Part shown: positions 1 through 40,979 of the stretch, one piece after another
Layout: each line of letters opens with the position of its first letter
Numbering within the stretch: the first letter of the stretch is position 1
Virus record (IMG/VR): IMGVR_UViG_3300038436_000256
Span: 1-40,979 of that record
Length of the DNA: 40,979 bases
Reading direction: 5' to 3' (one strand)
Source of the DNA: a virus
Lineage: Duplodnaviria > Caudoviricetes
Notes under the pieces: model-generated
What the model was told of the DNA's origin: nothing
The model's database searches: none
What the model saw: the letters and a program-made list of their open reading frames with translations, nothing else
Program-made: the position numbers and the translations under genes

Positions 1-714
1 ATGAAAAACTATCTCTCTTTTGGCGGTGGCGTAAACTCAGTGGCACTGTACCTGCTGATGCAGGATATGGGGATGGAGTTTGAAGCCGTGTACGTTGACC
101 ACGGCGGAGACTGGCCTGAGACGCTGGAATATGTGGCGATGTTTGCCAAAAAATACCCGCTGACGGTACTTAAACCAAACACGCACGGGGTTAACTCACT
201 GCTCGATTACTGTGACAAATACCGCATTATTCCCGCCCGTCATCGGCGATGGTGTACCGAAGAATTTAAGGTAAATGTGATGTTCAAATATTATGAGCGG
301 CCATGTTTTGTACACCTGGGAATAGACGCGGGGGAACCCCACCGCGCCAGGATGTCCGGTGAGGAAGGACAGGAGAACCGATATATTTTGATTGAAGAAG
401 GAATTGACCGTGCCGGGTGCGAGAAAATTATTATTGACCACGGCCTGCCAGTACCTATGAAAAGCGGTTGCTGGTTCTGCCCGTTCCAACGTATAGGGCA
501 ATGGCGATTACTACGACACCGGCACCCGTGCCTTTTTGCCAAGGCTGTAGACATGGAAGAGAAACAGAACCAAGTCCGGGCCGAGAGGGGGAAGGTAAAG
601 CCGTTCAATTTTATTGACGAGCACAGACCATTGGCGAGCATCATTAATGAAAAGCAAACCGTATTGCCTGGTCTGGAGCAGATGGAATACCCGCCCTGCC
701 AATGCGGGTTATGA
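1..714 (+). CDS. PAPS reductase-family (PP-loop) protein
   Basis: N-terminal PP-loop SFGGGVNS, RWCT..FK, GIDAGE..R and KSGCWFCPFQ motifs typical of phage PAPS-reductase-like proteins. Confidence 0.8.
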   Translation: MKNYLSFGGGVNSVALYLLMQDMGMEFEAVYVDHGGDWPETLEYVAMFAKKYPLTVLKPNTHGVNSLLDYCDKYRIIPARHRRWCTEEFKVNVMFKYYERPCFVHLGIDAGEPHRARMSGEEGQENRYILIEEGIDRAGCEKIIIDHGLPVPMKSGCWFCPFQRIGQWRLLRHRHPCLFAKAVDMEEKQNQVRAERGKVKPFNFIDEHRPLASIINEKQTVLPGLEQMEYPPCQCGL

Positions 715-1076
715 GTCTGCACAACAAGTTATTATACGTTGATTTTGAGTTGCGACACATTATGCGACATCAAAGATTAACCAGCGAAAAGGCCAGCAGA
801 ATGGGGAGGGCCAGTCAAGCGGCACAGGAGAATGACCGCCTGGCCTATGCGCTCAGCTATCGGCCGACGACCAGCTACCTGGTGTTTGAGCTGGACACGC
901 ATAATCCTCGCACAGGCCAGCGGCATCATATCGAGATCCGCCACGAGATGAGCACCGGCAATAACCGCTACGCCGTCTACCTGGACGGAGAGCGGTGGCG
1001 GAACGGCTGGAGCCGGACGCGGTTCATCGGCTGGCTGTTCCGGCAGATAGACTCTGTGCGGGTGGATTGGTCATGA
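711..1076 (+). CDS. hypothetical protein
   Basis: ORF coupled by ATGA overlaps to both neighbours; no motif recognised. Confidence 0.6.
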   Translation: MSLHNKLLYVDFELRHIMRHQRLTSEKASRMGRASQAAQENDRLAYALSYRPTTSYLVFELDTHNPRTGQRHHIEIRHEMSTGNNRYAVYLDGERWRNGWSRTRFIGWLFRQIDSVRVDWS

Positions 1077-1771
1077 TCAATATTAAGCCACTCGCCAGCT
1101 CCAGCGCCGGGAACTGCTACCTGATCAGCGACGGCAAAACATCGCTGCTCCTGGAGGCCGGAATCAGGATATCCAGGCTGCGCAAGCTGGTCGATATTTC
1201 CTCAGTTGCCGGCTGCCTCGTAACCCATAATCATGGGGATCATTCGCGGGCAATCCAGGACCTGCTCATGGCCGCGGTGGATTGCTATATGAGCGCCGGT
1301 ACCGCAGGAGAGATAGGGGCTACTGGTCACCGGGTGCATACTATACAGGCCGGCCTGCAGGTAAAAATCTGTTCCTGGACTGTGGTCCCGTTTGCCACGA
1401 TTCACGACGCCGCCGAACCTCTCGGCTTTCTCCTGGTCAGTGGAGATGAGAGATTGTTATTTTGCACAGACTCCGCATACATACACGACAAGTTTAAAGG
1501 ACTTACTCATATAATGATCGAATGTAACTATAATGACGAGATTTTAAAGCGAAATGTAGAGAGCGGGGCGGTGTCGATGCAGCAGAAAAAGCGGCTCTTG
1601 TTTTCGCACATGGGGTTGCGGCAGGTGTTGGAGTTTTTGAGAGTGACGGACCGCTCTAGGTTGCGCGAGGTGTGGCTCTTGCACGCGAGCAGCGGGAACA
1701 GCGACGTGGCCGAGATGCGACGGCAGGTGCAAGGGGTGGTCGGGGTTCCTGTTTTTATTTGTAAGGAGTAA
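1073..1771 (+). CDS. MBL-fold metallo-hydrolase (YycJ/WalJ-like nuclease)
   Basis: LASSSAGNCY, THNHGDH, HDA.EP.GF, TDS, IECNY, SHM and LLHAS motifs; start taken at ATG 1073 (ATGA overlap). Confidence 0.85.
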   Translation: MINIKPLASSSAGNCYLISDGKTSLLLEAGIRISRLRKLVDISSVAGCLVTHNHGDHSRAIQDLLMAAVDCYMSAGTAGEIGATGHRVHTIQAGLQVKICSWTVVPFATIHDAAEPLGFLLVSGDERLLFCTDSAYIHDKFKGLTHIMIECNYNDEILKRNVESGAVSMQQKKRLLFSHMGLRQVLEFLRVTDRSRLREVWLLHASSGNSDVAEMRRQVQGVVGVPVFICKE

Positions 1772-1774
1772 GTT

Positions 1775-2071
1775 GTGGCGAGTAAAAACGGAGTTTCTGG
1801 AGCGACAAGAAGAAAGATATTCAAAAATGCAGATTTCACCTGCAAGAAGTGTGGAATAAAAGGTATCGAGGTAAAGCATAAGAGTAAATCATCTGGAAAA
1901 ATCACTTATTGTTATCACACTGAAATAAAAGGGATATACTTAAGTGTTGATCACATTATCCCGAGATACAGAGGCGGGACTTCCGATGAAACAAATCTTC
2001 AATGCTTGTGCACAAAATGTAATACTGAAAAGGGCACTAAAGGGGGGATATGTCCAGATACCGAAAAATAG
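1775..2071 (+). CDS. small HNH endonuclease
   Basis: CKKC...VDHIIPRYRGG...NLQCLCTKCNTEK; AT-richer than flanks. Confidence 0.85.
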   Translation: MASKNGVSGATRRKIFKNADFTCKKCGIKGIEVKHKSKSSGKITYCYHTEIKGIYLSVDHIIPRYRGGTSDETNLQCLCTKCNTEKGTKGGICPDTEK

Positions 2072-2907
2072 ATACTCGAATCTGGGTAGATGAAAAGTTC
2101 CGCACGCTCAACGAGAAAGAGCAGATGTTTTTCCTCTACCTCTTAACCTCACCACATTCAACAGCATGGGGGGCATATATCATTGACGACCTGTACATTC
2201 AGGCCGATTTAGGTTTTTCCCCGGCCATCATAAAATCATGCTGGCAGACACTTAAAAAAACCGGGCTCGTCATCAGGTGCGACCAGACACGACTTGTCGC
2301 TTTTCAAAACTGGTTTCGCTACAACCTCCCGGCCAACGAAAGGACAAGGGCTGCTTGCGTGAGAGGAATAATTTCACTACCTAAAAGCAAGGCATTACAA
2401 GAATTTATATCAAAGTCGGAGTGGGTTAGCGAACAGTTAGCTAACTCGAACATAACACTATCCGAACTGGTAGGTGATGAGCAAGGAGCACTGAACAGGA
2501 GCACTGAGCAAGGAGCACTGAACAGGAGCACTGAGCAGGATACCCCCTCCGGGGGTCTAGGGGGAAAAGTGAATGGAGAAGAAATTTCTTTCGTTTTTGA
2601 ACACTGGAAAAAGCGGCTGAACCATCCCCATGCGCAGCCGGGAGAAAAGCGCAAAAAGGCTATCAGAGAAAGGCTCAAGGAGGGATACACCCCTGAACAA
2701 CTATGCGAGGCTATCGACGGATGCGCAAAATCACCATGGCACCAAGGGGCAAACGATAAAGGGATGGTCTACGATTCAATAGAATTGATTTGCCGGGACG
2801 CTGAGCACGTTGACAGGTTTCGGAAGATTGCTCAGGACGGAGCGCCCCAACTATCGCCGGCAGGGATGAAAACGGCTATGGCCGCAAAGGAGTTTATCGA
2901 TGGTTGA
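2050..2907 (+). CDS. phage replication initiator (lambda O-like role)
   Basis: N-terminal YRKI...W.DEKF..L...FLYLLT replisome-organiser-like region, central iteron-like repeats, C-terminal helical domain (VFEHWK...RLKEGYT.EQL..AIDG); followed by loader-like gene. Confidence 0.75.
   Translation: MSRYRKIDTRIWVDEKFRTLNEKEQMFFLYLLTSPHSTAWGAYIIDDLYIQADLGFSPAIIKSCWQTLKKTGLVIRCDQTRLVAFQNWFRYNLPANERTRAACVRGIISLPKSKALQEFISKSEWVSEQLANSNITLSELVGDEQGALNRSTEQGALNRSTEQDTPSGGLGGKVNGEEISFVFEHWKKRLNHPHAQPGEKRKKAIRERLKEGYTPEQLCEAIDGCAKSPWHQGANDKGMVYDSIELICRDAEHVDRFRKIAQDGAPQLSPAGMKTAMAAKEFIDG
2478..2540 (+). repeat. 27-bp tandem repeat (2.3 copies; four AGGAGCACTGA cores), probable origin iterons
   Basis: TGAGCAAGGAGCACTGAACAGGAGCAC at 2478-2504 and 2505-2531 plus a partial copy, inside the initiator gene as in lambdoid ori. 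Confidence 0.7.
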
Positions 2908-3568
2908 ACCAGACAAAAAACGATTTGCGGAGATATTGACCGCAACCAGCGAGCTCTATGGTCGGACTATTTCCGTCCCGGCAATGCGGGTGTGGTTTGC
3001 CGCGCTTCTGCAATACGACATCAAGGATATCGTCGGTGCCGTACAGCGGCACATCACCTCACCAGATGGAAAATTCATGCCGGTCCCGGCGGACGTCATC
3101 CGGATTATTGAGGGGTCCGGGCAAGACGCCGCGCTGCTCGCCTGGACGAAGTTTACAGCGGCTCTGGAGCGAGTTGGCACATACCAGACGGTGGTGTTTG
3201 ATGATCCCATTATCCACACCGTTGTTGAGGATATGGGTGGGTGGGTGGAGTTCGGGGCCACTCCGATTGATGAGATGCGATTTCGCGGCATTGAATTTCA
3301 ACGACGATACCAGGCATACCGGCAGCGGATTGGGGAGCTACAGTATCCGGCGAAGCTGATTGGGATTACCGAGGCAGACAATCGGCAGAGGGGGTACATC
3401 GAGGATATTCCTGCGCCGCTCCTGATCGGAGACCACGAGAAAGCGCGGCAGGTTATGCTGGCTGGCTCGTCAGAGTCTAGGCTCAAGATATCGACCATCG
3501 GGGAGGCGGCTGTCAAGCTGTTGGCCGAAACAATTCCCCTGGAAGGTGAGAAGGAGAAGGCCGCATGA
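2900..3568 (+). CDS. replication-associated protein (helicase-loader-like, DUF6475-type C-terminus)
   Basis: Follows the initiator; FMPVPADVI and VVFDDPIIH..V..MGGW motifs. Confidence 0.6.
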   Translation: MVEPDKKRFAEILTATSELYGRTISVPAMRVWFAALLQYDIKDIVGAVQRHITSPDGKFMPVPADVIRIIEGSGQDAALLAWTKFTAALERVGTYQTVVFDDPIIHTVVEDMGGWVEFGATPIDEMRFRGIEFQRRYQAYRQRIGELQYPAKLIGITEADNRQRGYIEDIPAPLLIGDHEKARQVMLAGSSESRLKISTIGEAAVKLLAETIPLEGEKEKAA

Positions 3569-3771
3569 CCATCCCTCACGAACATGCCGAGGTCCGCCGC
3601 CGAGCCAGGGAGCAGAAGCGGAAAGACCTGTTCGCACTGATCACAAAACACCTGGATAGGGCCAAGGTTGACGGCACAGCCCCTGATATTTTGGTATCGG
3701 TTAAAGTGTCGCGGGATGGGGGAATTAAAGAGGTTGAGGTGAGGAGTATTGTGCGGGACGCGATCTTATAA
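3565..3771 (+). CDS. hypothetical protein
   Basis: ATGA overlap, AAGGAG RBS. Confidence 0.55.
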   Translation: MTIPHEHAEVRRRAREQKRKDLFALITKHLDRAKVDGTAPDILVSVKVSRDGGIKEVEVRSIVRDAIL

Positions 3772-3779
3772 TTTTTATT

Positions 3780-3808
3780 TTGACAAATTATTGATTCCGT
3801 CCGATAAT
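3780..3808 (+). promoter_or_regulatory. sigma70-type promoter upstream of the packaging/head operon
   Basis: TTGACA(3780-85)-N17-GATAAT(3803-08) with AT-rich upstream tract. Confidence 0.7.
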
Positions 3809-3824
3809 TAAGCAGACAAGTATA

Positions 3825-3855
3825 GTCGCCCCAAAAGCGGGGCGCGGATTGAAGT
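3825..3855 (+). CRISPR. solitary type I-C-like CRISPR repeat unit (not an array)
   Basis: GTCGCCCCAAAAGCGGGGCGCGGATTGAAGT: GTCGC start, CGCCCC/GGGGCG stem, GGATTGAA tail as in I-C repeats; only one copy seen. Confidence 0.6.
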
Positions 3856-3859
3856 AAAA

Positions 3860-3894
3860 CGGTTTCTGAAGCCGACCCCGAAAGGGATTGCGGC
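3860..3894 (+). promoter_or_regulatory. conserved leader RNA motif, copy A
   Basis: CGGTTTCTGAA then GCCG-AC-CCC-GAAA-GGG-ATTG-CGGC; same architecture at 34158-34190. Confidence 0.6.
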
Positions 3895-3898
3895 ATAC

Positions 3899-3955
3899 AG
3901 CCCGGTTATCTCCCAGCAATTTCAGCTGAGGGGGTGGCCGGGCTTTCGTCGTTTT
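3899..3955 (+). terminator. long hairpin / probable intrinsic terminator in the leader
   Basis: AGCCCGGTTATCTCCCAGC (3899-3917) pairs with GCTGAGGGGGTGGCCGGGCT (3925-3944), including G-U pairs; followed by TTCGTCGTTTT. Confidence 0.6.
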
Positions 3956-3966
3956 AGGGGTTTAGG

Positions 3967-4584
3967 TTGGCCGGTAAGCGCAAAGAAATTGACTGGGAAA
4001 AAGGCGACAAGCTGATCCGTCTAGGCCAGTTGTCTGCTGCAGAGATCGGCAGGCAACTGGGCTGCCCGACCAGTACCGTTACCCGGCGCATCAAAACGAA
4101 AGGGATCACAAGGGACAAGTCCGAAGAGGTTAAGACAAGGACGCGGGCCGCGCTCATCTCGAAAAATCTGCCTCAGCAACGCAACGCAACGCAACGCGAA
4201 ATTGCGGAGGTCGAAGAGCAGGACATTGACGAGGCCGTGAACACAAACGTTGCGCTGGTTCTGTCCCACCGCAACGACATTCAAAAACTCGCAACAGTGG
4301 AACAAAAAATTCTTGCTGAGTTGGGAGATGAAGACTCCCCGCCCACGAAACTTTACCTCGCAAACTATAAGGGGCAAGTGATTGGAAAAGAGGTTGGGTT
4401 GACGGTCACGGAAAAGTCCGCAGCATTGAGTAATTTGGCAAGCGTACAGCACAGGCGAATACAGCTTGAGCGCCAAGCGTTTGGGCTTGACGGTGAAGAG
4501 GGTGGCGATGCGGATAAACAGGAAATCAACATCACCAACAATGTTATTGAGCGCCGCATCGAGCCGAAAGAGGTTGCATCATGA
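3967..4584 (+). CDS. terS: terminase small subunit
   Basis: N-terminal HTH (LSAAEIGRQLGCPTSTVTRRIK), C-terminal RIQLERQAFGLD; overlaps terL; TTG start. Confidence 0.75.
   Translation: MAGKRKEIDWEKGDKLIRLGQLSAAEIGRQLGCPTSTVTRRIKTKGITRDKSEEVKTRTRAALISKNLPQQRNATQREIAEVEEQDIDEAVNTNVALVLSHRNDIQKLATVEQKILAELGDEDSPPTKLYLANYKGQVIGKEVGLTVTEKSAALSNLASVQHRRIQLERQAFGLDGEEGGDADKQEINITNNVIERRIEPKEVAS
4176..4197 (+). repeat. (GCAAC)4 pentanucleotide simple repeat
   Basis: gcaacgcaacgcaacgcaacgc inside terS. Confidence 0.8.
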
Positions 4585-5882
4585 GCGTGATCAACCTCGA
4601 TGTGACCTACCACAAAGCACAGTATGAAATATTTTTCGGGCTGACAGAGCGATTCCGGATCGTCCACAAGGGTCGCCGGTTCGGGCTAACCCGGGGCGCT
4701 GCTCAGGCGTTCATCCGCTGGATGCTGGAGGAGCCAGATTACTACCTCTGGGGCGATACCGTCCATTCCAACATCGACAAGTACGTCACCCGCTATTTCA
4801 TGCCGATCCTTAAACAACTTCCTAAAAGCATGTGGGACTGGGGCAAGCAGGCAAAGATGCTTTCCATAGGAAAGTCTCAGCTTGATTTCCGGTCTGCCGA
4901 TAACCCTGAGAACTGGGAAGGGTTTGGGTACAAAAAGATTTTTCTGAACGAGGCTGGAATCATCCTGGAGAACGAATATCTCTGGGAAAACGCTGTTCAG
5001 CCAATGTTGCTGGACCGTGCCGACTCGGTGTGTATCGTCGGCGGGACCCCGAAGGGTGAGAATAAATTCCATGAACTGCACCTGCGCGGGCTGTCCGCCG
5101 CGTATCCGGATTGGGTGACGAAGCAGTATTCATCCTACGACAACCCGTACCTGGACCCGGAAGAGATTACCCGCATGGCCGCCGATATGGATGATGATGT
5201 CATGCGGCAGGAAATTTTCGGGGATTTTCTGGGGAGCAGTGAGCACCAGTTGATTCCCGGTAGCGTGGTCACCTCGGCGATGGACCGGGATGTCCCGGAG
5301 GAGAGCTACATGTTTTCTCCGGTGATCATGGGTGTTGATGTGGCAAGGTTCGGGGACGATCAGAGCGTTATTGCCCTGCGCCAGGGGCTGAAGCTGCACA
5401 AGCTGCAGGCATTCGGCCAGCTGCGGACAACGGAACTGGCGTCAATCATCGCGGAAAAGGTCAGGACGCACCAGCCGAAGATCCGCAGGGTGTTTGTCGA
5501 TGAGGTCGGAGTCGGTGCCGGGGTGGTAGACCGGCTGGTTCAGCTGGGCCTGGGCGATATCGTTACCGGCGTCAATGTCGGTGAGCGGGCCGGCCGGGCC
5601 GAACGGTACTACAACAAGCGTATTGAGATGTGGGATGTGCTCAAGGGTTGGCTGGAGAATGCTGATATCCCGAAGGATAACGGGCTGCGGGCTGATTTAA
5701 TCGCGCCTCGGTACAAGTTTGACAACAAAGAGCGGCTGCAGATGGAGCGAAAGGAAGATATCAAAAAACGGCTGGGAGCATCGCCAGACCGGGCCGAGGC
5801 TCTGGCCCTGACGCACGCTTATCCGGTTATGGACGTTGCAGTTGAACAGAGCCTGGAGCCTGAGTACGCGGGGGATTTTTGA
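4581..5882 (+). CDS. terL: terminase large subunit
   Basis: Walker A-like KGRRFGLT, Walker B-like IFLNEA, motif C GTPKG, nuclease GVDVARFGDD, VDEVGVGAGVVD, SPDRAEAL. Confidence 0.95.
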   Translation: MSVINLDVTYHKAQYEIFFGLTERFRIVHKGRRFGLTRGAAQAFIRWMLEEPDYYLWGDTVHSNIDKYVTRYFMPILKQLPKSMWDWGKQAKMLSIGKSQLDFRSADNPENWEGFGYKKIFLNEAGIILENEYLWENAVQPMLLDRADSVCIVGGTPKGENKFHELHLRGLSAAYPDWVTKQYSSYDNPYLDPEEITRMAADMDDDVMRQEIFGDFLGSSEHQLIPGSVVTSAMDRDVPEESYMFSPVIMGVDVARFGDDQSVIALRQGLKLHKLQAFGQLRTTELASIIAEKVRTHQPKIRRVFVDEVGVGAGVVDRLVQLGLGDIVTGVNVGERAGRAERYYNKRIEMWDVLKGWLENADIPKDNGLRADLIAPRYKFDNKERLQMERKEDIKKRLGASPDRAEALALTHAYPVMDVAVEQSLEPEYAGDF

Positions 5883-5883
5883 G

Positions 5884-6036
5884 ATGGCAACGCAAAAGGT
5901 CAAACGAAAGAAAGTTTCATGGAGCGCCCTGGTTACAGCCAAGGAGAAGGAAAAGCTGAACGCGCCGGTAGTGGTGTACGAGTTCAGCAACGGCCGCAAG
6001 TTCACGGAGCCGGCGAAGAAGCCGAGTGGATACTGA
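5884..6036 (+). CDS. small basic hypothetical protein
   Basis: ATG directly after the terL stop; stop overlaps the next ATG. Confidence 0.5.
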   Translation: MATQKVKRKKVSWSALVTAKEKEKLNAPVVVYEFSNGRKFTEPAKKPSGY

Positions 6037-6434
6037 TGAGCCAGATCCTGCAGGTCAGCAAATACGTGGACGTGAGCATGTACCGGCCGAAGAAGGCCGC
6101 GAACAGGAAACTGCTGCGCTACGAGCGGAAGATGACCGCGAAGCAGGAGGAAGAACTGGCGGCCAAGATCGGCAACAAGCTGTCCGCCTACTATCCCGGG
6201 CATATCTGGGCCGTGAACATTGATCAGGGGGTGGTCAGAATCAAGAATCTGTACCTGTCAAAGCGGATGGGATTCAAGCTACGGGTGGCCGACGTGACGC
6301 CGGAGATGACCGAGATCATGCGGGCCGGCGGCGAGCTGTTGGAACGGTTCAGGCAGCGCCGGGGCTGGGCCGACGAGGCCGCGCTGGTCGTGGCGCTAAA
6401 GGATATCCGGGGAGACATGCGCCATGATAGTTGA
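6036..6434 (+). CDS. hypothetical protein between terL and portal
   Basis: YPGHIWAV...IMRAGGELLERF pattern; TGATG coupling. Confidence 0.65.
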   Translation: MSQILQVSKYVDVSMYRPKKAANRKLLRYERKMTAKQEEELAAKIGNKLSAYYPGHIWAVNIDQGVVRIKNLYLSKRMGFKLRVADVTPEMTEIMRAGGELLERFRQRRGWADEAALVVALKDIRGDMRHDS

Positions 6435-8463
6435 GCCGACCATGGAAGGCCTGGAGATAGATGAGGCCGGCGAGGCTTTGATCGAAACCAAGCAAATGGA
6501 CCATGACGACTGGATCGACCTGGCCGACAGGTCGTATCAGGACTCGACAACCTACATTGACTCGGGGTTCCGGACAAGGTGGGAGAAGAACTATGCACTG
6601 GCCGCCAGCCGGCATCCGAACGGGAGCAAGTATTATTCTGAGCAGTACAAGCACAGGTCGAAGCTGTTCCGCGGGAAGACGGCTGCCGCGCTTCGCCGGA
6701 ATCTAGCAGCCTGTGCTGTGGCCCTGTTCTCTACGCAGGATGTGGTCAACGTTGAGGCCGAGAACGATAACGAAGAGGCCCAGAAGATCGCGGCCAGGGC
6801 ACTGAAGCAACTGACCAACTACCACATGACCACTCATATCCCGTGGTTCCAGCTGGCTATCGGCGGATATCGGGAGGGGTTGGTCAATGGGGTTGTGGCC
6901 GCGAAATACTGGTGGGACTACACCGAGGGCGCTGATCAATACGCCGATGGCGGAATTAAGGTGGTGGCAGACAAGCCGGTGATCGAACTGCTGCCAATCG
7001 AGAATTGCAGGTTTTCGCCGGCTGCGTCCTGGACAGATCCGGTGAACTCCTCCCCGTATTTCATCATCACCTGGCCAATGTTCGTTGCGGATATCAAGGC
7101 CAGAATGCTGGAGGACTGGTATTTCTACGATGACGGCGAGATCAGTCAGGCCGTCGGCGGATCTGAGGAATTTGATTCGACCAGGCGGGCAAGGGAAGGG
7201 GGCAAGAGGGACAGCAAGGCCGAGCCGGTATCCGTCAAAGATCATGATGTCGCCTGGGTCAGGGAGGTTTTCATCCGGGTCGATGGTGAGGAGTACCACT
7301 ATTACACGCTGGACCGGTCAATCCTGCTCTCGGAGCCTGCGCCGCTGAAATCATCCTATCCGCACTGCGCGGACGGTCGGCGGCCTGTCATCATGGGCCA
7401 GTGCGAGATTGAGCCGCACACGGTGTATTGCCAGGGATTGCCGGAGCGAGTCGAAGGGCTACAGATCGAGGCCAACGATATCGGCAACCAGCGCCGGGAC
7501 AACGTGGCCCTGGTACTCAACCGGAGAACCTACGCGCAGCGGGGGAAGAATACTGATTACCACGCCCTGCAGAAGAGCGTCCCCGGCCAGGTAATCATGA
7601 CCGATGACGTGAATTCCATCAAGCCGGAGGTCATGCCGGATATCACCGGGTCCAGCTTCAACGAGCAAAACCTGGTCAACATGGATTTCGATGAGCTTGC
7701 CGGAACATTCTCCACGGCGAGCGTGGCAACCAACAGGCAGTTGAATGAAACGGTCGGGGGAATGCAACTGCTGTCCGGGAATACCAATATCCTGGCCGAG
7801 TTCCAATTGAAAATCTATGTGGAAACCTTCACTGAGCCGCTGGTCAAGGGCGTGGTTTCCATGATTCGCACCTACGAGGAAGACGGGATTATTCAGGCGG
7901 TAACGGGCGACAAGAGCCTGACCCATGCTTCTTTGAGGGCGAAAGTCCAGGCCCGGGTGAATGTCGGGTTTGGCGCGACTGATCCGCAGCGTAGGATTGA
8001 AAAGCTGATGTACGGCCTGGGCACCCTGCAGAAGATCATGCCGGACCTGCCGCAAGTGGTTGACCCGAACGAAATAAGCGGGGAGGTTTTTGGGGCGCTT
8101 GGCTGGAAGGATGGTGCCCGGTTCGTGCCCGGGCTGAAGAGCGGCGGGAATCCGCAGGTGCAGATGCTTACCAAGCAGCTCCAGCAGATGCAGCAGCAGA
8201 TGCAGATGTTGCAGCAGCAGATGGAAAGCCGGATGGCCGAAAAGAAGATTGACCTCCAGATAGCGCAGCTTCGGATGCAGACGGAACGGCAGGAGGAAAT
8301 GATCAAGTACGAGACGGCCCGGCTGGAATCGCAGGCTGAGGACACCCGGATCATGGTCAAGATCAAGGCCGACATGGAGAAGGAAGAGCTGAAGATCGCA
8401 GGCGGTCGGGCCATGCTTGCCGATGAAACGAAGGTCAAGTTGCGGTTTGGGAGCGGGCTGTGA
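6424..8463 (+). CDS. portal protein
   Basis: 679 aa after terL; YKHRSKLFRGKT, Q...N...NQRRDNV, C-terminal Q-rich coiled coil as in P22-like portals. Confidence 0.85.
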   Translation: MIVEPTMEGLEIDEAGEALIETKQMDHDDWIDLADRSYQDSTTYIDSGFRTRWEKNYALAASRHPNGSKYYSEQYKHRSKLFRGKTAAALRRNLAACAVALFSTQDVVNVEAENDNEEAQKIAARALKQLTNYHMTTHIPWFQLAIGGYREGLVNGVVAAKYWWDYTEGADQYADGGIKVVADKPVIELLPIENCRFSPAASWTDPVNSSPYFIITWPMFVADIKARMLEDWYFYDDGEISQAVGGSEEFDSTRRAREGGKRDSKAEPVSVKDHDVAWVREVFIRVDGEEYHYYTLDRSILLSEPAPLKSSYPHCADGRRPVIMGQCEIEPHTVYCQGLPERVEGLQIEANDIGNQRRDNVALVLNRRTYAQRGKNTDYHALQKSVPGQVIMTDDVNSIKPEVMPDITGSSFNEQNLVNMDFDELAGTFSTASVATNRQLNETVGGMQLLSGNTNILAEFQLKIYVETFTEPLVKGVVSMIRTYEEDGIIQAVTGDKSLTHASLRAKVQARVNVGFGATDPQRRIEKLMYGLGTLQKIMPDLPQVVDPNEISGEVFGALGWKDGARFVPGLKSGGNPQVQMLTKQLQQMQQQMQMLQQQMESRMAEKKIDLQIAQLRMQTERQEEMIKYETARLESQAEDTRIMVKIKADMEKEELKIAGGRAMLADETKVKLRFGSGL

Positions 8464-8678
8464 GAACGAAACCGTATACCAAGGCAGGGATAAAGAGGAT
8501 GAAGTGTTTCCGGTGCAATGCACCAGCTTCCGCACAATGGCAGATATGCTCAGACGGGAACCAATATCGACCGATATGCACCGAATGCGATGTGAAACTG
8601 AACAGGCTGGTGGTGGAGTTTATGGGCTTCAAGGATGTTGACGGAATGATGAGCAGGTACAAGGGGGGTCGTTTATGA
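8460..8678 (+). CDS. small Zn-ribbon hypothetical protein
   Basis: CFRC...C...CTEC; overlaps portal stop (GTGA). Confidence 0.6.
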   Translation: MRTKPYTKAGIKRMKCFRCNAPASAQWQICSDGNQYRPICTECDVKLNRLVVEFMGFKDVDGMMSRYKGGRL

Positions 8679-8878
8679 GCAAGATCGTTTATTATTTTTT
8701 TGATTGGGAGATAAGGGACGCAGACGGAAACCATGTAAAATGGGCAAATGGAATAGTTGAGGCTCCAGGTGACGTGGCCCCGCCAACCGTTTTTGACAGG
8801 GCAAAAAATTATTTATATGACTCCATGGGGCTTCCCAGTACCTATCACGCAAGGGCTATAAGTTTTCATAAAATATGA
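8675..8878 (+). CDS. hypothetical protein (AT-rich)
   Basis: ATGA overlap, GGGGG RBS-like. Confidence 0.55.
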   Translation: MSKIVYYFFDWEIRDADGNHVKWANGIVEAPGDVAPPTVFDRAKNYLYDSMGLPSTYHARAISFHKI

Positions 8879-8887
8879 GAAAAGGAA

Positions 8888-9109
8888 ATGGCCGAAAACC
8901 TGATGAACCAGGCCCACAAGGCCACAACCAAAGAGTACAGGGAAGGGTATGAACGAGTCTTTGGAAAAGGATCAGTTGTTTCAAGCGGCGCTCCTGGGAG
9001 TGGATGCGGAGAAGTTCCTGTCCTCACCAGTGGGGGTGATGCTGTGGAAGCGGGCCGACGAGAAGATAGAGCGAGCCAGCCGGGAGCTGATCACCGTGGA
9101 CCCGTTTGA
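8888..9109 (+). CDS. possible small protein overlapping the next gene
   Basis: AAAGGAA RBS; protein-like N-terminus (EYREGYERVFGK); overlaps 8949-9239 in another frame. Confidence 0.35.
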   Translation: MAENLMNQAHKATTKEYREGYERVFGKGSVVSSGAPGSGCGEVPVLTSGGDAVEAGRREDRASQPGADHRGPV

Positions 9110-9239
9110 TTCCGCGAAGATCAGGGAACTGCAGAATGACGCAAAGCTGGGGGCCATGTTCAAGACCTGGATGGTTGATGCGATCGATGACGGCAACAAC
9201 GCGATGACCGAAATGGAGCGGGAGGACCGCCCTGAATAA
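8949..9239 (+). CDS. small head-module protein
   Basis: Helical 96 aa (AEKFLSSPVG...W...AIDDG) between portal and scaffold. Confidence 0.7.
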   Translation: MNESLEKDQLFQAALLGVDAEKFLSSPVGVMLWKRADEKIERASRELITVDPFDSAKIRELQNDAKLGAMFKTWMVDAIDDGNNAMTEMEREDRPE

Positions 9240-9304
9240 TACAGCTCACCACCCGCCGGCCGCAGGGCGTGGGCAGTGAAACGACGGCCGAAGAGGAACG
9301 GAAT

Positions 9305-10300
9305 ATGGAAGACGACACTACCACCCAACAGGGCGTAGAAAACGGGCAAGAAGAACAATCAGCCGTTGAGGAATTGCAGCCTGTATCCCAGAGGGACCAG
9401 GTGATTGCGGCCATCAGCGCCAAGCGTAATGCGGCTCTTGAAGGGGCCGTGGAAGATGGCGGCCAGGGCGAAGAGCTTGCCCAGGGCGACGTTGACCAGC
9501 AGGGTGAAGGGACCGAAGCGCAGCCCGTTCCTCGAACCGTCCGGATCAAAGTGGACGGGGTAGAGCGGGATGTTGATGAGTCGGACCTGATCGAAGCCGG
9601 CAAAAGGGAAATGCAGAAGGAGTCCGCCGCGGCCGAAAGGCTGAGACAGGCGGCGGCCAGGCTGCAGGAATTGGAGCAGCGGCAGCAGATTATCGAGGCG
9701 CGTGAACGGAAGCTTGCTGAGTTTCTCGCCAAGCAGAAGACCGCACCGGATGCTTCGCTGAAAGAGAAAGCCAAGAAGTTCGCCGAATCGCTCATGGACA
9801 ATGAGGAAGAGGCGGTAAATATCTTTGAAGGCGTTCTCGGTGAGCAGCAGCGGTTGAAGCAGGAAGTACAGCAGGTTCTGCAGACGGTGAAAACCACACA
9901 GCAGAAGGTCCAGCAGGATGACCTGAAAAGGAAAACCAAGCTGGCACAGCTGTTTGTTTCCAAGTTCCCGGCAATTGCTGGCGATGCGCAACTTGCATGG
10001 CGGGCCAACGAGCGGACCCGGGTTCTACTGCGGGAGCGCCCGGACCTGACCGAAGAAGAAATCGTTGTGCAGGCTGGCCAGGATGTGAAGAGATGGCTCA
10101 CCTCCGTTGCTGGTGTTGAGCAGACCACCGCCGACCAGCACCAAGACAGCCCGGCCACCATCAAAAAGGGAATGCCGCGCCCGATCCAGAAAGCGGCGGG
10201 AAGACTGCCTCCGAAACAGGAGGTTAAACCACAAACAAGAGCCGAGATCATACGGGAGAAGCAGAGATTGCGGAACCCCTATGCCGGCTCACGAACATAA
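9305..10300 (+). CDS. capsid scaffolding protein
   Basis: Acidic N-terminus, IKVDGVERDV motif, long coiled coil, directly upstream of capsid. Confidence 0.75.
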   Translation: MEDDTTTQQGVENGQEEQSAVEELQPVSQRDQVIAAISAKRNAALEGAVEDGGQGEELAQGDVDQQGEGTEAQPVPRTVRIKVDGVERDVDESDLIEAGKREMQKESAAAERLRQAAARLQELEQRQQIIEARERKLAEFLAKQKTAPDASLKEKAKKFAESLMDNEEEAVNIFEGVLGEQQRLKQEVQQVLQTVKTTQQKVQQDDLKRKTKLAQLFVSKFPAIAGDAQLAWRANERTRVLLRERPDLTEEEIVVQAGQDVKRWLTSVAGVEQTTADQHQDSPATIKKGMPRPIQKAAGRLPPKQEVKPQTRAEIIREKQRLRNPYAGSRT

Positions 10301-10313
10301 GGAGTAACCGATT

Positions 10314-11181
10314 ATGGGACAGGTATGGGGAACAAATACGCTGGGCGGATATGCGTACAGCGATCAACTGAGCAAGGTGTTGCGCACCGCACTGCAGCCG
10401 ATGATCCGGTTTCGCCAGTTTTGCGATGCCGACGATGCGAGTTCAGAAGGCCTGCATGCGGGCAGCGCCTACAACTGGAACGTCTATTCAGACGTTGGAA
10501 CCCAGGGCGGCGTGCTGACCGAAAACGTGCCGATCCCGGAAACGAATTTCACGATCAGCCAGGCGTCCCTGATGATGGTAGAGTTGGGGAACTCTGTTCC
10601 GTTCACCGGACTGCTGGATGATATGTCCGCGCAGCCCATCGAGCAGATCATCCAGAAGACCCTGAAAAACGACGCCAACAAGGCGCTGGAAACTCAGGCT
10701 CACGCGCAGTTTGACGCCACCCTCCTGGTTGTTTCGGCGGCCAGCGGCACCTCGACCACAGAGATTACCGTGGAAGAAGACGGCGCGATCACCGCCACCA
10801 ACAACGTGGCCCTTAACGACGACCATATCAAAAAAATCTCCGACCAGATGAAGGAGCGCAATATCCCGGCCTATGACGGCAGCAACTACTGCGCCGTTGG
10901 CCGTCCGGCGACATTCCGGGCATTCAAGGACGCGATTGAGGCGGTTCACTCCTACGTGGACCGCGGGTTCAGCGCGATTCTTGAAGGCGAAGTCGGCCGG
11001 CATTACGAGGGAATCCGTTTCTTCGAGCAGACCGCCATTGCCTCCGAGTCCTGGAGCAACGCCAAGTCGGACGCAGTTTACTTTTTCGGCGAGGACACGG
11101 TCATGGAGGCAATCGCCATCCCCGAGGAGATCCGGGGCAAGCTGCCGACCGATTACGGCCGCAGCAAGGGCTTTGCTTGGT
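10314..11181 (+). CDS. major capsid protein, exon 1
   Basis: AAGGAG RBS; capsid-like sequence ending DYGRSKGFAW; unspliced frame stops at 11195. Confidence 0.85.
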
Positions 11182-11290
11182 TAAACGCAGCATAATAGCC
11201 AAGGGTAAACTTCGTGAATTGCTGGAAACCCCTTAGAGACATGAAAGCTACAACGCAACTGGAAACGGTAAACGTGAATGCTGGAAAATT

Positions 11291-11902
11291 TCATGTATCG
11301 GGTGTGCGGTACTTTGGTTGTTTAGAGGTGAAGAAGTAATGTTCCCACTTGTAACGGTAGCAGCCAACAGGCGGATGGCCGATCCAATTCAGGAACGCAG
11401 GTATGCTGTTTTTGGATACGGTTATTTTCCCGTCTCGTGCGGCTCTACTTTTGAAGCCGATTTTCCTGAGTTGTTCAGAAAGAAACTCGCGGCTTGTGGG
11501 ATCGAAAGAGTGGGCGCAAAGACAGATTTGTCTCAGGTATCCCTTGTCGGTGTCAAAACCGCCGTCTCCACAGTACCAAAGATTGACGGTGCGTGGGCTA
11601 AGGGTAATATCCTTGGGCAAAACCTTTTTGCCAAATGGATACCAACGGGTGAAGAAATCACAAAGGTTTGGGGATACATGGCTAAAAGTTTGGTAGGTAT
11701 AGCCAGTCCCATACCCATTAGGTTTTGTGTGGGTAGGCCCAAATTGCAATCCAAATTCAGTAAGTACTTTCTGAATCCAAGCATTAAATTCTATGTGTTT
11801 GCAATTGTGACCAAACCGGGGGAAGCTTGTTATGCCGAGATGCTTCCCCCTGTGTTGAAGGCTGCTGTCACCAAGAAGCAGTCCGTCCATGGTGTCTTTC
11901 AT
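11291..11902 (-). CDS. LAGLIDADG homing endonuclease (two-motif), antisense within the intron
   Basis: MDGLLLGDSSL and LWYCGDGGF motifs, WYPFGKKVLP; GGAGAG RBS 5 nt before ATG 11902. Confidence 0.88.
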   Translation of the reverse strand: MKDTMDGLLLGDSSLQHRGKHLGITSFPRFGHNCKHIEFNAWIQKVLTEFGLQFGPTHTKPNGYGTGYTYQTFSHVSPNLCDFFTRWYPFGKKVLPKDITLSPRTVNLWYCGDGGFDTDKGYLRQICLCAHSFDPTSREFLSEQLRKIGFKSRAARDGKITVSKNSIPAFLNWIGHPPVGCYRYKWEHYFFTSKQPKYRTPDT

Positions 11903-11932
11903 TCTCACTCTCCAATGTATTCGCTTTTACCA

Positions 11933-11961
11933 ATACTACACCGAATAACAACCAAAGTCAA
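11933..11961 (-). promoter_or_regulatory. sigma70-type promoter for the LAGLIDADG gene
   Basis: minus strand TTGACT(11961-56)-N17-TAGTAT(11938-33). Confidence 0.65.
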
Positions 11962-12119
11962 CACCCAGATGGGCAATCAGCAGCCAAGCACCGTACAGGT
12001 GAAGGTTCAACGGCCAGGGGACATACCCCGTAGGGTCCAAGCGGACCCGAAGCGCGAGGCGGCGCAGAGAATCGCGTCGAAGATATGGTCTACACTGCAC
12101 GGAAACGCGCAGCGGATTC

Positions 12120-12148
12120 TTGACGATTCAGGGATTAAATGGTATTAC
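12120..12148 (+). promoter_or_regulatory. candidate promoter for the intron HNH gene
   Basis: TTGACG(12120-25)-N17-TATTAC with TG extension; -10 imperfect. Confidence 0.45.
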
Positions 12149-12178
12149 CAATGCAGCAACATAGCTATGGAGGATACC

Positions 12179-12673
12179 ATGAAAATTACGCTTGAAGTCG
12201 TTGAGAGGTTTCACGAAAAATGGGTTGTCAACAAAGAGAATGGTTGCTGGGAATGGACTGCCTCATTAGCCGGTAAAGGTTACGGGCAGATGAAGGTCCC
12301 GGGAACAAGACGGCAGGAATACGCCCACAGGATATCGTACATGATTCACTGCGGGAATATACCTGGCGACATGCAGGTATGCCATACATGCGACAACCCT
12401 AAATGTGTAAAGCCAAGCCACCTTTTTCTCGGAACGAGTGGTGACAACCACTTGGACATGAAGGAGAAGGATCGGCACCTTAATGGCGAGAGAAACAAGA
12501 AGGCCAAGCTCACGGAAGAACAGGTCCGGCGCATCCACGAGTTGCATTCGCAAGGGATGTCGCAAGGGAAAATTGGCGAGGCTTTCGGCGTTTCTCAAGG
12601 GCAGGTGTTCAGGATACTACACGGTATCCAGTGGCAACACATTTATCGTGAAATCAAATCGGGCAGGTTGTAG
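12179..12673 (+). CDS. HNH homing endonuclease with C-terminal HTH, in the 3' part of the intron
   Basis: CWEW...GYG...AHRISY...VCHTCDNPKCVKPSHLFLGT..DN; HTH SQGKIGEAFGVSQGQV; GGAGGA RBS at 12169-74. Confidence 0.9.
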   Translation: MKITLEVVERFHEKWVVNKENGCWEWTASLAGKGYGQMKVPGTRRQEYAHRISYMIHCGNIPGDMQVCHTCDNPKCVKPSHLFLGTSGDNHLDMKEKDRHLNGERNKKAKLTEEQVRRIHELHSQGMSQGKIGEAFGVSQGQVFRILHGIQWQHIYREIKSGRL

Positions 12674-12694
12674 CGTAACCTGTTGAATATACGG

Positions 12695-12777
12695 ATTATT
12701 TGGGCGGCTTCGGGATCGTGCATAACGAGACCGGCGCGGACGACAACCGCATTGTGAAGTGGGCCAGCGCCGCCTAG
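12695..12777 (+). CDS. major capsid protein, exon 2
   Basis: T|AT TAT TTG GGC GGC TTC gives ...AWYYLGGFGIVHNETGADDNRIVKWASAA*; spliced CDS is 951 nt (316 aa). Confidence 0.85.
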
Positions 12778-12798
12778 GACCTGACCGATGAGCAAACC

Positions 12799-12839
12799 CC
12801 GGGCGGCGGGGGTCTACCTGGCCGCCCGGTTCAATCTTT
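12799..12839 (+). terminator. hairpin after capsid gene
   Basis: CCGGGCGGC/GCCGCCCGG stem followed by TTCAATCTTT. Confidence 0.45.
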
Positions 12840-12856
12840 AAAACAGGAGAACAACA

Positions 12857-13252
12857 ATGGGATACGATAACCCGATGACCTGCATGTACAACTTTGCGCT
12901 GATGGATTTCGGCGCGGCCGCAGGCACAACGATTCACAGGATTTCCGGGCCGAACGGCTACAAGGGGCGGCTGAAAGAGATCGGGGTTGTACTGGCGGAG
13001 GCCACCGTATTTGCAACCACCCTTGGCTTTGTCGAGGTTGGTTCTTCGACGGATGCCGATGCTTACGGCAAACTGCAGATTCCGACTGCATCAGCAATCA
13101 ATACCACGGTGAATTCCGGCGACGATGCCGACGCAATCATTTCCGCCGACATTGCGGCCGATGCCTGCGTCCTGGTGACGCTGACCGAGGGAACCGGTGT
13201 CGGCCTGACCGGCCAGGGCAATCCCTACGTTATCATCGACTGGTACAAATAA
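12857..13252 (+). CDS. putative capsid-associated/decoration protein
   Basis: AGGAG RBS; beta-rich 131 aa immediately after capsid. Confidence 0.6.
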   Translation: MGYDNPMTCMYNFALMDFGAAAGTTIHRISGPNGYKGRLKEIGVVLAEATVFATTLGFVEVGSSTDADAYGKLQIPTASAINTTVNSGDDADAIISADIAADACVLVTLTEGTGVGLTGQGNPYVIIDWYK

Positions 13253-13284
13253 CCGATAACCTCAAACCCATAGGAGGAAAAGCC

Positions 13285-13428
13285 ATGGACGAGGCATTGA
13301 AAAAAGGACTGAGCAGCAAGGAGAAGATCACCCAGGACAAGCCCCGCGACGAAGTGAAGGGCTCACAGAAGCCGGTGGTGAAAGAGGAAACCGTCAATTC
13401 TGATCGCGGAACCTTCAAAATCAAATAG
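13285..13428 (+). CDS. 47-aa Lys-rich hypothetical protein (not in ORF track)
   Basis: GGAGGA RBS; MDEALKKGLSSKEKITQDKPRDEVKGSQKPVVKEETVNSDRGTFKIK. Confidence 0.6.
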   Translation: MDEALKKGLSSKEKITQDKPRDEVKGSQKPVVKEETVNSDRGTFKIK

Positions 13429-13454
13429 GCTGGCCTGGCCACTGAAAGAAGATT

Positions 13455-13484
13455 CCCGGGAGGGCTTTCGTCCTCCCGGGTTTT
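13455..13484 (+). terminator. intrinsic terminator
   Basis: CCCGGGAGGGC-TTTC-GTCCTCCCGGG-TTTT. Confidence 0.75.
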
Positions 13485-13494
13485 GGAGGCAGCA

Positions 13495-13662
13495 ATGAAG
13501 CACGGAAGACTGATGGGGATCATGATCATTAACGATTGCGATCATGAATCCAAGAAGTACACCGACGAAGAAAATTTGAAAAGCGGGCTTGTGGTCCGCA
13601 AACCACTTGAGGATATCCACTATGCGACGACTGACGAACCTGGACAAGACGAAGAAATTTAA
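13495..13662 (+). CDS. 55-aa hypothetical protein (not in ORF track)
   Basis: GGAGG RBS before ATG 13495; overlaps next ORF. Confidence 0.4.
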   Translation: MKHGRLMGIMIINDCDHESKKYTDEENLKSGLVVRKPLEDIHYATTDEPGQDEEI

Positions 13663-13945
13663 AACCCTGTTCATCAAGGGGAACACTCTCATCCGCTACG
13701 AACAGGACGGTATGTTCTTCAACTGCGGCGGCTGGCCGGTAATCGACGGCAAGGTTTATTTGCCCGGAATGGACGTACCAGAGGCGGCGGTTGCCGCGCA
13801 GGGCCAATACATCTGCCCGGTATGTGACCGTGACTGCAAGAAGAAGAAGGCCCTGGACCTGCACATGGAGAAGGTCCACCCGAAACTGCAGCGAAGCGGC
13901 TCCCGGGTTGTATCTGACGACAAGGCCACGGCTGACAAGGAGTAA
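13622..13945 (+). CDS. C2H2 zinc-finger-containing protein
   Basis: YICPVCDRDCKKKKALDLHMEKVH; GAGGA RBS. Confidence 0.6.
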   Translation: MRRLTNLDKTKKFKTLFIKGNTLIRYEQDGMFFNCGGWPVIDGKVYLPGMDVPEAAVAAQGQYICPVCDRDCKKKKALDLHMEKVHPKLQRSGSRVVSDDKATADKE

Positions 13946-13957
13946 GGAGGCACGCTG

Positions 13958-14638
13958 ATGTCCACCTTCCTGCAGCTGGTTCAGCAAACGTATCGTGAAC
14001 TGGGCCTGACCGGCCCGGTCCCGACAACGGTTATTGCCCAGAGCAATATCCGGCGCAAGGTCGTTGACTGGGTTGCCGGGGCTGACTACGCCATCCAGAC
14101 GCTTTGGAGCGACTGGAATTTCATGTGGGCGCAGTATTCCAAGGGGACGGAGGTTGGTGTAGCCAACTATGCGGCTCCAACTGATCTTGCCAGGTGGGAT
14201 GTTGACAGCTTCTGGATCGACTACAACACCGACGATGCACAAAAACTGGCGTATATCAAATACAAGGATTGGCGAGAGACATTGCGCCAGGGGGTTCTTG
14301 ACAACAACCTGGCATCATTGGTCACGGTGCTTCCAGACAAGTCGATCACTCTGGATGTGCCGGCAGATTCTGCCAGTAATACCATCACGGCCGACTACTG
14401 GAAGAAGGCAACGAAGATGTCCGCCGATGCGAGTACGTCGCCGATCCCGGTAGACCTGGAGCGGATCATCATCTGCCGGGCCAAGCTGTTCTACGGCGAG
14501 GCGTACAAGGACATGGAAGTGCTGCAGATCGCCGGGGCAGAGTACAACAGTATACTTCAGCTGCTGGAAGACCGGGAGCTCCCCGACAGGAACGACAGAA
14601 TGTCGCAGGCGCCTGACATGGTTATCGTCGTCGAATGA
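13958..14638 (+). CDS. head-to-tail adaptor / tail tubular protein A-like
   Basis: MSTFLQLVQ...ELG N-terminus, W.FM motif, size and position; AAGGAGG RBS. Confidence 0.65.
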   Translation: MSTFLQLVQQTYRELGLTGPVPTTVIAQSNIRRKVVDWVAGADYAIQTLWSDWNFMWAQYSKGTEVGVANYAAPTDLARWDVDSFWIDYNTDDAQKLAYIKYKDWRETLRQGVLDNNLASLVTVLPDKSITLDVPADSASNTITADYWKKATKMSADASTSPIPVDLERIIICRAKLFYGEAYKDMEVLQIAGAEYNSILQLLEDRELPDRNDRMSQAPDMVIVVE

Positions 14639-16731
14639 AGAAAATCGACTATTTCCCGCTTCGTGGCGGACTCGATAAGTCAAGCGCCCCGCTTACCATA
14701 GAGGCAGGCCGGCTGCTCGATTGCGTCAATATCGAGATCGGCAAGAACGGGAACGGCTACAGGTTTCCGGAAGGGTTCGAGCGGTACGATGGACAGACCG
14801 CCCCGTCAGAGGAAAGCTACACCCTGATCGACTTCGAGGCCGGGAGCACGGCGATAGTTACGGGAAACACCGTTGACGGGTCTGGTTCAGGGGCGTCCGG
14901 GGTGGCAATCATCGATGCTGTTCTGGAGTCCGGGACTTATGCCGGCTCCGATGCGGCCGGGTACATTGTCCTTACCACGGTCTCGGGGACGTTCCTTGAT
15001 ACGGATGATCTTGAGGTAGCCGCGGCCAAGGTCGGGGAGATAGCGGCGTCCGGTGTTCACAGTCAGGGCACCGGGGCGCCAGGCGAAGCCACGGAGCAGA
15101 CCTGGCTTGCTTTGTGCGCGGCGATTGCCCGGGCGAATATTACCGCTGTTCCAGGGCTGGCAAACAGTGACATTGAGGGAATCCACACCTACGGCGGGAA
15201 GCGGTATGCGTTCAGGACGAATGCCGGGGATACCGCCACGGATATGTACGTGGAAGGCGCAACCGGCTGGACCCTGTGCAACCTGGGCGAGAATATCGCA
15301 TTCACTACCGGTGGAGCGACGGCGCCGGCCGAAGGGGCGACCCTGACCCAGGGAGGTGTGACGGCAGTAATCCGGCGAGTGATCTTCACCAGCGGCTCGT
15401 GGGCGGCGAATACGGCAGCGGGCCGGTTCACTCTCACAGGGCGGGCCGGTGGCAACTTCGCGGCCGGCGCTGCGACCATCGGGGCAATTAATGTGACGAT
15501 TACCGCGATTCAGACGGCCAACGCTCTGACCAAGGGCGGCCGGTTCGAGTGCATCAACCACAACTTCAGCGGCCATGCCGGAAGCACAAAGATGTACGCG
15601 GTCAACGGAAAGAACCGGGCCTTTGAGTACAACGGGTACGCCATCAGCTTCATCACCACGGGCATGACCACGGATGCCCCGACACATATCCGGGCGCACC
15701 AGAATCACCTGTTGCTGGCGTTCTCTGGTGGGTCGCTGCAAAACTCTTCATTGGTAGATCTGTTCACCATGCCCTTTGTCTGGACAGCGGTATCCGGAGC
15801 AAACGAAGAGGCGGTTGGCGACGAAATTACCGGGATCGAACAGGTTCAGGGCGAGGCGCTGGCCATCTTCTGCGAGAGCCACACGAAGATCATGTTCGGA
15901 TCAAGTGCGGCGGACTGGAACATCCAAGATCATACCGATGCCGGCGGCGCCGAAGAGTGGACCATCCAGAGCTTCAACGAGCCGATCTTTATGGACAGGG
16001 GTCAGCTGACGGCACTGTCTGCAAGCGATGTCTATGGCGGGTTCTCCGCAGGGTCGATCAGTAAGCAGATAGAGAAATTTATTGCTGACCGGGCCGGGCT
16101 GGCCGTGGCCTCCGTCATGGCCCCGTTGAAATCGCAGTACCGCATATTCTTCAGCGACGGGTACTATGTCACGCTGTCCATGGCCGCTGACGGGATCATC
16201 GGCTATACAATCGGTGAACTGCCGACCGTGCCGACCTGCGCCCATTTTGATCCTATTTCCGGGCGGGTTTTTTTCGGGACCGCTGACGGCTACGTCTACG
16301 AGATGGACAAAGGAACAAGCGCGGACGGCGAGGCAATCACCAGGTTCATGCGGCTGCCGTTCAACTTTCTGGGCAGTCCGAAGCGGTGGAAGAAGTTTTT
16401 CAAAGTAACCTTCGAGCTTGACGCGGAGACTGCTGACGATATCCAGTTCAATTTCCGGCCGGACTTCGACTATATGAACTCGAATATCCCGAGCGCAACG
16501 ACATCAGAGGTACTTATTGAGAGCCCGCCGCCGCTGATCTGGGATGTCGGCGAGTGGGACCTGTACAGTTGGGGCGGGGACAGTGACGACTTGGGCCAGC
16601 CGGAAAGCTACATCGACGGCGGCCCGGCCACGGAGATGAGCCTGGTTGTTTTTCTCAGTTCCGCTACGCAAAAATCATTCACGATGCACGGAATCATCCT
16701 CGAATACGATGAGTTGGGGGACAAAAGATAG
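14635..16731 (+). CDS. tail nozzle / DNA-stabilisation protein (P22 gp10 / T7 gp12-like role)
   Basis: 698 aa, beta-rich, F.LRGGLD start, follows the adaptor. Confidence 0.65.
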   Translation: MKKIDYFPLRGGLDKSSAPLTIEAGRLLDCVNIEIGKNGNGYRFPEGFERYDGQTAPSEESYTLIDFEAGSTAIVTGNTVDGSGSGASGVAIIDAVLESGTYAGSDAAGYIVLTTVSGTFLDTDDLEVAAAKVGEIAASGVHSQGTGAPGEATEQTWLALCAAIARANITAVPGLANSDIEGIHTYGGKRYAFRTNAGDTATDMYVEGATGWTLCNLGENIAFTTGGATAPAEGATLTQGGVTAVIRRVIFTSGSWAANTAAGRFTLTGRAGGNFAAGAATIGAINVTITAIQTANALTKGGRFECINHNFSGHAGSTKMYAVNGKNRAFEYNGYAISFITTGMTTDAPTHIRAHQNHLLLAFSGGSLQNSSLVDLFTMPFVWTAVSGANEEAVGDEITGIEQVQGEALAIFCESHTKIMFGSSAADWNIQDHTDAGGAEEWTIQSFNEPIFMDRGQLTALSASDVYGGFSAGSISKQIEKFIADRAGLAVASVMAPLKSQYRIFFSDGYYVTLSMAADGIIGYTIGELPTVPTCAHFDPISGRVFFGTADGYVYEMDKGTSADGEAITRFMRLPFNFLGSPKRWKKFFKVTFELDAETADDIQFNFRPDFDYMNSNIPSATTSEVLIESPPPLIWDVGEWDLYSWGGDSDDLGQPESYIDGGPATEMSLVVFLSSATQKSFTMHGIILEYDELGDKR

Positions 16732-17952
16732 ATGGCAAACGATTATTACGAAAATTCGGTAAGTTTTACGCCATTCACCAAAGCCAAGGCCGCGGATGTG
16801 GATGCCGATCTGGACGGGATCGAGGCCGGGTTTACCAAACTTCCGGCACCTCATGCAAGCGCACCAGGGACGAAAGGTTTTTCCGAGGTGTTCAAGGTGG
16901 TGGACGCCACCCACGAGGACAACCCGGCCCCGGTCAGTCAGTTGCGCGACGCGGTGTTTGTCGGGACCGATGGGGGTACAGGCAACGCTTATGCTGTGAC
17001 CATGACCCCGGCCCCGAGTGCCTATACCGAGGGGATGACCGTTATTTTCAAACCGCTCGCCTCGAATACCGGGGCCTGCACGCTGAACGTCAATGCTCTT
17101 GGCGTGAAAAGTATCAAGGACCGGGCCGGGAATGACCCCCAGGCCGGCGAGATCTGTGCCGGCAGTTATGTCATGGCAATTTACGATGCGGCAAACAATC
17201 GGTTTCAGCTTCCGGCATCGAGTATCGATCAATCGGCGGCGTCCTCTGTAGCTGTCCCGGCCGGAACGATTGTTCCGTGGGCAGGTGGGTACTTCACCAA
17301 CGGGAGCAATGCCGGGTATACCAACGTCCTGGCCGGCGGGAATACGGTTGCTGAAGCGAATGCCTATCTCAACGCGCTGAACTGGTATGTTTGTGATGGT
17401 GCCGCGCTGAATACCGGGGCCGGTATTTTCAACGGCGCCGGGCGGTATCTTCCCAACCTGACCGATGATCGTTTTATCATGGGTGACACCACCGCGGGCG
17501 TTATTGGTGGATCATCGACAATGGCGCATACGCACACCGGTCCAAGCCATACGCACACCGGTCCAAGCCATACGCACACCGGTCCAAGCCATACGCATTC
17601 AATCTCTGGCGCTGCACTCACGACAGCTCAAATCCCAGACCATGTTCACGGCTACAGATATTATAATGCAGGCGGGCCGTTTTCTGGAAATTACCTTCAG
17701 GCGGCTGCCATAGGGACTGGAGATTATACTGTAACCGCCGCTTCTGTCCTCGCCACAGATGGTGGCGGAGGCACCCCGACCGGCTCTACTCACGACCACG
17801 GAGGCGTAACCATAGCCGGAGGAACAGGCGCAACCGGCGCCAGCGGAACCGGAGCAACCGGGGCCGGTGGGACAGGGAATACCGGTGGGGCATCAGATGC
17901 CGAAAACAGGCCGTTGTTTTTGTCGTGCTTCTACATCATGAAGGTGCAGTGA
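16732..17952 (+). CDS. tail fibre with collar domain and HxH needle
   Basis: VPAGTIVPWAG...WYVCDGA...LPNL..RFIMG collar motif, HTH repeats, ENRP....FYIMK end. Confidence 0.85.
   Translation: MANDYYENSVSFTPFTKAKAADVDADLDGIEAGFTKLPAPHASAPGTKGFSEVFKVVDATHEDNPAPVSQLRDAVFVGTDGGTGNAYAVTMTPAPSAYTEGMTVIFKPLASNTGACTLNVNALGVKSIKDRAGNDPQAGEICAGSYVMAIYDAANNRFQLPASSIDQSAASSVAVPAGTIVPWAGGYFTNGSNAGYTNVLAGGNTVAEANAYLNALNWYVCDGAALNTGAGIFNGAGRYLPNLTDDRFIMGDTTAGVIGGSSTMAHTHTGPSHTHTGPSHTHTGPSHTHSISGAALTTAQIPDHVHGYRYYNAGGPFSGNYLQAAAIGTGDYTVTAASVLATDGGGGTPTGSTHDHGGVTIAGGTGATGASGTGATGAGGTGNTGGASDAENRPLFLSCFYIMKVQ
17527..17597 (+). repeat. 21-bp perfect tandem repeat x3.4 (HTHTGPS)
   Basis: CATACGCACACCGGTCCAAGC x3 + CATACGCA. 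Confidence 0.9.
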
Positions 17953-18212
17953 TGACATACACCGTGAAGTATAAGCCGAAGGGCGCTTGGTGCTGGAGGA
18001 CCATCAAGAAGGTTGTCGGGGACGGGATCGTGACTGTTGTCGCTACGCCAAGCGGGCCGTCAATCCTCCAAGAACCATACCGGTTTTTCACCACCGAGGA
18101 TAACGCGATGGTTCATGTTCCACTCAGTTCCGAAGTGATTTTCGGGAAAGAGCGGGACGCGATAATCGCAAAAAACATGAGCAAAACCATAGGTCAACAG
18201 GTGCAAAGATGA
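17952..18212 (+). CDS. hypothetical protein
   Basis: TGATG coupling to the fibre gene. Confidence 0.55.
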   Translation: MTYTVKYKPKGAWCWRTIKKVVGDGIVTVVATPSGPSILQEPYRFFTTEDNAMVHVPLSSEVIFGKERDAIIAKNMSKTIGQQVQR

Positions 18213-18871
18213 TGAACCGAAACGCAGTGACATTACCAGGGCACGGACTGCAGCAGACAGGGGCGCCGGCGAGGGGAACGATGAAGGCCCCGCCCGGTGT
18301 CAGTCCTACCCAGTGGGCAAACAAGGCATGGCGCGGGACATGGCTGAAACAGCATCCGGGCTATTACGGAAGAGGGATGGGGACCACGGGCCAGAAGTTG
18401 CCGGGGCATGGTGCCGGGCCGGGCGGCATTAAGACCGCTCCGGGGAAGGGGCCGGCAAAGATGGTGCCGCCGGTAAACCTGCCAGGCCATGGGCCTGCTG
18501 GCCAGATGCCAACGGGTACCGGCGGAAAAGTGCAGCCGGGCCAGCGCCTTCAATCTCCGTCGCTTCCTGGACATGGTGCCGGGCCGGGGATGCCTGCAGG
18601 AGGTGGAGGGAAGGTCCATCCGGGGCAAAGTCTGCTGAACCATCCTGCGGTCGGAACGGTAATGCCGACCCAAGCGCAGGGAGCCGGCGGACAGATGATG
18701 CAGCAACCAGGAGGCCAGATGGACTGGCAGCAGCAGTTGCGGCAGAGGCTGCAGGAGTTGCAGGTGAAACATTTTCCCCAGGCGCAGCCGTCCCCATGGC
18801 CGCAAGGTGGAAATCGGTTTGACGGTGGGCTCCTGTCGGCGCTTCAGGTGCCGCAAAGAACAACCTATTAA
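18209..18871 (+). CDS. Pro/Gly/Gln-rich protein with LPGHG repeats
   Basis: Four LPGHG copies plus a W-rich module shared with the next gene. Confidence 0.6.
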   Translation: MMNRNAVTLPGHGLQQTGAPARGTMKAPPGVSPTQWANKAWRGTWLKQHPGYYGRGMGTTGQKLPGHGAGPGGIKTAPGKGPAKMVPPVNLPGHGPAGQMPTGTGGKVQPGQRLQSPSLPGHGAGPGMPAGGGGKVHPGQSLLNHPAVGTVMPTQAQGAGGQMMQQPGGQMDWQQQLRQRLQELQVKHFPQAQPSPWPQGGNRFDGGLLSALQVPQRTTY

Positions 18872-18886
18872 CGAGAGGCATTGATC

Positions 18887-19783
18887 ATGTCTACCCCGCC
18901 CGCCGGAGTAAGCCCGCTGTCATGGGATAACCCAACATGGCAGGCCATCTGGAAGAAGCAGAATCCGGGATACGGCCAGCAGCTATTGCCAGGGAATAAG
19001 CCGGTGGTCAATCCGGGGGTTACCGGCACACCGTACACACCGGAAGGTCCAGGTTTTGAGTCTCCGGCGAAAGCACCGGCCGTCGTTGATGCGAACGCGC
19101 CGCCGGCAGGGGTGAACCCGCTGTCATGGGCAAACCCAACTTGGCGCTGGATCTGGATGCAGCAGCACCCTGGGTACAGCCCTTCGGTTACGCCGGCCGC
19201 TCCGGGGACACCCGCGACACCTGAGCCACCAGGATTCAAGCCAGCGGCAAGCCCTGCCGGGACACAGGCAGGAACCGGATTCCAGAAATGGACACCGCCT
19301 GCCTGGTCCGGGGGAAACCCAACAGAGACAACCGTCCAAGGCCAGCTTGAAGGGCTTCTTGACCCATCGAATCCGCTGATGCAGCGGGCAAGAACCGGGG
19401 CGCTTCAGCAGATGAACGCTTCCGGACGGCAGAACTCATCCATGGCGACCACCGCAGCGGACGCAGCCATGTACGATACTGCCCTGCAGATTGCCACCCC
19501 TGACGCACAGAATGCCTTTGCCTACAACTTCGCGCAGACCCAGAACCAGTTTGACCTGTTCGCGCAACAGCTTGGCCTGTCCAGCCAGGAGAAGCAGCAG
19601 ATGACCGCGACCCTCGGAGGCTTGTACAGCAGCATCAACGCGGAGATAGGGCAGATACTGCAGAACAAAGACCTGGACGGGGCCGGGATGCAGGCGGCTC
19701 TGGACAAAATCTGGAGCGGCTATCAGGATACGATCACAACCTTTGCCGACCTGTTCGGCTATGACTTCACCTCGGCGGTGTAA
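18887..19783 (+). CDS. putative internal virion/ejection protein
   Basis: Two W-rich N-terminal repeats; TVQGQL..LL...NPLMQRA....QQMN..G..NSSMA region; position. Confidence 0.6.
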   Translation: MSTPPAGVSPLSWDNPTWQAIWKKQNPGYGQQLLPGNKPVVNPGVTGTPYTPEGPGFESPAKAPAVVDANAPPAGVNPLSWANPTWRWIWMQQHPGYSPSVTPAAPGTPATPEPPGFKPAASPAGTQAGTGFQKWTPPAWSGGNPTETTVQGQLEGLLDPSNPLMQRARTGALQQMNASGRQNSSMATTAADAAMYDTALQIATPDAQNAFAYNFAQTQNQFDLFAQQLGLSSQEKQQMTATLGGLYSSINAEIGQILQNKDLDGAGMQAALDKIWSGYQDTITTFADLFGYDFTSAV

Positions 19784-19794
19784 GGGAGCGCGTC

Positions 19795-20622
19795 ATGGGA
19801 TACCTGGACGATTATGATTTCGGGATGGACTACGGAATTGATACCACCGACTTTGCCGTGGATGTCGATAACGCCAACTACATGGACATGCCGGAAGCTG
19901 ATTTCGGGTTCGAGTTCAATCTCGATGATTATGTTGACTTTGACGATGCCACCTGGAACACGGAATTCGATACCCTGTTCGAGTCCAGCGATTACATGCA
20001 GTCGATCCTTGACGAAGAAGGGAACTATGACCCACTCGGCGAAGAAGGGTTCATGAGCAACCTGGAAATCGATGAGTTGTCGGACTCTGAGTTTGAGGAA
20101 CTGTACGGAACCGAGAAGCCGGGAGCGGAAGAGGGAGAAGGGAAAGGCTGGATGGATAAGTTCAATCCATTCGGGAGCAGTGAGGAAGAGGAAGAAAACG
20201 GTGTTTCAGCAGACCAGAAGGCAGCTCTTGAATCCAAAGGCTACAAGATCCTCGGCGAATTCAACGGGAAAACCTGGGCGCTGAATCCGTTTACTGGCAG
20301 GCCTGAGGTTCTGAAAGAGGATTCCGGATTCTTCGGCGGACTGTTCAGCAACAAGGGGCTTCTCTCCGGAATGGCGACCATGGGCGCGGCCGGCCTCAGT
20401 TACCTGGGCCAATCTGACAATATTGATGTCCAGAAAGAGATGTTCGAGGACAAGATGCGGCTTGAGCGTGAAATGCTGGCCGAGAAGGCCCGCGAATTTG
20501 ATGTCCGCCAGGGCGGATCAGGCGGAAGCGGGACGGCAAGGCCGGATGCGAACGCCGCGCACAACTCGGCGCTGGCCGCTTTGGCGAATAAATCAAGGGT
20601 TGGCGACTTCACCAAGAGGTAG
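19795..20622 (+). CDS. putative internal virion protein with extremely acidic N-terminus
   Basis: No K/R/H in residues 1-107; Gly-rich hydrophobic patch later; GGGAG RBS. Confidence 0.6.
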   Translation: MGYLDDYDFGMDYGIDTTDFAVDVDNANYMDMPEADFGFEFNLDDYVDFDDATWNTEFDTLFESSDYMQSILDEEGNYDPLGEEGFMSNLEIDELSDSEFEELYGTEKPGAEEGEGKGWMDKFNPFGSSEEEEENGVSADQKAALESKGYKILGEFNGKTWALNPFTGRPEVLKEDSGFFGGLFSNKGLLSGMATMGAAGLSYLGQSDNIDVQKEMFEDKMRLEREMLAEKAREFDVRQGGSGGSGTARPDANAAHNSALAALANKSRVGDFTKR

Positions 20623-20625
20623 AGC

Positions 20626-22188
20626 ATGGCTGACGGCGAACAGGGCTGGGGCGATTCGTTCGGGTGGGGCAGTTCTCTCCTGCAGGCGTACCTGAAGGGC
20701 GAATACAAGCCGGTCATCAAGAAGGGCGCGAAAGAGGCCGTCAACTATGGTGTTGAGCGGGCAGGAGACTGGGCGTTCATGCCTGGGGACGGACTGCTTG
20801 ACGGCGGGGGGTTCACCCCCCTTGGCCAGGGCGCAGCGGGCGGGCTCGGCAGCTTGGCCGGTAGCCTTCTTTCCGGAGATACTGAGGGGATGTGGGGAAA
20901 GGCCGGGACATCGGCGGTTGGCGGGTACATCGGCAATGCTGCAGGGCAGGCTGCTGTTCAGGGTGCTGGCGGAGTGGGGGCGATTGGTCCGCAAGCGGCC
21001 GGGCAGATGACCGGAGTGCTTGGCGCCGGGGTTGGCGGGATAGCTTCGGGCCTGTATGAAGGTTTCACGGAAGGAGATTTGTCGCTCGGCACCGAATGGG
21101 GGACCGTTGGCGGGATGGTCGGCTCTATCGTTCCCGGTATCGGGACGGTGGTTGGCTCTGTCATCGGCAATCTCGCTGGATCATTCATCGGCAGCAGGCA
21201 TAAGAAAAAGCCGTTCATGCAGGCGAGATACGACCAGGGGAATGCCGTTATCTACGATGAGAAGTCCGGGAAGTTTATCGCCCAGCAGCCAAAGGATTTC
21301 CGGGTCGTCAATCCCTACACGAAAGACGAGGTAACGCTTACCCCTGAGCAGCGGGAGAAGTCGCTGCGGGGGACATACGCCGTGAACCAGAAGTACGCCG
21401 ACCAGCTGAATCAAAAATTCGGGTCCGGATATCAAAACCTCAGCGCTGAAGATGCTTACCAGTTCGACACCATCATCGACAAATTCAAGCCGAAATCGCA
21501 GCCAGCAACACCGGAAGATTGGGAGGCCGAATACCGAAGCTACCTGAACAGCGCAGGCGGATCTGCGGGCGAAGGGATAATTTCTCTCGCCGATTACAAG
21601 CGAACGCGCTCGGGAGATTCTTATCAGTGGGCGGAAGCCGGCAAGGAGCCGTGGAAAAGCAGGGGCCAGCGCGGCCTGTACGACCAGGGCACATTCATGG
21701 ACGATCCGGCGACCACCGCGCTGTCAAGGATGGGGACCATAGGCGACAGGCCAGAAGAGTGGCGCCCGTGGGGGCTCGACAAGAAGCCGTACACCGGCAG
21801 CATGGAAGGCGATGATGGGGGATGGAGCGACGATCTCTATCGGCGGAAAAAGAAATACTGGGACACCTACAAGGACAAGGACCGCGGGAAACTGAGCGAG
21901 GACACCGCAAAGCGCCTCGATGAGTTGCAGGCCGACAGCGAGTTCGCCAGGCGGTATAATTCGGAGCCGGCGGGAAGCGGAACAGACGCTGACAGGTATG
22001 TGGATGCCCAGGCAGGGCTTGCTGACATGCTGGCCGGGAAATCAAACGTGCGCCGTGCATCATCGCGGGAGCAGCCGCAGCGAATCGAACAGGCCCCGGG
22101 CGGCATGAACAGAAGGATAGCAGGGCAGCAGCCGGGGCTCTTGGATGCGCTCGTAAGGATTCCGGAAGAATATTCAATGACCACATAG
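20626..22188 (+). CDS. putative ejection protein with glycine-zipper segments
   Basis: GTVGGMVGSIVPGIGTVVGSVIGNLAGSFIG. Confidence 0.6.
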   Translation: MADGEQGWGDSFGWGSSLLQAYLKGEYKPVIKKGAKEAVNYGVERAGDWAFMPGDGLLDGGGFTPLGQGAAGGLGSLAGSLLSGDTEGMWGKAGTSAVGGYIGNAAGQAAVQGAGGVGAIGPQAAGQMTGVLGAGVGGIASGLYEGFTEGDLSLGTEWGTVGGMVGSIVPGIGTVVGSVIGNLAGSFIGSRHKKKPFMQARYDQGNAVIYDEKSGKFIAQQPKDFRVVNPYTKDEVTLTPEQREKSLRGTYAVNQKYADQLNQKFGSGYQNLSAEDAYQFDTIIDKFKPKSQPATPEDWEAEYRSYLNSAGGSAGEGIISLADYKRTRSGDSYQWAEAGKEPWKSRGQRGLYDQGTFMDDPATTALSRMGTIGDRPEEWRPWGLDKKPYTGSMEGDDGGWSDDLYRRKKKYWDTYKDKDRGKLSEDTAKRLDELQADSEFARRYNSEPAGSGTDADRYVDAQAGLADMLAGKSNVRRASSREQPQRIEQAPGGMNRRIAGQQPGLLDALVRIPEEYSMTT

Positions 22189-22203
22189 AACGGGAGCGGA
22201 TTT

Positions 22204-22758
22204 ATGCAAAAGCTGAGAAGGCAGAGCGGGACGTGGCCAGCCGACCAGGAACAGGCGGTCAAGGCCAGAAAAGCGGTCAAGGACGCCATTTACAAGACGA
22301 ATGCCAAGAACTCCGTGGTCAAGGCGCTGGAGGCTGAAGATCCCCGGGCCAGGGTCGGTGGAGTCGGGCAGTTGGTCGGACAGGTGGTCGGGAAGACCGT
22401 AACCGCAGCAATGCAGAAGTACAGCGCCAGAGCCCACGCGAAGGGAATATTGAATCTGATCAAGGTCGGCGCCGACGTGGTGAACAAAATAGCGCAGGCG
22501 ACGAAGCGAGAGCCGCTTTCCCCGGAAGAGGAACAAGGCATGGCCAGTGTCGCCGGCAGCCAGGTTGAGGAAAGCATCAAGGTCATGGCCCAAGGCAAAC
22601 AGCAGCCCGGCCAGCAGCCTGCAGGCCAACAGCCGGCACCGGACCAAGCCGCGATGCAGCAGCCTGGAATGATGCAACAGCAGCCGATGCAGCAGGCCGG
22701 TCCGAACGTCGAGCAGCAGGGCGGGCTCCTTGAACTCGTAAGCAAGGGAGGTATGTGA
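22204..22758 (+). CDS. hypothetical protein with Q/P-rich tail
   Basis: GGGAG RBS; collinear ORF. Confidence 0.55.
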   Translation: MQKLRRQSGTWPADQEQAVKARKAVKDAIYKTNAKNSVVKALEAEDPRARVGGVGQLVGQVVGKTVTAAMQKYSARAHAKGILNLIKVGADVVNKIAQATKREPLSPEEEQGMASVAGSQVEESIKVMAQGKQQPGQQPAGQQPAPDQAAMQQPGMMQQQPMQQAGPNVEQQGGLLELVSKGGM

Positions 22759-23990
22759 TGGATTGGGGCGGATTGCTCGGGTCAATGTTTTTCGGGGGCA
22801 TGGCCGGCTATGGCCAGGGCGCGCTTGACGACCTTATCCGGGAAGAGGATGAGGCTGAAAAGTTCGCGCTGATGCAGCTGCAACAGGATTTCGCCATGGA
22901 GCAGCAGGAGAGCGGGCAGGATTTCCAGATGACGCTTGAACAGGGCCGGCAGAAACACGCCGAGGGTCTGTTCGATAAGGAAACCGACCGGGCCTATTCG
23001 CTTGCAGATAAGCAGATGGAACACGCTGAAACCATGTTCGGGAAAGAGTCTGAAAGGGCCTATGCCCTTGCCGACAAGCAGATGTCGCACGCGGAAAAGA
23101 TTGCCAGCGAGCAGCTAGCCGCGACCCAGAAGCTGCTCGAAACCAGGGAAGAGGCTGACGCCAACAAGATTGTCAAGGGTATTGATTCGCTCTCGGGCAT
23201 GTTCCAGGAGAAGATGGGCATGGAGCCGGACCAGGCTTTTGCCGCAGCGCTGGTTTTCACCAATAGCTCAGTAGGAGGGAAGGGGAAGGGCGGGCGTCAA
23301 GCGTCTTTTGGCGACATGCTGAAGGTTGATGAGCAGGCTTGGGAAAACTCCTTGCGCCGGGCCGGGGCCAGAAGTGCAGAACTTGCCACGCAGGAACAGC
23401 TCGATGCGGCCAAGGGTTTTGTTGATGAAGAGAAAGATGGGTTGCTGAAGATGGCTGGCGGTGTAGGCGGCGGCGGGTTCGATATCTCAAGTTTGTTCGG
23501 TGTTGGCGGCGGTAAGGGGGAGAAGGTGCCTGACGCTGTGTTCGATGTCCTTTCATTGCGGGCGCAGGGGAAGACGGAGGAGTGGGGAAAGCTGTACAGC
23601 GGCATGTCCAACGAGCAGAAGGCGATTACCAACCAGCTGGCGTCAGTGGTTGACATGGTGACAAAGGGTGACGGAGAAGAGGAAGGCACGGAACCGGCGC
23701 CGCAGGGTAATATCGACGCGAGCAGTCACGATTCTTCCTTTATGGGTGAAGGGCTCCTTTCTCCCGTGGTGGACGCGGCCGGATTCCAGACTGATATCGG
23801 TTCAGCGACGGCCGGGGCAATAAGGATGATCCAGCGTTCCCCCGAGGTCATGCAGAAAATAAACAGGTGGGCGCTTGAAACGAACAATGATGTCGGTCAG
23901 GCCGTTATGGATTTCGCCTCATCCTGGATTGAGGCAGGTGAACCGAACCTGGAAGCATACGCGAATTCAGCCGATTTCCTCGGGGAATAA
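22758..23990 (+). CDS. putative ejection protein with 22-aa internal repeat
   Basis: N-terminal Gly/hydrophobic segment, coiled coil, HAE..F.KE..RAY.LADKQM x2 (22956-23099); GGAGG RBS. Confidence 0.6.
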   Translation: MDWGGLLGSMFFGGMAGYGQGALDDLIREEDEAEKFALMQLQQDFAMEQQESGQDFQMTLEQGRQKHAEGLFDKETDRAYSLADKQMEHAETMFGKESERAYALADKQMSHAEKIASEQLAATQKLLETREEADANKIVKGIDSLSGMFQEKMGMEPDQAFAAALVFTNSSVGGKGKGGRQASFGDMLKVDEQAWENSLRRAGARSAELATQEQLDAAKGFVDEEKDGLLKMAGGVGGGGFDISSLFGVGGGKGEKVPDAVFDVLSLRAQGKTEEWGKLYSGMSNEQKAITNQLASVVDMVTKGDGEEEGTEPAPQGNIDASSHDSSFMGEGLLSPVVDAAGFQTDIGSATAGAIRMIQRSPEVMQKINRWALETNNDVGQAVMDFASSWIEAGEPNLEAYANSADFLGE

Positions 23991-23993
23991 ATA

Positions 23994-26900
23994 ATGGGCA
24001 TCCTTGACGACGAGCTGGGGATTGATCCTTTCGACGGCGGATCATCCGGTCCGGATAGTGAGCCGCTGTTTGCCCTGGACCGGGAGCTGGCCGGGTACGA
24101 CTTTGAGGATGGCGCGGAAGAGGATTCCGGCGACTTCCTTCGGGGCGTCTCGACCACCTTCAAGCAGGTGCCTCAACTCCTGCGCGGGGTCGAGGCAGGG
24201 ATAGGCGCGGCCGGTGAAAAGCTGTTCGGCGAGGGCGGAGACTGGACGAACATCAAGAAGGCTGGGGTTGCCGGGTATCTGGACTGGAGCGAACGTATCG
24301 CCAAGGACGCCAAGCTCTCGGACAATCTTGATTACTCCTGGGGCAGGGCGAAAGATGGCGACTTGGGGGCGCTGATTGATTGGCTGCAGTACGGGGCCGG
24401 GTACACCGTTGGCCAGGGCGCACAGATTCTCGCCACGGGCGGGGCCGGTTCGCTCATCGGGAAGACCGCCCTCAAGGGTGGGGTTGAAAACCTTGCCGCC
24501 GGGATGGTGAAAAAGGAAATGGCCACACTGGCCGGGTCAAAACTTGCCGGCGGGCTCGCGGCGGAAGAGCTTGCAAAGCTGGCTGTCAGTAATGTTGCCT
24601 CGAAGATCGGGCAGACAACGACCATGGCCCTTACCGCCACCGGGATGGAAGGCGGCGAGATATTTGGTGGCCTGGTCTCCGGCACTGAGAAGGAAGGCCG
24701 GACACCGACCGGGAGTGAACTGGCACTGGCCTTCGGGTCCACTCTGGCTGCCGGCGGACTGGAGTTTGTCGGGGATAAGCTGGGCCTGGACCTGATGCTT
24801 GGCAAGTCCAAGGTATTCAGCCCTGCAAAGACAATGACTGGAGTTGCCGGACGAGCTGGCCGGGCCGGACTGGGTATGGCTGCGGCCGCTCCGGTAGAGG
24901 CCGGGACGGAATATGCGCAGACCATGCTGGAGGAATTCGGCCAGGGCCGCGATCCGTGGAGCGAAGAATCAAGACGGCAGGCGTTCAACGCGGCAGGGCT
25001 CGGCGGGCTCGGCGGGGCGATGATCGGCGGTGGTGGCGGGCTCCTTTCCCCTGCAGATATCAAGACTGCCCTGGACGATTCCGGGCGGTTGTTGGATGAG
25101 GCTGACGCCCTGGACGAAACGGACATGCCCACGGTTGACGATGTGTTTGCCGCGCATGACAAGCGGACGACAGCGGCCGGGATCATGGACATCATCGAAA
25201 GGCCGACACCAGAGATTGATACCGTTGGCGAGGTGCTGGGCGACGACCTGCCGATTGACCAGCCGGGGATGAGCCGGGTTGAGCAGGTTGATCCCATTTC
25301 CCCGCTTGTCAGACAGTGGGATGAATTCATTCAGAGACGGGAACAGAAGAAGGCTGAAGCCGTTGACCTGATGCCGGAAGAGTTGAGGCCGGTGATCGGG
25401 ACCATCGAGCGGCAATTGTCCGAGGGCGAAACCGGAATCCGGTTCCAGAAAGAGGACGGATCTTGGGACGGGGTGAAGTCCACAAACCCAGACTGGATCA
25501 AAAAGCCAGCCCTGGAGAAGTACGACCAGGTGAACGGGACAAGTCTCGCCAAACGCCTGAACAAGTTGAGTCTCAAAGCCACGATCAGCAAGGTCCGCCA
25601 GGGCAAGGAGCTTTCAATAGGGCAGGAAGAAATCTGGGAATACGTTCAGGATGTGGCCAGGACCACGGCTGACCCGGAAGTAGCGGCGGCCAGCGAATAC
25701 ACCAGGATCGAGAAGGAAGAGGGCATTGAACTTGAGGCCCCGCACAAGGTGGTTGTCGCCGACCTGAACGACGGGGATAAGGTTGTCGTTCACAAGAACG
25801 GAATCCCTGATGTGGTGACGGTGAAGGGTCGCGATGATGACGGGAATGTTGTCCTTGAGGATGGCAATGTTTTCCGGCTGGATGACTTCGACAAGCTGGA
25901 GATTTCCGGGATCAAGCGGGCACAGGAGGTTCAGCCCAAGGCAACCGAGGTCATCGAGGACCCGAAATCGATAGCGAGCGGCCAGGAAGTAAACACCTCT
26001 CCGTCAGAGTCGATGAAGGAGGCGGGAAACTACAAGAAGGCCCACGTTGCAGTTGACGGGCTCGATATTTCCATTGAAAACCCTGTTGGGTCCGTCAGGT
26101 CTGGAAAGGATAAAAACGGCAGGGAGTGGAGCCAGGAGATCAAGGCCGATTACGGGTACATCAAGGGGACCGTAGGCCACGACAAGGACCATGTTGATAT
26201 TTTCGTCAAGCCCGGATACCAGGGCGGGGCCAAGACCGTTCATGTCGTTAATCAGGTTGATCCGGAGACGGGGAAATTTGACGAGCACAAGGTTGTCCTC
26301 GGGGCCGGGTCGGCTGGTGAAGCTATGGAAACTTACCTGGCAAACTACGAGCCAGGCTGGGCCGGCGGAAAGAATGTCGTCGAGATGTCCACTGATCAGT
26401 TCAAAGAGTGGGCGAAGTCCGGCCAGGCGAAAAGGGGAGAGCTTCCTGGAAACGAACAAATTACCCCTTCTATTTCTCAGCCTAAAACGACAAACGAACC
26501 GACAAAACAGCCGGTCAATTTGCCGCAAGAATCCCCTGCAGCTCCCCCCATTGAGCAGCAGGGCGCGGGGCAGCCGGAAACTCCCTCTCCGGTTGTCCCT
26601 GCTTCTAAAGAACCGTGGCAGATGTCAAAAGATGAGTGGGCATCTGCCATTGAAAGCGGAAAGCCTGGAGCCTTTGCGACATCACGGCAAGAGGATTGGG
26701 GTAGCTTACGAGGACAGGGGAAGCGCAGTGGTAGTATGGTTAAGGGCTCGATGCGTGACTCTACCTTGCAGGGGAAAAGAAATTACACCGATATCGTTGG
26801 TAAATTGCCGAAAGAAGAACGTGCCGATGTTTATGCAACTCTTGGCGACGAGAATCATGTCCTGACACAATATGCCAAGGCCAGAAGCGGCGGATTGAAC

Positions 26901-29900
26901 CACGAAGCCGCGATTCTTCACGCAATATCTGTTACTGACAAAGATGTTGACGCGCACAAAAGAGTGGTCGAATTGGCGATTTCAGCGGGCAAGCCAGTAC
27001 CGCAAGCCATTTTAGATTCCTACCCCGACCTCCAGCGCAGAGAACCAGCGGAGAGCAAGCCGGAACCAGCAACCACACAGGGGGCCAGCAATGGGCAAGA
27101 AGGGCAAGGGAAGGGAGAGCTGCTGAAAGAAGAGAAGCCGTCTACCAAGGCGGCTCCAGCCTTCCCCATTTCCAAGCACGGCAGCGCGGCAATCCTCGTA
27201 TCCGGCAACCCTGACGATATCAAGGCCAAGCTGGCAGGTGCCGGTATAAAGGCCAAGGGCCGGGTAAAGAAAGGGCGCGGTATGCTGTTCCCGGTTGGGA
27301 TGGAAGGGGAGATCAGGGGGGCGCTTGAAAAGGAGGCTGATAAGACCGCCGGCACCCTCACCAACGAAGACGGAACGCCATTGGTTGTTTACCGTGGCGA
27401 CTCTCTTTCTCCTGGTTCATTAAAGCCTTCGACCGGCGGAGATTTAGGGACCGGGATATACCTGACGGAAGACAGGTCCACGGCTGAGTATTTCACCGAT
27501 GGAACCGACGAGAGCCATACCAAGGCATACAATATCAAGATGGGGAATCCATTCGGCCTCATGTCAAAAGCCCTTCCGAAAAGTAAAGGGTGGAAGGCGA
27601 TGATGAGGACTGTCCCGGAGGGATTGAATCGGGACAACCTTAGAAAGTGGGCAAAGAACGAACTTGACATCAAAAATACTTACGGGTTTCTTGCCAGGAG
27701 CTTCGGATTAACCCCGGACACCTTCAACGCCTTTCTTGAAAAGCATGGTTTCGATGGGATAATCAGCCAGGGCACAAGGGGCGTTTCTGAATACAGCCGG
27801 GAGTATGTTGTATTCTCTCCAGATCAGGTTGTGGCGGTACAGGATGATTCTGTTCAACGCGATACGGATGGAGTGGATACCGTGGAGCCAGCAGAAGTTG
27901 ATGCGGCGGCAACCACATTTGACAATGCCGCCGAAGGGGATATAATAAGTGAAGGAGGAATAGAATATGAAATATCAGAAATCAGATCCCCTGCCAGTGG
28001 TAAGCACCGGGCCGGTGGAAGTGCCATACCGGGTCAACTCGCCTTGTTTGAAAACAAGGAAATGCCGAAAGGCAAGCGGCAAAAATTCATTGAATCGTAC
28101 CCGGCTAAGATAGGAACATTCTATTCTGATTTTAAGAAAATAGAGAACGCCGAACAGGCCGCGCAGCTTGTTTCCCCTATAAGCTTTCGTTCGCAAGAGA
28201 CGTTTGCCGTTATTGCCCTTGACGCCGAAAAGCGCCCCATCTCAGTTCTTCAGCATTCAGTAGGGACAAATATAAGAAGCCAAGTCGCTCCAGGTTTGGC
28301 CGTTGGGTCAATCCTTAATACGAAAGGCGTTGATTCTGTTTGGCTTGTTCATAATCACCCGTCCGGGAATGCCACAAAAAGCGATGATGATACCAGGCTG
28401 ACCAGGCACTTTGAGAATGGGACAAGGGGGCTTGGAGTTACGGTAGTTGGCCATGTAATTGTTACTCCAAACGGGGAAGCTTCAGAGCTTGACAATCTTG
28501 GTAATTTCATCAGGACGTTCAGCATCACGGAGAAGTCGGGGAAGAATAATCCGGTTAAGGTAACCGACAGGCGGCTGAAGGGGGATAAGCACGAATACCT
28601 TGGAGGTGAGGAAATATCCTCGTCTCAGGAGGCAAGGGAGACGCTCGATAAATATTCACAAGGAAGGCCAGGGATATTGCTCTTGAACCCGCAGAACCGG
28701 CCTATCAGGTTCTTCAGTCTTCCCGTCTCAAAAATGGAACTGCTACGGGAGGACGGGAAACGCGGCGTAGCTGCTGAATTGTACAGATATTTTGATAAGC
28801 GCAATGCAGTTGCAGCGGCAATAGTCTCATTTGGAAGGAACGGGAGATACCCCCGCGCTGAACAGAATATCAGCAATTTTCTCCGTCAAGCCGGCGTGAC
28901 ATTGCTTGATATTATCGCAAACGGGAATTCTCTGGCAGATTTAGGGGAGATCAGAAATTTAGCCTCTCGCGGAGACTACGAAGGGAACCCATTTTACTCC
29001 AAATCCACCGTCGGCACCACGGACACCACCCCTGAACAGGTAACGGCAGAGCTGCGCGATTTCTTGGGGCAGGGCGAGCGTAATCTTTCCCGGGCCGGGA
29101 AGCTGGAGATTGTCAGGACCGGAATGGGATTGCCGGAGGCGGTGAGGCGCGGAGCTTTGTTCATGACGGCTTGGCACGTGATCCCGTCAACCTTTTTTGC
29201 TAACCGGGTAGGGGATTCCCCGCAAGTCAAAAGCCTTCCTGATGCTGTGATAACCGATGCCAAGCTGTTGGCTAATTTTGTTAATACTCATGCCTTCATC
29301 AAGAAGGGCCTTGACGGCTTCGATGTCCCAACGCAAAAAGCGCAACTCGGAAGAGTGCTTAGGCTTATCGAGAACGACGAGATTAGAAAGTCTGTTGTCG
29401 AGTCTATCCCTGTTGACATGATGGACATGCTCGCCGGTAAGGAGCTTACGCCCGAGGTGTTGCTCCATGATGTGTCGGTGTTCAGGGACTTGCTTTCCGT
29501 CGATGGTGATAATTTTGTAGCCCTTCCGGTTGATGTGGCCAGTAGACTTGCCAATATCGTAGCAATTGCGGGTGCAAAAAATTCTGTGCTGAGTCGATTT
29601 TATGTTGGAACTACATCGCTCAAAGGTGCGCCCGCAGACGGGGCAAATACAGGAGCGCCTTCTCTTTCTGCACTCGATAGAGCAGTGGAAGACCTTGACC
29701 CTAGCGGCCCGTTCATTGGCGATGCGCTTAACGGCTCCGCACTTCGAGCAGGTACCTTCAACCATGCTGACACCTCATTGTTTGATGATAATAACATTAT
29801 ACCAAAAAATGAGATTATTGCAACTAGTAAAATTTTCTCTGATGAAGATGTCCAGATAACCGCCCTCTATTCCAAGGACGGGTCAATTGTAGGCGCATAT

Positions 29901-32900
29901 TACCAAGGGAAAATCTACCTGGTAGCCGACCGCATGAAGCCCGGAGATGCCAAGTACGTCATGATCCACGAGGGCGCCCACGCTCTCCTTAAAGAAGACC
30001 CGCTTTTCTCCGACCAGAAGGGCCGTATCCTGGGCCGTTTCGTCTCGCTCAAGGGCAAGTCCGCCGCGGTTGATGCAGCATACTCAAGGGCAGAGAAGGC
30101 AAAGGGAAGGGTTGGCACACTGAATGAAGAGGCCCTGGCCTACTTCCTCCAGGAAAAGGCCAACCACAAGCACTCTATCTTCCGGCGGATCGTCGCGGCT
30201 ATCAAGTCGGCACTGGTCCGGCTGGGCGTGCCGGTGGACAAGCTGAACTTCCAGGAGGCTGATTTCGTCGCGCTCTTTGTTGGAGGCGTGAAAAGGTTTG
30301 CCCGCAATGTCCAGGTTGAGCAAGGGGAGTTTGCCGGGGAGGCTGAGGCGTCTTATTCCAAAGACGGCAAGCCCGTCCAGCGCGTCACCCCCGAAATGTT
30401 ACAATCCCCCGAGTTCAAGAAATGGCAGGGCGATTCAGCAATAAAGGATGTGGTCTGGCACGGGACCGACTCAAAGGGCTTCCTGCAAGACGGCTCTTGG
30501 ACCTTCGATTCGACCAAGGGCAAGAGCAAGCACCATTCGCCCCTCGCTGGCCTGGGGAACTTCTTCGCCCTGGACCGTACCGAGGCGGCAGGCTACGGCA
30601 GCAGAGGCGTGGTCAGGCCGTTTTATGTGTCGGTAGAAAATCCACTGCGGCTCAACTCCTACGATTCACGGCTGAATAACCTGAACACCAGGGAAGAGGC
30701 GGCAGCCTTCGCAAAACGGATGCAGGCGCGTGGACATGACGGGATAGTGCTGGAGGACCAGGGGCATGTTATCGTTTTCGACCCGGGCAATATCAAGTCG
30801 GCTGAGTTTAATACCGGGGAGTTCGACCGGGCGAATAAGGACGTGCGGTATTCCAGGCAGCAGTTTGAGGAAGATTTCGATGAGGACACGCGGGACGCGG
30901 CGAAGATCGTCAAGAACCGCACCCCGAAGAACGATATCACCGCGCTGGGGCAGATATTTTCTACCCCTGATTATCTGCTCAATGCAGACCCGGCAGGAAA
31001 GCGGCTCTTTGAGACGCAACCGGAGCGGCGGGACCGGCGGTTTGAACTGGAGAACGACATCTTTAACAAGACCGGCGAGAATACCGGGTTTGTCCACGAA
31101 ATGACCAAGCTGCGGAAAGAAGACCCGGCAGAGTACGAAAAGGCCAAGGACTATCTGCTCAAGACCGACAAGACCGGCGAGGCGTTCAGAATAAAGCAGT
31201 GGTCCGGGTACATTGTCAGGGGCCTTGACGGCAACGAGATCGACCGTACCGAGAAGTCGGAAGATGCCGATACCATCGCCAGGAAACAGTTTGAGACCGA
31301 GGCGGCCAGGAAGTACATCAAGCCCCTTCCCGTAGGTCTGGACCGGGTAAAGCGGTATCAGGTCGGCGACAGGATCGTTGACAACTACGATAAGGCCAGA
31401 GTGCTTTCCCGCGACATGGCCAGGGCCGACAAGACCTACATCGCCAGCTACAAAACCGAAAAGATCGAGCAGTGGGAACTGCACGACCCGAAGAAAAAGC
31501 TGGTCGGGACATTCAAGACGGAGCGTGAAGCGGTTGATGCCCTGGAACAGGCTGAACACGATTATCTATCAGGGAAGGGCTTCTCCTTCAAGGCTACCGG
31601 CGGGGTGCTGGCTTTCCGGCGGATGACCAACAGGGCTTTTGATCACCAGATAGCCGACCTGAAACAGATCATCGCCGAGTGCGAGAAGCTGAAGATCGAC
31701 CCGCCGACCGTGACCGTTGTCGATGAGTCGCGTCGCTGGGGGATATTCGGGCACGGGAAACGGGTAGGCGAATTCTCCACCAGGAAAGAGGCGGAAAACG
31801 CGGTCTACAGCCTTAAGAAAACCGATTTCGCGCAGTACAAGGGGTTGGAGGTCAGAAGGCAGCAGGACGCCGAAATAAAGAAGGAAACGACCCTGCAAGA
31901 CATCATGGCAATGATGGGTGAGCTGCGGGGCTCGTACTTCCCGAGGCAGAGGGAGGAGGGCCGGGTGATCCTGCGGGCGACGAAGGGCGAGAGCCGGATC
32001 ATGGAGAAGTTCGACTTCTACGCCATGGACCAGGAATATATCGACCCGGAGACAGGTGTGGTATCTGCCGCGAAAGTCAGGCAGGCCAGCAGCTTCATTA
32101 AAAATCTGTTCAACAGGATATCCGGACGCATACCGTTTGTCAAAACCCTGGAGAAGCGGGCGCGGCAGTTGGAGCGTGACGGCTACAAGATCAGCATCGA
32201 ACGTGATTCCTCCCTCCCGGAAACGGTGTTCGACCCGGCCGGCCTGATTGCCTCGATCAGCTCTTTGATGAATGAAGCGGTTGATCAGGTGAAGGATCAG
32301 GAACTCAGGGGCGCCGCCGCTCAGGAAGCGAATAAGATCATCCTCAACGGGCTGGCCGAACAGTTCAAGAAACGCGGGTTCCTTTCAGCCAGGATAGCCA
32401 GATCTGATGAATATTGGGAAGGGTTCGAGACTGACCCGCTCAAGGCTGGGACGCAGTACGCCAAAGGGCTGGCGGCCGGTATTGCCAAGCGCGAGACATC
32501 GCAAAAAATGGTGCTGATCATCACCGGGCGCGATGAGTCCTGGGATGACTGGAAAGCTGACAAGGAAGATCCGCAGTGGGAAGATTATCAGGAATTTGTC
32601 AGGAACAGGGCCATTGACCCGAAGCAGCAGGGCACTCTCTACAAGGAAGCGATCAGTTTCACCCGTGAGATGCTGAGAAACGACGAACAGGGCGACAGGA
32701 TCATGGGCACCTTGCGCGGGCTGGCCACGTTCAAGTTCTTGGGGTTCCGGGTAAGCTCGGCGGCGATCAACGCCACCAACATGGTCCAGGCTGTTCCGGC
32801 CACCATTTCCGCGCAGACCGGAGGGAGCATAGCGGCCGCCCTGAATGAGATCGGCAGGGCCGCCAGCATTTACGGCAAGTACCGACTCGGCAAGCTGACT

Positions 32901-34094
32901 GGAGCTGATCAAGCCATTATGGCCGACATTCACCAAAGGGGTTGGGTAGAGGCGCAGTTCAACCACGAAGCGGCCGACGCCCTGCGGAATAAGGTTGGTA
33001 ATCACATGGACACCTTCCTCGGCTGGTCAATGCTGATGTTCGGCGCGGTTGAAAAGGTGAACCGGGCGACCACCATCTTTGCCGCCTACAAGCAGTTCAA
33101 GAAACAGTTTCCGGAAATGGACCACGAAACGGCTATGGCCAAGGCCAAGCATGTTTCCGACCGGGCGCATGGCATTTACGACAAGAGCACGGCCCCGGCA
33201 TGGTCCAGGGGCGCGAACAACCCGGTAAAACTGCTCTACACCTTCGTCAAGTTCGGGCACAACTACTTGCTGAACACGGCGGAGATGATCGGCAAGGACC
33301 AATGGAAGCAGGCCGGGTACATGATCCTTTCCCCGGCGATCCTCGGCGGCATGGGTGCAAGTATTGCCACAAAAGCCCTGTTCCTGGCGCTCGGGCTTGG
33401 CAGTGACAGCGATGATCCGGAAGAGGAATTCTACGCCTGGGTGGAAGAGAAGTTCGGCAGCGATACGCTCCCCCGGCACGGCCTGGCCGGGTTGCTGGGC
33501 GTGAATATCAAGGGCAGTCTCCAGGTCAACAATCCATTCCCGACAAAGATTACCGAATTGTTCGGGGCACCCGGGGCGGTTATCTTCGACGCGGCCAAGG
33601 GGATGAAGCATCTGGGCCGGGGCGAGTTTTACAAGGCCGCTGAGGATATCATGCCGGCAGCGGTCGGCAATGTCTCCAAAGCGATCAGGGAACACCGGGA
33701 GGGCGTCACCACCGACAGTTCCACGCCGGTCTATTACGGTATGGAGCCTCTGAAGGGCACGGCGACCGAGGCGGCCATTCGCTTCCTGTCATTCAGCCCG
33801 TCCAGGATCAGCGCCGTTCGGGAAAAACAGTGGAGCGAGAAGAAAGTTGCCGGCAAGTTCGCTGATCGGAAAAGCGAAATCTATTCGCGGTTCAAACGGT
33901 TCTATCTGCGCCCGCCGGAAGATCAGGACAGCGGCGATTATGCGGAGCTGCTGAAGATGGTCGATGCCTTCAATGAAGATGTTTTTGCATCCGGCAGATA
34001 TGATATCAGCCCAATCACCGGGAAGAGCTTGACCTCTGCGATAAAGCAGTCGATGCGCCCTGGCAGGAGGGAGAGGATGCGAGAGTCGCAATAA
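23994..34094 (+). CDS. giant polyvalent virion/ejection protein (3366 aa)
   Basis: Gly/Ala-rich N-terminus; InPase-like domain (GNYKK.H...IENP.GS.RSG...YGYI...D.D.VD, ~26020-26420); ART-PolyVal-like (YRG...GTGIYLT...EYVVF, ~27370-27830); JAB/RadC (HNHPSG...S.DD, ~28140-28470); HExxH peptidase (IHEGAH, ~29965); second ART-like (WHGT...GNFFA...GHDGI...VFDP, ~30450-30850); helical C-terminus. Confidence 0.85.
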   Translation: MGILDDELGIDPFDGGSSGPDSEPLFALDRELAGYDFEDGAEEDSGDFLRGVSTTFKQVPQLLRGVEAGIGAAGEKLFGEGGDWTNIKKAGVAGYLDWSERIAKDAKLSDNLDYSWGRAKDGDLGALIDWLQYGAGYTVGQGAQILATGGAGSLIGKTALKGGVENLAAGMVKKEMATLAGSKLAGGLAAEELAKLAVSNVASKIGQTTTMALTATGMEGGEIFGGLVSGTEKEGRTPTGSELALAFGSTLAAGGLEFVGDKLGLDLMLGKSKVFSPAKTMTGVAGRAGRAGLGMAAAAPVEAGTEYAQTMLEEFGQGRDPWSEESRRQAFNAAGLGGLGGAMIGGGGGLLSPADIKTALDDSGRLLDEADALDETDMPTVDDVFAAHDKRTTAAGIMDIIERPTPEIDTVGEVLGDDLPIDQPGMSRVEQVDPISPLVRQWDEFIQRREQKKAEAVDLMPEELRPVIGTIERQLSEGETGIRFQKEDGSWDGVKSTNPDWIKKPALEKYDQVNGTSLAKRLNKLSLKATISKVRQGKELSIGQEEIWEYVQDVARTTADPEVAAASEYTRIEKEEGIELEAPHKVVVADLNDGDKVVVHKNGIPDVVTVKGRDDDGNVVLEDGNVFRLDDFDKLEISGIKRAQEVQPKATEVIEDPKSIASGQEVNTSPSESMKEAGNYKKAHVAVDGLDISIENPVGSVRSGKDKNGREWSQEIKADYGYIKGTVGHDKDHVDIFVKPGYQGGAKTVHVVNQVDPETGKFDEHKVVLGAGSAGEAMETYLANYEPGWAGGKNVVEMSTDQFKEWAKSGQAKRGELPGNEQITPSISQPKTTNEPTKQPVNLPQESPAAPPIEQQGAGQPETPSPVVPASKEPWQMSKDEWASAIESGKPGAFATSRQEDWGSLRGQGKRSGSMVKGSMRDSTLQGKRNYTDIVGKLPKEERADVYATLGDENHVLTQYAKARSGGLNHEAAILHAISVTDKDVDAHKRVVELAISAGKPVPQAILDSYPDLQRREPAESKPEPATTQGASNGQEGQGKGELLKEEKPSTKAAPAFPISKHGSAAILVSGNPDDIKAKLAGAGIKAKGRVKKGRGMLFPVGMEGEIRGALEKEADKTAGTLTNEDGTPLVVYRGDSLSPGSLKPSTGGDLGTGIYLTEDRSTAEYFTDGTDESHTKAYNIKMGNPFGLMSKALPKSKGWKAMMRTVPEGLNRDNLRKWAKNELDIKNTYGFLARSFGLTPDTFNAFLEKHGFDGIISQGTRGVSEYSREYVVFSPDQVVAVQDDSVQRDTDGVDTVEPAEVDAAATTFDNAAEGDIISEGGIEYEISEIRSPASGKHRAGGSAIPGQLALFENKEMPKGKRQKFIESYPAKIGTFYSDFKKIENAEQAAQLVSPISFRSQETFAVIALDAEKRPISVLQHSVGTNIRSQVAPGLAVGSILNTKGVDSVWLVHNHPSGNATKSDDDTRLTRHFENGTRGLGVTVVGHVIVTPNGEASELDNLGNFIRTFSITEKSGKNNPVKVTDRRLKGDKHEYLGGEEISSSQEARETLDKYSQGRPGILLLNPQNRPIRFFSLPVSKMELLREDGKRGVAAELYRYFDKRNAVAAAIVSFGRNGRYPRAEQNISNFLRQAGVTLLDIIANGNSLADLGEIRNLASRGDYEGNPFYSKSTVGTTDTTPEQVTAELRDFLGQGERNLSRAGKLEIVRTGMGLPEAVRRGALFMTAWHVIPSTFFANRVGDSPQVKSLPDAVITDAKLLANFVNTHAFIKKGLDGFDVPTQKAQLGRVLRLIENDEIRKSVVESIPVDMMDMLAGKELTPEVLLHDVSVFRDLLSVDGDNFVALPVDVASRLANIVAIAGAKNSVLSRFYVGTTSLKGAPADGANTGAPSLSALDRAVEDLDPSGPFIGDALNGSALRAGTFNHADTSLFDDNNIIPKNEIIATSKIFSDEDVQITALYSKDGSIVGAYYQGKIYLVADRMKPGDAKYVMIHEGAHALLKEDPLFSDQKGRILGRFVSLKGKSAAVDAAYSRAEKAKGRVGTLNEEALAYFLQEKANHKHSIFRRIVAAIKSALVRLGVPVDKLNFQEADFVALFVGGVKRFARNVQVEQGEFAGEAEASYSKDGKPVQRVTPEMLQSPEFKKWQGDSAIKDVVWHGTDSKGFLQDGSWTFDSTKGKSKHHSPLAGLGNFFALDRTEAAGYGSRGVVRPFYVSVENPLRLNSYDSRLNNLNTREEAAAFAKRMQARGHDGIVLEDQGHVIVFDPGNIKSAEFNTGEFDRANKDVRYSRQQFEEDFDEDTRDAAKIVKNRTPKNDITALGQIFSTPDYLLNADPAGKRLFETQPERRDRRFELENDIFNKTGENTGFVHEMTKLRKEDPAEYEKAKDYLLKTDKTGEAFRIKQWSGYIVRGLDGNEIDRTEKSEDADTIARKQFETEAARKYIKPLPVGLDRVKRYQVGDRIVDNYDKARVLSRDMARADKTYIASYKTEKIEQWELHDPKKKLVGTFKTEREAVDALEQAEHDYLSGKGFSFKATGGVLAFRRMTNRAFDHQIADLKQIIAECEKLKIDPPTVTVVDESRRWGIFGHGKRVGEFSTRKEAENAVYSLKKTDFAQYKGLEVRRQQDAEIKKETTLQDIMAMMGELRGSYFPRQREEGRVILRATKGESRIMEKFDFYAMDQEYIDPETGVVSAAKVRQASSFIKNLFNRISGRIPFVKTLEKRARQLERDGYKISIERDSSLPETVFDPAGLIASISSLMNEAVDQVKDQELRGAAAQEANKIILNGLAEQFKKRGFLSARIARSDEYWEGFETDPLKAGTQYAKGLAAGIAKRETSQKMVLIITGRDESWDDWKADKEDPQWEDYQEFVRNRAIDPKQQGTLYKEAISFTREMLRNDEQGDRIMGTLRGLATFKFLGFRVSSAAINATNMVQAVPATISAQTGGSIAAALNEIGRAASIYGKYRLGKLTGADQAIMADIHQRGWVEAQFNHEAADALRNKVGNHMDTFLGWSMLMFGAVEKVNRATTIFAAYKQFKKQFPEMDHETAMAKAKHVSDRAHGIYDKSTAPAWSRGANNPVKLLYTFVKFGHNYLLNTAEMIGKDQWKQAGYMILSPAILGGMGASIATKALFLALGLGSDSDDPEEEFYAWVEEKFGSDTLPRHGLAGLLGVNIKGSLQVNNPFPTKITELFGAPGAVIFDAAKGMKHLGRGEFYKAAEDIMPAAVGNVSKAIREHREGVTTDSSTPVYYGMEPLKGTATEAAIRFLSFSPSRISAVREKQWSEKKVAGKFADRKSEIYSRFKRFYLRPPEDQDSGDYAELLKMVDAFNEDVFASGRYDISPITGKSLTSAIKQSMRPGRRERMRESQ
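29187..29765 (-). CDS. HNH homing endonuclease nested antisense inside the giant gene
   Basis: Two CxxC...CxxxC Zn modules, GY...EHRHIME..LGR.L...EHVHHVNRDRLDNRLSNL core, C-terminal HTH; GAGGTG RBS 5 nt before ATG. Confidence 0.9.
   Translation of the reverse strand: MVEGTCSKCGAVKRIANERAARVKVFHCSIECRKRRRSCICPVCGRTFERCSSNIKSTQHRIFCTRNCYDIGKSTGHINRKGYKIITIDGKQVPEHRHIMEQHLGRKLLTGEHVHHVNRDRLDNRLSNLVVLDKPKHSSELRFLRWDIEAVKALLDEGMSINKISQQLGIGYHSIRKAFDLRGIPYPVSKKG
29796..29823 (-). promoter_or_regulatory. sigma70 extended -10 promoter for the nested HNH gene
   Basis: minus strand TTGCAA(29823-18)-N16-TATAAT(29801-796), preceded by TGG (TGn). Confidence 0.75.
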
Positions 34095-34100
34095 ATCAGT

Positions 34101-34129
34101 TTGACGAGGAAAGCTGTTTTTCATATAAT
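34101..34129 (+). promoter_or_regulatory. sigma70-type promoter of the second structural/lysis operon
   Basis: TTGACG(34101-06)-N17-TATAAT(34124-29). Confidence 0.8.
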
Positions 34130-34157
34130 GGAAGCAGCGAATAAATAATGGTTTCTC

Positions 34158-34190
34158 CGGTTTCCTGATCTACTCCGAAAGGAATTGAGA
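34158..34190 (+). promoter_or_regulatory. conserved leader RNA motif, copy B
   Basis: CGGTTTCCTGA then TCT-AC-TCC-GAAA-GGA-ATTG-AGA. Confidence 0.6.
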
Positions 34191-34243
34191 AAAGGCCCGG
34201 CAATGCGATAGGGAAAACCCCTGTCCTGTTGCCGGGCCTTTTT
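34190..34243 (+). terminator. long intrinsic terminator (possibly bidirectional)
   Basis: AAAAGGCCCGGCAA ... TTGCCGGGCCTTTTT with inner GATAGGG/CCCTGTC stem. Confidence 0.8.
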
Positions 34244-34295
34244 GCGTTTCAGGGCCTGTAGAAATTGGCATGAAAACGAAAGGAGGTTTTTGAGC

Positions 34296-35339
34296 ATGAG
34301 CAGGCAAAACGGAAGGAGAACAACGGGTGAGGCTGCTCAGACAACCTTTACCGCGGCAACAGAGATCCCGATAGTCGAAGTCCCCGGGCACCTGTACCGG
34401 ATGCAGAAGATCGCCCTTGGGACAATTCTCGGTATCAGTGCGCAGGCTGCGGGAAAAGCGGTTGTCGCTGATGCAAACGTGAATATCGGGGTAACGAAGG
34501 TTACGGCTCTCCACAACGGCACCAGCGGATCTGAAACTCAGGTAACGGCCACGGCGGCGGAGCTGAACATCCTCGACGGGGTTACTGCCAATTATTCCGA
34601 GATAAATTTCCTCGACAACGCGCTTGCCGGGACACAGGTTGCGTCAAAGGCGGTCATTGCCGATGCCAATGTCAATACCGGCGTTTCAAAAATAACAGAG
34701 CTCCATATCGGGGCTTCAGGATCGGAGGCGCGTATCCATCCGGCAACGAACCCCGGCGGCATGGCCGCAGCCTATATCGACTTCAACGCCACGGCTGAAC
34801 CGGCAATGTCGGTCACGATCAACGGTGTTGTCTATCTTGAGGCCGATGCTGAAGACTTCCCGAACGGCATCTGGACGAACGGGGCGAGCGCCGCCAACTC
34901 AGCGGCAAGCCTTATCTCTGCGATCAACGGAGACACCAGGGCAGCTGCTCCATGCACGGCAATCGCAGACCTGTCAGGTGATGGGGCCTGGCTGTTCTGG
35001 GATGCGGTCGGGACCGCCGGAAACGTTACGATTTCGACCACCAGCGCGTCAAACTGCACGGTGCAGAACTCCACCGGCGGCGAGGCGGCTGCGGTCAAGA
35101 AGGTGTGCAACATCACGCATACCGTCAATACCCAGGAGCTTCTTTCCGGAGCGGTTGAAATTCCGATCCCGTTCACGCCGACTGGATTCAACATCAACGC
35201 CTTCAGTTCCACGGGCACCCCGATTTACTTCACCGACTTGGTAACAATCCAAGCCAGCCCGGCCAGAATCAGGATTGATACGGACGGGGCCACCAACCTT
35301 GCAAACACCAATGTTGTACATTTGACAGCATGGGAATGA
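34296..35339 (+). CDS. virion structural protein (fibre/appendage-like)
   Basis: AGGAGG RBS; ATAAELNILDGVT motif; duplicated KAV.ADANVN.GV.K.T.LH.G.SGSE segment; A/T/G-rich. Confidence 0.6.
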   Translation: MSRQNGRRTTGEAAQTTFTAATEIPIVEVPGHLYRMQKIALGTILGISAQAAGKAVVADANVNIGVTKVTALHNGTSGSETQVTATAAELNILDGVTANYSEINFLDNALAGTQVASKAVIADANVNTGVSKITELHIGASGSEARIHPATNPGGMAAAYIDFNATAEPAMSVTINGVVYLEADAEDFPNGIWTNGASAANSAASLISAINGDTRAAAPCTAIADLSGDGAWLFWDAVGTAGNVTISTTSASNCTVQNSTGGEAAAVKKVCNITHTVNTQELLSGAVEIPIPFTPTGFNINAFSSTGTPIYFTDLVTIQASPARIRIDTDGATNLANTNVVHLTAWE

Positions 35340-35376
35340 TAACCGATTAACTCGATTCGAGTAGGGGGCAGAAATA

Positions 35377-35775
35377 ATGGCAGGAACAACCACATATACA
35401 TTTGACCAGAGGCGTAGCGGCATAACCCGTTACGATGTTGCTTACACGGCTGATGCAGCGGACGGGTCGATTCCGTCACTCGCTGTTAATGTTGTCGATG
35501 GCCTGCTCATGCATTGGGAGCATAACCCGGGCGCGACCCCGGCAACATCAGGCCTTGCGGTAACCCTGGCCCAGGAGGGCACGGGTGTCGATGCCCTGTG
35601 CGGCGGCGGGGTTATCACCACGACTTCGGGCGCGAACGATTTCGGCGGGCCGACTCCGAACGGCAGCAATATCACGCCGGTACCTGTTTCCGGGAGCCTG
35701 ACCTTTGCGGCGACCGGGAACAGCGTAAATTCTGCAGTCGGCGTGTTCTCCTTCTACATCATGGCCACCCTCTAA
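35377..35775 (+). CDS. putative virion structural protein
   Basis: G/T/A-rich beta-type 132 aa. Confidence 0.55.
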   Translation: MAGTTTYTFDQRRSGITRYDVAYTADAADGSIPSLAVNVVDGLLMHWEHNPGATPATSGLAVTLAQEGTGVDALCGGGVITTTSGANDFGGPTPNGSNITPVPVSGSLTFAATGNSVNSAVGVFSFYIMATL

Positions 35776-37796
35776 TGGACCGGCGCGGAAGAACTGCCCT
35801 GCGGTTTATCCTGTCCGGCTGCTGGGGCGGAGGTCCTACGCTACGGTTCCCAGCCTTAACCACCCTCCTGTATGCAGGCATAGGCTCTGCCGCTTTCACC
35901 CGTGCATCCGATACGGTCTTTACCGACCATGAGGGATTGCTGCACCAGGTGACGATCAACAACGAGGCGACGTTTACCGGGGTGCGACGGCTCCACAACC
36001 TCTTTCCCTCCAGCTCTGGTCCGAATACCCAGGATGTGGCATTGGGTATCGGCGTGTATATGCTCCAGGTCGCCGGCGACGCTACGGTGTCGGCGATCTC
36101 ATCGGCCAATACCGCTACAATTACCGGCGGAGGCTCCGCTGTTCCTGGCACACCCAATATTTTCACTGTAACCTCATACGGGTCTGTGACAATTACTATT
36201 GTAAATAGATCTTCAATAACAGGCATTGTCCTGCACAACATCACTGGAGAATCTGACCAGACAACTGAGCGCGAGTTTATTCAGTCCGATGTGACTTATG
36301 ACGGGCTTGGCGTGGCCGGAGTTCGGTATTTTAATACTGCTATTGACGGAACCGCGCTTGCTACCGGCAAGGGTTTTAGCCGCCAAGGGGCCTCAACCAA
36401 CAAGATAGCTGGGGCATATAATGCAGTCGGGCCGGATATGCTGTCCGCTGAGCTCATAACGAATGAAGCTGACAGGACATTCAGTGGCGATACTGGATTT
36501 TGGCTTACAGACCCTGAAACTACGATAACTGGCGGGGAGGTAGTCTTTGCTGCTGCAAGTGGAGCAGCGCTTTTTCACTACGAGGCGACTGAGCTTGGTA
36601 AAATATACAGAATAACATACACTATCAAGACGCTTACTGCTGGGACAATCTATGTAAGATTAGGCAATACTGGCAATGGTACTACGAGAAATGCTGTTGG
36701 TACTTATACTGAAGACATAACTTGTTCAGGGACTACCACACTTACTTTCTACGCTACAGCATTAACCGCAACACTTGACGACGTATCGCTTAAAGAAGTA
36801 GGCGCTGCGAAAAGAGACGGAACGTTTGTAACAGGTCTTGGCACAGGTACAATAGCAAAGCGTGTAGCTGTTGCCACTTGGTACAATCCAATTCCAGGTA
36901 TCGTTGGCAGTGGCGGTACAGATGGTCAGTCTTACATACAGGTAGTTAGTGACATCGCCAAGATTTCCTCAGCCAAACTAATCAGATTGATCCCCAGCGG
37001 CAAGGTCTATAAGGCCGTTGCCGGCGCTACGGCGAGTATGGATATCACCCTGGCCGGCAATCTCAGTCCGTCGTCACATGCGGTCTGGCTGTACGCGAGG
37101 GGTGATTCTGCTGCTGCTGATGCCATAGCGCTTGGAGACGCCACTGCAGGCATGGGGGCACCTGTCCCCCTGACAAACGAGTACCAGCTGATTCAAAGGG
37201 TTTACACCGCTGGGATCGGCGGGACGAAATATACTATTCCAGCCGGAGATACCGTGTATCTCTGCCTCATGCAATCAGAGTTGGGGGTCACACCAACAGC
37301 GCCGATCACCGTTGAAGGGGCTGCGGTCTCACGAGCGAGTGGCGACCTGGTGATACCGATAGCGGACGGCACCAACTTCTCGCAGGCAGCCGGGACGGCA
37401 ACGGTTGAGTTTACTGCAGGGTTTGATTCGAGCGTTACCCCTAATAACTCAATAATCCCCATCTTATCCACCAATACAAAAACACTCAATCTTCTGTACA
37501 TAAGGAGGTCTGTTGTCGGTGATCTATCAATAGGCACATACGACGGAACCACATATTTCACATCAAATACACTGTCAGAATTCTCAAGCGGTGACACTAT
37601 AACCTTCACTGTTACCTGGGCAAAGCAAAAGAGCTTGATGAACAACAAGGCTTCCACTGATGCGTGGGGTGCTACTGCGGCCTATGACGGAGCATTCCAG
37701 TTGGGATCGTATTGGGAAGTAGGATACAACACAAGTTATCCGTTCAGCTTAAAAAATATTGCAGTGAACGGGAGTTACGACAAAGCTGGTTTATAA
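35775..37796 (+). CDS. second tail fibre / receptor-binding protein with carbohydrate-binding-like modules
   Basis: FTRAS motif, GK.YRITYTI...LDDVSLKEV CBM-like segment, LamG-like C-terminus; TAATG coupling; mosaic base composition. Confidence 0.6.
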   Translation: MDRRGRTALRFILSGCWGGGPTLRFPALTTLLYAGIGSAAFTRASDTVFTDHEGLLHQVTINNEATFTGVRRLHNLFPSSSGPNTQDVALGIGVYMLQVAGDATVSAISSANTATITGGGSAVPGTPNIFTVTSYGSVTITIVNRSSITGIVLHNITGESDQTTEREFIQSDVTYDGLGVAGVRYFNTAIDGTALATGKGFSRQGASTNKIAGAYNAVGPDMLSAELITNEADRTFSGDTGFWLTDPETTITGGEVVFAAASGAALFHYEATELGKIYRITYTIKTLTAGTIYVRLGNTGNGTTRNAVGTYTEDITCSGTTTLTFYATALTATLDDVSLKEVGAAKRDGTFVTGLGTGTIAKRVAVATWYNPIPGIVGSGGTDGQSYIQVVSDIAKISSAKLIRLIPSGKVYKAVAGATASMDITLAGNLSPSSHAVWLYARGDSAAADAIALGDATAGMGAPVPLTNEYQLIQRVYTAGIGGTKYTIPAGDTVYLCLMQSELGVTPTAPITVEGAAVSRASGDLVIPIADGTNFSQAAGTATVEFTAGFDSSVTPNNSIIPILSTNTKTLNLLYIRRSVVGDLSIGTYDGTTYFTSNTLSEFSSGDTITFTVTWAKQKSLMNNKASTDAWGATAAYDGAFQLGSYWEVGYNTSYPFSLKNIAVNGSYDKAGL

Positions 37797-37809
37797 GGAG
37801 GGCATTGAT

Positions 37810-38325
37810 ATGAAAAGATTGTTTCTATTATCTGTACTTTTTCCGGCGCTTCTGCTGCTGGGCGGATGCGTGCTCACTGGCGGAAACAACGCCCGCACCA
37901 CACAGCATCTGGATGGACGAATTGTCACGGAAGAAATGTCAGATGACGCGATCTACTACCAGGAGGCGTCAAAGTTCCTTGGCGCCGGATCGGTCGCGAC
38001 AAACTGCCCCACCTGCACCCCGGGCGAACTGGTTGCGATGGAGGCATTCCGCACGATCCGGGTTGTCATGGGTGGAGGGTTCCCGGCGAGGGGCATGAAC
38101 GGGTTTGAACTGGCTGCAAAGGTTTCGGGTGATATCAAGGAGGGTCTGCCGGCCATCGGCCTGATTTCCGCTGTCCGGTATCTGGCAAAGCGGCCGAACA
38201 GCGTGGAGTTCAACGGCGACGGCAACGCTTACAACGTGGTGGATACGGTGGGATCGAGCAACTCCACGACTATCCCCATGTTCTCCCCGCCGACCACGAC
38301 CACGACCACCTACGCCCCGCAGTAG
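37810..38325 (+). CDS. lipoprotein
   Basis: MKRLFLLSVLFPALLLLGG-C lipobox; AAGGAGG RBS. Confidence 0.7.
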   Translation: MKRLFLLSVLFPALLLLGGCVLTGGNNARTTQHLDGRIVTEEMSDDAIYYQEASKFLGAGSVATNCPTCTPGELVAMEAFRTIRVVMGGGFPARGMNGFELAAKVSGDIKEGLPAIGLISAVRYLAKRPNSVEFNGDGNAYNVVDTVGSSNSTTIPMFSPPTTTTTTYAPQ

Positions 38326-38335
38326 AGGTGCAGCC

Positions 38336-38599
38336 ATGACCACACAAAAAAAGACACAGACAGGGCTCAAAACATCTGAACTGTGGCTGGTTATCGGCTG
38401 TGTCCTTGACCATGTCGCCCGGCAATCTGACTTGTACGAACTGATAAAGGGCCATGCCCTGACCACCGCCGAGCAGGTGCGGGAGGTGGCCGAGCAGCTG
38501 CACGGGATAGACCCTGGCGCTGACCCGACCAGCGTTTACACCCTGGCAGCGGTCTATGTTGTCGGCCGCGTCGCCCTCAAGTGGCGTGCGGAGCGATGA
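38336..38599 (+). CDS. possible holin
   Basis: GLKTSELWL motif, hydrophobic segments, lysis-region position; GAGGTG RBS. Confidence 0.45.
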   Translation: MTTQKKTQTGLKTSELWLVIGCVLDHVARQSDLYELIKGHALTTAEQVREVAEQLHGIDPGADPTSVYTLAAVYVVGRVALKWRAER

Positions 38600-38721
38600 A
38601 GCTCAAGACCTTTTACGCAGCGGTCTCCCTTCTCGCCGCCCTGGCGTTGTGGGTATTAGCGCAGTTGCCTGAGTTTTTCTGTACCGTATGGCATGACCTC
38701 AAGTGGGCAGCAGGACAATGA
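38596..38721 (+). CDS. 41-aa single-TM peptide (not in ORF track)
   Basis: MKLKTFYAAVSLLAALALWVLAQLPEFF...; ATGA overlaps at both ends. Confidence 0.5.
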   Translation: MKLKTFYAAVSLLAALALWVLAQLPEFFCTVWHDLKWAAGQ

Positions 38722-39245
38722 ACTATATCTACTATGGCCAGTATACCGGATTCTCCTTTACCTCCTGGTACATACGGCTGTTTACCTGGAGCCGACGCAG
38801 CCACACGGCAGCATTCCGCCCTCCGGTCAACGGCGAGTTCGGCAACGTGATAGAGGCCTGGGGCGGCGGCGTGGTTGAGCGACATTGGACAAGTGGCCAT
38901 CGGCCGGGCACTATCATAGATGTCTACCGAGTTCCATGCTCTCAGTCGCAGGCGGATGATTTTTACCGGGTCATGGCCGCACAGAAGGGAGCAAAATATG
39001 ATTTTTTGGGCATTGCGTCCTTTGGCATCAGGATGAATATCGGCAACAAAAAACGGTGGTTTTGCTCAGAGCTGGTTGCCTACGCGGCTGACATGGCGCG
39101 GATCGTCCTGCTGCCGAACATTCCTCCGCACAAAGTTTACCCAGGGCTGCTCGATCTGGTCAAGGATGCGGAGCAGGTGGCCACACTGGTGGTCCCCCCG
39201 AAAGAACGAATGGATATCACCGGCGAGCCGGCCCCGGCCCGGTAA
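38718..39245 (+). CDS. permuted papain-like NlpC/P60 (YiiX/YebB-like) amidase
   Basis: SHTAA...IEA...G.KYDFLG...WFCSELV (His before Cys). Confidence 0.8.
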   Translation: MNYIYYGQYTGFSFTSWYIRLFTWSRRSHTAAFRPPVNGEFGNVIEAWGGGVVERHWTSGHRPGTIIDVYRVPCSQSQADDFYRVMAAQKGAKYDFLGIASFGIRMNIGNKKRWFCSELVAYAADMARIVLLPNIPPHKVYPGLLDLVKDAEQVATLVVPPKERMDITGEPAPAR

Positions 39246-39258
39246 AGGAAGGGACGCG

Positions 39259-39582
39259 ATGCAGGTGCAGGACCTCGAAAGTTACGGCAAGGTCGGCGGG
39301 TTTCTGATCATTGTCTTCTCGTCGGTATCGGCGTTCGTCTGGAAATCGCGCCAGCAGGGGGAGAAGATCAATGACCTGGAGGCAGCGGTATTCCCTGACG
39401 ATCCGGCCAAGAAACTGCTGTCTCTCGGATGGCACGACCGTATACAGGCAGATTGTGAGCGGCAGAGGGCAAAGGACATGGAGATCCTTGCCGGGCACAT
39501 TGTGGAGAAAATAAGCAAGGAGCTGGGGCCGATCAAAGAGGATCTGTCGGTTCTCAAGGCACTTCGTGGCGGTGGAAAATGA
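39259..39582 (+). CDS. single-TM membrane protein
   Basis: VGGFLIIVFSSVSAFVW followed by coiled coil; AAGGAAGG RBS. Confidence 0.55.
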   Translation: MQVQDLESYGKVGGFLIIVFSSVSAFVWKSRQQGEKINDLEAAVFPDDPAKKLLSLGWHDRIQADCERQRAKDMEILAGHIVEKISKELGPIKEDLSVLKALRGGGK

Positions 39583-39956
39583 GATTAACTATTGCCTTCA
39601 CGGCACTCCTGCTCATCTGCTCGCCGTGCCTTGCCGGGGACCGCCTCAATAAGGAATTTTATTACCGGGATATCTGGTGCAGCTCGCACCACGGACAGGT
39701 CCCGACCAAGGTTGTCAATCATCGTATTCCGGATTGCATCGTTCCTGGCATGGCAGCTGTGGAGTTCGATTTCGCCGACAAATACCGGGAAGGGATCGTC
39801 CAGGCCGATGAATATGGCGAGGATACCGGGTTGTCTCCTGTCCTGGTCCTGATCTCTGAGCGGCCGGATAAGGAAGAACATTTTATCGAGAGCGCCAGGG
39901 AGTTTACCCGCCGGCACAAGATCCCGGTCCGGATTGAAGTGGTTGGCCCACAATGA
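39579..39956 (+). CDS. signal-peptide protein with PD-(D/E)XK-like motif
   Basis: Signal peptide (CLA-G), PDC...AVEFDFADK...Q...Y. Confidence 0.55.
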   Translation: MRLTIAFTALLLICSPCLAGDRLNKEFYYRDIWCSSHHGQVPTKVVNHRIPDCIVPGMAAVEFDFADKYREGIVQADEYGEDTGLSPVLVLISERPDKEEHFIESAREFTRRHKIPVRIEVVGPQ

Positions 39957-40126
39957 AGGACGGAGAGTTCGGCCCATGCCGCCTTTGCGTGGTCTGCTCC
40001 TGGGATATCTGGATTCCGGTTTTGCGGAATAATGACCCTGCCTTCCCCTGGACGATGTGGTTTTTCCAGGGGAAACATGTTCAGGAGTTGCACAAACCGA
40101 TCAGGGGAATGAGGATGGAATTATGA
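39953..40126 (+). CDS. possible 57-aa hypothetical protein
   Basis: ATGA overlaps at both ends fill the gap exactly. Confidence 0.35.
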   Translation: MKDGEFGPCRLCVVCSWDIWIPVLRNNDPAFPWTMWFFQGKHVQELHKPIRGMRMEL

Positions 40127-40599
40127 ACGCAAACCGCAAGGCATTCCTCGACGCCATCGCCTGGGCGGAAGGCACGGCCGGCCTGGGCGATGATGGGTAC
40201 AATGTAATCGTGACCGGGATTGACGGGCGGCTTGAACTGTTCTCGGATTACAGTGACCACCCGTTTGCAGGAGGTAGATTATCAAAGCTGATTAACAACA
40301 GTGGGCTGAGATCCAGCGCCTCTGGAAGATATCAGTTCATGCTGCGGGATTGGGAGCATTACCGGCGGCTGTTACAGCTTCCGGACTTCGGGCCAGAATC
40401 ACAAGACCGGTGGGCAATCCAACTCATCAAGGAGCGCCGGGCTCTGGCTGACATTGACGCCGGGAGATTTGAGGTTGCTGTGGCGAAGGTGAGGAACATC
40501 TGGGCCAGCCTCCCGGGTGCAGGTTATGGGCAGCCGGAGAGGAAACTTTCCAGGTTGCGGAAGGCTTATGTTGATGCCGGCGGGGCATTGATCGGCTAA
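40123..40599 (+). CDS. endolysin, lambda R-type lytic transglycosylase
   Basis: AFLD.IAWAEGT...Y.DHP...SSASGRYQF...DFGPESQD..A...WASLPGAGYGQ. Confidence 0.92.
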   Translation: MNANRKAFLDAIAWAEGTAGLGDDGYNVIVTGIDGRLELFSDYSDHPFAGGRLSKLINNSGLRSSASGRYQFMLRDWEHYRRLLQLPDFGPESQDRWAIQLIKERRALADIDAGRFEVAVAKVRNIWASLPGAGYGQPERKLSRLRKAYVDAGGALIG

Positions 40600-40979
40600 T
40601 GATTACTCACCTGGCGCATGTCCCTATTTTCTGCAGATCGGTTTTCTTTGTCGGGAATTGTTCAAGAGCGGACGCAGAGGAGGCAGTTTATCGACTCTGG
40701 GAAAAGCGGACGCAGGTATCATTTACCCATTCGGCCCTCGGCTGCGTTCGGGCCAGCGGAGGGGATATCTTTGTTTGGGCTAAAGACCTGGCCCGCTCAA
40801 GCATTGTTGCCCACGAGCTTGCCCACGCCGCTTGCTCGATCATGGAGGAATCCGGGATACCGCAGTGCAAAGAGACGGAAGAGGTTATGTGCTACCTGAT
40901 CGGGTGGCTCAAGCTGAATGTCCAGGACAAGGTTTATCGCAAGCTGGAGAAGGTCAGGAAAAAGAAAAAGCGGAAATGA
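40599..40979 (+). CDS. HExxH motif (zincin-like) small protein
   Basis: IVAHELAHA...EEVMCY. Confidence 0.6.
   Translation: MITHLAHVPIFCRSVFFVGNCSRADAEEAVYRLWEKRTQVSFTHSALGCVRASGGDIFVWAKDLARSSIVAHELAHAACSIMEESGIPQCKETEEVMCYLIGWLKLNVQDKVYRKLEKVRKKKKRK

What the first reader, a model, noticed from the sequence alone, without database searches (positions are those of the whole stretch)
3825..3894. Solitary type I-C CRISPR repeat directly behind a promoter: candidate RNA anti-CRISPR (Racr)
Seen: GTCGCCCCAAAAGCGGGGCGCGGATTGAAGT begins 16 nt after the -10 box. It keeps a CGCCCC/GGGGCG stem and an 11-nt tail CGGATTGAAGT. There is no second repeat or cas gene in the window. Known (recalled, not searched): I-C repeats have the form GTCGCCCCCCACGCGGGGGCGTGGATTGAAAC, Cas5c cuts at the stem base leaving an 11-nt handle, and phage solitary repeat units can act as Racrs. 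The sister leader at 34130-34190 lacks this element, so it is an add-on. Inference: a Cas5c/Cas7 decoy, or a site where host Cas processing affects the packaging-operon leader.
Basis: partly seen in the sequence, partly recalled or inferred. Interest (0 to 1): 0.8.

Follow-up and report, generated by a model that had tools for sequence, protein, structure and literature searches.

The report
CRISPR repeat in phage packaging leader
A prophage carries one altered copy of a type I-C CRISPR repeat just behind the predicted promoter of its DNA-packaging genes, where related phages lack it; the short RNA predicted there would be cut by the host's Cas5c and likely acts as a decoy for CRISPR proteins, a known trick (RNA anti-CRISPR) in an unusual place.

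Summary
The element is real and not chance. Bases 3825-3855 are a lone, diverged type I-C repeat: a model built from 17 real array repeats scores it 27.9 bits, against 9.3 for the next site in the window. It keeps the stem and the first nine handle bases that Cas5c reads. It differs in the loop and the last two bases, so it is only 73-81% like the array repeats held, below the published 90% cut-off.

It sits in a promoter-hairpin-terminator leader before the small terminase gene. The sister leader and three related phage leaders have the same layout, lack the repeat and are 22-29 nt shorter, so it is an insertion.

Best reading (0.45): the leader gives a short RNA that host Cas5c would cut into a blank-guide decoy. 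Rivals: a decaying relic (0.27) or a cis-acting processing site (0.15).

Not shown: host I-C system, expression, cleavage, any effect. No anti-CRISPR gene was recognised nearby, and no relative conserves the repeat. Lone viral I-C repeats are published; the setting is the new part.

The parts
3565..3771 (+). 68-aa ORF of unknown function just before the promoter; similar small ORFs precede the leaders of L011 and L221
   Evidence: 30% and 18% identity; no family over cut-off; ESM Atlas structure look-alikes are unnamed viral proteins
3780..3808 (+). Predicted sigma-70 promoter (TTGACA, 17 nt, GATAAT); start site inferred near 3815
   Evidence: near-identical promoter in L011, L115, L221
3825..3855 (+). 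Solitary diverged type I-C repeat: stem 3827-3832/3839-3844, loop 3833-3838, predicted Cas5c cut between 3844 and 3845, 11-nt handle 3845-3855
   Evidence: same 31-nt layout as the 115-copy array L153/L168, whose record encodes Cas5c
3860..3868 (+). Conserved leader box (CGGTTTCTG), shared with repeat-less leaders
3871..3894 (+). Ancestral leader hairpin with GAAA loop and an internal loop; possible antitermination signal (inferred)
   Evidence: no Rfam family
3899..3955 (+). Long GC-rich hairpin 3899-3944 with an interrupted T-run; predicted intrinsic terminator, probably leaky
   Evidence: fold; related leaders have cleaner T-runs; not called by the simple terminator scan
3967..4584 (+). Terminase small subunit, first gene of the packaging and head operon
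   Evidence: phrog_1206, E 2e-21
34101..34249 (+). Sister promoter-box-hairpin-terminator leader without the repeat (internal control)

Best explanation
A lone, diverged type I-C CRISPR repeat is inserted into the predicted promoter-terminator leader of this prophage's packaging operon, and the short leader RNA likely acts as an RNA decoy (Racr-like) that host Cas5c would cut and load. Shown: the repeat, its position, its absence from four matching leaders, and an intact stem and core handle. Inferred steps: (1) host RNA polymerase fires the near-consensus promoter, also in the lysogen, and mostly stops at the terminator, giving an RNA of about 135 nt, as lambdoid late leaders do; (2) the repeat hairpin folds first on the growing RNA; (3) Cas5c cuts at the stem base, leaving a 5' end at 3845; (4) the product has an 11-nt handle, 43 nt of phage leader and a 3' hairpin, so it looks like a crRNA without a target, binds Cas5c and Cas7 and lowers the pool for real crRNAs. 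This differs from RacrIF1, whose product lacks the handle.
For: Repeat identity; the repeat family lies beside cas5c in an annotated I-C locus, in record G001 and in 9 of 12 genomes that match the pattern. Against the 31-nt array repeat of L153, 23 of 25 bases outside the loop match, and all 7 differences lie in the loop (5) or the last two bases. Cas5c reads the cut site and the three bases behind it and tolerates loop changes (PMC8524198 passages). Cas7 holds the rest of the handle by backbone contacts (PMC7684278 passages). C at the first handle position is natural: 173 of 367 array copies. Insertion: 51 nt from -10 to the conserved box against 28, 29, 29 and 22 nt. Stem probability is about 1.0 for five of six pairs in RNA ending at 3870. 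Precedents: RacrIC1 inhibits I-C, and a non-targeting crRNA also lowers interference (PMC10651486 passages); always-on, terminated late leaders give functional small RNAs (PMC7547250 passages). Two unrelated phages also have a lone I-C repeat about 180 nt behind a phrog_36 regulator gene and upstream of terminase genes.
Against: Best identity to any of 14 array repeats is 81%, below the 90% that SRUFinder needs. It scores lower (27.9 bits) than 12 lone repeats picked for comparison (33.9-54.3) and not far above a probable chance hit inside an ORF (21.5). 535 of 538 array copies end AAAC or AAAT and none AAGT. Real repeats with a GAAG end are mostly last repeats of arrays or orphans, where the handle has no job. 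No relative keeps the repeat, so conservation gives no support. No acr or aca gene was recognised, though the record is only 49% complete. In RNA ending at 3900 or 3950 the stem probability falls to about 0.3-0.55, because it competes with the leader hairpin. The T-run is weak, so much RNA may read through. The host and its CRISPR type are unknown.
Confidence: 0.45

Rival explanations
1. Decaying relic. A repeat, possibly the last repeat of a host array, entered the leader by recombination or stray integration, is tolerated in a loosely constrained stretch and no longer does anything that matters.
For: Lowest model score among the lone repeats compared. GAAG ends mark terminal or orphan repeats (L239, L250, L263/L272). 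Found in one phage only. The stretch between +1 and the box varies freely among relatives. Earlier AI notes report lone repeats in mRNAs of bacteria that lack the matching Cas (unchecked).
Against: The differences avoid the stem and the first nine handle bases, although detection favours such copies and the host's own repeat is unknown. The copy is whole, on the sense strand and behind the strongest promoter match in the first 20 kb.
Confidence: 0.27
2. Cis-acting processing or sensing site. [quoted passage not shown] This would change read-through at the terminator or mRNA stability, and so tie packaging-gene expression to the host's Cas proteins.
For: The repeat lies 4 nt before the conserved box. 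Its stem competes with alternative folds of the downstream leader. This leader alone has a weakened T-run. Lone I-C repeats also lie between structural genes, on the sense strand, in other phages, e.g. between terS and terL in L140.
Against: The sister leader and relatives do without the repeat. A crude test for sense orientation over 40 lone repeats was not significant (upstream 16 against 10, p 0.33; downstream 19 against 10, p 0.14). No report of such control was found.
Confidence: 0.15
3. Guide-type regulatory RNA (Cracr/CreR-like). The bases behind the handle act as a short spacer that steers host Cascade to a cas promoter or to the phage's own DNA.
For: Handle, then 15 nt, then a hairpin resembles the layout of crRNA-like RNAs, and I-C Cracrs exist (bioRxiv 10.1101/2024.10.29.618823, abstract and section 7).
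Against: The would-be spacer is the phage's ancestral leader box, not captured DNA. PAM-adjacent matches in the window are at chance level (7 found, 9.6 expected). The best seed match in 12 I-C cas loci of other organisms is 6 bases; the true host locus could not be tested.
Confidence: 0.05
4. Chance hairpin that only resembles a repeat.
For: The tail plus GTCGC does arise by chance: 38 of 45 viral hits to a loose pattern have a stem of 5 pairs or fewer, and one full-stem hit lies in an ORF. Rfam gives only 15.9 bits against CRISPR-DR9, gathering score 45. The hairpin alone is not unusually stable (z -1.8).
Against: Model score 27.9 bits against at most 14.1 in 824 kb of related phage DNA. 0 of 300 shuffles give a GTCGC-starting match. 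The leader is longer than its relatives by about one repeat.
Confidence: 0.05

Closest known systems
RacrIC1 and viral solitary repeat units (Camara-Wilpert et al. 2023, PMC10651486; passages, sections 9, 11, 12 and supplements searched)
   Same: A single I-C-type repeat in an intergenic stretch of a prophage, with a promoter within 250 bp and no cas genes or second repeat.
   Different: RacrIC1 lies 11 nt behind an acrIC5 gene in one transcript and was tested. This one lies in the leader of the packaging operon, has no recognised acr neighbour, is 81% or less like the repeats held, and its letters are not in the paper's 9 supplementary files.
RacrIF1 (same paper)
   Same: Host endonuclease processing and titration of Cas7 as the proposed principle.
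   Different: RacrIF1 yields an RNA without a 5' handle and a Cas6f-Cas7f subcomplex. A Cas5c cut here would leave the handle on the downstream piece, so the product would resemble a non-targeting crRNA.
Cracr / crRNA-like RNAs (bioRxiv 10.1101/2024.10.29.618823; abstract and section 7)
   Same: Viral repeat-like RNA that competes for Cas proteins; I-C examples exist.
   Different: Cracrs carry a spacer matching a cas promoter over 9 or more PAM-proximal bases. Here the downstream bases are ancestral phage leader, and no target was found.
Lambda 6S RNA and StxS, short RNAs of terminated late promoters (PMC7547250, passages)
   Same: Strong host-type promoter, short leader and terminator ahead of late genes; the paper proposes such leaders as free space for new small RNAs.
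   Different: StxS is cut by RNase E and base-pairs with mRNAs. No Q-like antiterminator was recognised in this window, and constant firing and termination here are inferred, not shown.

Membership tests
Type I-C CRISPR repeat (derived copy) | GT start, GC-rich stem of 6-7 pairs, 11-nt 3' tail with GGATTGAA core | tested here: met
   same 31-nt layout as array L153/L168 in a record with Cas5c
Type I-C CRISPR repeat (derived copy) | Tail ends in AAAC or AAAT | tested here: not met
   Ends AAGT; 535 of 538 array copies end AAAC/AAAT (arrays were fetched with patterns that require the GGATTGAA core)
Solitary repeat unit (SRUFinder definition) | Intergenic, on a mobile element, no second repeat within 100 bp | tested here: met
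   Provirus record; between ORF end 3771 and terS 3967; no second model hit
Solitary repeat unit (SRUFinder definition) | At least 90% identity and coverage to a known repeat, bit score 41.1 or more | tested here: not met
   73-81% against 14 distinct array repeats; the full 17,823-repeat library was not available, so a closer repeat may exist; criteria
Racr (RNA anti-CRISPR) | Promoter within 250 bp upstream | tested here: met
   11 of 12 consensus match ending 16 nt upstream; a prediction, not a mapped start
Racr (RNA anti-CRISPR) | Host encodes the matching CRISPR subtype | tested here: inconclusive
   Host DNA not held; named homologues hint at Desulfobacterota, where at least D. vulgaris has I-C with this repeat family
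Racr (RNA anti-CRISPR) | Bound and processed by the host Cas endonuclease | not testable with these tools
   Only compatibility with published Cas5c determinants
Racr (RNA anti-CRISPR) | Lowers CRISPR interference in cells | not testable with these tools
   Needs a bench assay
Racr (RNA anti-CRISPR) | Often beside acr genes (enriched, not required) | tested here: not met
   No Acr or Aca family among ORFs scanned; unknown small ORFs and the missing half of the provirus leave this open
Cracr / CreR-type guide RNA | Spacer matches a cas or toxin promoter over 9 or more PAM-proximal bases | tested here: inconclusive
   No match above chance in the window or in 12 foreign cas loci; host locus unavailable; PAM recalled
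CRISPR mini-array | Two repeats around a spacer of 30-40 nt | tested here: not met
   No second repeat; the next hairpin starts 15 nt on and belongs to the shared leader motif

The most novel reading that the evidence does not exclude
Phage late leaders are recurrent landing sites for host CRISPR repeats, and here the phage uses host Cas5c and Cas7 as part of its own late-gene switch: cutting and coating the leader both drains Cascade and sets read-through into the packaging operon.
Probability: 0.13. Interest if true: 0.75.

Novelty: new variant of a known kind. Interest (0 to 1): 0.42.

Why it matters
If the RNA works, a terminated late-leader RNA would give a prophage a constant anti-CRISPR decoy without a new gene or promoter. 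It would also show that repeats only about 80% like array repeats, which the published 90% search misses, can still be active, so the Racr catalogue would be undercounted. The locus is easy to test: about 180 bp, with four natural repeat-less leaders as controls. If it does nothing, it is one more lone viral repeat of a catalogued kind.

Tried and rejected
Host identity: only the 40,979-nt provirus record is held and no relatives are drawn for it. A GTDB scan with the terminase gave one distant locus (33%), so genomes of the likely host phylum were not sampled. The 301-genome sample is of that distant locus's phylum and serves only as a repeat source and chance control.

Host spacers or repeats in the sequencing runs: none among the 18 loose ends shown of 149. 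No RNA holder listed. 514 spacers from fetched arrays match the window at 74% at best.

Exact copies elsewhere: 0 in viral contigs for the element's stem with a GAAG end; no meaningful DNA match in annotated phages. A scan for the leader motif gave 3 hits, none in a recognisable leader.

Degenerate second repeat at 3871-3899: rejected, because the same hairpin is in the sister leader and the gap is only 15 nt. A 21.9-bit model hit in relative G004 lacks the tail and was rejected.

Promoter enrichment before lone repeats: 4 of 40 against 92 of 2120 random positions, not taken as evidence. Sense-strand bias not significant. Rfam: nothing at gathering score in 13 loci. ESM Atlas did not explain the 68-aa ORF. 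Shmakov et al. 2023 is not held and was not read; bioRxiv supplements were not seen and could list related elements.

Full report
Setting. The window is a whole provirus record of 40,979 nt, estimated 49% complete. It runs from replication genes through terminase, portal, capsid and tail genes to a lysis gene. Three of its proteins are on record on a 120,138-nt contig, which is not held. Two DNA runs of one study, labelled groundwater metagenome, hold the stretch; one may be its source, and the other covers 3431-3869 without a difference. The host is unknown. Named homologues are from a Deltaproteobacteria bacterium (terS, 42%), a Desulfobulbaceae bacterium (capsid, 66%) and Desulfobacter sp. 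(DUF6475 protein, 49%). Capsid hits at 63% also name Chloroflexi, Thiotrichales and Gammaproteobacteria, so Desulfobacterota is a hint only.

The observation. The element is at 3825-3855, 16 nt behind a TTGACA-17-GATAAT promoter match. I collected real arrays rather than rely on recall. A viral scan for the stem and core tail gave 69 loci. An annotated D. vulgaris plasmid places this repeat family beside cas3, cas5c, cas8c and cas7c. Among 301 sampled genomes 12 match the pattern, and 9 of those 12 encode Cas5c. The array of L153/L168 (115 copies, Cas5c in the same record) has the same 31-nt layout: 6-pair stem, 6-nt loop, tail starting CGG. The element matches it at 24 of 31 bases and at 23 of 25 outside the loop. 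Over 14 distinct array repeats identity is 73-81%.

Chance. A covariance model from 17 array repeats scores the element 27.9 bits, rough E 1.1e-5; the next site in the window scores 9.3. The best score in 100 related phage loci (824,191 bases) is 14.1, and in 30 metagenome loci 16.1. Shuffles and reversed patterns agree. Against this, 12 lone repeats that I picked from the scans score 33.9-54.3, and a probable chance hit within an ORF scores 21.5. Rfam gives only 15.9 bits. So the element is CRISPR-derived but strongly diverged.

It is an insertion. I printed the DNA upstream of 33 of the 110 terS-relative loci. L011 (terS 69% identical) and L115 have nearly the same promoter, a conserved CGG-N-TYCTG-like box, a small hairpin and a GC-rich terminator hairpin with a T-run. 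L012, L091 and L017 show more distant versions. L221, found through the upstream DUF6475 gene (74%), has the same leader, as does the sister leader at 34101-34249. None holds the repeat. The distance from the -10 box to the conserved box is 51 nt here and 28, 29, 29 and 22 nt in the sister, L011, L115 and L221. Bases 3856-3894 of the finding are therefore ancestral leader, not a captured spacer. The leader has no Rfam family. The simple terminator scan did not call its hairpin; the terminator rests on folding and on the relatives, and this copy's T-run is interrupted.

Where the changes fall. For B. halodurans Cas5c, recognition centres on the cut site and the three bases behind it and not on the loop; S. 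mutans Cas5c is more tolerant still (PMC8524198, passages). In D. vulgaris Cascade, Cas5c grips the start of the handle and Cas7 makes non-specific backbone contacts (PMC7684278, passages). The element's changes are in the loop and at handle positions 10-11, so cleavage at 3844/3845 is plausible but untested. The end is unusual: 535 of 538 array copies end AAAC or AAAT. A looser scan for a GAAG end gave 45 viral loci; 7 have a stem of 6 or more pairs. Of these, three are last repeats of arrays (L239, L263, L272), two are lone repeats (L250, L261), one is doubtful (L267) and one lies in an ORF (L234). One internal array variant was found in a bacterial genome. Such ends thus mark copies whose handle is not in use as a normal crRNA, which fits a decoy and a relic equally. 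Folding: five of six stem pairs have probability about 1.0 in RNA ending at 3870, 0.3-0.55 in RNA ending at 3900 or 3950, and 0.9 or more when it ends at 3957.

Mechanism. Lambdoid late promoters fire constantly and are terminated in the lysogen, and the short RNA can gain a function (PMC7547250, passages). By analogy (inferred) this leader gives about 135 nt. A Cas5c cut would leave an 11-nt handle, 43 nt and a 3' hairpin, close to a crRNA with no target. RacrIC1 inhibits I-C, and a non-targeting crRNA also weakens interference (PMC10651486, passages). I put this decoy reading at 0.45, a relic at 0.27, cis control of the late transcript at 0.15, a guide RNA at 0.05 and chance at 0.05. The guide reading fails so far: matches in the window are at chance level and at most 6 seed bases in 12 foreign cas loci (PAM recalled).

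How common. Of the 69 loci, 40 are non-redundant lone repeats after dropping 17 with several matches, 6 with a nearby partial repeat, 5 duplicates and 1 at an edge. One of them, L162, is in the published SRU list; the element's letters are in none of the 9 supplementary files. Several lie among head or tail genes. L123 and L261 lie about 180 nt behind a phrog_36 'transcriptional regulator' gene with terminase genes further down; that this family is a late activator is recalled, and enrichment was not tested. Neither promoter proximity (4 of 40 against 92 of 2120) nor sense orientation (p 0.33 and 0.14) was significant.

Novelty. Lone viral repeats and an I-C Racr are published. I found no report of one inside a terminated late leader: searches (listings only) and the parts of PMC10651486 and the Cracr preprint that I read. 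Shmakov et al. 2023 was not held, Faure et al. 2019 is recalled only, and bioRxiv supplements were not seen. Earlier AI notes of this scan describe similar lone repeats in phage and host leaders; they are unchecked leads, and some raise the relic and cis rivals. Verdict: observation confirmed, origin secure, function open; a variant of a known kind, interest 0.42.

Noticed in passing
window 3780-3955 and 34101-34249; L011 2160-2325; L115 766-930; L221 5826-5970: A shared phage leader motif (near-consensus promoter, CGG-N-TYCTG-like box, small hairpin, long terminator hairpin) with no Rfam family; twice in this phage and before terS in relatives. It may be an undescribed antitermination element.
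   Followed up: partly
window 3565-3771; L011 1720-1941; L221 5618-5812: A small ORF of about 65-73 aa recurs shortly before this leader in related phages; no family. A candidate regulator of the leader.
   Followed up: partly
L291 1847-1880; L290 733-764: Two unrelated phages have a lone I-C repeat about 180 nt behind a phrog_36 regulator and upstream of terminase genes; the L291 copy also ends GAAGT.
   Followed up: partly
L142 1499-1530 (minus strand): Promoter match, 10 nt, I-C repeat, about 30 nt whose start resembles the element's own -10 region, then a hairpin with a T-run: looks like a self-regulating crRNA-like RNA.
   Followed up: no
L250 1501-1532 and L239 1501-1532 (same record): A lone repeat behind an AT-rich stretch lies about 2 kb from an array with the same repeat, and both are followed by similar DNA: an emptied or duplicated array end.
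   Followed up: no
window 27919-27969: A perfect TTGACA-16-TATAAT match inside the 3366-aa ORF, followed by GGAGG and an ATG at 27967 that is out of frame with the large ORF: a possible nested short gene or internal promoter.
   Followed up: no
window 23994-34094: 3366-aa polyvalent protein with InPase, RadC-like and ART-PolyVal domains, DarB-like in PHROGs.
   Followed up: no
window 11318-12673: A 451-aa HNH endonuclease gene sits directly behind the major capsid gene.
   Followed up: no
window base 1: A contig of run X1 extends 12,977 nt upstream of the window, where early genes and any acr genes could lie.
   Followed up: no
G096:C206:3017-3045: A copy with the 6-pair-stem layout lies on a different contig from the listed array copies of this bacterial genome and differs from them.
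   Followed up: no

Follow-up and report, generated by a model that had tools for sequence, protein, structure and literature searches.

Several phage and mitochondrial introns resemble parts of the locus analysed here. The DNA polymerase intron of the cultured Bacillus phage phiNIT1 (AP013029; orf197b and orf188), which splices in vitro and in vivo, lies in a region described as two successive introns (PMC11878797). A motif scan of that region (L075, positions 2790–4400, about 100460–102070 of AP013029) found one P/Q/S set, and on these motifs the two introns seem to be one ribozyme with two ORFs. As in the window, by which the whole 40,979-base stretch of viral DNA under analysis is meant, the phiNIT1 intron holds an HNH gene and, at the same ribozyme position, a LAGLIDADG gene (phrog_11023, 42% identity) with an inverted repeat that includes a KQPK arm; unlike in the window, the LAGLIDADG cassette is in sense orientation, the HNH enzyme is of the NUMOD4/I-HmuI type and lies between R and S, and the host gene encodes DNA polymerase. 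Mycobacteriophage LittleE also has a group I intron in its capsid gene with a bottom-strand LAGLIDADG-like ORF (gp14), and the LittleE intron is spliced in vivo; it differs in holding one ORF, and no second target is proposed in the available part of the report (PMC3706429). LittleE was not among the ten phage records matched by the window LAGLIDADG protein. Antisense endonuclease genes are known in nuclear introns as well (PMC9548176). An earlier reading of the window made from the letters of the DNA, referred to here as the sequence-only reading, had considered a capsid host gene, a LAGLIDADG enzyme, antisense orientation and double cargo an unusual combination; part by part this was overstated, as LittleE joins a capsid gene to an antisense LAGLIDADG-like ORF and phiNIT1 holds PHROG families P59 and P11023 in one intron.

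Two further systems concern how such genes move. In introns nad1-i4 and cox1-i7 of Podospora anserina (Sellem, 1996, 1997; cited in PMC4964425) an optional ORF with a short downstream fragment enters an ORF-bearing intron; however, the Podospora case, as far as the available source describes it, is mitochondrial, allelic and within one intron, whereas here a cassette family occupies unrelated phage and bacterial intron cores in both orientations. Members of the window's HNH family stand alone next to the capsid gene in some loci and lie within the intron at that site in others, as collaborative homing predicts, but the models of that process, in the parts available, end with an enzyme of the exon junction, whereas the window LAGLIDADG appears to be aimed at the intron (PMC2988022, PMC3984707). 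A search of titles and abstracts, with most subscription journals outside its coverage, returned no nuclease family that homes to group I cores across host genes and none at one core position across unrelated introns. The part that looks new is this division of labour, with the HNH enzyme tied to the capsid site and the LAGLIDADG enzyme to the ribozyme core.

The terminase, portal, capsid and tail genes of the window share one direction, and the capsid gene is interrupted as follows.

10314–11181, plus strand: exon 1 of the major capsid protein (N4-gp56-like family, distant; PHROG major head protein, E = 1.9e-11; TIGR04387, E = 1.8e-7, below cut-off; 3283 homologues)
11176–11203, plus strand: P1 (exon CUUGGU with internal guide GCCAAG, U·G splice pair) and the P10 5' strand (11192–11196)
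11182–12694, plus strand: predicted group I intron of 1513 nt with an IA-type layout (P7.1 and P7.2, no P2, extended P5), from the RF00028 match, its helices and a splice that restores the homologous C-terminus
11210–11296, plus strand: P3 5' strand, P element, P5 5' strand and P5a extension (arms 11239–46/11289–96), aligned to cassette-free same-site introns
11237–12673, plus strand: stop-free frame of 478 codons, read from the sequence, that spans the antisense gene and the ribozyme core and continues into the HNH gene
11291–11902, minus strand: gene for an I-SceI-like monomeric LAGLIDADG endonuclease (ATG 11902; longest frame from GTG 11908; Pfam LAGLIDADG_2, E = 2.5e-17; phrog_11023)
11296–11302, plus strand: displaced, drifted original P5 3' strand by alignment (TATCGGG; GATTGGG in cassette-free relatives)
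11300–11322, plus strand: left arm of the cassette stem (GGGTGT and a 12-nt arm that encodes KQPK on the minus strand)
11303–11973, no strand assigned: LAGLIDADG cassette of 671 nt within the ribozyme, closing with a cassette-borne copy of the P5 3' strand (11966–11973); same position in L075, L198, L199, L243, L252 and L512
11908–11961, minus strand: cassette promoter TTGACT-17-TAGTAT (11961–11933, from the promoter scan) and Shine–Dalgarno (SD) sequence GGAGAG (11913–11908)
11947–11966, plus strand: right arm of the cassette stem
11975–12112, plus strand: Q, P6/P6a, R, P7, P7.1, P7.2, P3 3' strand, P8, S and P9 (86% identical to L044, an endonuclease-free same-site intron)
12114–12180, plus strand: P9.1, a weak promoter-like site and a predicted hairpin over the HNH SD (12169–74) and start codon (−30.1 kcal/mol, z = −3.3, for 12090–12200)
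12179–12673, plus strand: HNH endonuclease gene (HNH_3, E = 1.7e-10; phrog_59) with a C-terminal HTH, inserted in P9
12662–12694, plus strand: P9.2 and terminal G, read from the sequence and homologous to L044
12695–12777, plus strand: exon 2 of the major capsid protein (Y-YLGGFG...WASAA*), in the reading frame after splicing

Gene callers end the window capsid protein at 293 aa (P0001), which is the truncation by automated annotation that had been anticipated, and they truncate relatives likewise, whereas the homologues are mostly 313–318 aa. When U-ended 5' sites were combined with G-ended 3' sites and joins of 310–322 aa were kept, eight candidates were obtained, among which the previously proposed join of 11181 to 12695 is the only one that gives ...GFAWYYLGGFGIVHNETGADDNRIVKWASAA, a protein of 316 aa with the conserved end AWYYLGGFG (WYYLGGFG...WASAA). 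The predicted spliced junction reads TGGT joined to ATTATTTG. The sequence-only reading had asked whether capsid homologues end in the manner of AWLNAA; 116 of the 119 other listed homologues continue with W-Y/F, two (P0043 and P0102) end after WLT, as the unspliced window does, and one (P0034) terminates before that point. These comparisons confirm that a predicted group I intron at 11182–12694 splits the major capsid gene.

One public contig matches the entire stretch with zero differences and is possibly not independent of the window DNA. The two runs that contain this DNA are groundwater metagenomes of one study. In the contigs of three DNA runs of one study, no spliced joint, flipped form or cassette-free allele of the window's locus was found. 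A second contig in run X1 shares window positions 11248–11278 (P5a), followed by an empty GATTGG..AATC site, and from this 31-base match it was noted as a putative cassette-free sister intron in the same sample. The capsid family is itself an intron hot spot, in which several genes (L044, L018, L011, L106, L274, L278 and L286) are interrupted at two or three codons by group I introns, some of which contain an HNH gene or another ORF. Elsewhere in the window, positions 23994–34094 (plus strand) encode a 3366-aa protein with a DarB-like/endolysin-like segment at residues 611–831, and a PAPS-reductase-family protein and a metallo-β-lactamase-fold hydrolase (1–714 and 995–1771) lie next to replication genes.

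The Rfam model RF00028 matches 11150–12112 (E = 9.3e-8) with 38.1 bits and a 671-nt insert inside the model; this falls short of the gathering score of 50, and a search at that level finds nothing in the window, the probable reason being the interruption of the core by the insert. Same-site introns without the cassette reach 65–92 bits, above gathering. Helix reading placed every element that had been proposed from the sequence, namely P1 with its U·G pair, P10, P, Q, R, S and the terminal G. P1 is formed by 11176–81 and 11198–203 with the splice pair U11181·G11198, P10 by 11192–96 and 12695–99, P3 by 11210–16 and 12053–59, and P7 by 12010–16 and 12086–91; the terminal G is G12694. The P7 sequence, ACGGCCA/UGGUCU, departs from the usual one but keeps its pairing. 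Between P7 and P3 lie P7.1 and P7.2 (12017–29 and 12033–48), extra stems that mark subgroup IA (IA2/IA3). P4, P5a, P6/P6a, P8 and P9–P9.2 were placed by reading the sequence, and the P3-P4-P6-P7-P8 core is complete with P, Q, R, S and the G-binding G–C pair in P7. A twintron, with one intron nested in another, was rejected, as Rfam gives a single match and the core elements occur once. The two endonuclease ORFs lie as the sequence-only reading had placed them, the LAGLIDADG gene antisense between P and Q and the HNH gene in sense orientation after S, within P9. Introns at the same codon in related phages are ORF-free (L044 and L018) or hold HNH only (L060, L278, L279, L283 and L286), and the aligned loci thereby show that the window intron also exists with HNH alone or without an ORF.

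The HNH_3 match is above cut-off, and the active-site residues H, C, H and N are conserved (alignment A5). The middle Asn is replaced by Lys in the window enzyme and in 51 of 120 homologues; decay of the gene was rejected, as the substitution is a trait of the family. The SD and start codon are covered by a predicted hairpin, as they likewise are in T4 intron endonucleases (PMC2988022). A ribosome-binding site and a promoter had been proposed for each endonuclease gene; the promoter scan called that of the LAGLIDADG gene, whereas the HNH promoter-like site (TTGACG-17-TATTAC) was not called and is weaker than had been stated. A 22-nt inverted repeat inside the gene (12209–12230/12632–12653, 86% complementary) could loop out most of the HNH coding region.

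The best 14 of the 80 viral HNH loci kept (11 distinct; 46–71% identity) all adjoin the 3' end of a capsid gene of the window's family, and none of the remaining 66 stands next to such a gene. Of the 11 distinct loci, five lie in P9 of introns between AW and Y and a sixth in an intron placed four codons further along, whereas the remaining five stand alone immediately behind an intact capsid gene (L281, L287, L288, L289 and L291); the latter are likely to represent the pre-intron state of the window enzyme. By the classical measure of intron homing, under which an endonuclease family is tied to one exon junction or host site, the loci compared show the HNH family tied to the capsid 3' end, and we infer that the enzyme cuts the intronless capsid gene.

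The LAGLIDADG gene, the stop codon of which overlaps P5a, encodes two LAGLIDADG motifs whose catalytic residues D14 and D115 are invariant in 12 of 12 aligned rows and in register with the I-SceI motifs (HMM match, E = 1.3e-10). The predicted fold (pLDDT 91.5) matches I-SceI in Foldseek with E = 2e-9 and a TM score of 0.74. Although I-SceI and I-WcaI share the two motifs, the aspartate register and the fold (TM 0.72–0.74) with the window protein, the identity is about 20%. I-SceI and I-WcaI cut exon junctions of rRNA genes. In the promoter scan four sites were found, against 1.6 ± 1.2 in shuffles, and promoter-like sites in the sense cassettes L198 and L199 align in register with the window's cassette promoter.

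The cassette, 607–688 nt long across seven loci, stands at one ribozyme position in all seven loci read with their DNA, in the P5 3' strand before Q; nine relatives in the window clade (P0121–P0128 and P0130) lie outside this count. In each of the seven, the original P5 3' strand, as GATTGG or in drifted form, precedes the cassette, and a second copy belonging to the cassette closes it before AATC; in this alignment the cassette is thus seen to carry its own predicted copy of the P5 3' strand. In a protein search at 40% or more identity over at least 150 aa, from which one duplicate row was dropped, five of five distinct loci lie directly before Q, against one of 61 more distant matches; L512, found by a DNA pattern at the cassette position, is not independent. 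Besides the window capsid gene, the hosts are the phiNIT1 DNA polymerase gene, another DNA polymerase A site, a flagellin gene, a tail sheath gene, a virion structural gene and a decayed intron, and across these alignments the predicted ribozyme position is fixed while the host genes are unrelated. The flagellin case (L199:2716–3753) is a cassette-bearing group I intron in a bacterial gene on a metagenome contig; in the decayed intron (L198:1540–2460) the 5' core is eroded and no host gene is evident, while the reading frame of the endonuclease has stayed intact. A distant LAGLIDADG (30% identity; L206:1540–2430) lies between P and Q slightly upstream of the cassette site, in a gene with multiple introns.

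The six carrier exon junctions are 30% identical pairwise (15 pairs), so that the LAGLIDADG family, by the same classical measure, is tied to no single junction, whereas the cassette flanks are 72% identical, a figure partly built in, as any group I core is conserved there and the alignment was anchored on those motifs. Long inserts in the 86 parsed cores fall within L6 or L8; the one core with a long stretch from P to Q (L034) is probably the product of a parse across separate introns, and the P5/Q site is thus not a general landing place. The motif GATGG before Q was dropped as a cassette signature: it is not in the 86 parsed cores, yet 31 of 33 loci that carry it do not have the LAGLIDADG endonuclease. 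A direct protein scan of viral contigs gave no further cassettes, a scan of 401 genomes of one phylum gave only the already known cassette, and the family is rare (three viral contigs and one GTDB genome found).

The arms of the cassette stem pair at −26 kcal/mol, better than all 106 interior windows; such a closing stem is strong in four of the seven cassettes, including that of the window, and at background in three. An inverted copy of the KQPK codons forms one stem arm in the window, phiNIT1 and L512. The empty-site motif is not present anywhere in the window, where the left flank has drifted to TATCGGG and the cassette strand reads CAGATGG for CTGATGG; this drift may mean that mobility is decaying in the window.

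Five cassettes are in sense orientation and two, those of the window and L252, are antisense. Since the promoter is internal to the cassette and keeps register with promoter-like sites of the sense copies, the whole unit has been turned, and since both antisense copies fall in one clade (100/100; 100/99 in a second tree), one old flip is indicated rather than a switch. The flip perhaps went through the terminal repeats; when the segment between the 6-nt arms is flipped in silico, the result is a sense-type cassette that lines up in register with that of phiNIT1. A recent flip in the window phage was rejected in favour of the older event, as the clade shared with L252 is well supported.

Within the stop-free frame on the message strand, an ATG at 11339 overlaps a TAA and is preceded by an SD-like GAGGTG (11325–30). 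The LAGLIDADG gene has no TTA, CTA or TCA codons, although the composition of its third positions would lead one to expect 6.5 (P = 0.0003), whereas five relatives match their expectation; 15 of 141 host-gene windows of equal length likewise lack these codons. On selection to keep a frame open across the core the counts point both ways: N-terminal extensions through the core occur in about 17 of 120 HNH homologues, counted by eye, compared with 2 of 207 frame–core pairs in insert-free introns, and none of the five HNH introns with DNA has an open frame through the core.

The order of arrival is suggested by P0278, an HNH protein 90% identical to that of the window, the N-terminal read-through of which runs over the same core with the cassette site empty; the cassette thus appears to have come after HNH. 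In a tree of 65 ribozyme cores, the five cassette-bearing cores need four changes, each has a cassette-free core as its nearest neighbour, and the window core groups with cassette-free capsid-site introns (100/98). From the occupation of the same core spot in six host sites, the LAGLIDADG enzyme likely spreads by cutting introns, as a parasite of a parasite. We favour, with reasonable confidence, the reading in which homing of the intron to intronless capsid genes would be the work of the HNH enzyme and homing into intron cores that of the LAGLIDADG enzyme. The sequence-only reading had treated both enzymes as cargo of the intron, whereas the comparisons tie HNH alone to the capsid site and present the LAGLIDADG gene as a separately mobile cassette of the ribozyme cores of many unrelated introns.

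A single entry into one ancestral intron, after which the gene travelled with the intron lineage as a passenger or a maturase and not as a core-homing nuclease, would predict one fixed position; the GenBank name of the phiNIT1 protein, putative RNA maturase, points the same way, and one clade of cassette-bearing ribozymes is not formally rejected (AU test, p = 0.052, with the bootstrap unsettled). We nevertheless judge it unlikely, given the cassette-free nearest neighbour of every carrier core and the occurrence of the window intron with the same HNH and an empty site. The promoter and duplicate of the displaced strand carried by the cassette, and the aspartates invariant in 12 of 12, also weigh against it. 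Homing may instead be allelic only, into cassette-free copies of the cassette's own intron, with the jumps being rare accidents followed by retargeting. Double-strand-break repair requires flanking homology, and non-allelic introns offer this only in short core segments, which, together with the Podospora nad1-i4 and cox1-i7 precedent (cited in PMC4964425) and the rarity of the family, lends this alternative some weight. It is doubtful in view of the seven carriers, in six host sites and a decayed intron, that all use one position; such constancy would need a retained specificity for the shared core, which makes it a weaker form of the preferred explanation.

It is improbable that both enzymes cut the intronless capsid junction, or that the LAGLIDADG enzyme targets another gene of competing phages, with the cassette simply occupying an insert-tolerant loop. 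The cleavage site of an intron endonuclease usually lies no more than about 25 bp from where its intron inserts (PMC2988022), and an intron endonuclease is known to act in interference competition (PMC11620839), but the dissimilarity of the carrier exon junctions argues against the cutting of exons, and the concentration of long inserts in L6 or L8, with L034 as the sole and probably artefactual exception, against a tolerant loop.

On the preferred explanation of exon-homing by HNH and core-homing by the LAGLIDADG enzyme, the history of the locus may be outlined as follows. A free-standing HNH gene beside the capsid gene would have entered P9 and made the intron mobile, as in collaborative homing, and the LAGLIDADG cassette would have arrived afterwards. 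Its enzyme would cut cassette-free cores and copy the cassette in, splitting the target and replacing the displaced strand; because insertion splits the target, carriers would be immune, and because transcription would start from the internal promoter, orientation would be immaterial, with one old flip giving rise to the antisense clade. In the late capsid mRNA the terminal stem would fold the cassette out, P5 would be closed by the strand that the cassette supplies, and the intron would be spliced out. On co-infection, the composite element would convert intronless and cassette-free alleles alike. A bolder extension, which we put forward tentatively, is that the cassette is a hyperparasite that targets the universally conserved P5/Q segment, hops between unrelated phage and bacterial introns in either orientation, repairs the ribozyme with its own strand copy and could cut any intron-bearing co-infecting phage; here it would also keep the message strand stop-free for ribosomes through the insert and the core into HNH.

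How endonuclease genes come to reside in ribozyme introns, and what leads some introns to hold a pair, is a question with few testable cases; in this single intron the two proposed routes are seen together, each with a named, short and testable target. If the LAGLIDADG enzyme cuts cores, endonucleases would spread among introns whatever the host gene, and the phiNIT1 intron would be reinterpreted. The enzyme would then be a compact monomeric nuclease of about 200 aa, directed at a motif common to many phage introns.

Follow-up and report, generated by a model that had tools for sequence, protein, structure and literature searches.

An antisense HNH endonuclease gene nested in codon register within a giant phage gene belongs to a family whose opposite strand is free of stops and cysteines

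Same-strand hidden HNH endonucleases are exemplified by the ShiLan domain and by Pacc40 gp60 in mycobacteriophage DNA methylases, for which retention within the host protein has been proposed (PMC11855218). According to the same study, ShiLan occupies the third frame of its strand, no ribosome-binding site was found for it, its host gene is described as non-essential and the in-frame product is predicted to be mostly unstructured. In inteins, where a Hint domain splices the peptide out, antisense endonucleases of the LAGLIDADG or VSR-like type have been reported (10.1101/2025.01.02.630785), while the free-standing HNH homing endonucleases mobA of T4 (genes 39/60) and mobE of Aeh1 (in nrdA) split genes, so that the host product consists of two polypeptides (PMC2988022).

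The locus described here shares features with all of these. As in ShiLan, a zinc-finger HNH gene lies in a stop-free, in-frame and patchily distributed insertion without an intron or intein signal; as in the inteins with antisense endonucleases, the endonuclease lies opposite a translated, stop-free host frame; and as in T4 mobA and Aeh1 mobE, an HNH gene has entered a coding region with no splicing element attached. Unlike ShiLan, however, the cassette is antisense, has its own promoter and ribosome-binding site, and belongs to a family that occupies many sites in giant virion-protein hosts, so that the in-frame, stop-free insertion without a splicing element is shared with ShiLan whereas the same-strand position and the methylase host are not. 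The host is one open frame, in contrast to the T4 and Aeh1 cases, and, in contrast to inteins, no Hint family was detected within 330 aa of 40 inserts, and the peptide has a host-like composition. The top-ranked GenBank phage matches of the endonuclease (36%) themselves underlie ShiLan-type methylase genes. A literature search, mostly of papers open without subscription and in part of their text, returned no description of an antisense, splicing-free HNH gene in polyvalent or ejection genes, and nested endonuclease genes are not mentioned in the accessible text of PMC5512222 (no occurrence of 'homing' and one of 'HNH').

The window, that is, the whole 40,979-nt stretch analysed (IMG/VR record IMGVR_UViG_3300038436_000256), is a provirus record which encodes a terminase, an SU10-like portal, capsid and tail genes. 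Its giant gene (23994..34094, plus strand) encodes a protein of 3366 aa with a single cysteine, containing InPase, RadC/JAB, a split HExxH domain and two remaining ART-PolyVal domains identified by domain matches (27363..27848 and 30450..30824, both plus strand). Several conflict domains (InPase, ART-PolyVal twice, RadC/JAB) are thus combined in one protein of the virion block, as in the polyvalent proteins, which are multidomain virion proteins with ART, InPase, JAB and HExxH domains (PMC5512222). The five genes immediately upstream (18881..23990, plus strand) encode no cysteine at all and form a predicted ejection operon; in this the host resembles the cysteine-free ejection proteins of N4 and DEV, cysteine suppression being reported as a conserved trait of ejection proteins and tentatively attributed to their transit of the periplasm (PMC11445570). 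Because of this cysteine suppression and of its position in the virion gene block, the giant product is predicted to be an ejection or head-cargo protein. Sixteen long alternative ORFs, of which ten overlap the giant gene and six lie in other parts of the window, gave no PHROG match.

The cassette (29178..29831; 654 nt) was delimited by DNA alignment with the related locus L012 and by comparison with the proteins P0008 and P0080, and its 218 plus-strand codons contain neither a stop nor a cysteine. As the first-pass annotation had described, a complete antisense unit lies within the giant ORF: the minus-strand gene (29187..29765; 192 aa) is in exact codon register with its host and encodes a Zn finger-Zn finger-HNH-HTH endonuclease, with two CxxC-type zinc fingers, a Pfam HNH_3 match over the cut-off (E 3e-10), weak HTH matches, and matches to 11 PHROG families, 10 of them named HNH. 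The ribosome-binding site GAGGTG (29771..29776, minus strand) is spaced 5 nt from the ATG, and further upstream on the same strand are the extended -10 element TGgTATAAT (29796..29804) and, 16 nt from TATAAT, the -35-like hexamer TTGCAA (29818..29823), in a region which is AT-rich as had been noted (29% GC in the 66 nt that precede the HNH gene). Taken alone this promoter pattern is weak, as it occurs at 2 sites in 1.4 kb vs 0.9 +/- 0.8 in shuffles. A TATAAT, TACAAT or TAAAAT hexamer at 24-31 nt nevertheless recurs in L012, L120, L021, L022, L033, L122, L128 and L130, and a -10-like hexamer is found within 80 nt in 16 of 36 related loci vs a 3.5% background, for a pattern chosen after the data had been seen and with the HNH start codons of relatives set by rule.

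The core residues H115, H116, N124, N128 and H137 are invariant in all 36 members of the family described below, as are the catalytic and zinc residues generally. H141 is replaced by Leu in the window HNH and in L012; this second C-terminal histidine, which we take to have a colicin-type role, is present in 33/36. The structural model of the window HNH has a pLDDT of 85, and its best PDB match by Foldseek is I-HmuI, at a weak E value of 0.043. The junctions are not assembly chimeras: contigs from run X2 span both the left and the right junction and a contig from run X3 spans the right one, with no differences; the whole stretch also lies within one contig of run X1, which is possibly its source, and all the runs belong to one study.

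The plus-strand peptide had been thought to resemble no recognisable domain. This holds in so far as no Pfam or PHROG family was assigned to it, but the peptide is not unique, with 286 matches at E <= 0.001 among 1.84 billion protein-cluster representatives. Most stored proteins carrying the stretch are giant (131 of 152 have at least 1000 aa), and the conserved motif of the peptide corresponds to the HNH active-site motif read in reverse complement. A search with an alignment of seven peptides yielded 15 viral loci, comprising 12 with an intact antisense Zn-HNH-HTH gene inside a giant ORF and three ordinary free HNH genes. Because a peptide-based search favours open plus frames, searches were also made from the HNH side, using degenerate patterns of the nuclease motif only and ranking the loci by similarity to the window HNH. 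The best 11 of 80 listed viral loci and the best 12 of 80 listed metagenome loci all lay antisense and in register within long ORFs, two of these best-ranked loci being seed contigs recovered; further down the ranking, most genes stood free or shared the strand of an enclosing ORF of 500-750 codons. As these searches covered 14 and 22 of 64 parts, member counts are to be read as "at least".

In total, 40 of 180 loci are nested, and 36 of the nested HNH genes, 23 found from the HNH side only and 13 having seeded the search, form one group without a free member (FastTree 0.989; IQ-TREE 89/86 on 80 rows and 123 columns, a moderate support with the bootstrap not settled). The other four nested genes fall outside the group, as do same-strand loci such as L008 and L087. 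The antisense HNH genes in long ORFs that the first-pass annotation had proposed to look for exist: with a median identity of 36% among them, all 36 genes run antisense to a giant gene and in its codon register, and they occupy many sites, with a host frame extending for at least 100 codons, or up to the contig end, on both sides. In a third collection, queried with another member, the best 2 of 10 loci were nested and obeyed all three rules of the family, and the other eight were not nested. These counts exclude L003, L037 and L125 (duplicates of L002, L023 and L018); L165, which lacks a giant host and whose 492-codon antisense frame stops at the HNH start, was counted among the loci that are not nested; the tree set was built without L024-L026 and L106-L119; and 19 same-strand or related loci were kept out of the "free" HNH set in the cysteine, codon and pair comparisons. 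A second viral scan (alignment A3) mostly returned the same contigs and was left out of the results. As single-sequence queries for loci, the right flank and the plus peptide gave zero matches in viral contigs, as did the window HNH in genome contigs, and the plus peptide had no match among 50,697 GenBank records of cultured phages.

An antisense frame in register with a gene closes only where that gene has a TTA, CTA or TCA codon. Since these make up only 1.4% of codons in the window phage, one open antisense frame of 192 codons has a P of about 0.07 under its codon usage, so that the single frame is unremarkable and significance rests on the family. In the host frame of the 36 loci no stop (TTA/CTA/TCA in the HNH gene) was found in 6605 codons vs 163 expected from the Leu and Ser usage of each host gene, and none vs 132 expected in the 23 loci found from the HNH side only, while the other four frames of the nested loci contain 112-586 stops. 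The equivalent frame is open in only 15 of 134 non-nested HNH genes; below 45% GC, all six nested loci are open vs 3 of 48 non-nested genes. Host-frame cysteines (ACA/GCA in the HNH gene) are likewise absent from the 36 loci vs 145 expected, whereas free HNH genes have 1.9-3.2% cysteine in the equivalent frame, with only 4 of 116 lacking it entirely, and 12 same-strand loci retain 1-6 cysteines each. The ban does not stem from a bias against third-position A: the nested HNH genes have no ACA, GCA, TCA, TTA or CTA and fewer ATA, GTA and CCA (Tyr, Trp), whereas AGA, CGA, GGA, CAA and AAA show no depletion. The host proteins are themselves nearly free of cysteine (137 long proteins with 372,567 residues contain 88), and read most simply, these data place the read-through peptide, as is likely, in the mature, probably injected protein. 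This family-wide ban on both stops and cysteines is the new part of the present work.

Selection acts on both frames. Of 630 pairs, the 14 closest give a dN/dS of 0.19-0.37 for the HNH frame (0.24 between the window and L012) vs 0.32-1.17 for the plus frame, and nucleotide differences between nested pairs peak at HNH third positions. At 60-75% HNH identity the host-frame residue is kept at a rate of 0.48 in nested (7 pairs) vs 0.39 in free (120 pairs) genes, in a comparison of few, non-independent pairs that differ in GC; we prefer this empirical comparison to a crude substitution simulation, which also hints at extra constraint on the plus frame. Both frames are intact in the relatives for which DNA is available, so that conservation of the plus peptide opposite a broken minus ORF is not what is seen. 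Given this selection and the ban on stops and cysteines, and with too little space for an intron or intein, we regard an active nuclease and a retained peptide as likely.

The insert lies in a HExxH domain, inferred to be zincin-like, whose N-terminal half (29004..29159, plus strand) is 71% identical to that of the empty allele P0002 and whose C-terminal half (29865..30308, plus strand) carries an intact HEGAH at 29967-29981; the relative P0014 gave a weak Zn_peptidase_2 match. Within this domain the cassette is flanked by only the first and last strands of an ART-like module, FMTAWH (29160..29177, plus strand; P0080 reads ALFMTAWHGSPH) and IFSDEDVQIT (29832..29861, plus strand). The first-pass view of these flanks as ART-PolyVal-like holds at the level of motifs only: the intact allele P0008 shows WHG, GLYF and YVIF but has no Pfam match, PF18760 included. 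P0008 is the allele with an intact AWHG...YVIF and no HNH that had been anticipated, reading AWHGSP...YVIFNDADVEI in the same loop. This loop is empty in P0002, P0005, P0010 and P0159, holds other modules in P0007 and P0009, and contains an HNH shadow in P0014, P0023, P0087 and P0006. The last ART-like strand travels with the HNH subgroup of the window (L012, L120, P0003, P0004, P0014) and is duplicated in P0011 and P0032, where the shadow lies just behind an intact module; in P0080, P0073 and P0016 the shadow is inside an intact ART-like module. The promoter-side end of the cassette is constant (window, L012, L120, P0003, P0004, P0014) and the opposite end variable, and HNH subgroups match host sites, namely the ART-like module end, the point between WF and GDSKVVD, the LFQ..PRA loop and a position upstream of InPase.

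In a tree of 12 flank rows the window joins empty alleles (93/91; 66% and 61% identity), and a 100/99 branch parts it from P0014, with inserts 63% and flanks 39% identical. Filled and empty alleles are thus patchily distributed among the 12 host rows, as is expected for homing endonucleases, and this distribution leads us to infer homing of the cassette; no very close relative with an empty allele was found in these searches. No target-site duplication was detected at the window junctions, the longest shared word being 6 nt (6-9 nt in eight loci). The proposal that an HNH gene invaded and replaced a module is supported at this site, where the module core was lost, but many relatives are plain insertions. 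The pattern fits site-directed spread with occasional jumps to new sites, and module shuffling could give part of it.

With respect to splicing, the absence of intron and intein signatures reported at first holds. No Rfam intron was found at the window insert or in nine related loci, the sense RNA of the insert folds like its shuffles (z -0.13), and only 18-75 nt are spare beyond the HNH gene in seven cleanly bounded inserts, so that a group I or II intron was rejected. An intein was also rejected, because no Hint family is present, the insert ends vary with no conserved splice-junction residues, and cysteine is absent. As a control, the same Rfam scan found a likely group I intron in the capsid gene of the window (about 11182-12694; E 7e-5, a match below the Rfam gathering score), where host-frame stops follow directly after the junction. 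For the read-through peptide, an AlphaFold2 model from a 13-row alignment predicts a helical domain at residues 20-142 (29235..29603, plus strand; pLDDT mostly 74-90, low outside these residues), which gave no Foldseek match in BFVD or PDB and no usable match in the protein atlas; the predicted fold is a lead only.

The analysis establishes the nesting, the family, the selection on both frames, the empty and ART-like alleles of the loop and the lack of a splicing element. We consider it probable that the window carries a likely selfish, likely homing antisense HNH gene in a predicted ejection gene, tolerated by translation through its stop-free and cysteine-free opposite strand, with the peptide retained; the open host frame in all 36 related genes accords with the tolerance by read-through originally suggested. 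The HNH gene would be transcribed from its own sigma70-type promoter, opposing the late operon, at an early stage of infection or in the lysogen, and its product would nick or cut the giant gene of a related phage near a conserved module end, for the window subgroup presumably where the last ART-like strand is encoded, whereupon the cassette would be copied in through repair. For an insertion to persist, it would have to fall in a linker or permissive loop and leave the host frame open. The window cassette sits in a HExxH-domain loop that accepts whole modules, the core of the ART-like module having been lost on or after insertion while two other ART-PolyVal domains stay; the host gene is probably essential and the peptide would be kept in the virion protein. 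This mode of tolerance differs from introns and inteins, as had been claimed, but is not wholly new in view of the same-strand hidden HNH (PMC11855218) and of the antisense endonucleases in inteins. That it represents a third, self-contained way for homing elements to live in essential genes, in which a widespread HNH lineage has turned its reverse strand into a portable, stop-free, cysteine-free and compactly folding domain of antisense origin, able to enter many sites of ejection proteins in frame and to be packaged and injected with them, is an idea we put forward tentatively and rate at somewhat below even chances.

It is also conceivable, but rather unlikely, that the nuclease is a domesticated moron which serves the phage, by cutting competing or superinfecting DNA or by aiding module recombination, and moves with shuffled modules, with the same read-through. 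The presence in a provirus of an antisense gene with a promoter of its own, the strong purifying selection on the HNH and the tracking of host modules by HNH subgroups, which cleavage-free shuffling could also give, would agree with such a role; against it stand the many unrelated insertion points, some within conserved motifs (between WF and GDSKVVD) having empty alleles, the greater similarity of inserts than of flanks between distant hosts, and the close sequence relationship with the hidden HNH of ShiLan, for which homing is reported (PMC11855218). The two roles are not mutually exclusive. That the peptide is instead the functional unit, a helical domain of polyvalent proteins with the HNH frame as relic or by-product, has been largely refuted and seems very improbable: although 286 clusters conserve the peptide, which is predicted to fold, and nested pairs exceed free ones in residue conservation, all 36 loci have an open minus frame with every catalytic residue, the differences fall mainly at HNH third positions with the lower dN/dS on the HNH side, the conserved plus motif mirrors the HNH motif, and HNH starts, ribosome-binding sites and -10 boxes are preserved.

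We likewise give little credence to removal of the insert by an unrecognised RNA splicing or bypass, by protein splicing or by proteolysis, for instance by the neighbouring HExxH domain. Inteins with antisense endonucleases exist (10.1101/2025.01.02.630785), self-processing has been proposed for polyvalent proteins (PMC5512222), and proteolysis following injection is compatible with all results; removal at the RNA level, however, needs neither an open frame nor a cysteine ban, and the scarcity of spare nucleotides and the lack of an Rfam intron, a Hint family or conserved splice-junction residues speak against splicing of either kind. A chance or artefactual overlap, of the kind expected because GC-rich genes often leave their antisense frames open, is refuted and carries practically no weight. 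It could appeal to the P value of the window gene alone and to the report that long antiparallel ORFs are usually non-coding (10.1101/724807), but both frames here encode recognised families, all 36 loci are open, including the six below 45% GC, and the junctions recur in other runs.

The family shows a long, wholly nested antisense overlap with selection on two strands, a situation held to be rare in prokaryotes, and the cysteine ban is a clean sequence signature that the reverse-strand peptide of a parasite obeys the constraints of the host protein. It offers dozens of independent contexts in which to study a new protein domain arising from antisense sequence. Some decay is suggested by five proteins that have two copies and by 13 of 158 copies in which a motif-compatible pattern is missing. 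In hundreds of giant phage proteins, what looks like a conserved domain without known function is cast by a nuclease gene on the other strand that has escaped annotation, so that pipelines overlook the nuclease and may create a family that does not exist. The cassette is useful, too, as a marker of ejection-protein loops able to accommodate about 170-250 foreign residues.

Antisense nested HNH genes also occur outside the main group of 36 related genes (loci L143, L059, L142 and L157), and their host frames likewise contain no stops and no cysteines, which suggests that this design arose repeatedly. Four other HNH genes (L001, at 5890-6513 of its contig, L088, L093 and L094) are free, lying antisense to late operons and adjoining large genes, and their in-register reverse frames are open; such genes are possible precursors of nesting.

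Among the giant proteins, P0006, P0015, P0016, P0017 and P0033, and also P0087, carry two copies of the shadow peptide, the host-strand reading of the antisense HNH gene. In P0006 and P0087 both copies stand in tandem within a single loop, and one of them has apparently decayed. At five clade members (L035, L120, L126, L127 and L131) the same-strand +1 frame is open too, for 213-308 codons over the HNH core, and these loci therefore have three open frames. Insertion by microhomology is hinted at for locus L123 (3696-5405), since the short peptide word EYPDL is repeated there, once on each side of the insert.

In the window, the major capsid gene carries what is likely a group I intron (11182-12694), whose Rfam match (29 bits, E 7e-5) lies under the gathering score and which is followed by a short 3' exon. 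The intron houses two endonuclease genes, an antisense LAGLIDADG_2 ORF (11291-11908, minus strand) and a sense HNH-HTH gene with its 3' end at 12673. The listed 451-aa ORF (11318-12673) corresponds to the LAGLIDADG gene's reverse frame, which is open and continues into the sense HNH gene, the true start of which is probably at about 12170. This reverse frame contains cysteines, whereas the host frame of the giant-gene insert has none. The six successive genes at 18881-34094, predicted to form an ejection operon, contain one cysteine in total. The giant gene also holds, in an alternative frame, a same-strand ORF of 224 codons (26191-26865) that spans the InPase and the next linker and had no match in a PHROG search.

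Elsewhere, HNH genes lie on the host strand, out of frame, within ORFs of 500-750 codons at 12 loci (L008, at 5929-6474, L058, L075, L086, L087, L090, L098, L101, L137, L150, L152 and L162). They widen to uncultured phages the range of the ShiLan arrangement, in which a same-strand HNH gene is hidden out of frame in a mycobacteriophage DNA methylase (PMC11855218). The host ORF of L008 is methylase-like, and within it a TATAAT box is located upstream of the HNH gene.
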